Positions 1 to 64,000 of a stretch of 64,000 nucleotides of DNA are shown one piece after another (the stretch's first letter is position 1; each line of letters starts with the position of its first letter). Source of the stretch: Phyllosticta citribraziliensis (Eukaryota); assembly GCF_038025025.1 (NCBI RefSeq), contig NW_027117348.1, positions 868,001-932,000 on the forward strand, in the 5' to 3' direction. A program made the translations under genes and the position numbers. The notes below the pieces were generated by a model, which saw nothing but the letters and a program-made list of their open reading frames with translations, did not search any database and was not told where the DNA came from.

Positions 1-1074
1 AAACTAGGTTATTAATCTATATCTATAACTATATATTAGCTATTTCTAGGATAATTAGGTAGAAAGACTCCTAGTATTAGACTTTATATAAGTAATACTC
101 CTATATAAATCTATAGATATATCCCCCTATAAGTTAATCTTTAGCTACTAGCCTAGCTTCCTATTTAATTAGGAGAAATATACTATATATCTAGAGCCTA
201 TAAAGAAACTATCTTATATTACTATATAGAAGTTTACTAGATATATATAGGAAACTATATAGTAGGCTAAATAATAACTAGGTCTTACCTAGGAATAAAT
301 AGTATAAGCTATAAACTAATTCTAATAGGAACTAGACTTTAAGGAAGGTAATAAGGTATATATCTCTATATAGGGTATAAGTACTAATAGGCCTAGTACT
401 AAACTTAATATTTAGAATTAAGGACCCTACTATATCTATAAGAAAAAGGGATACTCTTATAAGCTAGAACTCCTAGTATATACTAGAGTTATAAACCTCT
501 TCTATATACACTACTTATAGAAGGCTTATTCCCCTTTACTAGGCTAGGTTTCTATTCTTAAACCTTTAATTATCTACTAGAACTAAGAAGAGTATAAAGT
601 TAACTTTATATATAATAGTAAGGTAGAATAAGGTACCCTAAAGTACTAAGTATAATAAAAAGAATATAATTAAGATAATATATAGTATAAGGCCTTAGAT
701 ATAGTTAGTATCTCTAATTAAATTAAGAAGTACTATACTAAATTTCCTAAGATACTAGGACTACTAAAGTACTTATAAGACTAGAAAGATATAATAGTAT
801 ATAAGCTAGATTATAAAGGTACTATAAAGAATAATAAGCCTACTCTCTAAGTAGCTAACTAAAACTAAACCCTCTAATACTACTAGAAAATATAGGATAC
901 CCTCTAGAAAAACCTATTATATACTAAGAAAACAGATTATTAAGGCTCCCCCTCCTATAAACCCTCTACCTTAGACTAATAGATAAGGGCCTTAGCCTAA
1001 AGCTAATTACCTAGACTATATAGTAGTAGAGATATACCTTAATAATCTATAAAAGTATTATTACTAAAACTATC

Positions 1075-2622
1075 TACTAGGGAACTATAAGGGGTAATAG
1101 GACTATATATAATCTAGGTATAGATATAGGTATAGGGGGGTACTATAGGAATAGGTAATAGTAATAATAATAAGGATAAAGAGGATATCTTAAGACTAGA
1201 AACCTATAGTAGTATAGTAGTAAAAGAACTAGAAATAGATAAAGAAGCTATATATACTAGATTAAATAGACTAGTATTACTACTATTAGATTTATTAGAT
1301 AAAGAGGATATATTAGATAAAAAAGAAGGGCTAGACTTTCTAGATAAGAAAGAAGGACTTAGTTTATTAGAAGGGATATATTTACTAGGTATAGGTAAGG
1401 ATAAAGAAGAATAGGCTATTAAGAGAATTATAGAAACTATATAACTAAAAACTCTTATAGGTATATATAGAATTATTACCTTCTATTCTAGAAGGGTAGT
1501 ATTACTAGATAAAGAGGTAATAAAAGTAGGACTAGTAGAGATAGTAGAAATAGTAGAAGTAGAATTAATAAATAGAATATCTAGTATATAGATAGATAAA
1601 GGTATATTATTAAAAGGATTAATAGGGCTAGTCTTAGTCTCCTTAGAAGAAGAAGTATTAGTATCTAGTATAGGCTTATCCTTTAAAAATAGACTACTAA
1701 GACTAGTTATAAAGTTATCTAGATAATTAGGGACCTTATCTAAGGGATTATACTAGCTATTATAAATATAGTTATCTATATTATATATACTATAAGAGAA
1801 AGTACTATTATCCTACTTATAATTACTATAGTTACTACTAAAGAAACTAGGAATCTAGTAATAACTAATAAATAGATAATAGATACTATTAGATAGCTTA
1901 GTATATATATAGTACTTATAATTAGTACTCTATAGAATACTAATAAATTAGATAGCTATAATAGAGACCTAAGAATAATAATAATATAGGTTATCTATTA
2001 AAATTAAAGGGATAGTAAAGATACTAGTATAGCTATAAGATAAGAATAAAAGCTCTTTATATATATTATAGACTATATTACTATTAAGAGACTATAATAC
2101 TATTAGTATAAGAGCTAGAGATTAAGGAAAGCTAGATTATTTACTCTACTTAAGATAATCTAAACCTTAGCTAAGTATAAGATATATATACTACCCTTAT
2201 TAAATCCTTAAGGCCTAGGTAAAGGTAGATCTAGAGGATCCCTATTAGAACCCTTAGAACTAGGCTCTTCCTTATCCCTCTCTTCTTATATAGGTAAAGG
2301 ATAATAATAATAATAATAAAGATAATAAGGTAAAGGTAAATAGTTAGAAGGACTAATAATAACACTAGTAGAATTATATTTATATAGATAATAGGAAGGA
2401 CTAATACTAGGACTAGAATACTTAGACTAATAGGTCTAAGGATAATAGTAAATAGTAGAAGAGATACTATTAGAGAGAGTAATACTATTATATAGTATAA
2501 TATATATAGATATAGTAATAGAATATATAGGAGTATATATAGGACTAATAGTACTAGGATAATAATTAGGAGTAGGTATTAATAGATATAAAGGTATAGA
2601 TTCTAAAGAGCTATTAAAGAAT
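1075..2622 (-). pseudogene. RIP-inactivated antisense spliced ORF in element E with a DUF3716-like Cys-rich domain
   Basis: Minus strand: an Arg/Ser/Pro-rich then acidic frame (2622-2145), a phase-0 intron 2144-2092 (GTAAAT...TACTAAT...TAG), then a frame whose 1980-1786 part de-RIPs to AIQFVG...CxxC...PFVGCRRIPGFFGGNCGNCKWDD...CS, followed by a Ser/Pro-rich tail. Both ends approximate. Confidence 0.7.
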
Positions 2623-3126
2623 CTATTATTATTAGCTATATAAGTTATTAGTATTAAATACCTAAATCTTAAGGGTAAGGCTTTACTTACCTAGTAAACT
2701 ATTATTTATATTATTAGACTAACTAGAACTACTAGAACCTATAGAATAATTAATTAAGGTAAAGCTAGTTATAATAAAGGCCTTAGATTATTAGTTAATT
2801 AAGGCTATATTATAGGCTAAGGGTAAACTTACTAAAGAAGATAAGAGGTAGGGTATAATAAGTATAGTAATAAAGATTAGAGCTAGAGGTAGGAGTAGAA
2901 AGTCTTTATACTAGACTTATACTTATTAGTATAGTTATAGGTATACCTACTAGAGTACCTATTCTAGTATTATAGATATATAGAAGCTTTAAGATAACTA
3001 ACTCCCTATATAGAGCTAAATACTTAAGCCTAATCTATATCTATTAAGGTACTAAGATATAATATCTAGATAATAAAACTACTCTTACCTATAGGTATAC
3101 CTTAGGCTAAACCTAGAGGGGGATAA

Positions 3127-3717
3127 TATTATAGATTAGCTAAAAACCTATAATTATATTAATTAAATACTACTTAGTATTAAGTACTAGGTATACCTAT
3201 ACTATAATTACTAGTTATAACTATAAGCTATATATACTAAAATTATCTAACTCTCTAAGAGCTATAGCTACTTAGATAATTTAACCCTAATACCTATAGA
3301 TATAATACTAATATAATAATAGAAATAAGAATAGAGCCTCCTATACCTATAGTAGAGACTTAACTAAGTAGTTAGTTTTAAGAAGTATATTACTACTAAT
3401 AAGCTAGTAAACTACTATATAATATAGGATTAAGATAAGGTCTTATTCTCTTATAGTATCTACCTTCCTTCTATTATAATTCCTAAGGTAAGTCTAGTAA
3501 TAGAATATAAAAGGACCTTATTATATAGATACTATAGATAGCTATATTTATTTTCTTATAATTAATACTCCTAAATAGACTTACTACTAATTTAACTTTT
3601 ACCTTATTTATATACCCTTCTTACTTAGCTTTATCTCCTATACTTATATACCTTAGTATTAGATAAATAGTTACTTAGAACTAGCCTACTAATTAGGTAA
3701 CCTATTAGATTATAATA
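3127..3717 (+). repeat. 3' LTR of element E (591 bp)
   Basis: Follows the PPT. Aligns end to end with the reverse complement of 4097-4683 (4-bp indel; differences mostly transitions). Confidence 0.9.
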
Positions 3718-3729
3718 CTATATAGAACT

Positions 3730-3882
3730 ACTAGGATAGCTATCCTTATCTCTTATAGTCTTAGACTTAAGAGGGATATTAAACTAAATAAATAAATAAA
3801 TAAATACTAGGATAGCTATTATTATCTCTTCTAGTCTTAGACTTAAGAGGGATATTAAACTAAATAAAAAATAAAAATAAAT
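3730..3882 (+). repeat. Two tandem ~76-bp units ending in (TAAA)n; possible LINE 3' ends
   Basis: ACTAGGATAGCTAT...GACTTAAGAGGGATATTAAACTAAATAAA occurs twice (3730-3805, 3806-3882). LINE origin is inferred only from the A-rich tail. Confidence 0.7.
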
Positions 3883-4096
3883 ACCTTTCTCTATAAGGGG
3901 AATAGCCTTAGCTAGGGCTATAGGCTACTAACTTAGATCTTAATAGGTCTATATAGTAAAGTAAGGTTATATAAAACCCCTAGTACTAATAAAACTCTAT
4001 AAATAAGATTTTATCTATTATCTAGTATGTTAAATATACTATTATTACTTAATTTAACCCCTTATAGTACTAACTTTTATACTAGTATAGGATAAC

Positions 4097-4683
4097 TATT
4101 ACAAGCTAATAGGTTACCTAATTAGTAGGCTAGTTCTAAGTAACTATTTATCTAATACTAAGGTATATAAGTATAGGAGATAAAGCTAAGTAAGAAGGGT
4201 ATATAAATAAGGTAAAAGTTAAATTAATAGTAAGTCTACTTAGGAGTATTAATTATAAGAAAATAAATATAGCTATCTATAGTATCTATATAATAAGGTC
4301 CTTTTATATTCTATTACTAGACTTACCTTAGGAATTATAGTAGAAGGAAGGTAGGTATTATAAGAGAATAGGACCTTATCTTAATCCTATATTATATAGT
4401 AGTTTACTAGCTTATTAGTAGTAATATACTTCTTAAAACTAACTACTTAGTTAAGTCCCTACTATAGGTATAGGAGGTTCTATTCTTATTTCTATTATTA
4501 TATTAGCATTATATATATAAGTACTAGGGTTAAATTATCTAAGTAGCTATAGCTCTTAGAGAGTCAGGTGACTTTAGTATTTATGGCTTATAGTTATAGC
4601 TAGTAGTTATAGTGTAGGTGCGCCTGGCGCTTAATACCAAGTAGCGTTTAATATAATCATGGGTTTTTAGCTAACCCGTGACA
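4097..4683 (-). mobile_element. Inverted E-family LTR (587 bp), probably solo
   Basis: Reverse complement starts TGTCACGGGTTAGCTAAAAACC and matches 3127-3717. No adjacent PPT. Flanks ATAAC and (T)ATAGC are only an imperfect TSD. Confidence 0.88.
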
Positions 4684-5649
4684 TATAGCTTATATATTAT
4701 ATATCTTATTAGGTTATAACTATATTAGGAGTATATATATATATATTGCCGGCCTTTCCTAGGTATTTTTTTAGTGGTTATAATTAGATATTTTAGGCCT
4801 AGCCCTTATAGGAAAATTACTAAACTAGTAATATAAGTAGAAATAAGTTAAAACTAAAGGACTATAGGTTTATAAAGGAAATAGTTAGGTTTTATAGGTA
4901 GGGGAGTAAGATATATAAAGATATTAATATATATATATCCCTACTATATAGTATAAACGAATTAACCCCTAAATTTCTTACTAAGACTAGTACTATTTAA
5001 AAGAGTATAGTTAGTATACCTAAGGCTCTAATTTTTAGCTCCTAAACTAAATATACTATTATATAGGAAGGGGTAGAAAGTTATAAGAAAAGGGGTATAA
5101 CTTTATACCCCCTATATCTCTATAAATCCTTATCTAATTAGGATAAAAAGTATACTAATTAAATGCTAATACTTAGTTCTATTATACCTAATACTTATAT
5201 TATTAAAAAATATTAGAAAATAAGGCTGAGAGATTAATTTTAAATTTTTATATTTCTCCTAGTGTTTAATAAATACTATAGCTAGGAGCTATACCTTACT
5301 TTAGAGCTATATCTAGATTTAACCTTAGATTATAAAATCTTAGTAAGACTAGGCTAGATTAGGATAATATAGATACTATTTTAATTATCTAGGTATAATA
5401 ATTCTAGTAGTACCCTTAGAATATTTTTATTCTACTATCTTCCCCCTAAAAAACCCCCTAAAAATAAAAGAATAATAAGAAACTACCTAAAACTATCTAA
5501 AACTACCTATTTTTACTAGTTCTCTAAGTAACTAGCTCCTATTAAGTAATAGTAGAGTTTATTTATAGCTTAATTTATATAAAATAATAATTAGTAATTT
5601 TATTTTAGTTATTTTTCTACTAGTCTATTTAATTTTTATAGAAAGAGTA

Positions 5650-6516
5650 TAGAAAATACCCCCTTACCCCCTTATAGGTATCTAGGGGGACCCCCTAACC
5701 CTAGAATTAAACTAGATAACCTAGAGATAGTTAATACTATCCCTATTAACTCCTCTAAACTTAAAACTACCCTTAGATTTACCCCTAATTTAGCTAAGAC
5801 CTTTAATTTTAGCCCTCCTATAGTAGGCTAGAAATAGCCTAGCTAAGAGTAGATTACTAGTTAAATAAATAGAATTAGGCCTAATACCCTAATCTTTTAT
5901 AAGATAATTAATTTAGCTAGGTCCCTATTTATTAAAGCTATAGATCTTACCCCTACCTATTCTAACTAATTAAAGGTCCTAGATTTTATAGGACTATTTA
6001 GAGAACCCTTAGAGACTAGTAGTACTAAGATAGTAAGCTCTATACTATCTAGAAGTATTATAGATATTAAAAGAGTAGTTAAAATATTTAGAAATAAGGT
6101 AAATTCCCTAAATAAGTAAAATATATAAAATATACCTTTATAACTAGCTAGTTTTAAACCCTCCTAAGCACCTTCCTAGAATTTAAAAATTTATAAAAAT
6201 TTAGAATAAATTCCTATTAATAAGCTAACTACTATACCTAGCTAGGTTAGTATAATCTAATCTAGGAATCTAAAATATTTAAAAGAATTTACCTTATTAA
6301 CTAAGAAATCTAAGAATATATAAAATATAGCTTTAAATAGGTATAATATAGCTCCTAATATAGGTCTATTAAATTAGGAGATATATAAATAAAAGAATTC
6401 CCCTAATAGGAGACTAGTACTAGTACTCTAGGTAGTAATTTTTAGACTCCCTACCTCTAAGGAAATAAGGGATAAATTTAATAAAGAATTTATAACTAAG
6501 GGATATACTAAGCTAG
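5650..6516 (+). mobile_element. Probable RIP'd LINE (Tad1-like) ORF1 fragment, cut off by the D' LTR
   Basis: Low-stop frame (one shift) de-RIPs to ARSLFIKA..QSKVLDF..LFRE, SWASV, RRLVLVL, EMRDKFNKEF..KG. This resembles fungal LINE ORF1 proteins as I recall them. Confidence 0.5.
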
Positions 6517-9125
6517 TATTATATATCTACGCGCCTTTATTTAGTACCTAGCGCGCTCGGGGTAGCGGCCCCGGCCTAGGTAGGGGCCCTAGCCTACATA
6601 GTTAGCCCCTAGCCCCGGCTAGGGTAGTTAGACTAATTAATATATATTTAGCTTACGTGCCTATCTATAGGACAAGTTATAAAGTAGTAGCTAAAAGTTA
6701 ATAATATCCTTATTATAAAACCTAGTTATCCTCCTATATATAAAATACTAGTTTTTCTATTAATTACTATTATTCTAATACTTCCTAGGGCTAATCTTCT
6801 AGTATCTAATATAGAATATTAGTAATATAAATCATAGGGCCTATATCCCTATAGCTAGTAGGGTATTTAGTTATATAGTTAATATTAGTATTATACTATT
6901 ATTAATTATTAAGGAGCTTATTAAGTAGGTTATTCTATACCTTAGAGTTAATATTATTATTAGTAGGTAGGATATAGATATACTAGATATTAATATTATA
7001 GTTATCTTAGAAAGTCTAGGGTAGTAGTCTATATATAACTATAGAAGCCACCTATACTACTATGCTATTACTAATATGAAGATCCCCTTCTTTATATTAT
7101 GCGCTGATTTTATTATAAAGCTCCTAGCTATTATAGATAGTAGTTTTAATACCCTCCTTACTACTATATATAAGTTCTCTAAAGTAATCCTACTTACCCT
7201 AGGGCTAGAAACCTAGACTACTAGGTAATAGGTATTAGTCTAGTTTAAGGACCTATATAGTTATAGCTAGGGCTTACCTAGTATATTAATCTTAGACTAA
7301 GATATAAAATAGCCATCTAAATTTATTATATAGGTTTTTATAATACTAAAGGTATAATTCTATAGTACTATAGTATATTACCTATAGGCTAATAGGTAGT
7401 TAGAATATACTAACTAGATAGTAGAATATATAATATATTATTTTATATTTACTAATCCTAATTAGGCTTAGGTAGATGTACTTCCCTATATATAGGGGAT
7501 AATAAATATATCCTATAATATATCTACTAGGTATATACTATATAAGATTCTATATAGTTTAACCTATAGACTACTATATTTAGTAATCTTAAGAGTATAA
7601 GGGAGGTTAATATAAATATACTATATACCTAGTACTAGGTAGAAGCCTAGGAAGCCTTAGCTTTTACTACTATTACCTAGAAAGAGTACTAAAACTCCTA
7701 CTATAAGCTAGTTTAATTTAAGGTTGGAGATAAGGCATTCTTATACTTATATTTTAGGTATAAGGTTTATAGTAACCTACTAAAAAAGCTATAACCCCTA
7801 AGAATAGGGCCTTACTAAGTAAAAGTAACTATAGGCCCCCTAGTATATAAGCTTAACCTAGAATTAATAAAAGTCTACCCTATTATATTAGTTAGCTAAC
7901 TTAAATATAATTCTAATAATAGCCCTTATAGTTACTAAGTGCTACTAGATCCTATACCTATTATAAATATTAATAACCTAGCCCTAGAGTATAAAATTAA
8001 AACCTTACTAGACTATTAATAAAACTCCTTTATAAAGTAGCTCTAGTACTTAGTTAAATAGAGGGGCTATAGCCCTTAATACTAAGTCTAGTATAATATT
8101 AATAACCTTAAGAATACTATAGATCTTATTAAGGAGTATAATAAAAGGCTTAGGACTAGTACCACCCTATATTTAGTAAGAAGATAACTATTATATATAC
8201 TAAAGCTACTAGTATATACTATAGTTATATACCCTACTAAAGACTATACCCTAGCCAATAGTAAAGATACTACTAAGTTATAGGGTAGCTATTAAACCTG
8301 TTTCTAGGCTAGATACTCTAGCCCTTTAGTAGTTATCCCTCCTATATAAGGGCCGTTAGCCTATACTATTAGTAAATATAGTATAGTATAGTTAGTATTA
8401 GTATTCCTATCCTTTCTTATTTTCTATTATTATTTTATATTGCTATTTATAAAGGAATAGTCGCTTTACTTAATAAGGGGAATAATAGTTTCCTTTATTT
8501 AATAGGGTAAATAGTGTAGATAAATAATAAAGAATAATAGAGTTATAAGGCAGTTTCTTTATTTTATTCCCTTATTTAGAGAGGTGTAGGGAGTAAATAA
8601 GTAATATAGAGGGATAGATAGGTTTTCCTAAGCTAGTTATTTTAATTTAGGACTATTTAAAGCTTAGTACCTACTAACCCTAGAACTACTATTTTAGTAT
8701 ATAGCTAATCTTTACTATACTATTAACCTACCCTTATAACTAGTATACTATCTAACTTATATTATATACTATCCTTTATACTATACCCCTAAAAAAGAAG
8801 GGTGCCCTAAGTATATTAGCTAGTACCTTAATAGCTAAGGGTACTACTACCTAGTACTTTACCTACTTAACTAAAGCTAATAAGCCTAACCTACTTAATA
8901 TAGTACCTTACTATATTATAAAGCTAAAGAAAGGTACTAAAAGTAGTAGTATAGGCTTACCCCTAGTTATACTAACTAAACCTAAGGCTATTATACTAAA
9001 GACTATAGTTATACCCCTAGAAACCCTAGGAAGTATATCTTTACTTTAGTACCTAGTAGAAGTACTAACTACTACTAAGTAGAGTACACCTATAAGTAGC
9101 TTACCTACTATTACTAAGTAATCCT
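6517..9125 (+). mobile_element. Element D': rearranged, internally deleted D-family copy (5' LTR 6517-6681, inverted 3' segment ~6698-7077, integrase/chromodomain region ~7078-9125)
   Basis: 165-bp LTR matches 32718-32882 and has the same following AAGTAGTAGCTAAAAG. ~6698-7077 is the reverse complement of ~44248-44628. ~7078-9125 aligns with ~40311-42340, including YLVK(W)RGY at ~8047-8070. Confidence 0.88.
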
Positions 9126-12100
9126 AGTATGGCACTGCTAGTCGGCACTATTTTTATAGCTCTAGAAGGTTATTTTTAGTATTATTATTCCTATTCCCAA
9201 CGGCAATCTTAGCTCTAATATAAGTAGGAGATTAGGCTGGCATAATAATAGGATAATAGATAGCTCTAGAATCTTAGAAATTTATAGTTCTATACAGTTT
9301 AGTAGTAACTATAATAGCTAATAAAAGTATAGGTAAACTTAGCATCTTTAGTAGTAATAGGAGGTCTTATATTATTAGTATTTTTAGTAGTAGATTAGCT
9401 AGTTATATACCCCCTTTTATAGCTGCTTATAGAGAGAGACTACTTATATAAAGGAAGTCTTTTATACCTAGTTAAACTATTATCTACTAAATACTTAGTT
9501 ATTTATTTATTTATACTTATTATTTATACCTAAGTCTTATACTACTTAGATAATGAAATAATAGCTAGTTAGTAGCTTATTTTAGTTAGTTTAGTAGTTA
9601 TTTTAATCCTATCCTATAGAGCCTACTTATTTACTACTAGTTACTATCTCTTATACCTCTTCTAGTACTAGTATTTTAGCTAGCTAAGTAAGTATATTAG
9701 TAAGTAGCTAATCCTACCTATATTTTATAGTATAGCTTCTATAGATTAGGAGCTTCTTATTACCTAATTATATAGATATAGGATATTAGTAGAAATTAGG
9801 TAAGTAAAAGGCTATAGGATATTACTAACTAGTACTATTAATTTTACTCTCCCCTACCTAGCCTATTATTATATATTTACTATACTAGTTACTATTACTA
9901 TACTTACTATTATTTACTTATTTATCTAGAATATTACTTTATAGATGCTATATAAGCTATAAGATTAATATTTATAATTATATAGTAGGTTAGTATATAA
10001 TTTAAAGAATAATAATACTATACTATCTAATTTTAATTAGCTCTATTTTTATTAAGTATAATATTATTCTAGGTATCTCTACCTATAAGGTATAGGAGAC
10101 TAGCCTAGGTAATTAGTTCTCTAGTTTTTCTATAATTATTTTATAGATATTAGACTATTAAGGTCTAATAAGTTTCTAGGACTATTCTATTATACTATAA
10201 GGTTAGTAGTTTATATAATAAGTTATAAAAGTAGATTTAGATATAATTATATAATAAATTTAATAACTAAGCTATAAGAACTATAAGTACTTCTAGTAGC
10301 TTAGGTAGAAATAGATAAGGAGGAAGAGGTATATTAGGAGAAGGATAAAGAAGAAGAATAGGGTCTTATAGTAGTAGTTACTCTCTAAGAGACTAATAGT
10401 AGGGGCCTATAATTATATATAGAGGACTATTAATAATAGTCCTATTACTAGGAACTAGTTTATAGGCTCCCTTATAAGGTATAGGGCTAGCTCTAGTACT
10501 ATTTAGGCTATTCTTAGGATTAGGAGTACCTCCTATAATTATACTACTATTAGGGATAGATTATAATAAAATAATATAGCTAAGCTAAGCTAATTAGCTA
10601 ATACTAGATACTATAGAAATAACTCTCCCCTAGACTAGTAGAGAGTTATTATTACTAATAGAAGCTAACTAATACTATATAAGAATAGCTTCCCTACTTT
10701 AGATAATCCTAATAAGCTAGATACTAGTACTAAAGTAAAGACTATAGTTTAAGGGGGATAATATATTATTATTCCTTAAGATATATAAGTACTTTTATAC
10801 TATAGCTAGGAGTCTCTTAGAAGAGTTTATACTAAAACTAGTCTAGTACTATAAAACCCTAATTAGCCTAGAAATTTACTATATTATAGAGTTTAAGACT
10901 AGAGATTAGGAAAGTCTAAAGGTTTAGATACTAGTATACTATAAGAATTAGGATATTAGTATAATTAGTAGGAACTAAAGCTATATTAAGAACTTAGCTA
11001 AGAGGTATAAGGACCTTTATTACTCTTCTAAAGTAGATAAGTTCTTTAGGCTTTACTAGATACTTAGTAATAAGGTAGTAGAAGAAGGATATATTAATAA
11101 AAGCCTATAAGAGATATAGTTCCTTAATACCCTATATATAGATATATAAACTAGGGTCTTATATAAGGGGTACTTATTCTATAGGGCTAGGAATATTTAG
11201 TATCTCTAGTTATATATTAAGGCCTAGCTAGAATATAAATAGTATATAGCCTTATATACTATAGACTTACTAGAGGTTATAAATATAGTTATATACTATA
11301 TTAAGAGATTAGACTATATTATAGACCCTATACTAGTAGGAAGAGGATACCTTTCTAGGTCCCCTCTACTACTTATAGTATTATCCTTAGATAGCTCTTC
11401 CTCTATAACTATAGCTTTAAATAGATAATTAACCTCTAAGACTAGGACCCCTTTAGTAAAGAGTAATAATACTATAGTTAAGGACCTAGTAGATAAGCTA
11501 GTTAAGATATATATTAAATTAATCTAGGAAGCTACTAGCTATATCTATAAATAGCTTATAGATAGTAAGAAGTATAGATATATTATAAATAATAGGGACC
11601 TATATATAAGGGTTATCTAATTATTATTTCCTTATAATAGCTCTATTAGAATAGGCTAGCTAATAGGGTAGTATATACTATTACTAAGATAATATACTCT
11701 ATAGGTAGGTCCTAATCTTCTATTAATAAGGCTACTACTACCTAGGATAGCTCCTATAGGCTAATTATAATATAATCCTAACTCCTATAACTAGGCTAGA
11801 CCTCCTAGTTTAAATATAAACTAGAGTATAGAGATAGGAGAATACTAGAGTTATAATAAGATAGGCTATATAGTTAGGAGTTATTCTATTCTATTACTAT
11901 TTATATATACTAGTCTTATATCTATTAGTTAAAATAGGTGTATCTAAGACGTTAATAGCTAGCTAATATTAACTTATAAGAGGAATAAATAGCTAGATAT
12001 TAAGAAGTACTTATAATATTAGGGATAGATAAATAATAATAATTTACTAAAAGGACTACTAGTACTAGAATATTAAATAACTCCCTACTAGACTAAGGGA

Positions 12101-15100
12101 GAGTTATTATTCTTATCTATAATAAATAAAGAGCTATAGGGATATTAGCCCCTATTATAAATTAATACTAGATATAATATACCTTTAGACTATAGCTAAT
12201 ATAACTAAGATTAATATAACTAGGACTATAGCTAGTATACTTAGATTAACTATATATAGGCTAATATAGAGGATAGCTAGCCTTACTTCTATTAAATTTA
12301 CTATTATAATAAAGGGATAATATATAGTATATACTATTTTAAGATAGAAGTTCCTCTTAGAAATAGAATCTTTATAAATCTAATAAAGATTATAAAATAT
12401 ATAAGGAAACTAAAGAAGCTAGCTAGATAATAGGGAGCTAAAATCCTATAAGCTATAATTAATAAAATAGTAATTAATAAATAGGTTAGGAATATAGCTA
12501 AGTAGGTAAAAACTAATAAAACTAGGAATATATCTAATAAGGATATCCTAGGTATAATCCTACTAGTAAATATACCTTAGTAGCTAAGATAACTAGCTAT
12601 TATTAGTCTATTAGATAGTAATATTAAAGAGCCTATAGTCTCTAGTAAAGAGCCTACCTAAGAGCCTAATTTAGATAAACTATAAAGAGTAACTATAGAG
12701 GATACTAATAAGGATATATCTAATATTAAAGAAATCCTATAAAATAAGCTAAGTATTATACTTAAGGGATTAGAGAATAATAAGCTAGAGCTACTTAGTA
12801 AAGGGGCCCCCCCTAAGTAGTACTAGGTTAAAACTATTATATTTAGAGACCTATTCTATTATAAATAGTATAAACTAGGACTAAATAGCTAGAGATATAG
12901 AGATATCTTTAATAAGGAGACTATTAGGTATATAAAGGGAATCCTTAGCTAATATAATAATATATAGAAGTTATTTTATACTCCTATTAGTACTAAGATT
13001 ATAGAAGAGGTCTAGGAAATATTTTATAATAATCTATAGGTACTAAATAAGTACCTATATATAATAGATAACCTATAGAAGCTAATATATACTATATATA
13101 TAGAACTAGTTAATAATATTAAAGGGTACTAGTTTAACTCTTCTAATAAGCCTATAGAGTTTAACTTCTCCTAGTATTACCTATTTAAGTAAGAAGATTA
13201 TTTCCTAGATAGGATCTTTATATATTTAAATATACTAACTAATATATTAGTAGCTAAAGGTAAAACTATCTTTAGAATTTTTAACTATATATATATAAGC
13301 CTAGTATTATATATAAGCCTAGTATATACTATAAAGTATATACCTATATAAAGCTTTATTTTATATAGGCCTAATAGTAAGCCCCTATAGGATAGTAAGC
13401 CTATAGACTTATTAATATGTAAGATATACTTTAGTATTAAATTACTAAAGGGATAAAAGGATTCTATAACTATTAATAGAGATAGTAAGCTAAAGCTAAT
13501 AACCTATAAGGAAGTTATATTACTAGTTAAATAGTAGGGCCTTATTATCTACTATATTCTATTATCCTTTATCCTAGTATCCTTTAGTAGCTATATAGTA
13601 TAAGTACTAGTAGATACTAGAGTAAATATAAATAGTATTTCTAAAGTTCTTATAGCTAAATTTAATATCCTAGTATAGAATATACTATCTAATAGATTTA
13701 ATATAACTATAGGATTTATTAATAGTTTAAAGTATAAAATTAAATAATAGGTCCTAAGTTTAGCTATTTAAATAGGAGATTAGTCCTAGAGTACTTATTT
13801 CCTAGTATATAACTAAACTACTATCCCTATTATACTAGGAATACCCTAGATTATCTTAGTAGGTAGTAAATTTAAAACTATACCTACTAGAGTAGTTAAG
13901 CTAAGATTTACCTACCCTATTAATCCTTACTACTATATAGAAATTATTACCTACTAGGTATTCCTATTTATTAAGGGTATTAAGAATACTATATACTATA
14001 TTAGTCTAGTTAGAATCTAAAGTAGTAATTATATATAGGTAGTAAGTAGGACTAGGAAACTAGTAGGTATAATAGTTTAGGGGCTAATTAGTATATAATT
14101 ACTATACTAACTAGTAGGAGGCCTATATAAATAAAATAAATAAAATACTAAAAATACTAATTTAGTATTAGATAATATATTTTTAACTATATATATAATA
14201 GGAGAATAGAGTATTATTTATTATAAGGTATCTTAGTATAGGATATTTCCTACCTATCTTAATACTACTAGATAATAAAACCTATACTAGTATATAGTAT
14301 ATAAATAAAAAGGTATAAAAATAGAGCCTATAGATAACTTAATACTATAGGAGGAGTTATTAAATATAATTAAGAGGTAGAAAACTAAAGAAACTATAAT
14401 TACTAAGTAGACTACTATACTAGTAAGGGACCTTTAGGGCTAGGGATAATTTACCTACTTATTCTATCCTAGGATTACTATCTTTTAGCTAGGTATATAC
14501 CTTATATAAGAAAGGCTAGTTAGCCTTATTACTAGTAATAATCTTTAGCTAAGAGATTAGGAACTAATACTAGAAATACTATATAGTAGGGAGGGAGCTA
14601 TCTTATTTAACCTTTCTAAAATAGGATAAGTTAAACTAATAGTAATATATAGGTTCCCTATTAGGATAATACTATATAAGGCCTAGAGAGTTAGAGTATT
14701 ATATATTTTATTAGCTAAAATATAATATATATTTAACTTACTTACTACTTAGTAAGATATAGGGATTATTAAATACTACTCTAGTTATTATTATAATCCC
14801 TAGATAGTCTTACCTAAGAAGAATAGTATATATAGGTAGATTAATAATCTATAAATATTAAATAATATTACTATTTAAGATACTAGTATACTAGGACTAA
14901 TAGATAACTATATAGAGTACTAAGGAGGTCTTATAATATATACCCTTATAGACCTATACTCTAGTTTTAATTAGTTTATAGTTACTAAAAAGTACTAGGA
15001 CCTTACTAGATTTATTACTCCCTAGGGATACTAGTATAACTATATACTTTCCTAAGGTATAACTAATTCTCTAGGATAAGTAGTTTATAGCCTAAGATAT

Positions 15101-16743
15101 ATACTAGATAACTAGTAAGATAAGTCTAACCTTTTTATAAATAATATTATAGAAGGCTAATAAAGGAGCTAGTATAATAATATAGAAAGTATAGTTATAG
15201 GGGTTAGGTAATTTATACTTAAGTATATCTAGGATATTAATAATATATTATAGAACCTAGAACTAGCTAAACTTATAATCTTAAGAGAGAAGTCCTTCTT
15301 TAGTATACTAGAAGTAGAAGTTATTAGGTTTAGATATAGAGAGTTTAGATAATTACCTACTAATTTAAAAGTAGGTAAGATTAATTATTAGGATACTTCC
15401 TAGGATCTTAAATTACTATGAGGCTTCCTAGGAGTAACTACCTATTTCTACTATTAGGTTAAGGAGTACTTATATAAAGTAGTACTACTATATACTCTAA
15501 TATAGAAAAATATACTATTTATATAGGAAATAAAGTATAATAAGGTTATAGCTAAAATTAAGAAAGCTATTATAATAGTACCTACTCTAGTATCTATTAT
15601 ATATAGAGAGGAGTCTACTAGGGATATTATTATAGCTATAGATAGTAGTAGTATAGGATAGAGAGTAGTTTTAATATAAGAGAAGGATAGTACTAGGTAT
15701 CTAGTATAGTATAAGAGTAGTATCTAGTCTAGGATAAAATCCTTTTATAACTCTAGAAAGCTAGAATACTAAGTACTAGTATATATAATTATTAGGTTTA
15801 AACTATAGTTATTTAGTTAGTACTTCTTAGTTAAAATAGACTATTATATCCTATAGGATTACCTAAATAGTAGGACTAAATCTATAATAGATAGAGTCCT
15901 TAAGTAGTAGCTTAGCTAGCTATCTATATAGGATTTTAAGATACTATATATTACTAGGTTAAAGAATAGGGTAGTAGATATACTATTAAAAAGGCTAAAC
16001 TTTAAAGAGTTAAGTAAGGAAGACCTATAGAAATAAGTAAAGAAGATAGAAGATAAAATTAATAAGTTATTATTATCTCTATAGCTAAGTATATATATAG
16101 TTAGTTCTATAGATCTCCTACTAATTATCCTCTAGGCTAGGGGGGAGTTAATATTAGCTAATTAAATACCTATACTAGGCCCCTCTAGTCTATTAGGAGA
16201 GGTTATTCTATATAGAGTACTATATAAAGAGTACTCCTAAGAATTAGAGGATTTAGCTAAATTTATTACCTATAGCCTACTCCTACCTAAAGTTAAGTAA
16301 TTAGAAGCCTAGAAATAGTAATAGAAGGCCTATAGGTACTAGGTCTATAACTAGTACCTATTTTAGTAATTATTAAAGAATATACTACTAAAATAAGTAG
16401 TAGATAACCCTACTATCTAAAAATAGATAGTATAATAACTATATTATAAGTTTAGCTATTATACTAAAGAAGGAATATTTAGGAAAGTCTTAGATTAGTA
16501 CTTTTAGGAAGGCCTATAGACTAAGTATAAATAAGAATACTAAAATTACTAGACCTACTTATTTTATAACTTATTATATAATAAGGAGGCCCTCTACCTA
16601 TCTCTTAAGATACTAATTCTAGGAGATAAGTAGTATATAGATATTATCTATATACTTAGAGGCTTCTATATTAATATATAAGAAGTAGTCTCTAGCTAGG
16701 TTAAAGGATAAATCTTATATTTATCTAAAGCTACCCTAATAAC

Positions 16744-17136
16744 TGTCACGACTTATAGAGTCCTCGTTTTATAGGTTAGGGCTAAAGGTAAACTGCTAGA
16801 GAATGTATATATATCTTAATTAAATATAATAAGTTAAAAGAATAAAATATAAAAGATACTTACTTCCTATCTATTTCCTAGCCTTCTCTTTATACCTTTC
16901 TAGCTTTCTGACCTTTATATAAGGGTTAATAGTTATTATTAGGTTATTCCTAAAGGTGAGGTATTAATAGGTAGCTATACTATATCTACCTAAGGCTATA
17001 GTAGCTAGTAGTAGCCTAAGGTGTAGCTAGTATTTAGCCTAAGGCTATAGTAGCTGGTACCTTATAACTATATAATACTAGGTTTATCTATACTAGCCTT
17101 AGTACTTATATAGGTGTATAAACGCCTATTATAATA
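16744..17136 (-). repeat. 3' LTR of element A (393 bp)
   Basis: Direct repeat of 24419-24803 with an 8-bp insertion; adjacent to the PPT. Confidence 0.95.
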
Positions 17137-17822
17137 TACCCCCCCTAAAGAGAAGCTAAAATTATAGGAATTAGTAGCTATAGGTGCTTATATAGGTATA
17201 GACTTATAATATATAGTAGTAGTATTTAGTAATTTAGGCATTCTATATAGTTATAAAGTATAATTATTAGTCTAGCTTTATTACTATACTATCTTTCTCT
17301 ATTACTACCTTCTATTACTGTATAATCTATAGAAGGTTACTATCTATCTTAGCTATATCTAGAGCTCTCTACTAAAGTATATTATTATCCTATCTAAATT
17401 AGCTATAATCTAGTAAACTAATAGTTATATAAAGGCTTAAAGGAGCTATACTCTATAGAGAGTAAAGAGGAAGGCCCTATACTAGCAGGTTAGTAGTAGC
17501 TAGTTACTTAGTAGCCTATTACTTATTAGCCTATTACTTATTAAGATTTATTACTATTATATAATACTTATTATACTATTCCATTATTATATAGTATTAC
17601 TTATAACCTATTATAGTTACTACTTACTTAAAGAGCTATCCTAGCCTATAGTATCTATTAAGACCATTATATAGAGTAGCCTTATAGTAAGTAGGCCTCT
17701 TATCTTTAAGATTATTACTAATTATTATCTAGGTTCTAGAGGACCACCCTATACCTAGGTAGCTTTATATATTCAGGTTTTACTACTTTATCATCTAATT
17801 TTACTAACTAATATAATTATAG

Positions 17823-18848
17823 AGGAGAATATTTACACTACTTACATAAATATATAGTCAGGCTAGGCTTTACTTATTTAGCCAGGACTAGTATCAGGCC
17901 TATTACTTTACTAGTACTATCTAGCAGCATTATTAGTTATTATATAAGGTTTATTATTATTAGCTATACAGCCTACTTCTAACTAGCCTGCTTTACCTAC
18001 TCTTATACTATATTATTATCACTTCACTATTATATAGCCTATCTTAGAGGAAGAAGATAAGGAGCCTATTTATATATACTATTATTATAATCCTATAGCT
18101 TATCAGGTCCTAGCAGTTAAGTACTTAGTACCTATTAGTTTATATAATAGTAATAATAGTAAGATTTATATTATAGTATTACTAGTTGGTTTTAATAAAG
18201 CACCTATTAAGTAGGACTTTAAATAGATACTTTATATTCCTTATAAGAATATAGAGAGTATTATATAAGTAAGTTTACTTTACTAATACTAGGATTTCTT
18301 AACTGACTATATAGGCTTACCTAGGTAGCTATAAAGTATAAGAGCGTACTAAATGTATTCTGGCCTTAGGAGATAGTATACCTTACTTATATATTATAAT
18401 TTCTACTTATAACTTTAACTACTTATTAATTAAAACTTATACTAGCTTATGCGATACTTTTCTTATCTAGTATACTAGAATTAATAATCCTATTAGCTAT
18501 ACTAAGTATTATAATAATACTAATACTTATATATTTATTAGTTATTATTACCTGCCTAGTTTCTTATAGGGCTACTATACTAACTACCTTTAAGGTATAG
18601 GTAATCTTAACTATACTATTAGTAACTTAAAAGGTATAAAGCTGCCTGCCTAGTATAAAAGGTATAGTAATAAGATTTATATAGGAGAGTTTCTAGGCTT
18701 ATATAACTAAGCTATACCTAATAATTAGACTAATTATACCTTAGCTAAGTAGGATAGCTTACCTAATAAGCTAGAGGAGCTAGAGGAGACTATCTTATAT
18801 AACTATAGTTATATTAAGAAGAAGGGAAAGGGAAAGGGAAAGAAGTAA
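17823..18848 (+). pseudogene. RIP-inactivated antisense spliced ORF in element A with a DUF3716-like Cys-rich domain
   Basis: Phase-0 intron 18269-18314 (GTAAGT...ACTGAC...TAG) joins two low-stop frames. 18450-18620 de-RIPs to DAFLIQRTG...CTKC...FVGCRRLPGFLQGCCANC...C. The frame ends KKKGKGKGKK-TAA at 18848. A second intron at 17777-17822 is possible, so the 5' end is unresolved. Confidence 0.72.
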
Positions 18849-21800
18849 AGTAAAGGGATAGCTAGGAATAGTCCTAAGTAGTAAAAAGGAGAGACTAGAG
18901 AGTAGAAGTTAAAGTTAATAGTATTTATATAAGGGTAGATAGTAAACTAATTAGTCTACTTTCTATATCTTTATAATATTTACTTTAGGCCTAAGTAACT
19001 TATTTTATTATTACTTTCTATTTCTATCTATAGTTCTTCTTATAGGAAGGTAGTCTTCCATTTTTCTAGGTTTTTTAGTAGTCCTACTATAGCTAGGTAA
19101 GAAGAGTAAAACTCTTTAATTTTCTATAGTATACTACTAAAAGAACTTATATTATACTACTAATTATCCTAGTTATATCTAGTCTATTAGACTTAGTATT
19201 AGAGCTTTCTATATAAGACTTAGCTAGCTTAAATATAGTCTACTTCCTACTTAGGCTTATCTTAAATAACCTCTAGTCCTAGTTTAGTATACTCTTATCC
19301 TAGAAGTTTCTCTATTAAGGCTTTATAGAGTCTATTAGCGTGAAAAAGGTTAACTATCTTTATATATAAGGGAAGATCTAGGATATAGGAGGATCCTTCT
19401 ATCTCTATAATCTTAAAAGGTCTAATATTAGGGAAGTCTAATTTAAGGGTTAGCTAATTAGTAGACCACCCTATTTTCTTAATATAAATATAATCTCTAA
19501 TTATAAAGTCTAGTATATAATAGTACTTATTAGCTTATTAGTATATATACTCCTAGGATTTAAGAATAAGATTCTTTATAAATTTAAAAGCTTCTTATCT
19601 TCTTTTTTATAGTATTTATACTACTATATAAGGTCTATTAAGGGTAGAAGGTCTAACTAGTTATTCTAGAAATAATTAATAAAAGGTCTTAGCCTTTATA
19701 TAAGGTACTAATTAATAATTTCTATAATACTATTAGTTTAAGAGTAATATAAGGAGTTAAAATACTATTTAATACTAGTAAGCTTATATAGTTTATTTAT
19801 AAATATAGAGATAAATTATAGGCCTTAGTTAGAAAGGATAGATTTAGGGTTTCTATAGATATAGTAGATATATTTATAAAAGAGTCTAGAGACTCCTTCT
19901 ATATTAATCTTCTTTATATAAGGTAAACTAAAGGTTTATTAACTTAACTAGTCTACTATAATAAGGATTATATTATAACCTTTCTAGTCCTTAGGTATCT
20001 CTTTAAAATCTATAGCTAAGTATTACTATAGTTAAGTAGGAATCTCTAGAGGTTATAAAAGGCCTAGGTCTTTATTATAGAACTCCTTTATTTAGTAGTA
20101 GATATAGTATCCCTATCTATAAATATTAATTATATAATTTATAGCTAGCTAGTAGTAATATTATTTAAAGAGTTTATATATCTTTATAATACTAGGATAG
20201 ATAGTAATATAGGTAGTATATAAGATATTAAGTATTCTTATATAGAGGTTATTATAATCTAGTATAAAGAGGGTACTATATTATAATAAAAGACTATCCT
20301 TTAGTTCCTAACTATTTCTTTATTTAAGGTCTTCTAATAGAGCTTTTTATCTCTAGGGTTCTAATTTAGAATCCTCTCTATTTATATAGAGGAGTTTATC
20401 TAAAAATAATACTAGAGGAGGAAGGTCTTATTCTAGAATAGAAAGGGGAATAATAGTTTCTAGAGGGATAAGGTATATTTCTTATATAGCTTTTACTTTT
20501 TCTTTTTAAGTCTTTAGGTCTTCTTATTTTTAAATAAGGTAATTAGTAATAATATTTTCCTTTCCTAGCTAATAGGAGAATTATATATAGAATTCTATAA
20601 AGAACTTAGACTATCTAGCTTATTATTAATTAAGTTATTATTTAGTAGAGTAGTACTCTAATACTTAGTAGTCTATAATTATAAGGAAGGGTTTTTTAAG
20701 GCTAATAAGTATTAGTCTCTATTCTTCTAGTCTATTCTTAATAGCTAGTAGTTCTTTATCTAAGATACTATAATAAAGTTCTATATTAGCTATTACCTTA
20801 GAGTAGAAAGCTACTAGTTTCTAATTATATAAAGGTTATTAGAGCTATATTAAAATACTAGTAGTAACTCTATTACTTATATTAGTCTCTATATAAGTAT
20901 CTAGAGTAGGGTTATAATTTACTAGAAGTATATTACTATATATTAGCTTCTTAAGTTATTAAATTATCTCTTCTTCTAGTAGTCCTAGTTATTACTATTT
21001 TACCTTAGAGTATAGTTTCTCTAATAGCCTACTAATTTATCTATAGTTAGGAAGAAATTATTAGTAGAAATTATAGAAACCTAGGAAGGATTAAAGAGCC
21101 TTAAGAGTCTAAGGTATTAGCTAGTTTTATATAGGTTCTACTTTATCTAGGTCTATTTAAATACCTTCTATAGATATAATATATCTAAGAAACTTTATAT
21201 AAGTAACTAAAAACTTACTCTTCTTAAGATCTACTTAGAGTCTAGCTTTTTATAGTCTTACTAGTACTTTTCTTACTTATAGTTTATATTCTATAGGGTC
21301 TTTAGAGATAATAAGTATATTATCTATAAAAGCTATAATAAAGTTATCTAAATACTTAAAGAGAACTTAGTTAACAAATTATTAAAAGGCTATAGGTCTA
21401 TTACTTAATCTAAAGGGAAGGATATAGTATTTAAATAAACTATATCTTATATAGAAAGTAGTCTTATCTTTAGAATCCTTAGTAAGATAAATATAGTAGA
21501 AAGCTTATTAAATATCTAGCTTTATATAAATCTTACCCTTTTTAATATACTAGAGTAACTTAGAAATAAGAGGAAGAGGGTATAAATCCTTAGTAGTTTA
21601 TTTATTAAGCTATTAGTAATTTATATAAAACCTCTATCTACTACTAGGCTTTTTTACTACTAGAATAGAAGAAGTAAAGATAATAAAGCTTTTAATAATA
21701 AAGCCCTTCTATATATTCTCTATAATATACTCTTTTATAGCTCTTAGCTACTTAAGAGATATTCTATAAAGAGGACTAGGAGGAAGCTCTAGTAGACCCT

Positions 21801-24418
21801 TATATATAAGAGATATTTTATAGTTAACTCCTATATAATAGGGTAGTAGCTTATTAGAATCTATTTTAGAAAATATATCTTAAAAATCCTTATAAGTAGA
21901 AGGTAGTTTAGAAGCTAATAATTCCTTAATTTCTTTATCTTTAATAGCTTATTAAACTTATATAAGGTTTATAGTATAGATCTCTATTAGTATAACTTAT
22001 ATTTTATAGATAGAAAGTTTAAAAGTATCTTAAGTTTAAAATTTAATTCTATTAATAACCTATACTAAGGGAAGAAGGTATTTATTAAAGCTTTTATCTC
22101 TATAGTCTATATCTACCTAGTATTTTTTCTATAGTATATTACTTTATATAGAAACCTTTAGTAGTTATAAAAGATATTAAAAGGATTAGTTAACTAGTAG
22201 CTATCTCTAGACTAGTTTATATTATTTATAGTTAGGAAGAATATTATACTAGTTAAAAAACTATTACCTAAGAATTATATTATTCTAGCTAATATTATAA
22301 ATAAAAGTATAAGTAGAAACTATTTAATCCTAGAAATAGAGTTATAAATAGAAGTAGAAATTAACTTTCTTATTTATATATTAGTTAAACCTAGTAATAT
22401 TAAGCCTATTACCTATTATTCTCTTTTTTATAGTACCTATAGACTAAAGAGTTAGTAGTAACTTAGGGTAGATAAAACTTATACCTCTAGTACTAGTATT
22501 AGCTAGGGTATAAATTTCTAAGGTATAGCTATTAGATATAATTAAGGTTTATATAGTAAATAGTATACCTTTAATAAAGTAACTAAGATTTATATAAGAA
22601 CCCTTAATATATACTACTCTAAATTTAGACCTAAGGTAGGAGACTTTATCTAGGCCTTATTATTTTCTAATAATAATAGTTCTTCTTTACCTATATAAAT
22701 ATCTTTAGTACTCTCTTCTTCTACTAACTCTATTACCTTTATCTCTAGTCATAGGTATTATCTCTATAGATAGCTAAACTGGCTATAATAATTATATAGT
22801 CTAATTTCTATATAGACTTTAGCTTTACTATTATAGGCTATATTATATAAAGAAGCCCTTAAGATAGATTATACCTAAGTATAGCTAGAAGATAAGGTAC
22901 TTATACTACCTAAGGTAGTAGTCTTTACTCTCTCTTACTATCTTTTCTTAGCTTATTCCTTATATAAGGTAAGTATTAGTTTTCTATAGTTAGATTAGTA
23001 ATTATTAAGACTTTAAATAATAGGATAGGCTTATTAGAGGTACTTATAAAAGTTAATATCCTTATCTTACTCTATAGTAACTATATAGGTTTAGAGGAGT
23101 AGATCTATTATATTATAAAAGTCCTCTTTCTATTATTCTTAAGGAAGGTCTATATCTAAGGCTAACTATATAAAGTTAGATTAAAACTTCTAAAGGTCTA
23201 TAGGAATATAGTATATAAGTAAGTATAACTACTTCTTTATATCCTTATACTTATATATACTCTAGAGAAGGTTATCTAGGAATTTAAAGATATCCTTATC
23301 TAGAGTAACCTTATTAGCCTTTATATAAGAAGTAAGAAAAGGAGTTAAGTATTATAAGACTTCTCTACTAATATAGGAGATAATATATCCTATAATATTC
23401 TATTTAGTCTCCTCTACTATACTTTTAGTAAAATAATTATAGTTTTATTTAATTTTATTTTAAATAAGAAGAGTCTAGTATTTATATAAGGGGTCTTCTC
23501 TATTAGTAAGAAGAGGAGGATTAGGAACCTTTTTATTTCTATATTTCTTATTAGAGGTAGAAGTAGAAGTCTTAATAGTAGTTTTCTTTATATAAATAGG
23601 AGAGGGTCTAAGAGTCCTTTATACTCTATTAGTAGAAGGATCTTATAAGAGGGTAATAGGTCTTAGGCTCTAGCCTAACTTTAAGGGCCTAATATATCCT
23701 TTCTTTAAGGCTTCCCTTAGGCTATTAGTATAATTTAAGAGTATTTACTTAAGAGCCTAGTTTTACCTTTATATATAATTTAATTACTACTATACTTAAG
23801 GCTTATTTAAGGGTATAATCTTAGACTTAAATTACTTAATTTCTAAAAGTAGTACCTTTATAAATACCTCTATAACTAGAGCTTTTATTATATAATTTAG
23901 TCCTAGGTCTTAAGTATACTCCTTTATTTCTACTAGTCTAACTATATAGAAATTATAAAGGAGAATTAGAGGAGGTCCTCTTTTATTATTATTTAATAGG
24001 AGTCTAGGGTTATATAAATCTTTAGTTCCTTTATATAAATCTTATTAAGTAGATTAACTAGTACTAATACCTTCTATAGTACTAGATATATTAGCTTTAT
24101 TCTTAGCTATACTATCTTAGTAGTCTTCTACTTAGAATATCCCTTAAGTAGGTTATAGATAGGATACCTTCTAAAGGTTTATATACTACCCTATAGCCTT
24201 AAATAAAGACTTCTATAATTAATATATACTTAATACTCCTTAGTCCTTAGATAATACTAATATACCTAATAAGGATAACTTAGGTTTACTAGGGAAAAGT
24301 AATAAGTAGTCTTATATAAGACTATAGCTATATATAATATTACTTAGGTTAAATATTATAATACCTTTATAGGTAAAGAAGTAGGATAGAGCTAATACTT
24401 AGAATAATCTTTTATATC

Positions 24419-24803
24419 TATTATAACTTATAGAATTCTTATTTTATAGGTTAGGGCTAAAGGTAAACTACTAGAGAATATCTTAATTAAATATAATAAG
24501 TTAAAAGAATAAAATATAAAAGATACTTACTTCCTATCTATTTTCTAGCCTTCTCTTTATACCTTTCTAGCTTTCTAACCTTTATATAAGGGTTAATAGT
24601 TATTATTAGGTTATTCCTAAAGGTGAGGTATTAATAGGTAGCTATACTATATCTATCTAAGGCTATAGTGGCTAGTAGTAGCCTAAGGTATAGCTAGTAT
24701 TTAGCCTAAGGCTATAGTGGCTGGTGCCTTATAACTGTGTAATACTGGGTTTATCTATACTAGCCTTAGTGCTTGTATAGGCGCGTAAACGCCTATCGTG
24801 ACA
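24419..24803 (-). repeat. 5' LTR of element A (385 bp)
   Basis: Direct repeat of 16744-17136; outer end TCGTGACA intact, followed by the TSD. Confidence 0.95.
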
Positions 24804-26354
24804 ATAACTAATTTCCTATATAAAGAGCTAATTTATTACTATAGTATATTTTAATATCTTATTATAGATAGAGGTAGTAAGAATCTAAGCTATATTATAT
24901 ATCTAAAATTAATAGTTTAGTATACTACCTAGAGTTAAATAGTATAGTTAAAAGAGGATATAGATAAATTAATAATTTACTAGCTAAGCTATCTATTAGA
25001 GGTACTAAATCCTAGAGACTATATTTTTATAGTATTCTATAGGCTAATAGGACTATAATATATAGAATAACTAGAATAACTCCTATAGAGGTCTTATATA
25101 GGAGGGACTATATACTCTCTATTAAAATAGAGATACCTATATAGTAGCTTATACTATAATAGGATATAAAGAGTATAGGAGACCTATTTACCTTATAAGT
25201 AAAGTAAATTAACTTATATAATAAGAAGCTCTAAGAGATTATATTATAAGTATATTATTTATAGGAGTAGAATAAAGAATAGTTTAATAGCTACTACCTA
25301 TAAGTTAGAGAAGTAATAGATAAGGGATTTAATAAGGGAGATTAGGTACTACTCTACTATACTAAGCTTAAGAATAAGTATAATATAAAGCTTTACTTCT
25401 TCTAGAAGGGGCTATTTAAAATCTATAAGGCTAATAGAGAAATTAGTACTTATTAGCTTAAAGAACTTAATAGAGAGAAAGTAGTAAATCTAATTATAAG
25501 AGATAGACTTAAGAAGTTTATTAATAGTAATAAGGACCTAGTTAAAATAATCTACTAATAGGTTAACCTACTATTAAGAACTAGTAGGAGTTAGTAGGAT
25601 TAATTATTATACCTATTATACCTATTAAATAGACCTTAGCCTAAAACTAGGATTATATACCCTAAGACCCTAAAGGGTATATCTATTCTATAGTATTATA
25701 AGTAAGTATTAGACTAGTATAAGGCTATTAATAATAGCTAGGATAGTAAAGATAAAAACCTAGATAAATTAAGTAAGTAGGATATCTTAATCTTTAGAGT
25801 TTTAGTATTTTAAGGTAAAGTTTACATATTTAAGGGAGATAGCAGTATTAAGAAAGTTTAAATTAATAAGGATATAGTAAGTTTAATATTAATAGGCTAA
25901 TAATAAATCTTACCTATTATAGTTTAATACTTTACTAATAACTCCCCCCTAGGACTAGGGGATAGTTTTTAGGCTAATTAGAAGCTATAAAATAACTCTA
26001 TACTATATATAAGTTTATATATCCTTAAAAATCTTTAGGACCCTAATAACTAAACTATTAGGCCCTAAGCTAAAAATATTCCTTTATTATAACTATAAGT
26101 AGGAATGGAGTTTTAGTATTATTATTTAGTATACTAAGCTAATAAGGATATAATATATAACTATAAGCTAGCCCTTATATTAGTTTAGTACTACTCCTTA
26201 TTAAGTATCTTACTTCTAAGTAGTTATTTCTCTTACTTATAGTATAATATCTTAGAATTTTCCTAATTAGGATTAGTATAGGTAGTACTTTTACTAAAGA
26301 ACTACTACCTAACCCTTATAACTACCACCCTTATAATAATTCTCCCCTACTATC

Positions 26355-27420
26355 ATAATAGAGGACTTAACTAATAACCCTACTACTAAAGATACTAATA
26401 ATACTATTATTTTAGCTAACTATAATATTATCTATCTTTATAAAGCTTCTATTACTAATATTATCTATTATACCTCTCAGGCTAATCCCTATAGGGCTAT
26501 AAAGGAGCTTATTTATTACTAGTATATTCCTAGTACTATTATATAGGACTACTAAGAGGTTATCTTAGATTATATCTATATCTACTTATCTTATAAAGAA
26601 TACCTAGATAAGTACTATAATTTTATTTACTAGCTATATAACTTCTATTAAATATAGTAGGAGGGCCTAGTTAGGCTAGATATAGTTATTAATAATACTA
26701 TTAACTAGGGAAGCTTATTCTATAATCTTAAGAGCTATAGCTATAATATAGCCTAAGACTTCTAAATCTTTAAGAAGGACTATAATTTACTAAAGGAGGA
26801 CTAGTAGTATAAAGATAAGTACTATTAGGATATATAAAATATAATTAATAGTAACTTTAACTTTACTAAGCTTAATTTAGATAAGAATAGTAAAACTACT
26901 ATATATACTACTAAGATAGGCCTATAAAAGTATATTAGTAGCTTTATAAAAATTACTAGTCCTTAGAAAGGTATTATTTATATAGATTTTCTTAAGAAAG
27001 AGCTAGCTAAGATTATACTACTAGAGCTTACTATTAAGGATAGAGGCTATAAGGCCCTACTATTAAAGTTAGTATCCTAGACTATATTAGATAAGCTAAT
27101 CTACTATATTAATTAGTATATTACTATTATAAAGCTATCTTATAACCCTAAAGTTATAGGTACCTAGCTAGTTTATAATAAGTATAGAATATCTTACCTA
27201 TACCTAGACCTTTTAATATAGTAAGGGTCCCTATAGTAAGGATATATATATTATATAGCTATTATTACTCTAGAGCTTATAGAGGAGTTACTAAAGTAGT
27301 CTACTTACTATAATTCTTTAAAAGATACCTCTATAGATATAGATACTAGCTAGTTTACTACCTTATTTAAGGAGTACTTAGGTAGGGAGATTTTATTAGG
27401 GCTATAACTATAGGTCCTAA
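26355..27420 (+). pseudogene. Extra RIP'd ORF (~350 codons, unknown function) downstream of element B pol
   Basis: One frame stays coherent, with only scattered TAA/TAG stops of the kind RIP makes from Gln/Trp/Arg codons. No motif recognised. Confidence 0.45.
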
Positions 27421-30400
27421 TAAAGATATAGATTAAGTCTTCTTATTATAGTGCCTAGTAGAGTGAATCAATATAGAATACTAATGATTAATAGGTAAGG
27501 AGTAAGAGTAGTTATTATATAGCCTATATAGAATAACTATCTACTCCCTAGCTAACTAGAAATGGCTAGTATATATATAAGCAGTAAATACTAAGTACTA
27601 AATACTATAAAATATAAACTATATATACTATAGCGCGTAATACTACCTCCCCCCCTCCTAGTAAGTAATATCCTTATTACTTAGTCAGTCTAACTAGCTA
27701 GTAGGTATAGGTTTAGGTATTACTTATAATAGTATAAGATAATATTATATATATTATTAAACTTACCATTATCTATATTATAAAATACCTAATCTAGTAG
27801 GTAGTTTATCTAATTTACCCTAAACTATAGCCTCCTATTAGCTAATATCTAGTAGCCTATAACCTCCTCTACTTCCTAATTAGTATCCTTATTCTTATTA
27901 TTATTATCTTATAGTGCTAGTCTAGTAGCTAGTTATTAGCTAGGTAATAGGTTATTACTAGTAATAATAAGATATAAGATATTAAATTTATTATAGGTAT
28001 ATAAACTAGTAGGTAGTTATAGTATAGTCTAGTTACTATAGATATTAGTAACTTAATATAGGCTATTATTATAGAAATTAAGTATAGTAGGATGGCTATA
28101 GAGCGTGTATATATAATCTATATAGATATATATATATTTACCTAGTTTAATAATATGATTCTAATACTAGTAGTTAGCTTAGATAGCTATTTATTATTAT
28201 ATAACTATAAGACTATACTTAGTCTTATCCTATACTTATTATATAGTGTGAGTAATAGCTTATATAGTCTATAGTTATATAGAATAGGTATCTATAATTA
28301 GTCTATAGATACTATAAGTAGCTACTTTAGGGTTAAAATTAGATTATAGCTTATAGCTATAATAAATATAAAAAGGGGAGTAGCTATTAAGGCTCTTATA
28401 TAGTATACTATTAGCTATAAATTAGGTAATAGATAATAGTAGTTACTAGTTATCTTAATAGAATTTAATAAACTATCTTAAGTAGTTTTTAAGGTCCTAA
28501 TTAGCTTATTTAGTCTAGCTATTAGTTTATAGATAATAGCTAGTAGATAGCTTTAAGCTAATACTAATAATATAAGCTAGGCCCTTCTATAGGTAAGAGA
28601 TAAACTAGTTACTATAGTCTAAGATAATAGAGAGAGGGAAACTATAGATAGTAAAGATATAGTCTATAAGTATATAAGTATATAAGCTATAGCTTTAATA
28701 GTAGTTCTATTATTTATAGTACTTATAATAATAAAGTAGTATACTTTACTAAAGTAGTTATAAATAACTAGGATAGTATCTATACCCTTACTATATAGTA
28801 GTAGGCTAATAAAGTCTATAGTAATATACTACTATAGCTATAATAGAATTAGTAATAGCTAAAGATAGCCTAAAATAGCTAGATAAGCCTTATAAATAGA
28901 TATAGTTTAGATAGTTATCTATAACTTAGGATATAAGTAAGATAAGGTATAGAAACTAAAATTATAGAGCTAGGAGGTTATATAGCTAGGTTTAGCTAAG
29001 GTAGCTAGTTAGTAGCTACTTATAGATATAATATATAAGGAGAGGCCTAAGCTTAGCTAGAATAATAAGGTAGCTATCTATAAAGATATTCTAATACCTA
29101 TTAATAGTAAATAGAGAGTCTAGTTTACTAGTATAATACCTCTAGTTATTTATTTTAGTATTATCTATAGTATTAGCTATAAGTAACTAGTAAATTATAA
29201 ATATATTATTATTATTAGTAGTATCTACTAGAGCTAGTTCCTAGTCCTTATATATTCTAGCTAAGAGCTTATTAGCTAGGAGTAGGGTTTAGTATTATAT
29301 TTATTACTAGGGGTTATTAGTAGTAGGGGTATCTTAAGGATAGTAAGTAAGTATATTAGCCTTAATATTAGTATAGCTAGGGTTATATATACTCTTAAAG
29401 TTATATTTAGAGAGAAGCTTAGCCTAGTAGGCTTAATAATAAGTTAGCTACTTAGTTATAGTAAAGTACTATAGTATCTAGTAATCTATAAATACTATAA
29501 ATAGTATCTAGTAGGCCTTAAGATTAGACTCCTATAACTCTAAGGTATAAATAATAGCTAGGAGCTTCTTATTATAGATAGTATAGTTAAGCTTAGCTAT
29601 TACTATAGTTTTAGAGTAGTATATAATAGGGTAAAGCTATTATTTATTATTATACTAGAAGAGAAGGCTACCATTAGTCTAATTAGATAAGTCTATTTCT
29701 ATAACTATCTTATAGGCTAGATTAAAGTAAGTAAGGACTAGTACTATTATAAGGGTATACTTAAGACTATTAAATAACTATTATTTAGTATTAGTCTATT
29801 ACTAGGTAGTATCCTTATATATTAGCTATATTAATAGCCTAGTAGTCTTACTATAGTCCTTAATAAATTACTAGTAGAAATTAGTAGTACTAAGAAAGAA
29901 CTAGACCTATTTTACTATTATAGGCTACTCTTAAGATATAATTATATTAATCTTAGATAGGTCTATATAGATACTATTAGTAGATATAATAATACCTAAA
30001 ACCTAAGTCTTCTAGATATAGAACTTATACTTATTAATATTAACTTATAAACTATACTCTTATAGCCGCATAAGGACCTCCTAGATATAGTATTAGTAAT
30101 CTATAAGGGTTTAGCTATAAATAAGGATATTATTAAGATATATAGTAGTATACTTACTAAGATAGTAGAATAAATACTTATTTATTAAGTATTACTAGGT
30201 ACTAGGGCTATTAGCTATACTAAATAGTATTACTAAGTACTTATAGGTACTATAGTAGGTCTAGAATATAAGTAGGTCCTTAGTCTACTTATCTATAATA
30301 TATATCTAGTAGAAAGCCTACTTAATATTAAGCTTAGTAATATACTTAGTACCTTATATCTAGCTAATTATCTTATCTAGTAATAGGAGGGGATAGTAGT

Positions 30401-32717
30401 CCTTTTTTATAAGTTTATTAAGCTTTTAGTAGTTAATATAGAAATAAATACTACTATTAGGCTTAGCTATAAGTAAAATAGGTAAGGCTATATCTACCTT
30501 ACTAGGCTCTAGTATACTAAGATTAATACCTTTCTAAATATACTACTTAATCTCTACTAGCTAGATATTATTAGTATAGTAGAGTAGTATATAGCTAAGG
30601 TCTTTAGATTTAGTACTATCCTTTAGTTCTATATAGAAGTTAGTTTATAGATAGGCTTAAGGGAGAGGGTTAGTATTATAGAGTATATCTAAAAGGTTAT
30701 AATACTTATAGGGGATAGTATAATAGAGGTAAGGTTTATTACTACTAGTACTAAAGGCTTATAAGATAGGCTCTAATAAGTAGAGTTTAGTATATTCTAA
30801 GTTTTTAATAGGAGTAAAGGTATAGATAGAGTAGGATAGTATTAAAGGTAGTAATTAGTATAATATTAGCTAATAAGCTTACCTAGGACTAGCTCTATTT
30901 ATTAAGGTAACTTATAGTCTCCTTAATAGAAGATATAGTCCTTAATAGCTATTAGCTTTAGTATTAGTAATATAATTAGGCCTACTCTATTAGCCCTAGC
31001 TTATAATATTATAGCTAGGGTAGCTAGCTAACTTATTTAATACTAACTTATAAGGGAGAGAATAGAGGATTATTATTAAGAGGTTAGCTATAATATAGGA
31101 TCTTAATAGGGGTTATAGTAGTAGGCTATAGTAGGGATAAGGTAGTATTATTTATAGATAGTAATAGTAGTAAGGTATAGTTATTAGATAACTAGCTACT
31201 AGTCTAGGGGAGAGTTATAGTTATAGTTTTAGGTAGTAGTATATCTATAGTAGATATATATAGATAGACTATACTAGTCTATAATATCTAAGATAATATC
31301 TAAATAGGTAGTAAGGATTTAATTAGCTTAGAAGCTATCTAAGGTCTCTCTAAAATATCCTAAGATTTAGCTAATAAATTATTTTATAAATTAGTACTAT
31401 ACTAGTATAACCTACCTAACTTTACCTCTCTAATCTTTAATAATATATATCCTAGATCTAGTATAAAACTAAACTAGCACATATACTCTAAGCTAATAAA
31501 TAAATTATATAAAGGACTAATCTAGGCAATTATTATAGAAGCCTATAAATTAAAAAGTATAGAATTATCCCTATATTCTAAGCTAAATAATAACCTAGCA
31601 ATAAGCTTATAGGTAAGATATTAGGTCTAGCTATATATATAGTTACTAATTATCTAGGGCTTATATAACTATTACTTCTAAGTACTAGTAGTAATAAGTT
31701 TATACTTAAGGGACTAGCTTATATATAGGCTACTAGTATAGCTAGATTTAATAAGGATATAGATAGGATATAGTTATATATTAGGATATATATAGATATA
31801 TATAGTATAAGAGTAGTAAGAAGGACTAGAAACTCTATTCCCTAATTATATTAAATAATTAATAGCTATCTTATAGGTATCACCTCCTATAGTAGTTTTC
31901 TAGGAGGCTACTTATTTCCTAATATCTTATCTAAGTCTATAATATCGCCCCTACTAATAATAATAATACCTAGGTCCTTAACTATATCTATAAACTTATT
32001 AGTAAACTCCTCTATACTAGTAGCTATATAGTTATAAATTAGCTGCTAATATATAGGCTTACTATAGGGATAGTCCTTAATCTAGTACCCTAGACTACTA
32101 TAATACTAATAGCTATAATCTTCTAGTATAGCTATATACTCCTATTTAATACTACTAGCGGCGCCTTTAGTAGTAGGAGTGGCCTAATAAGAAGGCCTAG
32201 CTAGTATAGCTATATAGAGGGTACCCTTATAGTAGTTTATTATCTATAGGGTTAGTAATAGCTTAGCCTAGCTAATATTAGTAGCCTAGCCTAAGATGTA
32301 TAATAGCTCTATATAGCCTTTTATAATATTAGTAATAGTAATATTATAGAATAGTTTATATAGCTTATAGATTAGCTAATCCTTAGCTATATAGCTATCC
32401 TAGCTAGTATATTAGGCTAATATATAGAATATATATAATAATATCTTAAAAGCCGCTCTAGTACTAGTAATATAGTCTATAGTAGTAAGCTAAGTAATAG
32501 TATAGCTTTACTAGTCTATAATACTATATAAGCTATCTAATAAGGTCTAGATAGCCTTAGGATTATTAGTACTAGTTTTACTATTATTATTATTATTAAT
32601 AATAATAGTAGCTAAAGTGGCCTTACTAGCTAGGTAAGAGTAAATATATATAGCCTTAGCTATATTATCCTAATACTAGCTACTATTAAAGAGCAGCTTA
32701 TCCTTAATACTACTATA

Positions 32718-35700
32718 TATTACGCGTCTGCGCGTCTTTACTTAGCGCCTAGCGCGTTTAGGGCAGTAGCCCTAGTATAGGTAGGGGCCCTAGCCTATAT
32801 AGTTAGCCCCTAGCCCTAGCTAGGGTAGTTAGTCTAATTAATATATATTTAGCTTATATACCTATCTATAGGATGAGTTATAAAGTAGTAGCTAAAAGTA
32901 CTATAACCCTACTAATTAATACTATAGTATAAGGTATATATATAAGAGTACCTACTAGAATATTATAGTATACTAGTACTATAAAGTTACTTCTACTACC
33001 CTACCTAAAGGCCCTAGTTTATAATGGTAATATAGATATATAAGGTCCCTTACTAAGACCTTCTCTTTACTAATAACTAAAAGACTAGTAGCCTACTATA
33101 GGATTAGGATAATATATTATCCTAAACTATAAAATACCCTTCTAATCTTTTACCTAGGGTATTAACTATAAACTACTCTAAAACTACTAGGATTCCTCCT
33201 TACTACTATAAATCCTACTATATCTAACTATCTTTATAAGGATAATATAATTAGTAACTAGGATATACTATTAGCCTAGGAGCTTAAAGCCTTTATAGAC
33301 TATAAGAAGAACTAAGCCTATAAGAATAAGCTACTTACTCTAGAGATCCTATAATAAGTAGAATAGATAGATTACTAAGCTCTTTAACCCCCTAACTACT
33401 TAGGGCCTATTAATATAATAGAATATTACTAGATAGTATTACCTAGATTATCTATTTTAATAGGATAATAGTAGTAATTATAAGAAAGGTATAGTTATTT
33501 ATACTATTAAGTAGGTAAGTAAGGTATATAATAGGCTATATAAGCTATTACTAGTATCCTATATATAAGTTAGTATAAGTACCCTAGTTACTCTAGGTAT
33601 AATAACTAGTAATATAAATACCCTAATAATACTAAGAACTAGCCTATACCTTTAAACCCTAGTAGCCCCCTTAATAGCTAGGTATAGTTCCTATTTTAGT
33701 TAAGGTTTAGTATATTTACTATTTAGCTAAGCTATAAAGAGCTAGCTAAATTAGACTCCTATACCTATATAAGTCCTAGGATTACTAGATTTATAAGTAC
33801 CCTAGTTAGGATAAGGATCCTTATATAACTAGCTTAGCCTATATAAATAATAGTCCCTAGCTATTATAGATAACCTAGTAAGTACTACTATACTAGAAAC
33901 TAAAAGCTTTAGTTTCTCTATATAAGTACTCCTAGACTATCTAATAACCCCTAGATTAGGCCCTTAATAAATAAATAAGGCCCTAGGAATAGTAGGTATC
34001 TCTAGAGTAGGAAGGGGAAGTATCTTAGTAATATCTTAAAGGTTACTACCTATAAGACCTTTAGTAACTAACCTAGTAACCTTAGGCTAGTTATTAGGGT
34101 AGTTAGATAATTATCCCTTAGGTAGTACCTATCTAATTAGTTAAGCTACCCTAACTATATACTTAGCTAACCTACTATCCTTATTAGCCTATATACCTAT
34201 TACTACTCTTTAAGGATACCCCTTAACTCTTATACTTAACTCTTCTATCTATAAATCTTATATAGAGTATACCTTATAACTTAATATTCTAGCTCTATTT
34301 AATAATTTAACTAAGACTACTCTACTCTAAATACTATAAGGATATAGTTATAGTTCCCCTAGTTTTATAAAACTACTCCTATACTTTTAATTAAGAGTCT
34401 AGCCCTTAAGTTAACTTAGCTAAACCTTAGTTAATACTTATAGATAGGAGAGTATATATTTATATACTAGTTTAATTATAGCCTTATAGGCCCCTATTAA
34501 TAAAGATAAAGGATATTATACCTCTCTAATAGAGATAGTTAAACTAAACCCCTAGTATAGTAGTAGTAAGGATATAGAGGAGATATTACCCTATAATAGA
34601 GAGAACCTATATATTAATTATAATATTAAGTAGTATAAAAACCCTTATAATAATAGTCTTAATAATTATTAAGGAGATAAAGGTAATAAGACCTAATAAA
34701 GGGTCCCTTTAAATCTTTTAAGTATTTAGAGATCTAGAATAATAGTACCCCTACTAAAATTATATACCTAAGCTTTTAATACCTATAGTACTAGTATAGA
34801 GTAAGTATAGGCCCCCTTTTCTACTAGGGCTACTATACTAATAGTCTCTATAGTAGGAATCTTCCTACCTCTACTAGCTTAGACTATAGGAATCTTTATA
34901 TTATTAGTATAGATATAAGGTATACCTACTATAGGTTTTAATATAAATAATATAGTTAGCTCTAATTTACTAGGTTTTAGAACTAGTACTACTAGTAGCC
35001 CTAGTATTTAAAGATTTATAGCTAGGCTAGGCCCTACTAGCTAAAGAATAGATACTTAAGGTAAGAAAAGATAGTACTATAATACTATAGATAAAATAGA
35101 GGAGATCCTATAAGGCCTAGTAGAGTATACTACTTTAATAAGCTAGATTACTAGACTCTAGGGGCTTATTCTTAACTAGTAATATATATAAATAGAAAGC
35201 TTTAAGAGTATAAATAATAGTATTAATACCCTCTATAGCTTATTAAGTAAGTACCTAGCTAGTCTTAAATCTACTAGTAATACTATAAATAATACCTATT
35301 ACCCCTAAGATAATATAGGTTACTTTTACCTAGATATAAAGGTATAGTACTACTAGGAATACTATACCTATTCTAGTTTTCCTCCTCCTAAAACCTATAA
35401 TTATAGAGGACTACTAAACCCTATATAACTACTACTACTATCTATTATACTTCTAGTTCTATTTCCCTAATAGTATAATATATAAATAGTCTCTACTACT
35501 AGTAGTAAACTAATAAATTACTTAATATATAGATAATAACTATAACTACTCTTATACTTTTCTATACTTCTACCCTAATAATATTAGCTACTTTAACCCT
35601 AATCTAGGTAAAGATAAGGTTAGCTAGGGTAGTAGTACTATAAAATATAGGAAAGTAGTTTACTATACTATAGAATAATTTATTAATAGTACTTAGATAG

Positions 35701-38700
35701 CTTATATAATATTTAGTACTAGAATAGTATAACTTAATCTATAGAAGTATCTTAAAGGAACTACTAATATATAGTTTACTTTATAAATTATAGAGGAGGA
35801 CTATATCTATATATATACTAGGGCTAGTATTAAATACTAGGCTACCTTACTTTAAGAGGATTTTAGTATAACCTAGTATAAGATAATTAATACTTTAAAT
35901 ACTATTAGCTTTAGTCTTAAAGAGGTATATAATAAGGGTACTAGAGACTTTATAATTACTTATATCTACTTAGGATATATAGCTAGTTTCTAGACTATCT
36001 ATAACTAGCTTACTAATATCTTTACTAAGATTAATCCTTTCTACTAGTAGTAGCTAGAGGAGCCTATACCTTAAATAACTATATAATCCTTTATTAAAAT
36101 AATTAAGAATTATTACTAAATCTAGGAGTACCTAGTATAATACTATAAAGTAGGTAAGGGAACCTTCCCCTAGTAAGGCTAGGAATAGATAACTAACTAA
36201 GGTTACCCCTATAGCTAAGTAAACTATAAAAGGACTAATAGAGGATATATAGCCCCTTAGTATAATATAAGTACTAAGAGACTAAGTAATAATAAATAGG
36301 TTATATACCTAAAATAACTTATATTACCTACCCTAGGAAATATAGGAATAGGATTAAAAAAAGAGTTAGGTTTAAAATTCTAGTTATAATAGTCTAAGAG
36401 TAATAATATAAGAGATACTAATAAGAAATAAACTACTTATAGATAGTACCTTATATAAGGTAAGGAAGCTAAAGATAAGTTTAGTAAGGAGGAGAAACTA
36501 GCCCCTAAAGAGCTAGATTCCCCTATCTCTAAGGTAATAGGAGAAGAGAAGATAGAATCTACTAATTAGCCTCCTAATATATTAGTCTATAACTATAGCT
36601 AATACTATTATCTAATAGCTTCTAACTAATCCCTAGACTAGCCTAATATAGGACCTAAACTAGTTTTATATATATAATAGTATATAATAGTTATTAGGAG
36701 AGGTTCTAGTTAAAATAATAGCTATATTACTATTTATAGGGTATAGGTTATTAATATAGTTCTTTAAGAGCTACCTATAATATATAGGGTAAGGATATAT
36801 TTATAGCTACTATTAATAATAAGTAAGAGTCCCTAAAAGGACTTAGGGCTATATAATAGGATAATATATTACCCCTTCTTAACTATAACTTATTCTAATA
36901 ATCTATATATTAGTATAGAGCCTACTCTTTCTATTTAGCTTAGCTATATATATTATACTATACTAGGACTAAAGGAGTAAAGCTAAAGGCTATACCCTAT
37001 TAATAAGTAGTTTATTTATAATAGTAAGTATAATAGATCCTAGTACTAAGGGGACTAATAAAAAGGCTTTATCTAGTAAGGATCCCCCTATCTTAATATC
37101 TAAATAAGTACTACTAGGGTTACTAGTAGATAATAGCTTACTAGGGTTCCCTTATTATTAGTCCCTTAAGTATAGCTTTTAGCTCTATATATTAGGACTT
37201 ATAGATATTATATATCTTAATACTAGGGTATTATCCTTACTAATTACCTAAGGCTTCTTATAAGAGTAACTACTAGATATAAAAATCCTTATACTCCTAA
37301 AGTCTATATAAATTAATAGTATTAGTACTATAATATTATATATAGACTATATACTCCTACCCCTCTATCTACTAGGGTATATAAAGGATAGTAAAGCTAT
37401 AGCCTATATCCCTTACTATATATATATTATTAATTAAGATATATTAGTCCTACTACTAATAAGGAATAATATTCTATATCCTAAAGTAGTAATTATAGAT
37501 CTTAAAAAGGATTAAGTAATTTAGCCCTACCTTAGTAAGGGAGGCTTTAGAATCTTAGTAATAATAAAGATATATATAATACTAGTATATTAATATATTA
37601 TAGTAAGTAAATATACTATAGTACTACCTTATAGTATTATAAAAGTACCTATCTATATACCTAGACTAATATTACTAATCTAATACTATAAGTTCTACCT
37701 TAACTATAGTATAAGACCTATCCCCTTCCTATAGAAAGGAGGATCCCTATATTCTATTATAGTAAATACTAATATAATATAGATTATTATATAAAATAAC
37801 TCTAATTAGACCCTAACTATCTTAAAGAATATATAATTAGATAGTCTAGTAATAGTAGAGTTTAATATAAGCTACTAGCTTATTAATAGAGACTATAATC
37901 TAATAGCCCTAAACCTATTACTCCTAATTATAGAAGAAGGAAGGCTAGATAATAGTATTCTAACCTTTAGCCCCCTTAAAATTAGGGAATATTACTAAAC
38001 CCTTATAGACTAGTTTAAGGACCTATTTACTAATTAAAAGGGGTTTATTAAGGTTCCTAAAGAGGAATAGATATATATTCTACTAGTCTTAGATTAGAGA
38101 GATAAATTCTAATAGATATAATTATATATAGCCTTATAATAAGATAAAGAATTCTAAGATAATACTCTTAACCCTATATATAAATAGGGTAAGGCTAAAT
38201 AGGTATAGGATAATATAAGTCTAGGGTTCCTAATCTTTATAGTATAGAAATAGGTCCCTAGTAAAAATAGGGAGCTTAAATAGAAAGGTTATATTATTAT
38301 TAATATTTATATACTAAATACTATTATAGAGAAGGATAGCTACCCTCTACTACTAGTATCTAATATTATTTTAGAAATCTAAGGGTACCTCTTTATTTTA
38401 ATAGTTAATATAATTATATTTTTCTACTAATAGAGAGTATATATAGAGGACTAATATAAGCTAGTAATACTTACCTATTATAGAGTAGAATAAAGTAATA
38501 TTACTCTTATAGGCTACTATAATAATATTTAGTATATATAATAATAATATAATATATTACTCTAGGATTACTAGGCCTTTATATACCCCTATATTAATAA
38601 TATTATTATCTTCTTATAATTACTAGATAAGTATATCTAGTACTTAGAGGCTATCTTTACTATATTAGATTAAGTTAATATAAGCCTATCTATTAAGAAA

Positions 38701-41700
38701 ACCTATCTAGGGTACCTATTAATTATACTCCTAAGCTAATAGGTATTAGGGCTAGGAATTACTATCTCTAATACTAAGATCTAGGCTCTTAAGGATATAG
38801 TTTTCCCCTATATACTATAAGAACTTAAGATATTTATTAGACTAATAGGATAGCTATAAGATAATTACCCCTATTATACCTAGCTAGCTAAGCCCCTAGA
38901 GGTAATTAAGATATTATATCTATAAAAAGCCCTAGAAGGTAAGTAAGTAAGAAGATACTTTATAGTAGCTAAGCTAATATTACTAGAGCTATTACTAATA
39001 GTAGTATTTAATATAATATATAATATACTTTATAAGATATATTAGAGGTTTTACTATAATCTATTATAACTATTATATATTAATATAGATACTTTAAAGA
39101 AGTTAGGATTTAGAGTTATTATATACTATATTACTAGAGACCCTAAGCTAGAAATAGAAGACTAGTAACTAAAGATTATAGTAGCTAATACTAATAAGGA
39201 GAGACTACCCCTATAGCTAAAATAGGTAAAGGACTTTTTATATTAATTAATTAAGCTAATTATATTCCTCTTATAATAACTATCTAATATAGAAATATAG
39301 TACTAGATTACTAAACTTAAGATAACTAGGGTATACTAGGTAGTTAAGAAACTATATACTTTAGTATAGTTAGTAGCCTATATAATACTTTTTATAGACT
39401 ATACTACTATAATAGTACTAGTATAGTAAAAGATATTTACTACTTCTTAATCTAATAAGTAATTAAATCTATACCTAATATAGGTATTATAGTATCTATT
39501 ATAATTTCTATTAACTATAAAATACTACCCTAAATAGAATTATATTATACTAGATACCCTAAGTTAGTTACCTTTAAAAGCTAGCTATAATAATAGAGAT
39601 ATTATAGATAAGGTAGAATTCCTAGATAATATAGATCCTATATAGTTTATAGTAATATATAACCCTAATCCTACTAGGGCTATAAGCTATTTCTATATTA
39701 TATTAGTAGAGATAACTAATACTTTTAAGAATAAGGTATAGGAAGGCTATATAATAGATCTATAATAGGCTTATATATTATAAGTACTTAAATAGGCTAT
39801 AGCCCTAAAGAGGTAGTTTAAAAGCTAGCCTACTAGGGTAATCTAAGATAGAATTAAGGTAGATATACCTATATTAACTAGGGTAGATATACTAGCCTTA
39901 ACTAGGGTAAATATATCTAGGGGGAGTAACTTACTAGTAGAGGCCCCTTAAGAAGAAGTAAGTAATAGGGAATAGCTATAAAGTATTAAGATATACCCTA
40001 ATAAGGATAATCCTATCCTAAAATTATAGTTTATCCTATATTATAGGCTTATCTACTTTATTAACTATACTAAGAAAAATAGGGAATACCTATATATCCC
40101 TCTAGCCTATAAGAAGGAGATCTTCTAATTTATATATAATACCTATAGCTACTAAGGCCCTAATTAAGCTATAGACTTTATTTAGGCCTTATTTTATATA
40201 TACTAGTTATATAAGTAGCTATACTTATATATAGAAAATTACCCTAACTATAAGTATATAACTACTAAATAGTACTACCCTTATAGTAGCTTAATACTAA
40301 TTACTATAGTTAAGATCCCCTTCTTTATATTATATACTAATTTTATTATAAAGCTCCTAGCTATTATAGATAGTAGTTTTAATAGCCTCCTTACTATTAT
40401 ATATAAGTTTTCTAAAGTAATCCTACTTACCCTAGGACTAGAAACCTAGACTACTAGAAAATAGGCCTTAATTTAGTTTAGGGACCTATATAGTTATAGC
40501 TAGGGCCTATCTAGTATATTAATCTCTAACTAGGATATAAAATAGCTATCTAAATTTATTATATAAGTTTTTATAATACTAAAGGTATAATTCTATAGTA
40601 CTATAGTATATTACCTATAGGCTAATAGATAGTTAGAATATACTAACTAGACTATAAAATATATAATATATTATTTTATATTTACTAATCCTAATTATAT
40701 ATAGATAGATATACTTCCCTATATATAAGGGATAATAAATATATCCTATAATATATCTACTAGGTATATACTATATAAGATTCTATATAGCTTTAATCTA
40801 TAAACTACTATATTTAGTAATCTTAAGAGTATAAGGGATATTAATACTAAGGTACTATATACCTAGTACTAGATAGAAGTCTAGGAAGCCCTAGTTTTTA
40901 CTACTATTACCTAGAAGGAGTACTATAACTCCTACTTAAGCTAGTCTAGTTTAAGGTTAGAGATAAGGTACTCTTATACCTATATTTTAGGTATAAGATT
41001 TATAGTAACCTATTAAAAAAGCTATAACTACTAAGAATAGGGCCTTATTAAGTAAAGAGAGTTATAGGCCCCTTAGTATATAAGCTTAACCTCCTAGAGG
41101 TAATAAAAATCTACCCTATTATATTAGTTAGCTAATTTAAATATAATCCTAATAATAACCCTTATAATTACTAAGTACTACTAGACTCTATACCTATAGT
41201 AAATATTAATAACCTAGCCTTAGAGTATAAAATTAAAACCTTACTAGACTACTAATATAACCCCTTTATAAAGTAGCTCTAGTACTTAGTTAAATAGAGG
41301 GGCTATAGCCCTTAGTACTAAGTCTAGTATAATATTAATAACCTTAAGAATACTATAGACCTTATTAAAGAGTATAATAAAAGACTTAAGACTAGTACCA
41401 CCCTATACTCTATAAGAAGATAACTACTATATATACTAAAACTACTAATATATACTATAGCTATATACCCTACTAATAACTATATCCTAGCTAATAGTAG
41501 AGATACTATTAAGCTATAGAGTAGCTATTAAACCTATTTCTAGGCTAGGTACTCTAGCCCTTTAGTAGTAATCCCCCCTATATAAGGGCCCTTAGCCTAT
41601 AGTATTTATAAATATAGTATAGTTAATATTAGTATTCCTATTCTTCCTTATTTCCTATTATTATTTTATATTACTATTTATATAGGAATTACCCCTTTAT

Positions 41701-44700
41701 ACTATAGGAAGAATAATAGTTTCCTTTATTTAATAGGATAGATAGTAAAGAATAATAGAGTTATAAGGGAGTTTCTTTATTTTATTCCTTTATTTAGAGA
41801 GGTATAGGGAATATATAAGTAATATAGAGGGCTAAATAGATTTTCTTAAATTAGTTATTTTAATCTAGGACTATTTAGGGCTTAGTACCTATAAACTTAA
41901 GAGCTACTATTTTAGTATATAGCTAATCTTTACTATACTATTAACCTACCCTTATAACTAGTATACCCTTTAACTTATACTATATATTATCCTTTATACT
42001 ATACCCCTAAAAAAGAAAAGTACCCCTAGTATATTAGTAAGTACTTTAGCTATTAAAGATACTACTACCTAATACTTTACCTACTTAACTAAGGCTAATA
42101 AACCTAACTTACTTAATATAGTTCCTTATTATATTATAAAGCTAAAGAAAGGTACTAAAGGTAATAGTATAGGCTTACCCCTAGCTATACTAATTAAACC
42201 TAAGGGTATTATATTAAAGGCTATAATTATATCTCTAGAAATACCTAGAAGTATATCCTTACTCCTATACCTATTAGAAATACTAATAATAACTAAGTAG
42301 GGTATACCTATAAGTAGCTTATCTACTATTACTAAGTAATCTTAATATACTTAAGATAATAATACTAAGGAAAGTAATAAGGAGGAGGTTATAATTATAG
42401 GATAAAGTAGTAAAGGTAAGACCCCTAATATAAAGAAGAATAATAGCTAGCCCCTAAACTATAATAGAAACTAGCTAAATAGTACTTTACTAATAGCTAT
42501 AACTACTCTTTTAAAGTATAAATAGCTTCTTATACTAATTAGAAAGACCCCTATTATACTAGATACTAATAAAGTAGAGGGTTTTATCCTAATATCTAGT
42601 AATAATAAGACCCCTATTATAACCTACTATAAGGGTAAGGGTAGAGCTACCTATAATATTAATAAATATAGTACTATAGATAATAATACCTTAATACTCT
42701 ATAGAGATAATAATAATAACCCTAGTAAAGATAAGGCTAGATTAACTATAGCTAGTAACTAGATATACTTAAAGGAGTCTTAGAAGCTAAAGCTATATAA
42801 TATTAATACCTTTAAACCCTCTAATTATAGAAAGGGTTACTTCCTCTAGGATACCTATAAATAGCTACTTTTTAAGTATATAGGGGCCTATTATTATATT
42901 ATCTATAATAATACCCTACTACTATAAGGAGTCTATTTATCTAGCTAACTTATTACTATACTATTAATAGTTATTTAGCTTTACTATACTAGTTATAATT
43001 TTAAGGACTATAATACTAAGAGCCTATATCCCTATTTCCTTATAGAAGGTAGTATAAATAGACTATACTACCCTATAGGTTTTAGTTTACTAATTATTAA
43101 TAAGTAGGGATAGGTATATTTTACCTATCTTACTAAGCTAGATAGATACTTATTCTATAGAGACTAGGGTTACTAATAGTTCCTAGGCTATAAGGAGGAA
43201 GGGGACCCTAATATTAACTCTACTATCCTATAGTATAGTATTATAGTTAACTTATATAAGTACTATAGTCTACTTCTAATCCTAGACTATATATTTAAGG
43301 TCCCTAAATTTATATTAGATTATATATACTTAATCTTCCTTATAGAATTATAATTCTACCTATTAATATTAGACCTAGCTAACTTTTACTAGTTCCTAAT
43401 ACTATAGCTCTAGAAGTTTATAAAGTATCTAGTAGAAAGGGATAAAGAGTATATTATTAGTAATAGGTACTATACCCCTTAGATAGATAATAGAAAGAAT
43501 TAATAGGCCCTAATAGTCTCTATAAAAGATAAGGACTTTATCTACTACCTATATACTTTATCTAATATTACCCTAGAGGATACTACTATAATTATAAGTA
43601 ACCCTAATTTTCTTAAGATATATAGTAAGGGTATACTAGAAGTATAATCTAACTACTCTATAGCTATCCTAGGTACCTATAGTAGCTAGATTAATTATAT
43701 CCCTAAAGAGATATTATAAGAAATATACTAGTATAATAAGTAGACTAATAATAAAGCTAATATATAAGCTACTACTACCCTTAAGAAGGAGGAAGCCTAC
43801 TATATAGCTAGTAGTAGCCCTACCTATATAGGTTAGGGTATAGTTACTATTAAAGTACCTAATAACTATTTTATTATTAGGTTTAATAATAATAAAGCTA
43901 TACTAACTAGGATCTATAATTACCTAATAATAAGAAACCCTAAAATTATAGGTATTAGAACCTATACCCTATAAATAGACTATAATATCCCTATACTATT
44001 AAGTATTATAGACCCTATTATAGTTACTTACTTAATCCTAGGTAGTCTCCTTATCTAAGGTTCTTAGAATAAGATAATTATTCTTATATTATAGTTTAAG
44101 CTTAGTATAGGTTACTATATTACCCTACTCCCTAACTATAACCCCCTTTAGTATAAGTATAAGTAGCTTATATATCTAAGGTATATACCCTTAATCTACT
44201 ACTACTACCTTACTAAGTCTAAAGCCTTTATTAAGGGTTTTAATATTAATATTAGTAATAGTATAGTAGTATAGGTAGTTTCTATAGTTATATATAGACT
44301 ACTACTCTAGACTTTCTAGGAGGACTATAATATTAATATTTAGTATATCTATATCCTACCTACTAATAATAATATTAACTCTAAGGTATAGAATAATCTA
44401 CTTACTAAGCTCCTTAATAATTAATAATAATATAATACTAATATTAATAGTACTACTAACTACCCTACTAGACTTATAGATCTAATAGCCCCTAATATTA
44501 GTATTACTAATATTCTATATTAGATACCTAATAATTAGCCCTAGGAAGTATTAGACTACTAGGGCTTAATAGGAAAACTAGAGTTTTATATATAGGAGGA
44601 TAACTAGACTTTATAATAAGGATATTACTAATATATAGCTACTATTTTATTATATATCTATATATCTTTACTTAGTACCTAGCGCATTTAGGGTAGTAGC

Positions 44701-44812
44701 CCTAGTATAGGTAGGGGCCCTAGCCTATATAGTTAGCCCCTAGCCCTAGCTAGGGTAGTTAGTCTAATTAATATATATTTAGCTTATATGCCTATCTATA
44801 GGACGAGTTATA
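32718..44812 (+). mobile_element. Element D: full-length (12095 bp) RIP'd Ty3/gypsy element with chromodomain and a long extra 3' region
   Basis: 165-bp LTRs 32718-32882 and 44648-44812 with TSD CTATA (32713-32717, 44813-44817). Protease CLDTG ~37213-37227, RT YIDDI..F ~38590-38613, RNase H ~39050-39560, integrase ~40000-40900, chromodomain YLVKWRGY ~41220-41380. Confidence 0.93.
42355..44190 (+). pseudogene. Extra RIP'd sense ORF (~600 codons, unknown function) between the chromodomain and the 3' LTR of element D
   Basis: One frame runs ~1.8 kb without a shift, with a charged N-terminus and only TAA/TAG interruptions. Confidence 0.55.
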
Positions 44813-45664
44813 CTATACTATATATAGTAGTTATCTAGTATGCTATTACTAGACTAGTACTTAGGATTAGTAAATTAGTACTAAACTTTATAGCCTAGTA
44901 TATTACCCCTATTATAAATTACCTATATAAGACCTAAGACCTACTCCTAGAGCTACTAAGTTATTAGTATAGTAATAGTAGGTAGTTTATTATTATTATT
45001 ACCCTAAGGGGTAATAGGTTAGCTAGATAATAGGCTAGTAGTTATAGACTACTAGCTGGCTATTAGTATTATTTAAGGAGTGGCTAATAGTACTATACTA
45101 TTAGTAGACTAGTTACTCTTAGCTATTATATAGGTTATTAACTATATAATATAATAAGATGTTATATCTCTATTACTAATAGGACTATCTTAGTCTAGAA
45201 TCTTACTTATATACCTTATCTAAGGCTATAGACTATAAAAATAATAATACCTAGTACTTCTAGTATATCTAAAACCGTAGTATTTTGACCTAATACCTTA
45301 TAGGACATGATTAAAGTAAGATAACTTATTAGTAAGGGATAGATAATAAGTCTTATCCTCTTATAAGTAGTAAGAGACCTATTAATAGTATTATAGCGCC
45401 TAGTAGAGTGAATTAATACTAACTACTAATAATTAATAGGTAAGGAGTAAGAGTAGTCGCTATATAGCCTATATAGAATAACTATCTACTCTCTAGCTAA
45501 CTAGAAACGGCTAGTATATATAGAAAAAAAAATAAATACTAAGTACTAGACACTATAAAATATAACCTGCGCGCGCCGCGTCGTGTAATAGTATATATAT
45601 AAGTAGTAAATACTAAGTGCTAAATACTATAAAATATAAACTATATATACTATAGCGCGTAATA

Positions 45665-46959
45665 ATATATCTTAAGGAATAATAATATATTATCCCCCCT
45701 AAACTATAGTCTTTACTTTAGTACTAGTATCTAGCTTATTAGGACTATCTAAATTAGGGAAGCTATTCTTATATAGTATTAGTTAGCTTCTATTAGTAAT
45801 AATAACTCTCTACTAGTCTAAGAGAGAGTTATTTCTATAGTATCTAGTATTAGCTAATTAGCTTAGCTTAGCTATATTATCTTATTACTATCTATTCCTA
45901 GTAGTAGGATAATTATAGGTAGTACTCCTAGTCTAGTAAATAGCCTAAGTAGTACCTAAGCTAGCCCTATACCTTATAAGGGTAGTTAGAAATTAATTAC
46001 TAATAGTAGGACTATTATTAATAGTCCTCTATATATAATTATAGGCCCCTATTATTAGCTACTTAGGGAGTAGCTACTACTATAAGACCCTATTCTTCTT
46101 CCTTATCTAACTAATATACCTCTTCTTCCTTATCTTTTTTAGCCTAGGCTACTAGAAGTACTTATAGTTCTTATAGTTAGTTTATTAAATTTATTATATA
46201 ATTATATCTAAATCTACCTTTATAACTCATTATATAAACTACTAACCTTAAAGTATAATAGAATAGTCCTAGAAACTTATTAGACCTTAATAATCTAATA
46301 TCTATAAAAGAATTATAGAAAAACTAGAGAATTAATTATCTAGGCTTATCTTCTATACTTTATAGGTAGAGATACCTAGAATAATATTATACTTAATAAA
46401 AATAGAACTAATAAAAATTAGATAGTATAGTATTATTATTCTATAAATTATATACTAACCTACTATAAAATTATAAGTATTAATCTTATAGCTTATATAG
46501 TATCTATAAAATAGTACTTAAGATAAATAAGTAAATAGTAATAAGTATAATAGTAATAACTAGCTTAGTAAATATATAATAATAGGCTAGGTAGGGGAGG
46601 GTAAAATTAATAGTACTTATTAATAATATCCTAGAGCCTTTTACTTACCTAATTTCTACTAATCTTATATATCTAATAATTAGGTAATAAGAAGCTCCTA
46701 ATCTATAGAAGCTATACTATAAAATATAGGTAGGACTAGCTACTTACTAATATACTTACTTAGTTAGCTAAAATACTAGCACTAGAAGAGGTATAAGAGA
46801 TAGTAACTAGTAGTAAATAAGTAGGCTCTAACTAAAATAAGCTACTATCTAGCCTTTATCTTATTATTTAAGTAGTATAAGATTTAGGTATAAATAATAA
46901 GTATAAATAAATAAATAACTAAGTATTTAATAGATAATAGTTTAACTAGGTATAAAAGA
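45665..46959 (-). mobile_element. Inverted fragment of the B-family 5' region
   Basis: Reverse complement of ~9458-10786 with small indels. Confidence 0.9.
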
Positions 46960-47202
46960 ATAAAATATAAAAGATACTTACTTTCTATCTATTTCCTAAT
47001 CTTTCCTTTATACCTACTTACTTCCTATCCCTTATATAAGGGTTAATAGTTAATAGTAGGTTAATACTAAGGTAAGATATTAATAGGTTATTATAATATA
47101 TTAGCCTAAGGCTATAGTAGTTAGTAGCTTATAACTATATAATACTAGGTTTATCTATACTAGTATTAGTACTTATATAGGCGCGCGACGCCTATTATAA
47201 TA
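46953..47202 (-). repeat. Truncated, diverged A-family LTR
   Basis: TAAAAGAATAAAATATAAAAGATACTTAC...GGCGCGCGACGCCTATTATAATA matches the right-hand part of 24419-24803. Confidence 0.88.
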
Positions 47203-47433
47203 TATACTATTTAATAGGGCTTAGCCTATAGTACTTATAAATAATATTAGGAGATAAATAATCTACTTATTATCTTTATACTTTAGTATCTAATCTTAGA
47301 TAAAGACCTTATTTTTATAATAACCTTCTACCTCTTCCTATATAATAGTATATATAGTTTAGGAGCTAAAAGTTAAAGTCTTAGCTATATTCTATACTCT
47401 TTTAAATAGTAGTAAGAAATTTAGAGATTAATA

Positions 47434-47621
47434 TATTATAGTACCTTATAGAGTAAGTCTCCTAGACTACTATTAATTAATAGGTAAGGAGTAAGAGTAG
47501 TTATTATATAGCCTATATAGAATAGCTATCTACTCCTAGGCTAACTAAATATAGCTAGTATATATAAAAGTAGTAAGTACTAAATACTAAATAGTATAAA
47601 ATATAAGTAGTATATATAATA
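47434..47621 (-). repeat. Diverged C-family LTR, probably solo
   Basis: Shares TTAATAGGTAAGGAGTAAGAGTAG...TATATAGCCTATATAGAATA with 27444-27642 and 45389-45590. No clear TSD. Confidence 0.8.
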
Positions 47622-49150
47622 GTATCATCTAGGCTATCCCTATAAATAGGCTAAATAGCTAAGACTACTTAGATATATAGATAATTTCCCTAAGTGCCTA
47701 ATTCTCTTATATAATCCTTAAATAGTTAAGTTAATACTTAGAGAGAAATTAGCCTCTAGGTAGATATTACTATATACTAGGGCCTAGTCCCCTTAATATA
47801 ATAAATATATATTATTATATAAGTATCTAAGGTAGGATTATAGCTAGTAGAGGTTATATTACCCCTAGGTTCCCTTAGATAGAATACTAAAGTAAGGAGG
47901 TATAGCCTTATTTTAGTATTAATATAGAGAAAGACTACTATTAAAGCCTATACTAAGAGGTATATCTCTATATCCTTCTAGTCTATTTACTAGTAGGTTA
48001 TAGGATATAAATCTTAATAGACTAGTAGTCTTAGATAGATAGAGAAAAGTCTTTTAAGTAAAAAGAGTAAATTTAATAAAGAGTAATTAAAGAGTTAAAG
48101 TAAAGAGTTATTACTAGAGAAGCTATCTAGAGGGACTTAAGGCCTTCTTATATACCTTTCTCTAGTACTAAGAGAACTAGTATCTATTATATAATAATAG
48201 ATAGAAGTCTCTAACTAAGTATATTCTTTCTAGTAAAATAAAATACTAGTAAGTTAGATAATACCTAACTATTACTTAGAATAACTAGAAAGAAGGTACC
48301 CTAATAATTAGTAGTTTCTTTAACTACTAATAAAGTATACTAGCCTAATTAATCTAGAGCCTAGTACCTAATAAAAAATAATAGAAAGGATCCTTCTTTC
48401 TATATAATTATATAGTAGTTATCTTTCTACCTATATAATTATATAGGAGCTATATCTAGTATAGAACTAACTCTTTAATAAAACTTAGTTTTAGCTAGAT
48501 ATTAAGGAAGTATATAAAGTTATTAGGAAAATTATTAATCCTAATAACTCTAAAAAGTTTAACTAGTAATAACTTAATAACTAATTAAGATATAGTAATT
48601 CTAAAAGATATTCTAGACTTCTACTATATAGAAGTATAGAACCTATATATAAGGTATTTAGTACCCTAGTCCCTATTAGGTAGGTAGGGAGGTCTTAGCT
48701 AGGTCTTTATATAGGGAGGACCTATAAATTAAGATAGATTAGAAGGTAATTAAGCCTAAGAAGTATTACTATATAATATCTTAGGGCCTATAGTATTTAT
48801 CTAGTAGTTCTAAAGTTTATCTATCTACTAGGTAATTTTCTATAGGGATATATTATTTAAGCCTTTCCTTCTCTTTTAAATATCTTACTAATAAGTTACT
48901 AGATTAGGATAGTACTATTTAAACTACCTAATTCTACTCTATAAGCTTATATATTAAGCTTATCTAAAAATTACCTAGAAGGTACTAAAACTGAATAAAC
49001 CTTATAGGATAAGGTTATTATAGTATAGTAGCGCGCGTATAATAGCTTTCTAAGAAGTATATAAGAATAAAAATTTACATATAGTATAGAGATACTTAGT
49101 TAGAATATAAGAGTGTAGTAAGTTATGTTATAAATATATCTTAGAATAGG
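47622..49150. repeat. RIP'd sequence of unassigned origin
   Basis: Same RIP composition as the rest of the block. I found no second copy in the window and no domain motif. Confidence 0.5.
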
Positions 49151-49231
49151 ATACTATAAGTGTGCTATATACAACTAGATTTTCTACTAACAAAACATCT
49201 ACATTGCGCCCGCTCTATACAGCGAGGTAGA

Positions 49232-51113
49232 TTACCAGTCCAAGGCTCTCCAGCCGAGCCCCGCGTCGAGATTAACCCACGCGCCCTGAACGATTGCCTG
49301 TTCCCAGCCCACCATGACGGCCAACAAGCGGCAAGCCATGGAACTCAAGGTGCAGAGCACGGCGTCGGAGTGGGCCAGGACGGAAATATCGAGAAGGTAG
49401 GCTCTGCCGACGAGCTCTCGCATGCGCATGCCCTGCTGAGCAGCCTGCGAGTCCGTTTTGCCCTTTTCCGCCGCTCCAGGCTTCGAGGGTAGGCCCAAGC
49501 TCCAGAAGACGTCGCGGAAAAAGCCGCCCTCCCAGCCTGAAATCTCGTCGATGTACCTGTTCGTCTTTTTGGCACCTGAAGCCTCGAGCGTCTTTTTGCT
49601 GGCCAGGACAATGCGGTCCTGGGCGCGTTCGGTGGTGGCCATCTCGGGGGAGCTGTAAATGTCTGGGTCATCGGATGCCAACACTGCCTGGGAGGACACG
49701 GCGCTGAAGAATTCGGCATCAGATGGCGTTCGGGGGGAATTAACGTTTCCGTCGGTCTCGTTTGCGGTTAGCTGATGCCCAGTGCGTTCAGCGAGCAATT
49801 CTCTTGCGGCCAGCATGAAACGGTCCAGGGGAATATAGTCCTTGGAATACTGAAACTCGAATGGATGGCGGTCGCCGCGCCGGACGTGCATTCCGACCGT
49901 TAATCCACCATTTTGGTGAACAGAATCTTGTAGAGAGCGGGTTCGCTCAGTGACGTAATCTGCATCGTCAGGGCGAAGGCGGAAAAGAGCCTCATAGCCT
50001 TGTCGAGCCAAGGCGAAAATGCGCAGCTGGCGCATGACACCGGTCTTTTTAAGGTCGCCGTATTCTTCGGCGAAGGCGTCGCCAAAGGTCCAGGGTATCG
50101 TTGCCGCAGAAACAATAAGGTGATTGGCGTTGTGAGGGCAGGGTAGGGCCTGGCTCGTCATCGGGGGTAGGCAGTCTGGGGCTGGTGGTGGCGCAAAGTA
50201 GTCCGTGTAGTTTCCGTAAGGCCTTCAGAAGTCAGTACCATGAGCAAATCGCGAACGAGCGCACATTCTCGACCTACCACCGAGTGTCATCGACGAAGAA
50301 GGCCCTTCCCTCCTTCTTAGCCAGACCGTAAGCAAGCCACAGCGCCATCAGCGAGCTTCCCATTCCGGCGTCGGACGTCTCCATGACGAAGGTGAGGCTT
50401 TTTTCGCACACGGTCATTTTTTGGCCCTTGTAGACATTGTTCGATTGCATCGCGGTGTCATCGAAGCCCACGGCAGATATCATGCCGACATTGGCATTGG
50501 CAGGTGGTAGCAGCCCCTCATCCAATGCCTGGTTCACGTCGACAAAATGCGGGTCTGCGTAATAGTACGCCCTCGACCGGCGCTTGCCCAGCACACGACC
50601 GTTTTCTCCAATGTTTTGAGAAATTTCGGAGGCTTGTTCGCAAAGCTCCTGGTACTGCGCGGGAGCCAAGGGGAATGCGTAGCTGGGAGGTATCGAGATG
50701 GTCCACCTGGCTCTGCCCCTATGGTCTAACACAGCGACTACCGATGGCTCATCCGGCAGCGAAAGACCACCAACCATTTCATACTGGTCCTTGTTGTCTT
50801 GAGCATACGGAGCGGACAGCCTGTGGAAATTGGTGTACCATTGGCGGGCGGCTAGCCAGCCCAAGACTGTGACGCCACAGAAGACGACCAGAATCTTTTT
50901 AAGCAACCGCGGATAAGGGGTCGACGAGCGCCTCTCATGGCGCAGTATCGAAGGAGGTAAGCCAGGTGACGCGGGCAGCGAGCGGTCGGAGAGAAAATGG
51001 TCTTTGGCGGCGGCGGCAGAGCGAGGTGTGCGCGGAGTGAGCAGAGTCGGCGGAGGGAGAGCCGAAGTCGAGGGCGAGCTTATAGAGAGGTGGTTGTTGC
51101 GTCTGGCGTGCAT
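49232..51113 (-). CDS. Type II membrane glycosyltransferase-like protein, FUT8/NodZ (GT23)-like fucosyltransferase fold; join(51113-50278,50222-49232), 608 aa
   Basis: 55-nt intron GTAGGT...TACTGAC...AAG joins the two ORFs in frame (TRW|PYGNY). N-terminal TM segment KKILVVFCGVTVLGWLAAR. Motifs VGMHVRRGD, VLASDDP and DISVLAHSDAVLCTLSSMACRL parallel FUT8 motifs I-III. The gene model is firm; the function is inferred. Confidence 0.8.
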
Positions 51114-51892
51114 GGTGGACAGCGAGTCGGCATGACTCCAGCGCGCAAGGTGAGAGGTCGAGGAGTCGCGGCGGGCGGAGAGAGGGCAACATGAAAGTTG
51201 CGCTAGGGGCGCATTGGGAAATGGAGGACGAGGACGAGGACCAGGACGGGCTGGGGGTCAGCGGGAAGGAGCTGGAGGGACGGAGAGGGTTTAGAGGCGG
51301 AGTCGTAGAGGCATGATGCGAGGTTGCGTTGTCTGTGTGTGAGAGAGAGAGGAGAGGACGATGGGAGGGAGGAATGCAATGCAACGTGACGGAGGACAAG
51401 GCAAGGAAGAAAAACAGTGGAGGCCAGCGGAGCACAGGCAGGACAGGCAGGACAGAAAACAGCACACCTGCAGCGAACAGAACCACGACCCCAAGGCGCT
51501 AAAAACAAGTCGACGACCTACGCAAGCGACGGACGGACGAGGACAGGACCTGCACCTCGACTCCGCCCGATGCGGCAAGACGCTGGGGCCAGTCGCTTCG
51601 GCGCAATGTGAAACAAGTCAAGCCCATCTGTGACGCTGCCCTGCCTCAGCTGAAAGAGATCCAACTCGCCGTGCCAATCCATCCATTATTATTCGTATCT
51701 TCCTGTCTCTTCCTGGTCGCGTCGCGTCTGTCTTGTCTTGGTTGTAAGGCAGTTAAGTTGGTTGGCTTGAGAACCGGGTATCAGTAGCACGCAAGACTCC
51801 AGCAATCCATCATCCCGACCATCTCATCTACATGGAGATACACACTCCCGTCCCCATCCTGCAAACACACGATGCGTCAAACACAACACACT

Positions 51893-54716
51893 TCACTTCG
51901 CGTCAACCGGCGACACCTTCTTCTCCACCCGCTCGGTTATCATGCCGTTGAGCGTCCGAGTCGCGTCCTCGACGTTGCGCATTCGCTTCTCCGACCCTGG
52001 CGACAGAGTGTAAGCCGGGCTCATCGCTGCGGCTGACGGTCGTGTGTACACCGAGCTGCTCGTGCTTCCCGCGCTCCGCCGCGCCTGTGCTCGGGTCCGC
52101 TCGACAGTCGTATCAACCTTGAGGTCTGCTATGTCTCGCTTCCGTGCTGCCGACCGCAGTGCGTTGAGCATCCTGTCCTTGTCGTCTAGCCGTGCCCGCA
52201 GCTCGGCAATTTCTTCGTCCTTCTCCTTCAGCACCGCCTCGACCCCGCCTTCCCCGTCGTCGCTCCCGCCGTTTGCAATCAGTATCGATGCTCGCGGCTG
52301 GCTAGACCGACGCGCCTGCAGCAGTCGCTTCTCCAACGTGATGATGTATCGGTTCTTGTCGGCCAGATCTGCGTGCAATGCTCGGATCTGAGCCGACGCG
52401 CTGGCCGTACCGTCGCCATTGTCGCCTAGCGAGTCGTTGTCCTCTGATCCATGCTCCCCAACAAGGCCATTGCTGTGGCTGGACAGGGCAAGAGATAGCG
52501 CCGACCCCCCCGAAGACGTGCGGTTGAGGTGAGGAGGAACCTCGAGCGTCAATTCGCTTGCCCGCGAAGACCGCACCGACACGGCATACCCTTCGTTGGT
52601 GCTGACAATGGAATTCCGATATTGAGATCCCATGCCCGAAAACGATCTGCTCGGATTGTTTACGCCGAATGATTTGGAACTCAAGATCAACCGGTTGAGA
52701 TGTTCGATTCGCTCTTTGAGGGCGGTTCGTGCCAACTGGAGTTCGAGCATCTGCTCTTCGTGACGGGCCTTCTCTTCCGCCTCGCGCGCTTTCTCTTCTT
52801 CCGCGTCCTTGGCAGACGCCTCTTCCTTCGTCTTGGCTTCCAACTGCTTCCGCAGCTCCTGGATCTCGTTGCGGTACCGGTCTAGCAATGCACGGCTGCC
52901 CGCATCGCCGCCTGCGTTTGCCTCTTCGGCTTTCTTGGCGTGGCTAACGATGCTGTTCTTGGCTCTAGAGGCGAACTTGAGCGTGTTGAGCGTCTCGTTG
53001 ATGTGCGTCGAGACGTTTGCTGCGCTCCCCGTGGACCCTATCGAAATGGTACAGAGGATGCTGACGAGAGAGTTTCCAGAAAGCGCCGGTTGCAACAGTC
53101 GAGTCAGTTTGCTGTCACGGTACGGCAGATGTTTGTCTCTTTCGGCACCTTCTTTGCCCCTGCTCTCAGACAAACGAGCAATAACGGTACCTAGCGTCAG
53201 CAAGCTTTTGTTGATGTGGGCGCCCTCGGTCCTCCTCTCCTTGCTGTCCGCTGCCCTCTCCGAGCCTGCCAGGTCAATCAAGCTCAAAGTCGACACCCGG
53301 ACGCCCCCGGGAACTATCGTCGCAGCGCGTTTGTTCTCCTGTAGCGAGGATCCTCCGGGCACACGCTCTCGGCTCTCGACTACAATCTGGACAACAGCGT
53401 GGCTGCGAGAACTCCGGGCGTTGAATTGGGTACCAGCAACCCGTCTAGAGTTGTCGCCTCTGGCAATGACCCTGAGGAGCTGGTTGGGACTTTGGACAAT
53501 CTCCTCTTTCAAAGGCGTGGCGTAGACGCCCCTTTTGCTGTCCTCCCTCAGCTTGATTTCCTCCTGTGGTACAGCTTGCATGCCTGGGCCAGTCGGAGGC
53601 GGTGGCGACAACAAGTCATTAATCTTTTCATTGTAAATCTCCAGGTAGCTCACGCGAAGCAAGAACTCGCGCTGTGGGGTCTCTCGGATGAAGGAAAAGA
53701 TGTCGGTGATGGCCAGAGGAATCACACCGGGTGAGGAGGCCGTGCCTTGCATGGAGAAGGTCTTTCCCGTTCCCGTCATACCATAGGCGAATACGGTACC
53801 GTGATAGCCCTCCATAACTCTGCGAACCAAGCGCTTGGCCGCAGAGTCGTACACCTTGGCATTGTTGTCGTTGGCCGTGAAAACATTGTCTTGAGCTAGT
53901 TAGCGTGCTTGTCCCGACAGTTCAGAAGCGACTCATACCAGAGACGAACTGGCCCCCTTCTTTGCCGCTATAGGTAATGGCGCCTCGCCGGCCATCCAAC
54001 TCCCAATCTCCGTGATTGACGTCGTCAGCAGTCCCAGCCTGCGGTCGCACTCTGACACTGACGACGACGTTTCCCTTGGTCTCGCTGGAACTCTTATCGG
54101 CCGAGTCTTGGCCTGCGTCGTGGGCGCCGCTTCCATCCGTGGTGGGAGTGTCGACGGACTGCGCTTGGGAGCCCTGGGCAGAGGGTGTCCTGGTCTCGGG
54201 AGTGGACATGGCGTGAGGAGACCTGAGCAGCGACTGACGCGACTTTGCGCTCGCAGAACGGGTCCGCATGTTCGTGTCGCTGTTGGGGACGCTCAGGGAG
54301 GTGGAGGAGCTGCGCCTGTTGGTTGGCAGGCCATCGGGCAGTGAGGCGACCGAAGCGGCGGCGGCCGACAAGGGACTGGGGCCGTTGGTGTTGGTGCGAC
54401 TTGGACCCTTGGGCGGCTGAGGGAAAGCACCAACGCTGATTGTCTTGCGCAGGGTCTTGGGCTGCTGGGGCGGCGCGGGCATGTGGTGCTTCTTGGGCGG
54501 CCCTGTTCCTGCTCCTGGACGGACGCAGGTCGTGGACGGCTGCTTGAGGGAGAGGGAGGGTTCGGTGTTGGCGATGGGTCTGGGTCTGGGTGGTCTGGAG
54601 GGCAGGGCCGACGAATCCGGTCGTGCGGCCTGTATCTGTGGGGTCGTGGGAAGCGAGGGCAACGCCCCGGGCGGAGGTGGATTGATCGAACGCCCGGTCA
54701 AGGTGGTTGTGGCCAT
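51893..54716 (-). CDS. kipA: Kinesin-7 family motor (KipA/Kip2-like); join(54716-53939,53889-51893), 924 aa
   Basis: NVVVSVRVRP, P-loop GMTGTGKT, switch I NARSSRSH, switch II DLAGSE, HLPYRDSKLTRLLQ, C-terminal coiled coils. 49-nt intron GTATGA...GCTAAC...AAG keeps the frame. Start ATG chosen by context. Confidence 0.92.
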
Positions 54717-54813
54717 GACGGACTGGCGTCCAGCGAGGAACTGGCTGTTCTTGTTCAAGATGGCATGCGTGGGTGCCACGCGCCGGCGGCGACAACAGCG
54801 GAGGACTCCCGTC

Positions 54814-54859
54814 GGTCTGGTCTGGTCTGGTCGGTCGGTCGGTCGGTCGGTCGGTCGGT
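54814..54859. repeat. Compound microsatellite (GGTCT)3(GGTC)7 upstream of the kinesin ATG
   Basis: Read directly from the sequence. Confidence 0.9.
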
Positions 54860-55582
54860 ACTGTACCTTGGAGTCGTCGCGAGAGGTGGAGCGGACGGAC
54901 TGCAGAAAGCACGAGCACAATGGAAGCACAAGCCCAAGCCCAAGCACACACAATAAACAATAGGGAGCAGCAAAAGATGGTAGGGTGCTGTGCAATCGAA
55001 GATAACAGAGAGCGCGCGCGCACGGCTTCGAGACAAAAGGAGAGAGAAATAACAGTCTGCCTTTAGTTTGCCTTCAATTGCGCCGAGGCCCTTTTTGATT
55101 TGACTGAATGACAGCCTGTCCACCCTCCACCCCCCCAAGACCACACCCCCCCCTCCTCTCTCAGCCATGGTTCGCCCCGGCCGCACCAGTCAACAAGCCC
55201 AAGACGCAGGAATGCTCTGCTTCGCCTTGGGCCCGTCGTCCTCTGCCTTATCTTTCGACAGCAGCCTTCCGCATCCTTTGACTACGGCGCGGGTAGCTGC
55301 AGCACATGCAAGGAACGCTTCAGGGTCCCATCCATGCTGGGGGATGGGATGCCAAACTGCAGGCGAATCACCGCCTGATGTGTCCGCTGGCGTCAACCGT
55401 AAATATATATTTAACCAAGAGTAGCTTGGCTCATTTTTTAAACTGTGGCCACCCATTCCACCGTTGTCCCGCTCCACGTGCTAATCTTTAATGCGAACCT
55501 CCCCTCCTTTTTCAACCTCGTCTCGCAATCGTCTCTGCCAGTCCAATCGCCTTTGCCCGTCCTTGCCCTCTCGGTTTCGACC

Positions 55583-58347
55583 TCAAACGCTCACCACCTC
55601 GTCCATTTCCCTCAGAGTGTAGTCCAGCAGGTAGCTCTCGTCCAATAGCTCGTCCACCCGTTTGAAGTGCCTCTCCGTGTACGCCCGCAGCGCCTCCATG
55701 ACCCCCTTTACGCTGCCCTTTGCGTGGGCACCACCCGCCAGCTGAAGCCCCGACAGTCTTGACGCTGGGTACAGCCGCATCAATGCCCAGAGCAGTTTCT
55801 GAGCGACCTGCGCAGTCTTGGCATTGGTGTTCCAGTCGCGGATCCTCAGCAGCAACGTGAAAATCTGCTCGTCAGCCAGGCTTCCAAGCACCTCATCCAC
55901 CGCCAGTAGCCCCGTCAGACTCTGCTCTTCCTGCTCTTCGGCTTCCACGACATTCTTGAAGAGCTTGAACAATCTTGCTGGCTGATTGAGCTGCAGAGCC
56001 AGTCCGATGGCCTCGCGGTAGTTGCCGACATGCTCGAGATTCTGCAGTCTTTGCTCTTGTTCCACACGCTCAGATTCCTGATGCGCAGCTGCTTCCATCG
56101 TCGCGCTTGTCGTGTCTTCCCAGAACGTGACGACGCCGTCACCACCTCCCGAAACCAGGCCCTTCGTAACCGGGTTGACCGTCAATGCCCATACGCGATC
56201 GGTGTGATTGTCAAGCGTCGTCGCCAGCTCTCCGCTGCTTATGTCCCAGACCTTGACAAGGCCATCACCTGCTGCTGACGCGACTTCCGGGCCGCGCTTA
56301 TCCCGAGCATCATCCTCCGTCGAGTATGGCAGCCAAGCCAGCTTGAGTATGCTGTTGGTGTGGCCCTCCAATGTCAGCAAGCAGCTGTAATCTGTCAAGC
56401 TCCAGATCTTGACCGTCTTGTCGCCCGAGCCTGTCGCGATAAGCCCACGGCTCCCGCTTCCGTTTATTGACGGCGTCTCCTTGGGTGCAAACTTGACCGT
56501 CCAAACACCTCGGCGATGGCCCCGCAGAACGCCGACGGTCTCGCCCTCATCCGCTGCCCAGATCTTCACCGTCTTGTCTTGCGAAGCCGATGCAAACAGA
56601 GTCGCGTTGTGGTTGACATCAATGGCATTGATGTCCTTGTCGTGTGCTTTGCGGGTCCATGCGGCCCGTGATGCCTTTTGCGTGTCTTGCTTGATGTTGG
56701 AGTTGTTCCATCGCTTTATCGTCTTGTCCTGCGAGCCAGTGATCACAAAAGCGGGAGGGTGCTCCAAGGGATTCGAGTGGGCCGCCGAACCAACCTGAGG
56801 CTTGTTCTTGGGCAACCCAATAGCACCTAGAGATTCGGCGTGGCCAGTGTAGGTTGCAAAGCAGGTGTAGGAGTTGTTTTCGGGGTCCAATCGCCACAAC
56901 CTAGCCGTGTTGTCCTTGGCTCCCGTTGCGAGCCAGTGCCCAGACCAGTCCGTGTCCATGCATATGATGATGTCTTCGTGCCCTTTGAGAAGCGCCTTGT
57001 CTGCTCCAAAGTAGTTCCCACCTATCTGCTCATCGGCGTCATTTTCCTGCGTAGAGGCAAGGGAGACTATCCGAATGTCCTCAAGGTTGGTCGCAAGAGC
57101 AAGGTATGAATAGTCCGATCCAACGTGGGCCAGATCGATGACCTCGTCGTGGGTTCCGGAGATGCGGCGCAGAACCGGCAATGGCTCAATCGTGCTCTCC
57201 TCGTCGCGATTTTCCAGTGGACGTACAGAGTGGAGCGCCAGAGTTTGATCAGCGTGTATCGTCAGGACGTAGGGCAGCTGCTTGTGATGGATGATTTGAA
57301 CGATGGACTCTGTCTCGAAGCCAGGAGGCTGGTCTTTGGTGATTTCCCTTCCGTTGGAAATGGTCCACAGCCGGAGAGTTCCGTTTTCGCCGCCAGTGTA
57401 AATGACGGATCCGTCCTTCAAGAATCCAATGTCCTCGACGCTCTCCAGCACGGGCATTGTGCTTCTGATTTTCCATGTCCGCGCATCCCAAATCATGACA
57501 GTCTTGTCTCGGCTTCCGGTTGCCAGGGCATTCTCTTCCTCGGAGAAGCATATGCTCCGTACGACAGAGACATGCGAATCCAGGGTCGCCACGCTCTTTC
57601 GCTTGTTGAGGTCCCACACTCGGACTTTACCATCTTCTCCGCCAGAAGCTAGCCTGAAGCTTACGGTCGCGCTGTCGTCGACGTCGTTGTTTTGCGACTT
57701 CTTGCCCTTTTTCCCGCTTGGCTTCTCGTTGGTGACTTGGGCCTCGAAAAAGTGCAGAGCTGCAATGACTCCACTGTGACCGTGGAAGCTGTGTGTCGTG
57801 TATCCGCCCTGTATGTCCCAGACCTTGACGATACCATCTGCACCACCGGTTGCGAGCAGAGTTCCGGTACGGTCGGTTGTACACACCACGACCGGCGATG
57901 TATGGGGCTTCAAAGACCTTGTGAGCTCGGCATCCATAATGGCATCCTCGGAAGTCGACGGTTTGAGCGCGTAGATGCGCATCGAAAGAGAACGGGAGCA
58001 TATCGCGAGATGGGAGCCCGAGGGCGTCACTATACTCGGTCAGCAGGGGAAGCGGAAGCTTGTCAATTGGCCGTGAGACACATACGGGCCATGGAAGTGA
58101 TCACGTCTCCATCCTGTTCTATATGTCAATGTCAGATAAAGACAAATATTTTTGGCGAATGTGTACACACCCCTTCGATGCGCCCCAATTCAGTGCCTGT
58201 GGCTAGGTCGGTCAGAAGGGCGTCTTCGCCCAAACAGGTCGCGAGAATGCGCCCATTTCTGCTCAAAGCGACGGCGCCACCAACGTAGATGGGCGCGATG
58301 GTCTTGCTGACCTCGAAAGTCGTTTTGGAGCCGACCTTTTGCGCCAT
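55583..58347 (-). CDS. UTP13: U3 snoRNA-associated WD40 protein Utp13 (TBL3); join(58347-58171,58113-58086,58029-55583), 883 aa
   Basis: Many WD repeats (AHDKDINAIDV, GHRRGVW). Utp13 C-terminal domain (RDWNTNAK...AYTERHFKR.DELLDESYLLDYTL). Two GT-AG introns with CTGAC branch sites keep the frame. Confidence 0.95.
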
Positions 58348-58408
58348 GGCCGAAGCAGTGTTTTGGTTGCAGAGAGATGGCGACTGGAGTTTCTTGAACT
58401 TCAAATCC

Positions 58409-58429
58409 AATTTTCCTTATCGATATCGC
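58409..58429 (-). promoter_or_regulatory. PAC-like (CGATAAG) plus RRPE-like (GAAAATT) motifs upstream of UTP13
   Basis: Minus strand GCGATATCGATAAGGAAAATT, 60-80 bp before the ATG. Assigned by analogy with yeast ribosome-biogenesis promoter elements. Confidence 0.45.
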
Positions 58430-58707
58430 AGATCGACGCAGGGTTTCCACGACTAGCGGCGGACCTTCACGCGCGCATCATTCACGCTGCCGTCGCTCAA
58501 CGCCAACATCCCGTTCGAAGACCACTCCATTCCGAGACGCGCCCACTGACTAAAAATATCCAAGCACTCACTCCATCCACCCGGTTTTGACAAAACGTTA
58601 CTTACAGGCCATGAAAATCGGCATATCGCTTTGAGGTCAGCAGCGCCATTACCAATCTCGCGCGCGACACATCTTCCGAGTTGCTTTGACGCTCTTTGAC
58701 TGTCGTC

Positions 58708-60727
58708 ATGGGGAGAGATGCGTTTTTGACCAGACTCGTACTGGTGAGTATTGCGCACGCCATGCACCGTCTGCTTTGCTCACTTTGCTTCCTGAACCGT
58801 GGCGCTTCTTCTGTGCTAGCCGATGCTAATTGTGCTCCAGGGTCGCTCAGCGTATGGCCCCCCTGAGCGTTTCCCCGAGGGCAGCATCGTAGTTGGACCA
58901 GAGACTAGGGTATCTCAAGTGCCGCACGAAAGAGTCCAGATGTACGACGAACATGGCCATCCAGTAAACCCAGACGCACGTGCCCTGGGTCGCGCTCTCC
59001 GGGATGCCCAAAACGATGTCCTCGCTGCAATTGGAGTCGTGGAGCGCAAACGAGTTCACCTTTCGACTGGTGCCTCTCTTCCTGCCCAGAAAGATCCAAG
59101 AATCGTCAGAAGAGTCGAGGCAGAGAACCTCAGTGGCACAGTGATTGCAATCATTGGAACGCTCGCTCGCTACACTTGCATGTGGTGGGCAAGCGCACTT
59201 CAAGACCGTATTTTAGTACGCTCCCCACTGGTGGCCATACAAAGCTGAATTTGCTAATTGAAACCCTGGTAGACCTTCGACTATGACCCTGATTTGCCGT
59301 TTGTCCAGCTCGTCGGCAATCAGTATCACATTCCTGGGTTTTTCACTGCCGGTCTGCCTGCTCAGCTCATGTCCATGATCACAAATGACGGCGATTTATG
59401 GGCGTCTCTGGCCATATCGGCTGTAGATGAAACAGTACTGCGCTCCGACCTGTCGAGGAAAGAGCGGCTGCGAATTCAGAGATGGAAGCCCTTGGTCCAG
59501 GGGGTGTGAGTCTGCCCTCTTCCCAAAGATGTGGTGAGCCAAGCGGTGGCTGACCAGATCAACGACAGATTATCCATTGCAGTTGAATTGGCATTTTCGC
59601 CAATCATTCTCCATGCAGCCTACCAAAGACTTCTACTTGTCCCCGCATCCCAATTTCTACCGACTCGTCAAGCATTCAACCCCTGTACGCCTGTTTTGCG
59701 CCAGCAGCTGTCTTTCCTGGTCAACGACTTTTCGGTCACGAATCTCGTGGGACTCGTCGGAGGGCTCGCCACCTCGCCAGCCGTAATGATTGTTGCGTGG
59801 CGCCACTCTATCATGCGTATACAGCGTTTGATGTACGAGTCGGTGGAGAAGGGGGTGCTGGTCCCCGACAACCCCGACATGTACACGACGGGCGAGGTTG
59901 CTGAGCGGCGGAGGTACCAAGACGTGGAGCTCAACCACTGGAAGGGAACACAAGAGCACAGTTGGGTCAACAGGCTCTTTTCCTTCCTCGATTGGACCTG
60001 GACTGTAGATGCGCCTGGTGGATCATCTAGCATCCAGCCTCCAAGCAACGATGCGCCCGACTCCGGTGGAGCTGAACCACAAGCAACCGTTGGCGAGAGT
60101 GCACCTCCAAGGGATACCATTGTCGACACCGAAGGTCGCTCAGGAGCCGAATCTCCCGCCAATACGGCCGTGCAACAACAAGGCAACGCCACAGTGAGGA
60201 TAGCCTCGAGAGACGAAAACACCGGGGTTGTAAGCATCGAAATTGCGCTCCCCGAAGTTGTCGAAGAAGTTGCACACCACGAAATTGACAGTGGAAATCA
60301 GTCGGGCAATGAGCACGAGCGAGAGTCGGGAAGAGGTCCACACAACGAAAACAGGAGCAACCAGCGGAGAAGACATCGGGTAACACAGCTCGCGGAGGAG
60401 CCAGCCGAGATGCTGGGATCGTGGATCAACTTTACGCTCTCAGACTGGGTGCTCCTCCCAGCCAAAGCCATCGGCCTGCGAATGATGGCGCGCGGTCTGC
60501 TGCAAGCGCTGGCGCCCGAAAGCCGGGCGACACCACGCGTTTTTTCATGCTGGCCGTCGCGATCCGACTTTACAGGCGACGGGCTTCACAGACTGGGCGT
60601 CTACGCCGGCAGAATCGGGGTGTGCTGCGCCATAGAAGTCGTCTTGGGGCTTGGCTTATGGGGATGCGAATGCCTTGCCGTGACGACGATTGGGCGCAGG
60701 TATTTCCAGTGGGGGCGGTCACGCTAG
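58708..60727 (+). CDS. Hypothetical protein with several hydrophobic segments; join(58708-58743,58841-59215,59273-59505,59569-60727), 600 aa
   Basis: Three GT-AG introns with GCTAAT/GCTGAC branch sites link three supplied ORFs and a short first exon (MGRDAFLTRLVL|GRSAY) into one open frame. Confidence 0.82.
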
Positions 60728-60735
60728 GTAGCGCG

Positions 60736-60758
60736 AAAAAAAAAAAAAAAAAAAAAAA
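60736..60758 (+). repeat. A23 homopolymer 8 bp after the stop codon
   Basis: Read directly from the sequence. Confidence 0.9.
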
Positions 60759-61776
60759 CAATATCACTCAGCACGGAAATGTGTCCCATCAATCGACACC
60801 CCCAACCCATCGCCGTCAGTTAAGACGACCCACGGGGAGGGGGCTTCCTATCCAGGAGGCGTTCATCTCCAGAGCCACATCACACAAGGTGACTGGCAAC
60901 ACTCCCGCCGTGGAGAAGTCAGGGCGGTGGTCGTGGCTGGCTCTGTTCTTTTTTGATCGAAGGAGAAAAAAGAGGTTGGACGAAGGACCGCGCCAGCTTT
61001 TTATTGTCGCCCGCGCCCGCGTCCGCGGTCCGTGCAGGGAGGAACGATGTTCCGGCGCCAAGCTACTCTGGGCCGGTAGGCGCGTACGCCCATCCGATGC
61101 TGTACGTTTCAAATGGCAAATTGACCCGAACGGCTTTCGTTACGAGCCCTTGCTTTTCTTGTGACACCCACTCGCCCAACCTCCTGTGCCACGCGACATC
61201 CTCGTTGACATCCACTGCACTGAGAGCATATGTCGTTGCCGCATCTGATGCTCAAGCTACAGCATGCTTGAGTCTTTCTCAGGACGGCTTTTATCGGCTT
61301 CACAAATCAGATTCCGAAAGCCAGTGAAAAGGCTTGGAAACCTTGATGAACGAGCTGGACTGTACCTCTAGGGTCTGAGTGTGCAAGCAAGCGATGTTAA
61401 GATGGAGGCTCCGTGAAGGTTCAGCCGTCCCGGGGGCTTTGGATCCATCAACAGCTTGAATCTCAACCCTCCGTCGGGGCTGAATATGGGCCACGTCTGT
61501 ATATCCACCAAGTGTCGTGCACCAAAGGCTCAAGCCTGCTCCAATCCAAGTAGCAACAGACCGGGACTTTTGCACTCATGCCGTGCTGGAAATTGCTTCT
61601 ACACGTGCACTCTTCCACTAGAACTGTGAAGGCTACACTGCACCAGACCTGACATGGACTCAAGACCCTCATCTGCTTCTAGTGTTCAAATTGCATTGGT
61701 AGGCACGTTGGGAACGCCGTTGATGCCCGTCATCTTCATTATCATAGTTTGACCGCACCCCAACCCCTAGACCGCT

Positions 61777-62565
61777 TTAGGCGGGCTTGACATTCGCCTC
61801 GTCGTTGAACTCCACTTCCTGTATGCCTTCTTTCGAAATGACCTTCACCGCAAGGCCCTTGAAGTCGATGGGCAACCTCCTCTTGAGCTCATCAGAGCAC
61901 ATGCGCAGGATCTTCATGCCTTGGTCGAACGAGATGTCGGGGTGGTGGTGCTTGTCGAGGATCGAGAGACAGTAGTACCTGTTGATTCAGTGTCAATTCA
62001 TGTCCAAACGCAGCGTTCGTTGGACTGGGGTCAGGACGTACTGTGCGTAGCCATGTGCCGCGTACGGAAGCGGAGCTAGCGACGCCAGGTAATCACACCA
62101 GTAGAGCGTGGGCTTGTCTGTGATGGGATCCAAGCCTCCAAGCAGCAAGTTGACCGTGTATGGCCTCCGCGACCTCAAGGCATTGGCGAGTTCGGTTCGC
62201 ACGAAGCTGGCAACCGCCGACGGGCTGAGGTCGCTTTCGTTGCGCATGGTGTAGAGTTGGATGTTGGCTTGGATGTATTCGGCGAACTGGACTACGGCAC
62301 AGATAGTCCTGTCAGCATCAAAATCCTCTGCAAAGGGCCATCGTAAGTCATACCCGTGTCTCCTGCCTCGCCAGAGAATGCCATCAAGGTGTGCTTGTTC
62401 AGGGTTCGGGTCTTGTCGTCGGTGGCCTTGAGGATGCTCGCGCCGCGCATGGCAGCCTTCGAGGAGGCGATGATGGTGAAGTCCTTGCCCGTGATTCCGA
62501 GTAAAACCTCCCTTCCCATAGGTCAGCAACGCACCGAGATGAAGAGGAGCAGTGGACTCTTACAT
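61777..62565 (-). CDS. PRE1: 20S proteasome subunit beta 4; join(62565-62564,62511-62354,62291-62042,61978-61777), 203 aa
   Basis: [12 protein letters not shown]...[22 protein letters not shown]...[14 protein letters not shown]...[19 protein letters not shown]. Three GT-AG introns; the first splits the ATG (AT|G). Confidence 0.96.
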
Positions 62566-62742
62566 GATTGCTGGACGGTTGGTCTAGAGTGTCCAGGTCA
62601 AGGTCGGAGATGGGAGAGGTCAGATATTTAGGCTTGACAGCGAACTAGAGAGGCCAGGCAGGGATGACGCGTGGAAAAGGCAGAACAGAGGTGATGTGGA
62701 CGGCGGGTTGATGGCGGGCAAGCTGTGATGTTGACGGAAGCT

Positions 62743-62792
62743 GGAGCTGCCTGCCGTTCGCTGGGCTGGAGCTTCGTCGGCGTCACGGAGCT
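62743..62792. promoter_or_regulatory. Three GGAGCT motifs, candidate Rpn4 sites in the PRE1/RRP9 divergent promoter
   Basis: GGAGCT at 62743, 62768 and 62787. As I recall, this hexamer is the proteasome-gene element of filamentous ascomycetes. Confidence 0.6.
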
Positions 62793-62921
62793 TGGACTCG
62801 CCGACGGAGAAGTTCTTGGCGCGAATTCTCGAAATTATTTCGCAACCATCCACCAACGACCGCTGCTCGAGAAGCTTGACCACGCCAGCCTTCGCAGAGC
62901 CGCAACCGACAATCTCTCGCC

Positions 62922-64000
62922 ATGTCCTCCTTCTTCACTGCTCCAGCATCCCAGAAGAAGAGGAAGAGGACTGGCACCGCCGCCACAGCACCCGAAAAAC
63001 GAAGCAGGAAGCGCAGAGAAGATTCAATCTCGAGCGGCGAGTCTGACGACGACGACAATCGCGCTCAGGCTGAAGAATACGAGAGCGATGGATCCTCAGA
63101 GGAAGAAGAGAATGAGACAGCGGCCGAGCGCCGTCTGCGTCTGGCCGAGCGGTATCTCGAAAACATCAAGGAGGAGGTGGACGAGGCCGGCTTCGACGCC
63201 GCAGAGATTGACCGCGACCTCATAGCAGAGAGGCTCAAGGAAGATGTCGCCGAAGGCAAGGGAAAGGTCTATCGCCGCATCGCAACGACTCTCGATTTCA
63301 ATTCTGCGACAAAAAATCTGTTTCGATCCGACAACTTAGCCACTACAGCCGTTGCGACTTGCGCCCCTTATGCCTACACTACTACGAAGGACATGTGCCT
63401 CATAAAATGGCAAATACAAAGTCCATCTGACCCCAAAGCCGATCGACCCTCGAACATTACGCCTCGTCGGCGTCCGACGCAGCTCGCCTACACCAGAGGA
63501 AACAAGAGCCACGGAAACGATCCCAAATACCTACATCATACCGCCCCGATCCTGTGCGTCGCCGCCTCTGCCGATGGAAAATTCGTTGTCACTGGTGGAG
63601 CAGACAGGAGACTCATCGTCTGGAACGCCAAGGACCTCACGCCCTTGAAGGTCTTCACACACCACCGCGATGCTGTCAATGCGCTGGCATTTCGGAGGAA
63701 TACGAATCAGCTGTTCAGCGCCAGCAGCGATCGCACAATCAAGGTGTGGAGCCTGGACGAGCTCGCATACGTCGACACGTTGTTTGGGCACCAGGATTCG
63801 GTGGTGGATATCGGGGCGCTGGCCCAGGAGCGCTGTGTCAGCGTAGGCTCGCGAGACCGGACAGCAAGATTGTGGAAGGTGGTGGAAGAAAGTCAATTGG
63901 TCTTCCGCGGTGGCGGTAGCAGCGAGAAACGACTTGCCAAAGGACCATCGGGGGCTCATGCTGAGGGGAGCATTGACAAGATTGCCATGGTGGACGAGGA
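62922..64000 (+). CDS. RRP9: U3 snoRNP WD40 protein Rrp9 (U3-55K), 3' end outside the window
   Basis: Open to the window end, so absent from the ORF track. MSSFFTAPASQKKRKR...ETAAERRLRLAERYLE...DRDLIAERLKEDV...YVDTLFGHQD...SVGSRDRTARLWKVVEESQLVFRGG. Confidence 0.95.
   Translation, partial: MSSFFTAPASQKKRKRTGTAATAPEKRSRKRREDSISSGESDDDDNRAQAEEYESDGSSEEEENETAAERRLRLAERYLENIKEEVDEAGFDAAEIDRDLIAERLKEDVAEGKGKVYRRIATTLDFNSATKNLFRSDNLATTAVATCAPYAYTTTKDMCLIKWQIQSPSDPKADRPSNITPRRRPTQLAYTRGNKSHGNDPKYLHHTAPILCVAASADGKFVVTGGADRRLIVWNAKDLTPLKVFTHHRDAVNALAFRRNTNQLFSASSDRTIKVWSLDELAYVDTLFGHQDSVVDIGALAQERCVSVGSRDRTARLWKVVEESQLVFRGGGSSEKRLAKGPSGAHAEGSIDKIAMVDE

Follow-up and report, generated by a model that had tools for sequence, protein, structure and literature searches.

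A probable DUF3716-like antisense gene in two RIP-degraded, chromovirus-like retrotransposon families

Two degraded gypsy-type elements and their antisense genes

The window, the whole stretch of DNA that was analysed, comprises 64,000 nucleotides of Phyllosticta citribraziliensis (NCBI RefSeq assembly GCF_038025025.1, contig NW_027117348.1, positions 868,001 to 932,000 of the forward strand). Its positions 1-49000 form a block saturated with RIP (repeat-induced point mutation), with a GC content of 25%. RIP is recognised by a TpA/ApT ratio well above 0.89 together with a (CpA+TpG)/(ApC+GpT) ratio well below 1.03, and the AT block lies beyond both thresholds, with values of 1.6-1.8 and 0.01-0.22, respectively (1.8 and 0.04 in the test against the thresholds), compared with 0.51 and 1.24 in the GC-rich flank. 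The features identified in this block are collected in Table 1.

Table 1. Features of elements E and A and of a third gypsy-type copy (positions in the window)
Feature	Position	Strand	Basis or remark
E pol 3' end (integrase C-terminal SH3-like part, chromodomain-like stretch)	251..838	+	blastp against A
E gene, last exon (linker, DUF3716-like domain, Ser/Pro-rich tail, TAG at 1206-1204)	1204..2091	-	P0002
E DUF3716-like domain, RIP-degraded	1786..1962	-	C- and N-terminal profile blocks
E intron 2, GTAAAT..ACTAAT..TATAG, 53 nt, phase 0	2092..2144	-	sequence and P0002
E gene, middle exon	2145..2635	-	P0002 aa 27-63 and 77-122 aligned, E=7e-12 and 2e-6
E intron 1, GTAAGT..ACTAAT..TATAG, 55 nt, phase 1	2636..2690	-	frame change and splice signals
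E gene, first exon	2691..2772	-	P0002 aa 1-27 match 2772-2692, 67% identity
E polypurine tract	3115..3126	+	reads agagggggataa, directly 5' of the 3' LTR
E 3' LTR, 591 bp	3127..3717	+	93% identical to inverted copy 4674-4097
Second E-type LTR, inverted, begins TGTCACG	4097..4683	-	93% identity to E LTR
Element A, complete, 8060 bp	16744..24803	-	LTR pair and target duplication
A 3' LTR, 393 bp	17136-16744	-	92.6% identical to 5' LTR
A candidate phase-1 intron preceding the upstream exon	17687-17732	+	signals by eye
A gene, upstream exon	17733..18268	+	RIP-aware match to E exon 2
A intron, GTAAGT..ACTGAC..TATAG, 46 nt, phase 0	18269..18314	+	sequence, frame change
A gene, domain-bearing exon, putative 3' limit	18315..18905	+	translations; RIP-aware match to E
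A DUF3716-like domain, RIP-degraded	18456..18620	+	C- and N-terminal profile blocks
A 5' LTR, 385 bp	24803-24419	-	92.6% identical to 3' LTR
Third gypsy-type pol	29298..30560	-	similarity to A

Element A is bounded by LTRs with the ends TGTCACG...CGTGACA and by a 5-bp target duplication, GTTAT (24808-24804 and 16743-16739). Pfam identified a Ty3/gypsy reverse transcriptase and RNase H at 21747-20485(-) (RVT_1, 56.5 bits; RT_RNaseH, 40.3; RT_RNaseH_2, 40.1), and SH3_Tf2-1 scored 20.6 bits at 19594-19004(-), the cut-off being 30. The antisense gene, at about 17.7-18.9 kb, lies within the LTR pair, with the pol tail (19004) on one side of it and the 3' LTR (17136) on the other.

Element E, of which the window holds one copy of the interior, runs on the plus strand and is cut off by the window start, so that its 5' part and reverse transcriptase lie beyond it. 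Its pol tail is 37% identical to the minus strand of A at 19558-19004 over 185 aa (E=4e-13, blastp on stop-masked translations), and SH3_Tf2-1 scored 18.8 bits (E=0.0018; cut-off 30 bits). The chromodomain-like stretch of both elements is visible by eye only, Pfam Chromo giving no score. The ends of the E 3' LTR are RIP-mutated versions of TGTCACG...CGTGACA, and the inverted E-type LTR either stands alone as a solo LTR or belongs to a further element. The first-pass annotation had reported LTRs of 591 bp for E and 385-393 bp for A, both starting with TGTCACG; these lengths hold, and the less mutated copy of each does begin with TGTCACG. The antisense gene of E (2772-1204) is flanked by the pol tail (to 838) on one side and by the polypurine tract and LTR (3115 and 3127) on the other. 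Location and antisense orientation are thus common to the two elements as described earlier, with pol on the plus strand and the gene on the minus strand in E, and the reverse in A.

A third gypsy-type pol, probably the chromovirus C of the first-pass annotation, is 36% identical to A over 426 aa (E=1.4e-35) and scored 50.2 bits with RT_RNaseH_2. These three copies, all RIP-degraded, are the gypsy copies available for comparison. We consider it quite probable that E and A represent two related Ty3/gypsy chromovirus-like LTR families of a Phyllosticta-like ascomycete host, in copies killed by RIP.

The minus strand of E reads ...IIAI*FISIL*STNYKYYIYTKLSNSIYYLFISYY*IPSFFSSNYSNYK*DNSTFSYS..., letter for letter as quoted in the first-pass annotation. 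Among 1.84 billion representatives, the stop-masked reading of this strand matched a single protein, P0002 (E=7.8e-22, 54% identity), which is an annotated NCBI protein of Phyllosticta citribraziliensis (locus J3D65DRAFT_606018, on a 1.66-Mb contig) and is collinear with it. Stops and Tyr residues of E pair with Trp and Cys of P0002, as in EVWAALSR (P0002) against AKV*IILSR (E). The frame shift between P0002 aa 1-27 (2772-2692) and aa 27-76 (2639-2490) marks intron 1, whereas P0002 is contiguous exactly over 2144-2092, the last base for aa 122 being 2145 and the first for aa 123 being 2091. Further downstream, aa 129-169 match 2073-1951 and aa 170-333 match 1743-1207, and the C-terminus of P0002 coincides with the TAG of E. 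At the level of sequence, P0002 confirms the E reading frame and the predicted intron 2144-2092. The gene, formerly placed at 1075..2622, has its true limits at 2772-1204 and includes, according to P0002, an extra intron (2690-2636); its start codon presently reads ATA. The distances given earlier from the phase-0 intron to the motif, 47 codons in E and 51 in A, agree with the sequence, I* being the 47th codon past intron 2 of E and the 51st past the intron of A.

P0002 is a computed gene model that leaves out the cysteine core and matches no Pfam family, and it may be a mis-annotated dead copy. Its structure model in the ESM Atlas is of very low confidence (pLDDT 0.31), with no usable feature match there and every structure match at TM <0.3. 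Word-indexed protein searches for its relatives retrieved only P0002 itself, among 8000 scored candidates for the whole protein and among 95 candidates for residues 36-178; the stop-masked A exon found no match among 46 candidates, and the 404 metagenome stretches that matched a P0002 pattern held no relatives. Stop density was dropped as a coding marker in the AT block, given that both strands read open in the E region and the pol frames are stop-rich: there are 9 stops in the 316 codons of the E frame, 6 in 210 codons on the opposite strand, and 6-10 per 100 codons in the pol frames of the block. Composition explains part of the very low number of stops in the E frame.

Identity of the encoded domain

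The stop-masked readings of E and A matched no Pfam family at E<=10, whereas in A, which is just as mutated there, the reverse transcriptase and RNase H do still score. The DUF3716 family (PF12511; gathering score 22 bits, 59 profile positions) has invariant residues that are nearly all Cys or Gly, and their codons are rewritten by RIP. Since E and A give no PF12511 score, each is to be regarded as a RIP-degraded relic of a DUF3716 gene and not as a current member of the family.

Used as a DNA pattern, the motif common to E and A, F-x2-C-x4-[GS]F-x2-G-x-C-x-N-C, retrieved 31 metagenome loci. PF12511 was matched by 15 of the 20 translations submitted to Pfam (26-61 bits), the five random-looking ones matching nothing, and 10 short, stop-ridden pattern matches were left out of this test. 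The motif is specific to the DUF3716 family. Twelve unique Pfam-verified blocks share, at invariant spacing, the C-terminal signature PF-x2-C-x8-G-x-C-x-N-C-x8-C-[STV]-[LFY]; Pfam describes the motifs of DUF3716 as 'PFxxC and CxNC'. In RIP-compatible form, this signature matches E and A and nothing else in 49.5 kb on both strands, and none of 200 shuffles. The conserved last Cys, eight residues past CxNC and outside the search pattern, is present in both, and the A domain has Ile at the Pro position of the family. The E domain can be written in RIP-compatible form as Q-x2-G-x6-C-x2-C ... (P)F-x2-C-x8-G-x-C-x-N-C-x8-C-S.

When all columns of the C-terminal profile block were scored, E and A ranked 1 and 2 of 98,822 positions, ranks that are partly circular because the pattern columns had been picked from E and A with DUF3716 in mind. 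On the 22 columns outside the search pattern, E ranked 15 and A 6,920 (0.07) of 98,822, and with an empirical codon background the held-out columns gave 0.009 for E and 0.11 for A; this held-out C-terminal evidence is weaker for A than for E. An N-terminal block, x4-Q-x2-G-x6-C-x2-C, lies upstream, in frame, and is independent of the search pattern. It scored 10.1 bits in E at 1962 (rank 50 of 98,894, best-of-43 p=0.021) and 12.8 bits in A at 18456 (rank 10 of 98,894, best-of-43 p=0.0046), picking in both elements the 'IQ...CxxC' site that had been noticed earlier by inspection. Within the AT block, the signature and both profile blocks thus point to E and A, in keeping with the DUF3716 assignment first proposed. 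Neither block has a third match above noise and no DUF3716-like signal was found near the third gypsy pol, which agrees with the statement that chromovirus C, if this is the copy meant, has no such segment. A RIP-aware codon model can therefore recover the identity of a domain where ordinary profile searches see noise. An AlphaFold2 model of a true DUF3716 domain, built from a 12-sequence alignment, was too poor for a fold search (mean pLDDT 59, pTM 0.44).

Relationship between the E and A genes

The two genes were compared under the RIP-aware codon model. When the E core was searched against 45 kb in six frames, the top match was the plus strand of A, with a score of 33.0; the null maximum had a mean of 24.1 and an sd of 2.3, the highest of 30 shuffles reaching 29.6. 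Against the syntenic region of A, the score of the E core was equalled neither by any of 1000 codon shuffles nor by any of 1000 real segments of the AT block, so that the two align beyond chance, a check that the first-pass annotation had put forward. The domain exons scored 33.0 against each other (null 15.4 +/- 2.3; 0/300 shuffles as high), and E exon 2 scored 27.3 against the upstream exon of A (null 18.4 +/- 2.7; 4/300 shuffles as high). As far as aligned sequence can tell, E and A are homologous in two exons, including outside the domain. Loose gap penalties were also tried for the pairwise alignment and discarded, the resulting alignments being messy and unreliable.

Mapping the introns onto this alignment, as the first-pass annotation had proposed, gave a divided answer. 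Both introns (E 2144-2092, A 18269-18314) are in phase 0 and both lie 71 codons from the core block, but the sites agree within about one codon with a posterior of only ~0.6, the alignment being ambiguous between the GFNK anchor and the domain. The integrase C-terminal regions of E and A match with 107.1 bits under the RIP-aware model, and the third gypsy copy gives nothing above noise.

From the shared location, orientation, domain and intron phase, it had been argued that the segment is one inherited accessory module and not the product of two chance captures. Place, orientation, domain and phase, together with the upstream exon and the integrase, speak for inheritance, which we favour, and a domain identity about equal to that with host genes speaks against it. 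One ancestral acquisition is also the simpler account, since the C-terminal part of the integrase brings A and E together and leaves the third copy apart. It is improbable, in our estimate, that the A and E lineages each took a different host DUF3716 paralogue, with the location forced by intron survival. Such independent captures would fit the collapsed domain identity (transition-collapsed, over a 30-codon block), which is 0.71 between E and A (from held-out codons), barely above the 0.70 between E and host gene L004 and the 0.68 between A and host gene L013, as well as the posterior of ~0.4 that the intron sites lie more than one codon apart. Convergence on the same place is plausible too, the review PMC7264820 stating that additional ORFs of plant elements are found most often in the space between pol and the 3' LTR. 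They are at odds, however, with the collinear similarity beyond the domain, in the upstream exon, with the equal 71-codon distance between intron and core, with the identical intron phase and with the A-E closeness in the integrase (107 bits, with nothing in the third copy); moreover, an intron at that distance is lacking in metagenome host genes with long uninterrupted ORFs upstream of the domain (for example L013, 171 aa, and L015, 416 aa).

Two further explanations would detach the segment from the retrotransposons or from coding sequence altogether. We regard as very improbable the idea that it is foreign to the element, a nested mobile element of another kind or a piece of host DNA that by chance sits in both copies: DUF3716 genes do ride other elements, such as REP9 of Zymoseptoria with two of them (PMC8232023), and the window has a single copy of the E interior, but the segment occupies the same place in the same orientation in two families whose pol tails are 37% identical (stop-masked and RIP-mutated), and self-comparison found no terminal repeats or duplications flanking it. 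In A it is enclosed by the LTRs and target duplication, and in E it is followed by the polypurine tract and LTR. Scarcely credible, and already contradicted, is a chance reading of RIP-saturated, strand-skewed DNA, in which long frames with few stops and much Tyr, Ser, Ile and Phe could be 'de-RIPped' to almost any cysteine motif. The openness of the strand opposite the E frame, when true pol frames have 6-10 stops per 100 codons, does mean that openness is not evidence of coding, and Pfam returned nothing for stop-masked E and A. Against this stand the P0002 match at E=7.8e-22, a RIP-compatible motif with two occurrences in 49.5 kb, each where it was predicted, and none in 200 shuffles, an independent N-terminal block in frame at the family spacing in both E and A, and the last conserved Cys eight residues past CxNC, again in both.

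Known antisense passengers and a possible function

Passenger genes are rarely kept by retrotransposons. An antisense gene of this kind has a precedent in brtn of Boty (Zhao et al. 2011, Virology 417:248). Passages of PMC7264820, PMC8365987 and PMC4227169 describe it as an extra antisense gene that lies between pol and the 3' LTR; Boty itself appears in PMC4227169 as a fungal gypsy element with a chromodomain. On these descriptions, Boty resembles E and A in being a fungal gypsy element with an antisense extra gene at the same position, and differs in its host, which belongs to the Leotiomycetes and not to the Phyllosticta-like Dothideomycetes, and in that the E and A copies are RIP-dead. The text supplements of PMC8365987 contain none of the terms 'DUF3716', 'brtn', 'additional ORF' and 'DUF'. 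Among plant LTR elements, Grande1, RIRE2, Retand and PvRetro13 harbour, according to the review PMC7264820, extra ORFs that likewise run antisense in the space from pol to the 3' LTR; they are conserved within families and of unassigned function. These hosts are plants and some of the elements, such as Retand, are non-chromoviral; no sequence relation is claimed, and in E and A, by comparison, the passenger can be assigned to a domain family and its introns have been mapped. The phenomenon of an antisense passenger has therefore already been described, which lessens the novelty assumed earlier; what is new is the DUF3716 link, and no new principle is involved. Our literature search for DUF3716 or PF12511 found no paper tying either to LTR retrotransposons.

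DUF3716 is a fungal domain of unknown function, and it now gives the passenger a name. In the class II (IS3EU-type) element REP9 of Zymoseptoria tritici, REP9-1 and REP9-2 carry DUF3716, and expression of REP9-1 affected pycnidia formation, as stated in parts of PMC8232023. From that account, REP9 is similar to E and A in being a mobile element of a Dothideomycete that carries DUF3716 as a passenger, and differs in being a DNA transposon, without the antisense-plus-intron logic. The 15 Pfam-verified metagenome genes, which like PSC58 of F. graminearum and NCU05718 of N. crassa are host DUF3716 genes, match E and A in RIP-compatible form in both motif and exact spacing, but are ordinary chromosomal genes outside retroelements. 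No reverse transcriptase or integrase was found beside them in the nine metagenome loci whose neighbours were scanned, and the neighbours that scored were WD40, HET, amidohydrolase and ABC genes.

On the explanation that we favour, the gene of both families was convergent with pol, between it and the 3' LTR, and contained spliceosomal introns; its product had about 490 aa, Ser/Pro-rich and probably disordered regions and one cysteine-rich DUF3716 domain. The gene structure, the place inside the complete element A, the E-A homology and the DUF3716 character are what the analysis shows, and we hold this structural part to be very probable. As a mechanism, the gene may have been transcribed antisense to the genomic RNA, from a promoter of its own in the pol-LTR spacer, so that introns would be spliced from the antisense mRNA only and kept in the sense RNA that is reverse transcribed. 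Because the antisense arrangement is the only one that permits introns to survive reverse transcription and to be retained over many cycles in a retroelement, an antisense, intron-bearing passenger may be taken as a sign of long-term retention.

The product itself may have been a zinc-dependent, nucleic-acid-binding accessory factor of the element that would act in trans in regulation, targeting or counter-silencing. The nucleic-acid-binding proposal follows from a TTAGGG-binding protein of Neurospora whose Fusarium orthologue reportedly carries DUF3716. According to the relevant parts of PMC10776026, PSC58 of F. graminearum carries DUF3716 and is the orthologue of N. crassa NCU05718, and NCU05718 is reported in PMC4650311 to bind double-stranded TTAGGG directly and to have no annotated DNA-binding domain; DNA binding is thus reported for the NCU05718 protein, and a part of the DUF3716 domain in it would follow from a chain of literature statements. 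By this analogy, a DNA-binding accessory role of the DUF3716 product is possible, but we advance it only tentatively. A relative that binds telomeric DNA and the presence of DUF3716 on a class II transposon nevertheless turn unexplained additional ORFs into a testable hypothesis, that of a DNA-binding accessory factor of the element.

It is also conceivable, although we consider it unlikely, that DUF3716 is a transposon-associated, zinc-dependent DNA-binding module which unrelated classes of fungal elements, Ty3/gypsy chromoviruses in the present case and the class II REP9 in Zymoseptoria, have recruited repeatedly, and that this chromovirus lineage kept it long-term as an antisense, intron-protected gene for targeting or counter-silencing, across two families whose RIP-mutated pol tails are 37% identical. 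Many host DUF3716 genes, perhaps with binders of telomere repeats among them, may then be exchanged with such elements or domesticated from them, and brtn may be the same gene.

A search for sequencing runs containing the E region returned no RNA run and three partial DNA runs from two studies. The four runs aligned to E gave only scattered contig pieces that left the cysteine core, and the introns as RNA, uncovered; in one of them, 494 nt long and placed over 2391-2680, most of the 41 differences were A>G or T>C, and a single joint left out 181 nt.

Gypsy-type elements in RIP-mutated DNA

Bases 1-49000 of the window have a GC content of 23-31%, and the remainder, with 52-64% GC, carries ordinary eukaryotic genes (kinesin, Utp13, a proteasome subunit and a WD40 protein). 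TpA/ApT and (CpA+TpG)/(ApC+GpT) are 1.8 and 0.04 in the AT-rich part, against 0.51 and 1.24 in the flank; the signature of the AT-rich part is that of fungal repeat-induced point mutation (RIP). Self-comparison revealed a 379-bp direct repeat pair (16751-17129 and 24426-24796, 92.6% identical) and a 582-bp inverted pair (3136-3717 and 4674-4097, 93% identical). Other repeat families of this block are represented by a 2.0-kb direct pair (7067-9130 and 40300-42348) and a 1.3-kb inverted pair (9458-10792 and 46959-45659), each 89-90% identical. Three copies of a stretch about 180 bp long share 82-86% identity (6517-6698, 32718-32899 and 44648-44829); the first, the only copy read, includes a GC-rich island (gcgc..ggggtagcggccccggcc...) amid RIP-saturated DNA, an island apparently spared by RIP, perhaps for want of CpA.

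The LTR pair of A, with TGTCACG...CGTGACA ends, and the 5-bp duplication flanking it (GTTAT) show this element to be complete; it spans 8060 bp of the minus strand (16744-24803), and its stop-masked reading matches RVT_1 (56.5 bits), RT_RNaseH (40.3) and RT_RNaseH_2 (40.1). Element E is a plus-strand element cut by the window start, as indicated by its LTR, the polypurine run (Table) and an upstream pol tail at 251-838 that matches the integrase C-terminal region of A (37% identity over 185 aa, E-value 4e-13; 107 bits in a RIP-aware comparison). Reading the LTR ends bore out the first-pass annotation in their lengths (591 versus 385-393 bp) and in the first bases TGTCACG, RIP-mutated in E. Support for its label "chromovirus" is limited, since the SH3_Tf2-1 matches of E and A fall below the Pfam cut-off and the chromodomain can be made out only by eye. 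The integrase core of a third gypsy copy, probably the element described as lacking the antisense segment, ends near 28418; in agreement with that description, this copy gave no DUF3716 signal in the RIP-aware search or in profile and pattern scans of the AT block. Another gypsy-type RT/RNase H remnant, near 38998 (+), is known solely from a 55-bit RIP-aware match.

Two E-type LTRs lie face to face (3127-3717, plus, and 4683-4097, minus; 93% identical), with a spacer of only 379 bp between them that itself includes a roughly 70-bp tandem duplication, so that 3127-4683 as a whole is a 1.5-kb near-palindrome. The inverted copy is flanked by CTATA and GTTAT, which form no target duplication.

Table. 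Positions of LTRs, pol remnant and P0002-matching segments in the window
Feature	Position	Strand	Remark
E 3' LTR	3127-3717, 591 bp	+	starts with RIP-mutated form of TGTCACG
Polypurine run agagggggataa	directly before E LTR	+	read from sequence
A LTRs	24803-24419 (385 bp) and 17136-16744 (393 bp)	-	ends read: TGTCACG...CGTGACA
Third gypsy pol	30560-29298	-	RT/RNase H remnant, 36% identical to A over 426 aa
P0002 1-27	E 2772-2692	-	alignment
P0002 27-76	E 2639-2490	-	alignment
P0002 77-122	last 46 codons before E 2145	-	alignment
P0002 129-169	E 2073-1951	-	alignment
P0002 170-333	E 1743-1207	-	alignment

The antisense gene and its DUF3716 domain

The minus-strand translation of E quoted in the first-pass annotation is right, as are its 53-nt phase-0 intron in E, with the I* (IQ) motif as the 47th codon after it, and the phase-0 intron in A (46 nt, GTAAGT..ACTGAC..TATAG), with the motif as the 51st. 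The E frame has 9 stops in 316 codons; its openness alone is poor evidence, because the opposite strand is likewise open and every 100 codons of genuine pol frames in the AT block contain 6-10 stops. Pfam found no family in stop-masked readings of the gene in E or A. When the stop-masked last exon of E was compared exhaustively by HMMER with 1.84 billion representative proteins, exactly one matched, P0002 (E-value 7.8e-22, 54% identity), a 333-aa "uncharacterized protein" of Phyllosticta citribraziliensis at NCBI. With this species the source of the only database relative recovered, a Phyllosticta-like Dothideomycete is the probable host. P0002 is collinear with the E minus strand (Table) and contiguous exactly across the annotated intron, residue 122 ending at 2145 and residue 123 starting at 2091. 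The frame shift between 2692 and 2639 points to a further, phase-1 intron at 2690-2636 (GTAAGT..ACTAAT..TATAG), and E has a TAG at 1206-1204 where P0002 ends. Therefore the gene annotated at 1075..2622 is present with corrected limits, 2772-1204, its three exons comprising about 490 codons. Stops or Tyr in E correspond to Trp or Cys in P0002, as RIP predicts. P0002 is itself a computed gene model, without a Pfam hit and with the cysteine core left out (Atlas model pLDDT 0.31); it supports the frame and the predicted splice sites and does not imply expression, and it looks like a model over a partly RIP-mutated copy of the retrotransposon passenger gene. The best RIP-aware match of the Ser-rich tail of E lies in a stop-poor frame at 12304-12858 (-) and scores 43.1, where shuffles reached at most 42.4; the similarity may be only low-complexity.

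The motif common to E and A has the RIP-compatible form F-x2-C-x4-[G/S]-F-x2-G-x-C-x-N-C and, as a degenerate DNA pattern, matched 31 loci in the metagenome collection. Sixteen match sites showed features outside the pattern, namely a Pro before the Phe, an upstream CxxC and, exactly eight residues past CxNC, a C-[STV]-[LFY]. Pfam assigned 15 of 20 submitted translations to PF12511 DUF3716 (26-61 bits, cut-off 22) and the other five, random-looking, to no family; ten further matches, short and stop-ridden, were left out of this test. Profiles built from real metagenome DUF3716 genes were scored through a RIP model. With a 30-residue profile (12 unique blocks), E ranked first (32.4 bits) and A second (18.6 bits) among 98,822 AT-block positions; because these all-column ranks are partly circular, the 22 columns outside the pattern were scored, giving E rank 15 (2e-4) and A rank 6,920 (0.07), or 0.009 and 0.11 with an empirical background. 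A profile of the N-terminal block, x4-Q-x2-G-x6-C-x2-C, from an alignment of real DUF3716 genes (A1) and independent of the search pattern, placed its matches in frame at the annotated "IQ...CxxC" site of E (1962, 10.1 bits, rank 50) and of A (18456, 12.8 bits, rank 10; both among 98,894 positions), with p of 0.021 and 0.0046 when 43 offsets are allowed for. The RIP-compatible pattern occurs in 49.5 kb at two sites only, E and A, both with the final Cys at +8, and in 0 of 200 shuffles. Although the sequences as they stand fall below the PF12511 HMM threshold, the profile ranks, the N-terminal block and the uniqueness of the pattern support the proposed shared domain and argue that both antisense genes are RIP-degraded DUF3716 genes. 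Both copies are dead relics.

Common acquisition and intron position

E and A were compared with a 64x64 codon log-odds matrix in which ancestral C or G becomes T or A with probability 0.75. In six frames of the remaining 45 kb, the 97-codon core of E finds its best match on the plus strand of A, ending at 18657, with a score of 33.0 (30 shuffle maxima: mean 24.1, sd 2.3, highest 29.6). Against the syntenic 1.9 kb of A, 1000 shuffles peaked at 29.9 and 1000 real AT-block segments at 32.8, all short of this score. The domain-bearing exons score 33.0 against a null of 15.4 +/- 2.3 (reached by 0 of 300 shuffles) and the upstream exons 27.3 against 18.4 +/- 2.7 (4 of 300), the two blocks being collinear. 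The best block begins 71 codons past the exon junction in both elements. Forward-backward summation over alignments between a shared GFNK anchor and the core gives a posterior of 0.52 that the E junction follows A codon 28, and of about 0.6 that it follows one of codons 27-29; in A itself the junction follows codon 27, and the remaining posterior falls on positions 4-7 codons off. The matching intron position claimed earlier is thus the most probable reading of the alignments, short of certainty.

The lineages of E and A could also have captured DUF3716 genes separately, given that within the domain their collapsed identity on held-out codons (0.71) is hardly above that of E to a host gene (0.70) or of A to another (0.68). 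Domain identity thus hardly separates the annotated single inherited module from two captures; the latter are disfavoured by the similarity of the upstream exon, the identical architecture and intron phase, the equal junction-to-core distance and the closeness of E and A in the integrase C-terminal region, where the third gypsy copy shows nothing above noise. A single acquisition is favoured on these comparisons. The original observation is thus confirmed and its interpretation partly supported.

Known antisense genes and possible function

Boty-like gypsy elements in Botrytis and Sclerotinia contain, in the same antisense place after pol and ahead of the 3' LTR, a gene called brtn (Zhao et al. 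2011, via excerpts of PMC7264820, PMC8365987 and PMC4227169). Analogous antisense ORFs in plant elements and two DUF3716 genes in a Zymoseptoria class II transposon are described in excerpts of PMC7264820 and PMC8232023, respectively. In the literature collection searched, no paper naming DUF3716 or PF12511 deals with LTR retrotransposons. An antisense passenger gene between pol and 3' LTR is already known; what appears to be new here is which domain it encodes and how its introns are arranged.

The anatomy of the gene is observed, and its mechanism of persistence we infer. The gene would be expressed from the opposite strand, its introns thus remaining in the sense-strand RNA being copied, presumably the only way for an intron-bearing antisense gene to persist in a retroelement. 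That it occurs in two families with pol tails only 37% identical in the RIP-mutated reading suggests long retention and hence use to the element. An AlphaFold2 model of a real DUF3716 domain (pLDDT 59) is too poor to inform function. Excerpts of PMC10776026 describe F. graminearum PSC58 as a DUF3716-domain protein whose orthologue in N. crassa is NCU05718; the latter, according to excerpts of PMC4650311, binds double-stranded TTAGGG directly and is without an annotated DNA-binding domain. From these proteins our best guess, a tentative one, is that the passenger protein may be an accessory factor that is rich in cysteine and binds DNA in a zinc-dependent manner.

In the metagenomes, the DUF3716 genes belong to the ordinary gene content of the hosts, with WD40, HET, amidohydrolase and ABC genes as scoring neighbours and RT or integrase beside none of the nine loci with scanned ORFs. 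At one locus (L027, contig Ga0164242_10002874), paralogous DUF3716 genes stand in tandem 2.4 kb apart (3461-4297 and 5861-6736), which shows that the family has been duplicated locally within a host genome.

Follow-up and report, generated by a model that had tools for sequence, protein, structure and literature searches.

Antisense genes carried by LTR retrotransposons as extras to gag and pol are documented and functionally blank. The spliced retroviral antisense gene HBZ of HTLV-1 encodes a nuclear regulator and is driven by a promoter in the 3' LTR, and antisense-intron retrotransposition reporters exploit the persistence, through reverse transcription, of an intron that runs antisense to the genomic RNA. 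The only fungal antisense extra gene found in the literature searched was brtn, which lies in Boty-like elements, i.e. fungal gag-pol elements with a CHROMO domain (Zhao et al. 2011, Virology 417:248); according to the available portions of the papers that cite it (PMC7264820, PMC8365987, PMC4227169, PMC5987419), brtn recurs across a family of copies and is expressed as RNA, a Monilinia transcript matching both truncated Pol and BRTN, and the scheme in PMC7264820 places it between pol and the 3' LTR. In plants, PMC7264820 and PMC11963269 describe antisense ORFs that occupy the pol-to-3'-LTR interval in maize Grande (gene23), rice RIRE2, Silene Retand (a non-chromovirus lineage; PMC11963269) and Phaseolus PvRetro13. 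Gene23 is there credited with its own promoter and with a nuclear protein whose role is thought to be regulatory, none of the plant antisense proteins resembles a known protein, and HTLV antisense transcription is also cited (all from the available part of PMC7264820).

The window analyzed here, a stretch of 64,000 nt from Phyllosticta citribraziliensis (contig NW_027117348.1), contains on its minus strand a complete, RIP-mutated Ty3/gypsy chromovirus of 8,060 bp (element A, Table 1), classified as such by its LTR pair, target-site duplication and polypurine tract (PPT), the order of its pol domains and a C-terminal chromodomain. The LTRs of element A bear the terminal inverted repeats TGTCACGA..TCGTGACA. 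An 801-aa reading from reverse transcriptase (RT) to integrase (IN) matched 179 gypsy polyproteins (best 3e-118), each of which lists RT and RNase H families, with rve in addition for the majority. Neither Pfam rve nor Pfam Chromo matched the RIPped copy directly, the chromodomain being located by alignment of positions 19300-19058 to residues 1261-1341 of protein P0014 (E 4e-6), whose own Pfam Chromo domain spans residues 1278-1326. The distance from the end of pol to the PPT was about 1.8 kb, versus 60-204 bp in 19 of the 21 intact relatives in which both LTRs were present; element A therefore has the long pol-to-3'-LTR region of the antisense-ORF elements (aORF-3R: brtn, Grande gene23 and others).

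Table 1. Features of element A, of its antisense relic and of a second element (Z) in the window.
Feature	Position	Strand	Basis or remark
C-terminal pol of gypsy element Z, truncated where the window begins	2..850	+	
Antisense ORF relic of Z	1040..2250	-	Tyr-for-Cys core at 1771-1920
Target-site duplication ATAAC, left copy	16739..16743	.	identical 5 bases at 24804-24808
3' LTR of element A, 393 bp	16744..17136	-	RIPped here; 92.6% identity to the other LTR over 379 nt
PPT AGGGGGGG	17139..17146	-	read on the minus strand
Putative exon 1 relic	17825..18268	+	phase 17825; sole long open stretch about 18038-18211; start not definable
Putative 46-nt intron GTAAGT..TACTAAT..ACTGAC..TAG	18269..18314	+	sequence motifs
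Exon 2 relic including stop codon, 177 codons	18315..18848	+	stop count, periodicity
Tyr-for-Cys core YTKY-x11-Y-x9-YYTNY-x8-Y	18498..18614	+	motif in frame
Basic tail KKKGKGKGKK	18816..18845	+	translation
Chromodomain of element A pol	19103..19249	-	alignment to protein P0014
RT and RNase H of element A pol	20593..21657	-	Pfam RVT_1 4e-14, RT_RNaseH 3e-9
5' LTR of element A	24419..24803	-	pairs with 16744-17136
Target-site duplication ATAAC, right copy	24804..24808	.	matches the left copy

The region between pol and the 3' LTR probably holds the RIP-inactivated remains of an antisense accessory gene of the retrotransposon's own, which would have encoded a Cys-rich, presumably zinc-binding nuclear protein; in this copy the gene is dead. 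Its position, its orientation and its location in a fungal chromodomain element are those of brtn, a likeness drawn from published descriptions, whereas no Cys-rich or DUF3716-type domain is reported for brtn in the accessible portions of the citing literature, and the copies in A and Z are RIP-dead relics in another fungus. The plant elements likewise share position, orientation and an unusually long 3' internal region with A, but their hosts are plants, and the available text mentions neither a Cys-rich domain nor introns for their antisense ORFs. With HBZ and the reporters, A has in common the principle of the antisense intron (putative in A), and with HBZ also the nuclear regulator that its gene would encode, while the proteins and hosts are unrelated. 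The relic of A is a further example of the known antisense extra genes and involves no new principle. The first-pass annotation had set the gene against standard chromoviruses that encode only gag and pol, a statement that describes most of the relatives found here (19 of 21) but not the fungal chromodomain element for which an antisense extra gene was published in 2011, and the claim of novelty is weakened to that extent.

The plus-strand frames, the 46-nt stretch and the basic tail of the first-pass annotation were reproduced exactly. Translated in phase with 17823, the sequence gives FLI-stop-YTRINNPISYTKYYNNTNTYIFISYYYLPSFL-stop-GYYTNYL-stop-G and terminates in KKKGKGKGKK (stop codon at 18846-18848), and the 46 nt of the putative intron carry the reading from phase 17825 into phase 17823. 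Exon 2 contained 8 stops in 177 codons versus a mean of 22, a value reached or undercut by only 0.95% of 94,934 scanning windows (178 codons, six frames, AT-rich RIPped 48 kb), and the remaining five frames over the same span had 12, 38, 15, 25 and 27 stops. Purine/pyrimidine codon periodicity (R1-R3), which RIP transitions leave unchanged, was 0.24 in the exon 2 frame (top 1.4% of scanning windows), as compared with 0.15-0.21 in the three exons of the antisense gene of an intact relative (L013, described below) and 0.05-0.06 in LTR or spacer sequence. Exon 1 was weaker than exon 2, with 10 stops in 148 codons and a periodicity of 0.07. The earlier proposal of an intron joining two low-stop frames held for exon 2 and for the presence of the motifs and less so for exon 1, and the intron itself is plausible from its motifs, which are frequent: across the 48 kb, GTAAGT occurred 29 times per strand and the plus strand contained 14 intron-like patterns. 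A formerly coding stretch opposite gag-pol, located between chromodomain and PPT and showing the proposed Cys-to-Tyr pattern and basic tail, was nevertheless borne out by the relic statistics.

The frequency of such strings is one of several observations that would agree with there being no gene at all, in which case extreme RIP in low-complexity AT-rich DNA would have produced open frame, Tyr pattern and intron-like motif by chance, or these would be the shadow of a feature on the sense strand. Of all six-frame residues 11% are Tyr, the complementary frame on the minus strand has no more than 15 stops and an R1-R3 that is equal by symmetry, blastn also pairs unrelated RIPped stretches at about 76% over 80-90 nt, and the databases return no match for the relic. 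We regard this explanation as improbable, since stops and periodicity, which are independent statistics, each place the frame in the top 1-1.4%, the antisense frame of Z is the most open of the 48 kb, the motif is confined to two architecturally equivalent sites, and other copies have TGC and an Arg codon in place of the Tyr and stop codons of the window. Regarding the motif, a RIP-tolerant Tyr-for-Cys search in six frames of the 48 kb, with a regular expression partly composed after Z had been seen, returned only A (18498, plus strand) and Z (1920/1914, minus strand), while residue shuffles gave 0.135 matches on average.

Contigs of other copies lay on the ORF portion of the segment in three of the four public sequencing runs compared (X1, X2 and X8), and short contigs covered 28 of 30 bins in X1 and X2. 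At position 18574, every covering contig of the three runs had G (7, 1 and 9 contigs), so that codon 18573-18575 reads TGC (Cys); TGC was thereby found in other copies at one of the approximately ten proposed Cys codons (18574 A>G). Neighbouring Tyr codons such as those at 18546-18548 and 18576-18578, absent among the best-supported differences listed, are probably TAY in the other copies too. At the end of exon 1, a contig from X8 reads GTCGCGCGA followed by GTAAGT and TACTAAT, where the window reads ATTATATAA followed by GTAAGT, with seven differences that are all of RIP type; at 18260-18268 the less RIPped copy has GTC GCG CGA versus ATT ATA TAA in the window, i.e. an Arg codon versus a stop. 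A -1/+1 indel pair at 18605/18609 (AAT CTT AAC vs. AAC TTA GAC) gives N L N vs. N L D. Cys had been proposed behind the Tyr codons and a splice donor after exon 1, and these contigs restored one such codon and kept the donor. Element A thus has a coding region opposite gag-pol, as judged only by relic statistics and by the restored Cys and Arg codons. No contig joined the ORF to pol in the runs compared, because the simple repeat at 18811-18855 was skipped, and among the public runs matching the segment none listed was an RNA run, the best share of a DNA run being 0.14.

A second gypsy element, Z, shows the same arrangement at the start of the window, where the Tyr-for-Cys motif recurs antisense behind pol. 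The two elements are diverged, their pol C-termini sharing 35% identity. The antisense frame of Z had 13 stops in 330 codons versus a mean of 41, within the lowest 0.1% of scanning windows, and its ORF ends approximately 170-190 bp from the end of Z pol. The core of A matched that of Z in tblastn with 41.7% identity over 36 aa, which is marginal as a plain alignment (E 0.043), and an alignment of the two in purine/pyrimidine space scored 25 versus 23.2 ± 2.0 for shuffles, 68 of 300 of which reached 25. The distance from core to pol end was about 330-540 nt in A and about 900-1,050 nt in Z, and tail length also differed.

These differences in spacing and tail would suit a captured or nested passenger. 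On that view an ancestor of A would have acquired the 1.8 kb behind pol, either as part of a transduced host gene or from some other mobile element with a Cys-rich gene, and the segment would since have been carried along with no service to the retrotransposon. Class II elements are candidate sources, for example REP9 of Zymoseptoria tritici with its two DUF3716 genes. In the same direction, 19 of the 21 intact relatives with two LTRs are too short behind pol to accommodate a gene of this kind, the accessory content behind pol varies within the clade (a sense ORF in five loci, repeats in L074, the gene of L013), and DUF3716 genes do travel on a DNA transposon, according to the accessible part of PMC8232023. 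On the other hand, motif, strand and tail-to-tail layout are common to A and Z despite the divergence of their pol, a point in favour of inheritance with the element; apart from the core of Z, no further copy of the segment turned up in the window when 17001-19300 and 17131-19100 were used for blastn and tblastn self-searches; and the segment is covered by many contigs of other copies. A passenger is accordingly considered unlikely, though less so than a chance origin, and an accessory gene belonging to the element is preferred.

Among the relatives, an antisense gene behind pol was found in L013. This metagenome contig (Ga0207664_10008324) is an intact element of the pol clade of A, with the order gag-pol, antisense gene tail to tail with pol, LTR and gag again. 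Its antisense gene is clean and has four exons separated by canonical introns of 51, 52 and 46 nt (GTAAGY ... CTGAC or CTAAC ... CAG), one exon carrying C-C-x2-C-x10-C-x9-C-x2-C-x6-C, and it ends in an NLS-like basic tail, KRP..x..KRPR. The product has 221 residues, and the splice junctions are predicted at 5286/5234, 5059/5006 and 4758/4711. It resembles the relic of A in being antisense, spliced (putatively in A), Cys-rich, tail to tail with pol and provided with a basic tail, but differs in the positions of the introns relative to the Cys domain. Neither tblastn nor a RIP-invariant codon-class alignment detected similarity between the L013 gene and the relic, nor was similarity to the window detected, and the gene had no PDB match, no Pfam match and no database relative of 59-189 aa; an AlphaFold model of its 58-aa Cys exon, run without an alignment, was unusable (mean pLDDT 59.5). 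The L013 gene is an analogue of the relic and may not be a homologue. It demonstrates that a Cys-rich antisense gene with introns and a basic tail can reside in an intact member of this clade. Elsewhere among the relatives, a strict Cys-motif regular expression found nothing on the antisense strand downstream of pol in the 39 loci with at least 600 nt of downstream sequence, two Cys expressions had no match in six frames of all 79 loci (766,293 bases), no relevant Pfam family was found in 18 downstream ORFs from 9 loci, and a scan of IMG/VR for relatives yielded only three distant loci.

As we picture it, the accessory gene would have lain in the extended interval that separates pol from the 3' LTR, on the strand opposite gag-pol, under a promoter of its own, and would have ended tail to tail with pol at a distance of about 100-190 bp. 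Its product, of approximately 200-330 residues, would have combined a presumably zinc-binding domain of six to ten cysteines (CxxC ... C ... G-C-x-x-N-C ... C) with a lysine-rich C-terminus acting as a nuclear localization signal. Because the gene is antisense to the genomic RNA, its intron would be no splice substrate there and would be copied into each new insertion. The protein may have bound zinc and nucleic acid or chromatin, entered the nucleus and regulated transcription, integration or silencing of the element.

The same position and strand would also accommodate a unit acting as RNA, whose promoter near the 3' LTR would produce RNA antisense to the genomic RNA at its 3' end and so feed dsRNA or siRNA control of the element, with an incidental ORF. 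This idea has been raised for the plant antisense units in the available text of PMC7264820, small RNAs of B. cinerea map to a retrotransposon internal region in that of PMC8365987, and the ORF ends 100-190 bp short of pol, so that a longer transcript would overlap pol. A non-coding RNA would not, however, be expected to avoid stops, to show coding periodicity or to conserve a Cys pattern, and the synonymous-looking differences at 18371 and 18605-18609, two cases only, fit constraint on a protein. We hold the RNA unit to be highly improbable, and the protein-coding accessory gene is retained in what follows.

For such a gene, the combination of a nuclear tail with a recognizable domain, zinc-binding and possibly DUF3716, would provide the first testable hypothesis on the role of antisense extra genes, and DUF3716 would gain a biological setting. 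Pfam DUF3716 (PF12511) is a fungal domain of unknown function. Its spacing, which we take to be CxxC - ~9 - F-x2-C - ~9 - G-x-C-x-N-C - 8 - C, fits the relic of A when Tyr is read as Cys. The RIPped translations themselves stayed below the gathering threshold of PF12511 in both A and Z, a comparison biased against the family because Tyr stands at every proposed Cys: stop-masked translations of A matched no Pfam family at E<=10 and those of Z none at E<=1, and across three plus and three minus frames of A, and in Z, only RT and RNase H of pol were recognized. A word-seeded protein search with exon 2 produced 33 candidates, none at E<=10, and a HMMER scan of 1.84 billion representatives gave a lone match, a 1,063-aa tandem-repeat protein (P0004) with ten weak stretches, which was discarded as an artefact. 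In the Atlas, L013, not A, was linked to a cluster (rank 13, score 0.78) with PF12511 in 28% of its members, below the evidence level of the tool.

DUF3716 genes are known to ride a mobile element, REP9-1 and REP9-2 being located on the class II element REP9 of Zymoseptoria tritici (available text of PMC8232023), and PMC10776026 describes one member of the family as orthologous to an N. crassa protein that binds telomeric sequence, a relationship that would be in keeping with a nuclear, DNA-binding role of the product of A. It is conceivable, though we consider it rather doubtful, that in a lineage of ascomycete chromoviruses an antisense gene with an intron encodes a nuclear zinc-finger protein of DUF3716 type and is inherited with the element (A and Z, with analogues such as L013). 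If so, DUF3716 would receive its first functional context and a tie to retrotransposons besides class II REP9, host DUF3716 genes, including the telomere-sequence-binding one, might have been exchanged with mobile elements, and the protein would guide integration or protect the element against silencing.

Apart from the gene itself, reading coding frames in saturated RIP DNA by transition-proof purine/pyrimidine periodicity and Tyr-for-Cys motifs is a reusable method, and public metagenomes hold intact exemplars, such as L013, that are usable experimentally. The content behind pol was heterogeneous in the clade of A: the 2-kb spacer of L074 contained tandemly repeated pieces of an antisense ORF unrelated to A, and the sense ORF present in five loci carried repeated W-x-D-C..C..H motifs.

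Element A, on the minus strand, is a complete insertion of 8,060 bp, because it has a pair of LTRs, identical ATAAC flanks and AGGGGGGG beside its 3' LTR. The LTR termini were TGTCACGA...TCGTGACA, intact in the right copy and changed by repeat-induced point mutation (RIP) to TATTATAA-type strings in the left one. Pfam assigned RVT_1 (4e-14) and RT_RNaseH (3e-9) to the same minus-strand frame, and the 801-residue reading from RT to integrase matched 179 gypsy polyproteins (best 3e-118), bearing names from Xylaria, Penicillium, Talaromyces and Aspergillus. Pfam gave no direct chromodomain match in element A; the first-pass annotation's label of chromovirus is justified by the alignment of 19300-19058 to residues 1261-1341 of the related polyprotein P0014 (E 4e-6), over its Pfam Chromo domain (1278-1326). 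By comparison with P0014, pol of A ends near 18,950-19,040.

The plus-strand readings of 17823..18848, proposed in that annotation as a spliced antisense gene for a DUF3716-like Cys-rich protein, were reproduced exactly. The 46-nt intron-like stretch GTAAGT...TACTAAT...ACTGAC...TAG was present at 18269-18314, its removal joining phase 17825 to phase 17823, and the reading closed with the basic C-terminus KKKGKGKGKK and a stop codon (18846-18848), approximately 100-190 bp from the end of pol and tail to tail with it. The stretch is probably what RIP left of an antisense accessory gene that belonged to the element and encoded a Cys-rich, basic-tailed protein. The intron motif by itself is common in the first 48 kb of the window (each strand has 29 GTAAGT sites, and the plus strand 14 strings that resemble an intron), and the putative intron is considered plausible, slightly better than an even guess. 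GC content was 24-30% over these 48 kb and 54-61% over the last 14 kb, and the AT-rich part is the RIP signature of a filamentous ascomycete. Stop counts are a weak guide here, because the mean 178-codon window of RIPped DNA has 22 stops and the true pol frame still has 19. Exon 2 of A showed 8 stops in 177 codons (lowest 0.95% of 94,934 windows), and the remaining five frames of its span 12, 38, 15, 25 and 27. Purines are universally commoner at codon position 1 than at position 3, and since RIP makes transitions only, the purine/pyrimidine state of each base is unchanged and this excess (R1-R3) should survive it. R1-R3 fixes phase, not strand; the strand of A's relic rests on stop counts, the motif and variants in other copies.

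Coordinates and codon periodicity (R1-R3) of the features analyzed in element A, element Z and related loci
Feature	Position	Strand	Detail
LTRs of element A, direct repeats	16744-17136 and 24419-24803	minus	92.6% identity over 379 nt
ATAAC, identical 5 bases flanking element A	16739-16743 and 24804-24808		
AGGGGGGG	two bases upstream of 3' LTR of element A	minus	
Proposed exon-2 frame of A			R1-R3 = 0.24; top 1.4% of windows
Exon 1 of A			R1-R3 = 0.07
LTR and spacer of A			R1-R3 = 0.05-0.06
Antisense frame relic of Z	~2250 to 1040	minus	R1-R3 = 0.19; stops ~170-190 bp from Z's pol end
Intact L013 gene, three exons			R1-R3 = 0.15-0.21
L013 gene introns (46-52 nt)	5285-5235, 5058-5007, 4757-4712	minus	GTAAGC/GTAAGT donors, CTGAC/CTAAC branch sites, CAG acceptors
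Sense-strand post-pol ORFs	L040:3348-4143, L047:3387-4196, L057:5608-6784, L058:4071-4898, L065:6442-7252	plus	

At most 14% of the sampled words were present in any one public sequencing run. Contigs of other copies were placed at a likeness of at least 80%, and those of three of the four runs (X1, X2 and X8) fell on the ORF part, with X1 and X2 contigs covering 28 of 30 bins of 17131-19600. Position 18574 was G in all covering contigs (7, 1 and 9 in three runs), turning codon 18573-18575 from TAC into TGC at the first Tyr of G-Y-Y-T-N-Y. Direct support was thus obtained for only one of approximately ten proposed Cys codons, as neighbouring Tyr codons were absent from the best-supported differences listed, with 147 further differences ranking below these. 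Past 18259, one X8 contig read GTCGCGCGA, with GTAAGT and TACTAAT after it; the window instead shows ATTATATAA before GTAAGT. All seven differences were RIP-type, Ile-Ile-stop becoming Val-Ala-Arg in phase 17825, and the putative intron kept both its donor and its branch-like string. An indel pair (-1/+1 at 18605/18609) gave AAT CTT AAC vs. AAC TTA GAC, that is, Asn-Leu-Asn vs. Asn-Leu-Asp, and the only transversion in exon 2 among the best-supported differences listed (18371 A>T) was synonymous. These variants are few in number. An antisense RNA unit with no protein role seems highly improbable. No contig joined the ORF to pol, because a simple repeat was skipped in placement.

The start of the window truncates a second, diverged gypsy element, Z, whose C-terminal pol lies there on the plus strand (332-769, 35% identical to that of A; positions 2 to ~850 match pol ends of intact relatives). 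Downstream, the minus strand at 1878-1771 reads YLFISYY*IPSFFSSNYSNYK*, its counterpart in A being YIFISYYYLPSFL*GYYTNYL* (asterisks, stops); the two cores shared 41.7% identity over 36 aa (E 0.043). A RIP-tolerant regex of the motif matched only these cores in six frames of the 48 kb, vs. 0.135 matches in residue shuffles, an optimistic figure since the regex was partly loosened after Z had been seen. Apart from the motif, the frame of Z had 13 stops in 330 codons vs. a mean of 41 (lowest 0.1% of windows), and no windows in the RIPped 48 kb are more open than those within it; that the open frame and motif of A arose by chance is considered quite unlikely. The antisense frame of Z spans approximately 400 codons, is Ser-rich (20% Ser) and has, at 1771-1920, the same Tyr-for-Cys core as A. 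Two results count against homology of the relics: their nucleotide alignment in purine/pyrimidine space was not above shuffles, and the distance from core to pol end is ~330-540 nt in A vs. ~900-1,050 nt in Z. A passenger or captured segment in A is regarded as rather unlikely, the relic of an accessory gene being preferred.

An alignment of 15 close polyproteins retrieved 79 metagenome loci, and the 37 with a pol match reaching the C-terminus and downstream sequence present were examined. An LTR pair was found in 21, no pair was detectable in 11 and one flank was missing in 5. Among the paired loci, the pol match ended 60-204 bp before the 3' LTR in 19 and ~2.1 kb before it in two, L065 (weak pair) and L074. 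The 2.1-kb spacer of L074 (7570-9650) held tandemly duplicated antisense ORF pieces, with a stretch of ~60 residues occurring twice, which showed no family match and no likeness to A or the window. Five related elements carried a sense-strand extension or ORF directly after pol, with repeated W-x-D-C-x-D-x-x-C-x-x-H...EK motifs followed by a coiled-coil-like stretch; Pfam found no relevant family in the two analyzed. The L013 contig is circularly permuted (gag zinc knuckle, pol, 2 kb, and a 5' part of gag matching that of 21 other loci), and its 2 kb holds a clean four-exon antisense gene (4506-5319, minus strand; ATG at 5319, stop near 4508). One exon encodes C-C-x2-C-x10-C-x9-C-x2-C-x6-C, and the tail, KRPAGYSEESRAEKRPR, resembles a bipartite NLS. 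No relative was found in Pfam, PDB or the databases searched; in the Atlas, unnamed clusters from Ascomycota scored 0.89, and a cluster with PF12511 in 28% of members stood at rank 13 (score 0.78), a lead only. By the example of L013, an antisense gene of the kind first imagined for A can form part of elements in this clade; L013 is a precedent and does not establish identity, because the two genes are not detectably similar. As a cleaner object for follow-up than A, L013 is a good experimental exemplar.

With Tyr read as Cys, the spacing in A's relic would fit the DUF3716 pattern. Pfam found no family in stop-masked translations of the A and Z relics, as expected if every Cys reads Tyr, and neither a word-seeded protein search nor a full HMMER scan with A's relic found a relative. 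The relic is a candidate DUF3716 member, with a probability put somewhat under one half. In the available passages on DUF3716, the domain is not tied to LTR retrotransposons: in Z. tritici, two such genes are reported from a class II element (PMC8232023), and one protein is described as orthologous to an N. crassa protein that binds telomeric sequence (PMC10776026).

An antisense gene between pol and the 3' LTR of a chromodomain element is already known from Boty-like elements of B. cinerea, where, in the passages available, the "additional antisense gene brtn", published in 2011, accompanies gag, RT, IN and CHROMO (PMC7264820, PMC4227169, PMC8365987). Excerpts also mention a Monilinia transcript matching both Pol and BRTN (PMC5987419), and such genes in the plant elements Grande, whose product is nuclear, RIRE2, Retand and PvRetro13 (PMC7264820). 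The literature searched on additional antisense genes or ORFs of chromovirus and fungal gypsy elements yielded no fungal case beyond brtn. A's probable relic is thus a further case of a known kind.

The edge of the RIPped compartment is a sharp isochore boundary at 48000-50000, GC rising from ~25% to 58% within 2-4 kb. A fragment at 47101-47204 is ~90% identical to the end of A's LTR, probably a solo or truncated LTR; close to this fragment, 47313-47432 matches 4961-5091 in reverse. The two arms of an inverted duplication of 582 bp (3136-3717 vs. 4097-4674, 93.5% identity) are separated by a direct repeat of 89 bp (3720-3807 and 3796-3884). Another repeated element family pairs 6517-8818 with 40300-42036 and also includes 32718-32899 and 44648-44829, with copies 82-93% identical.
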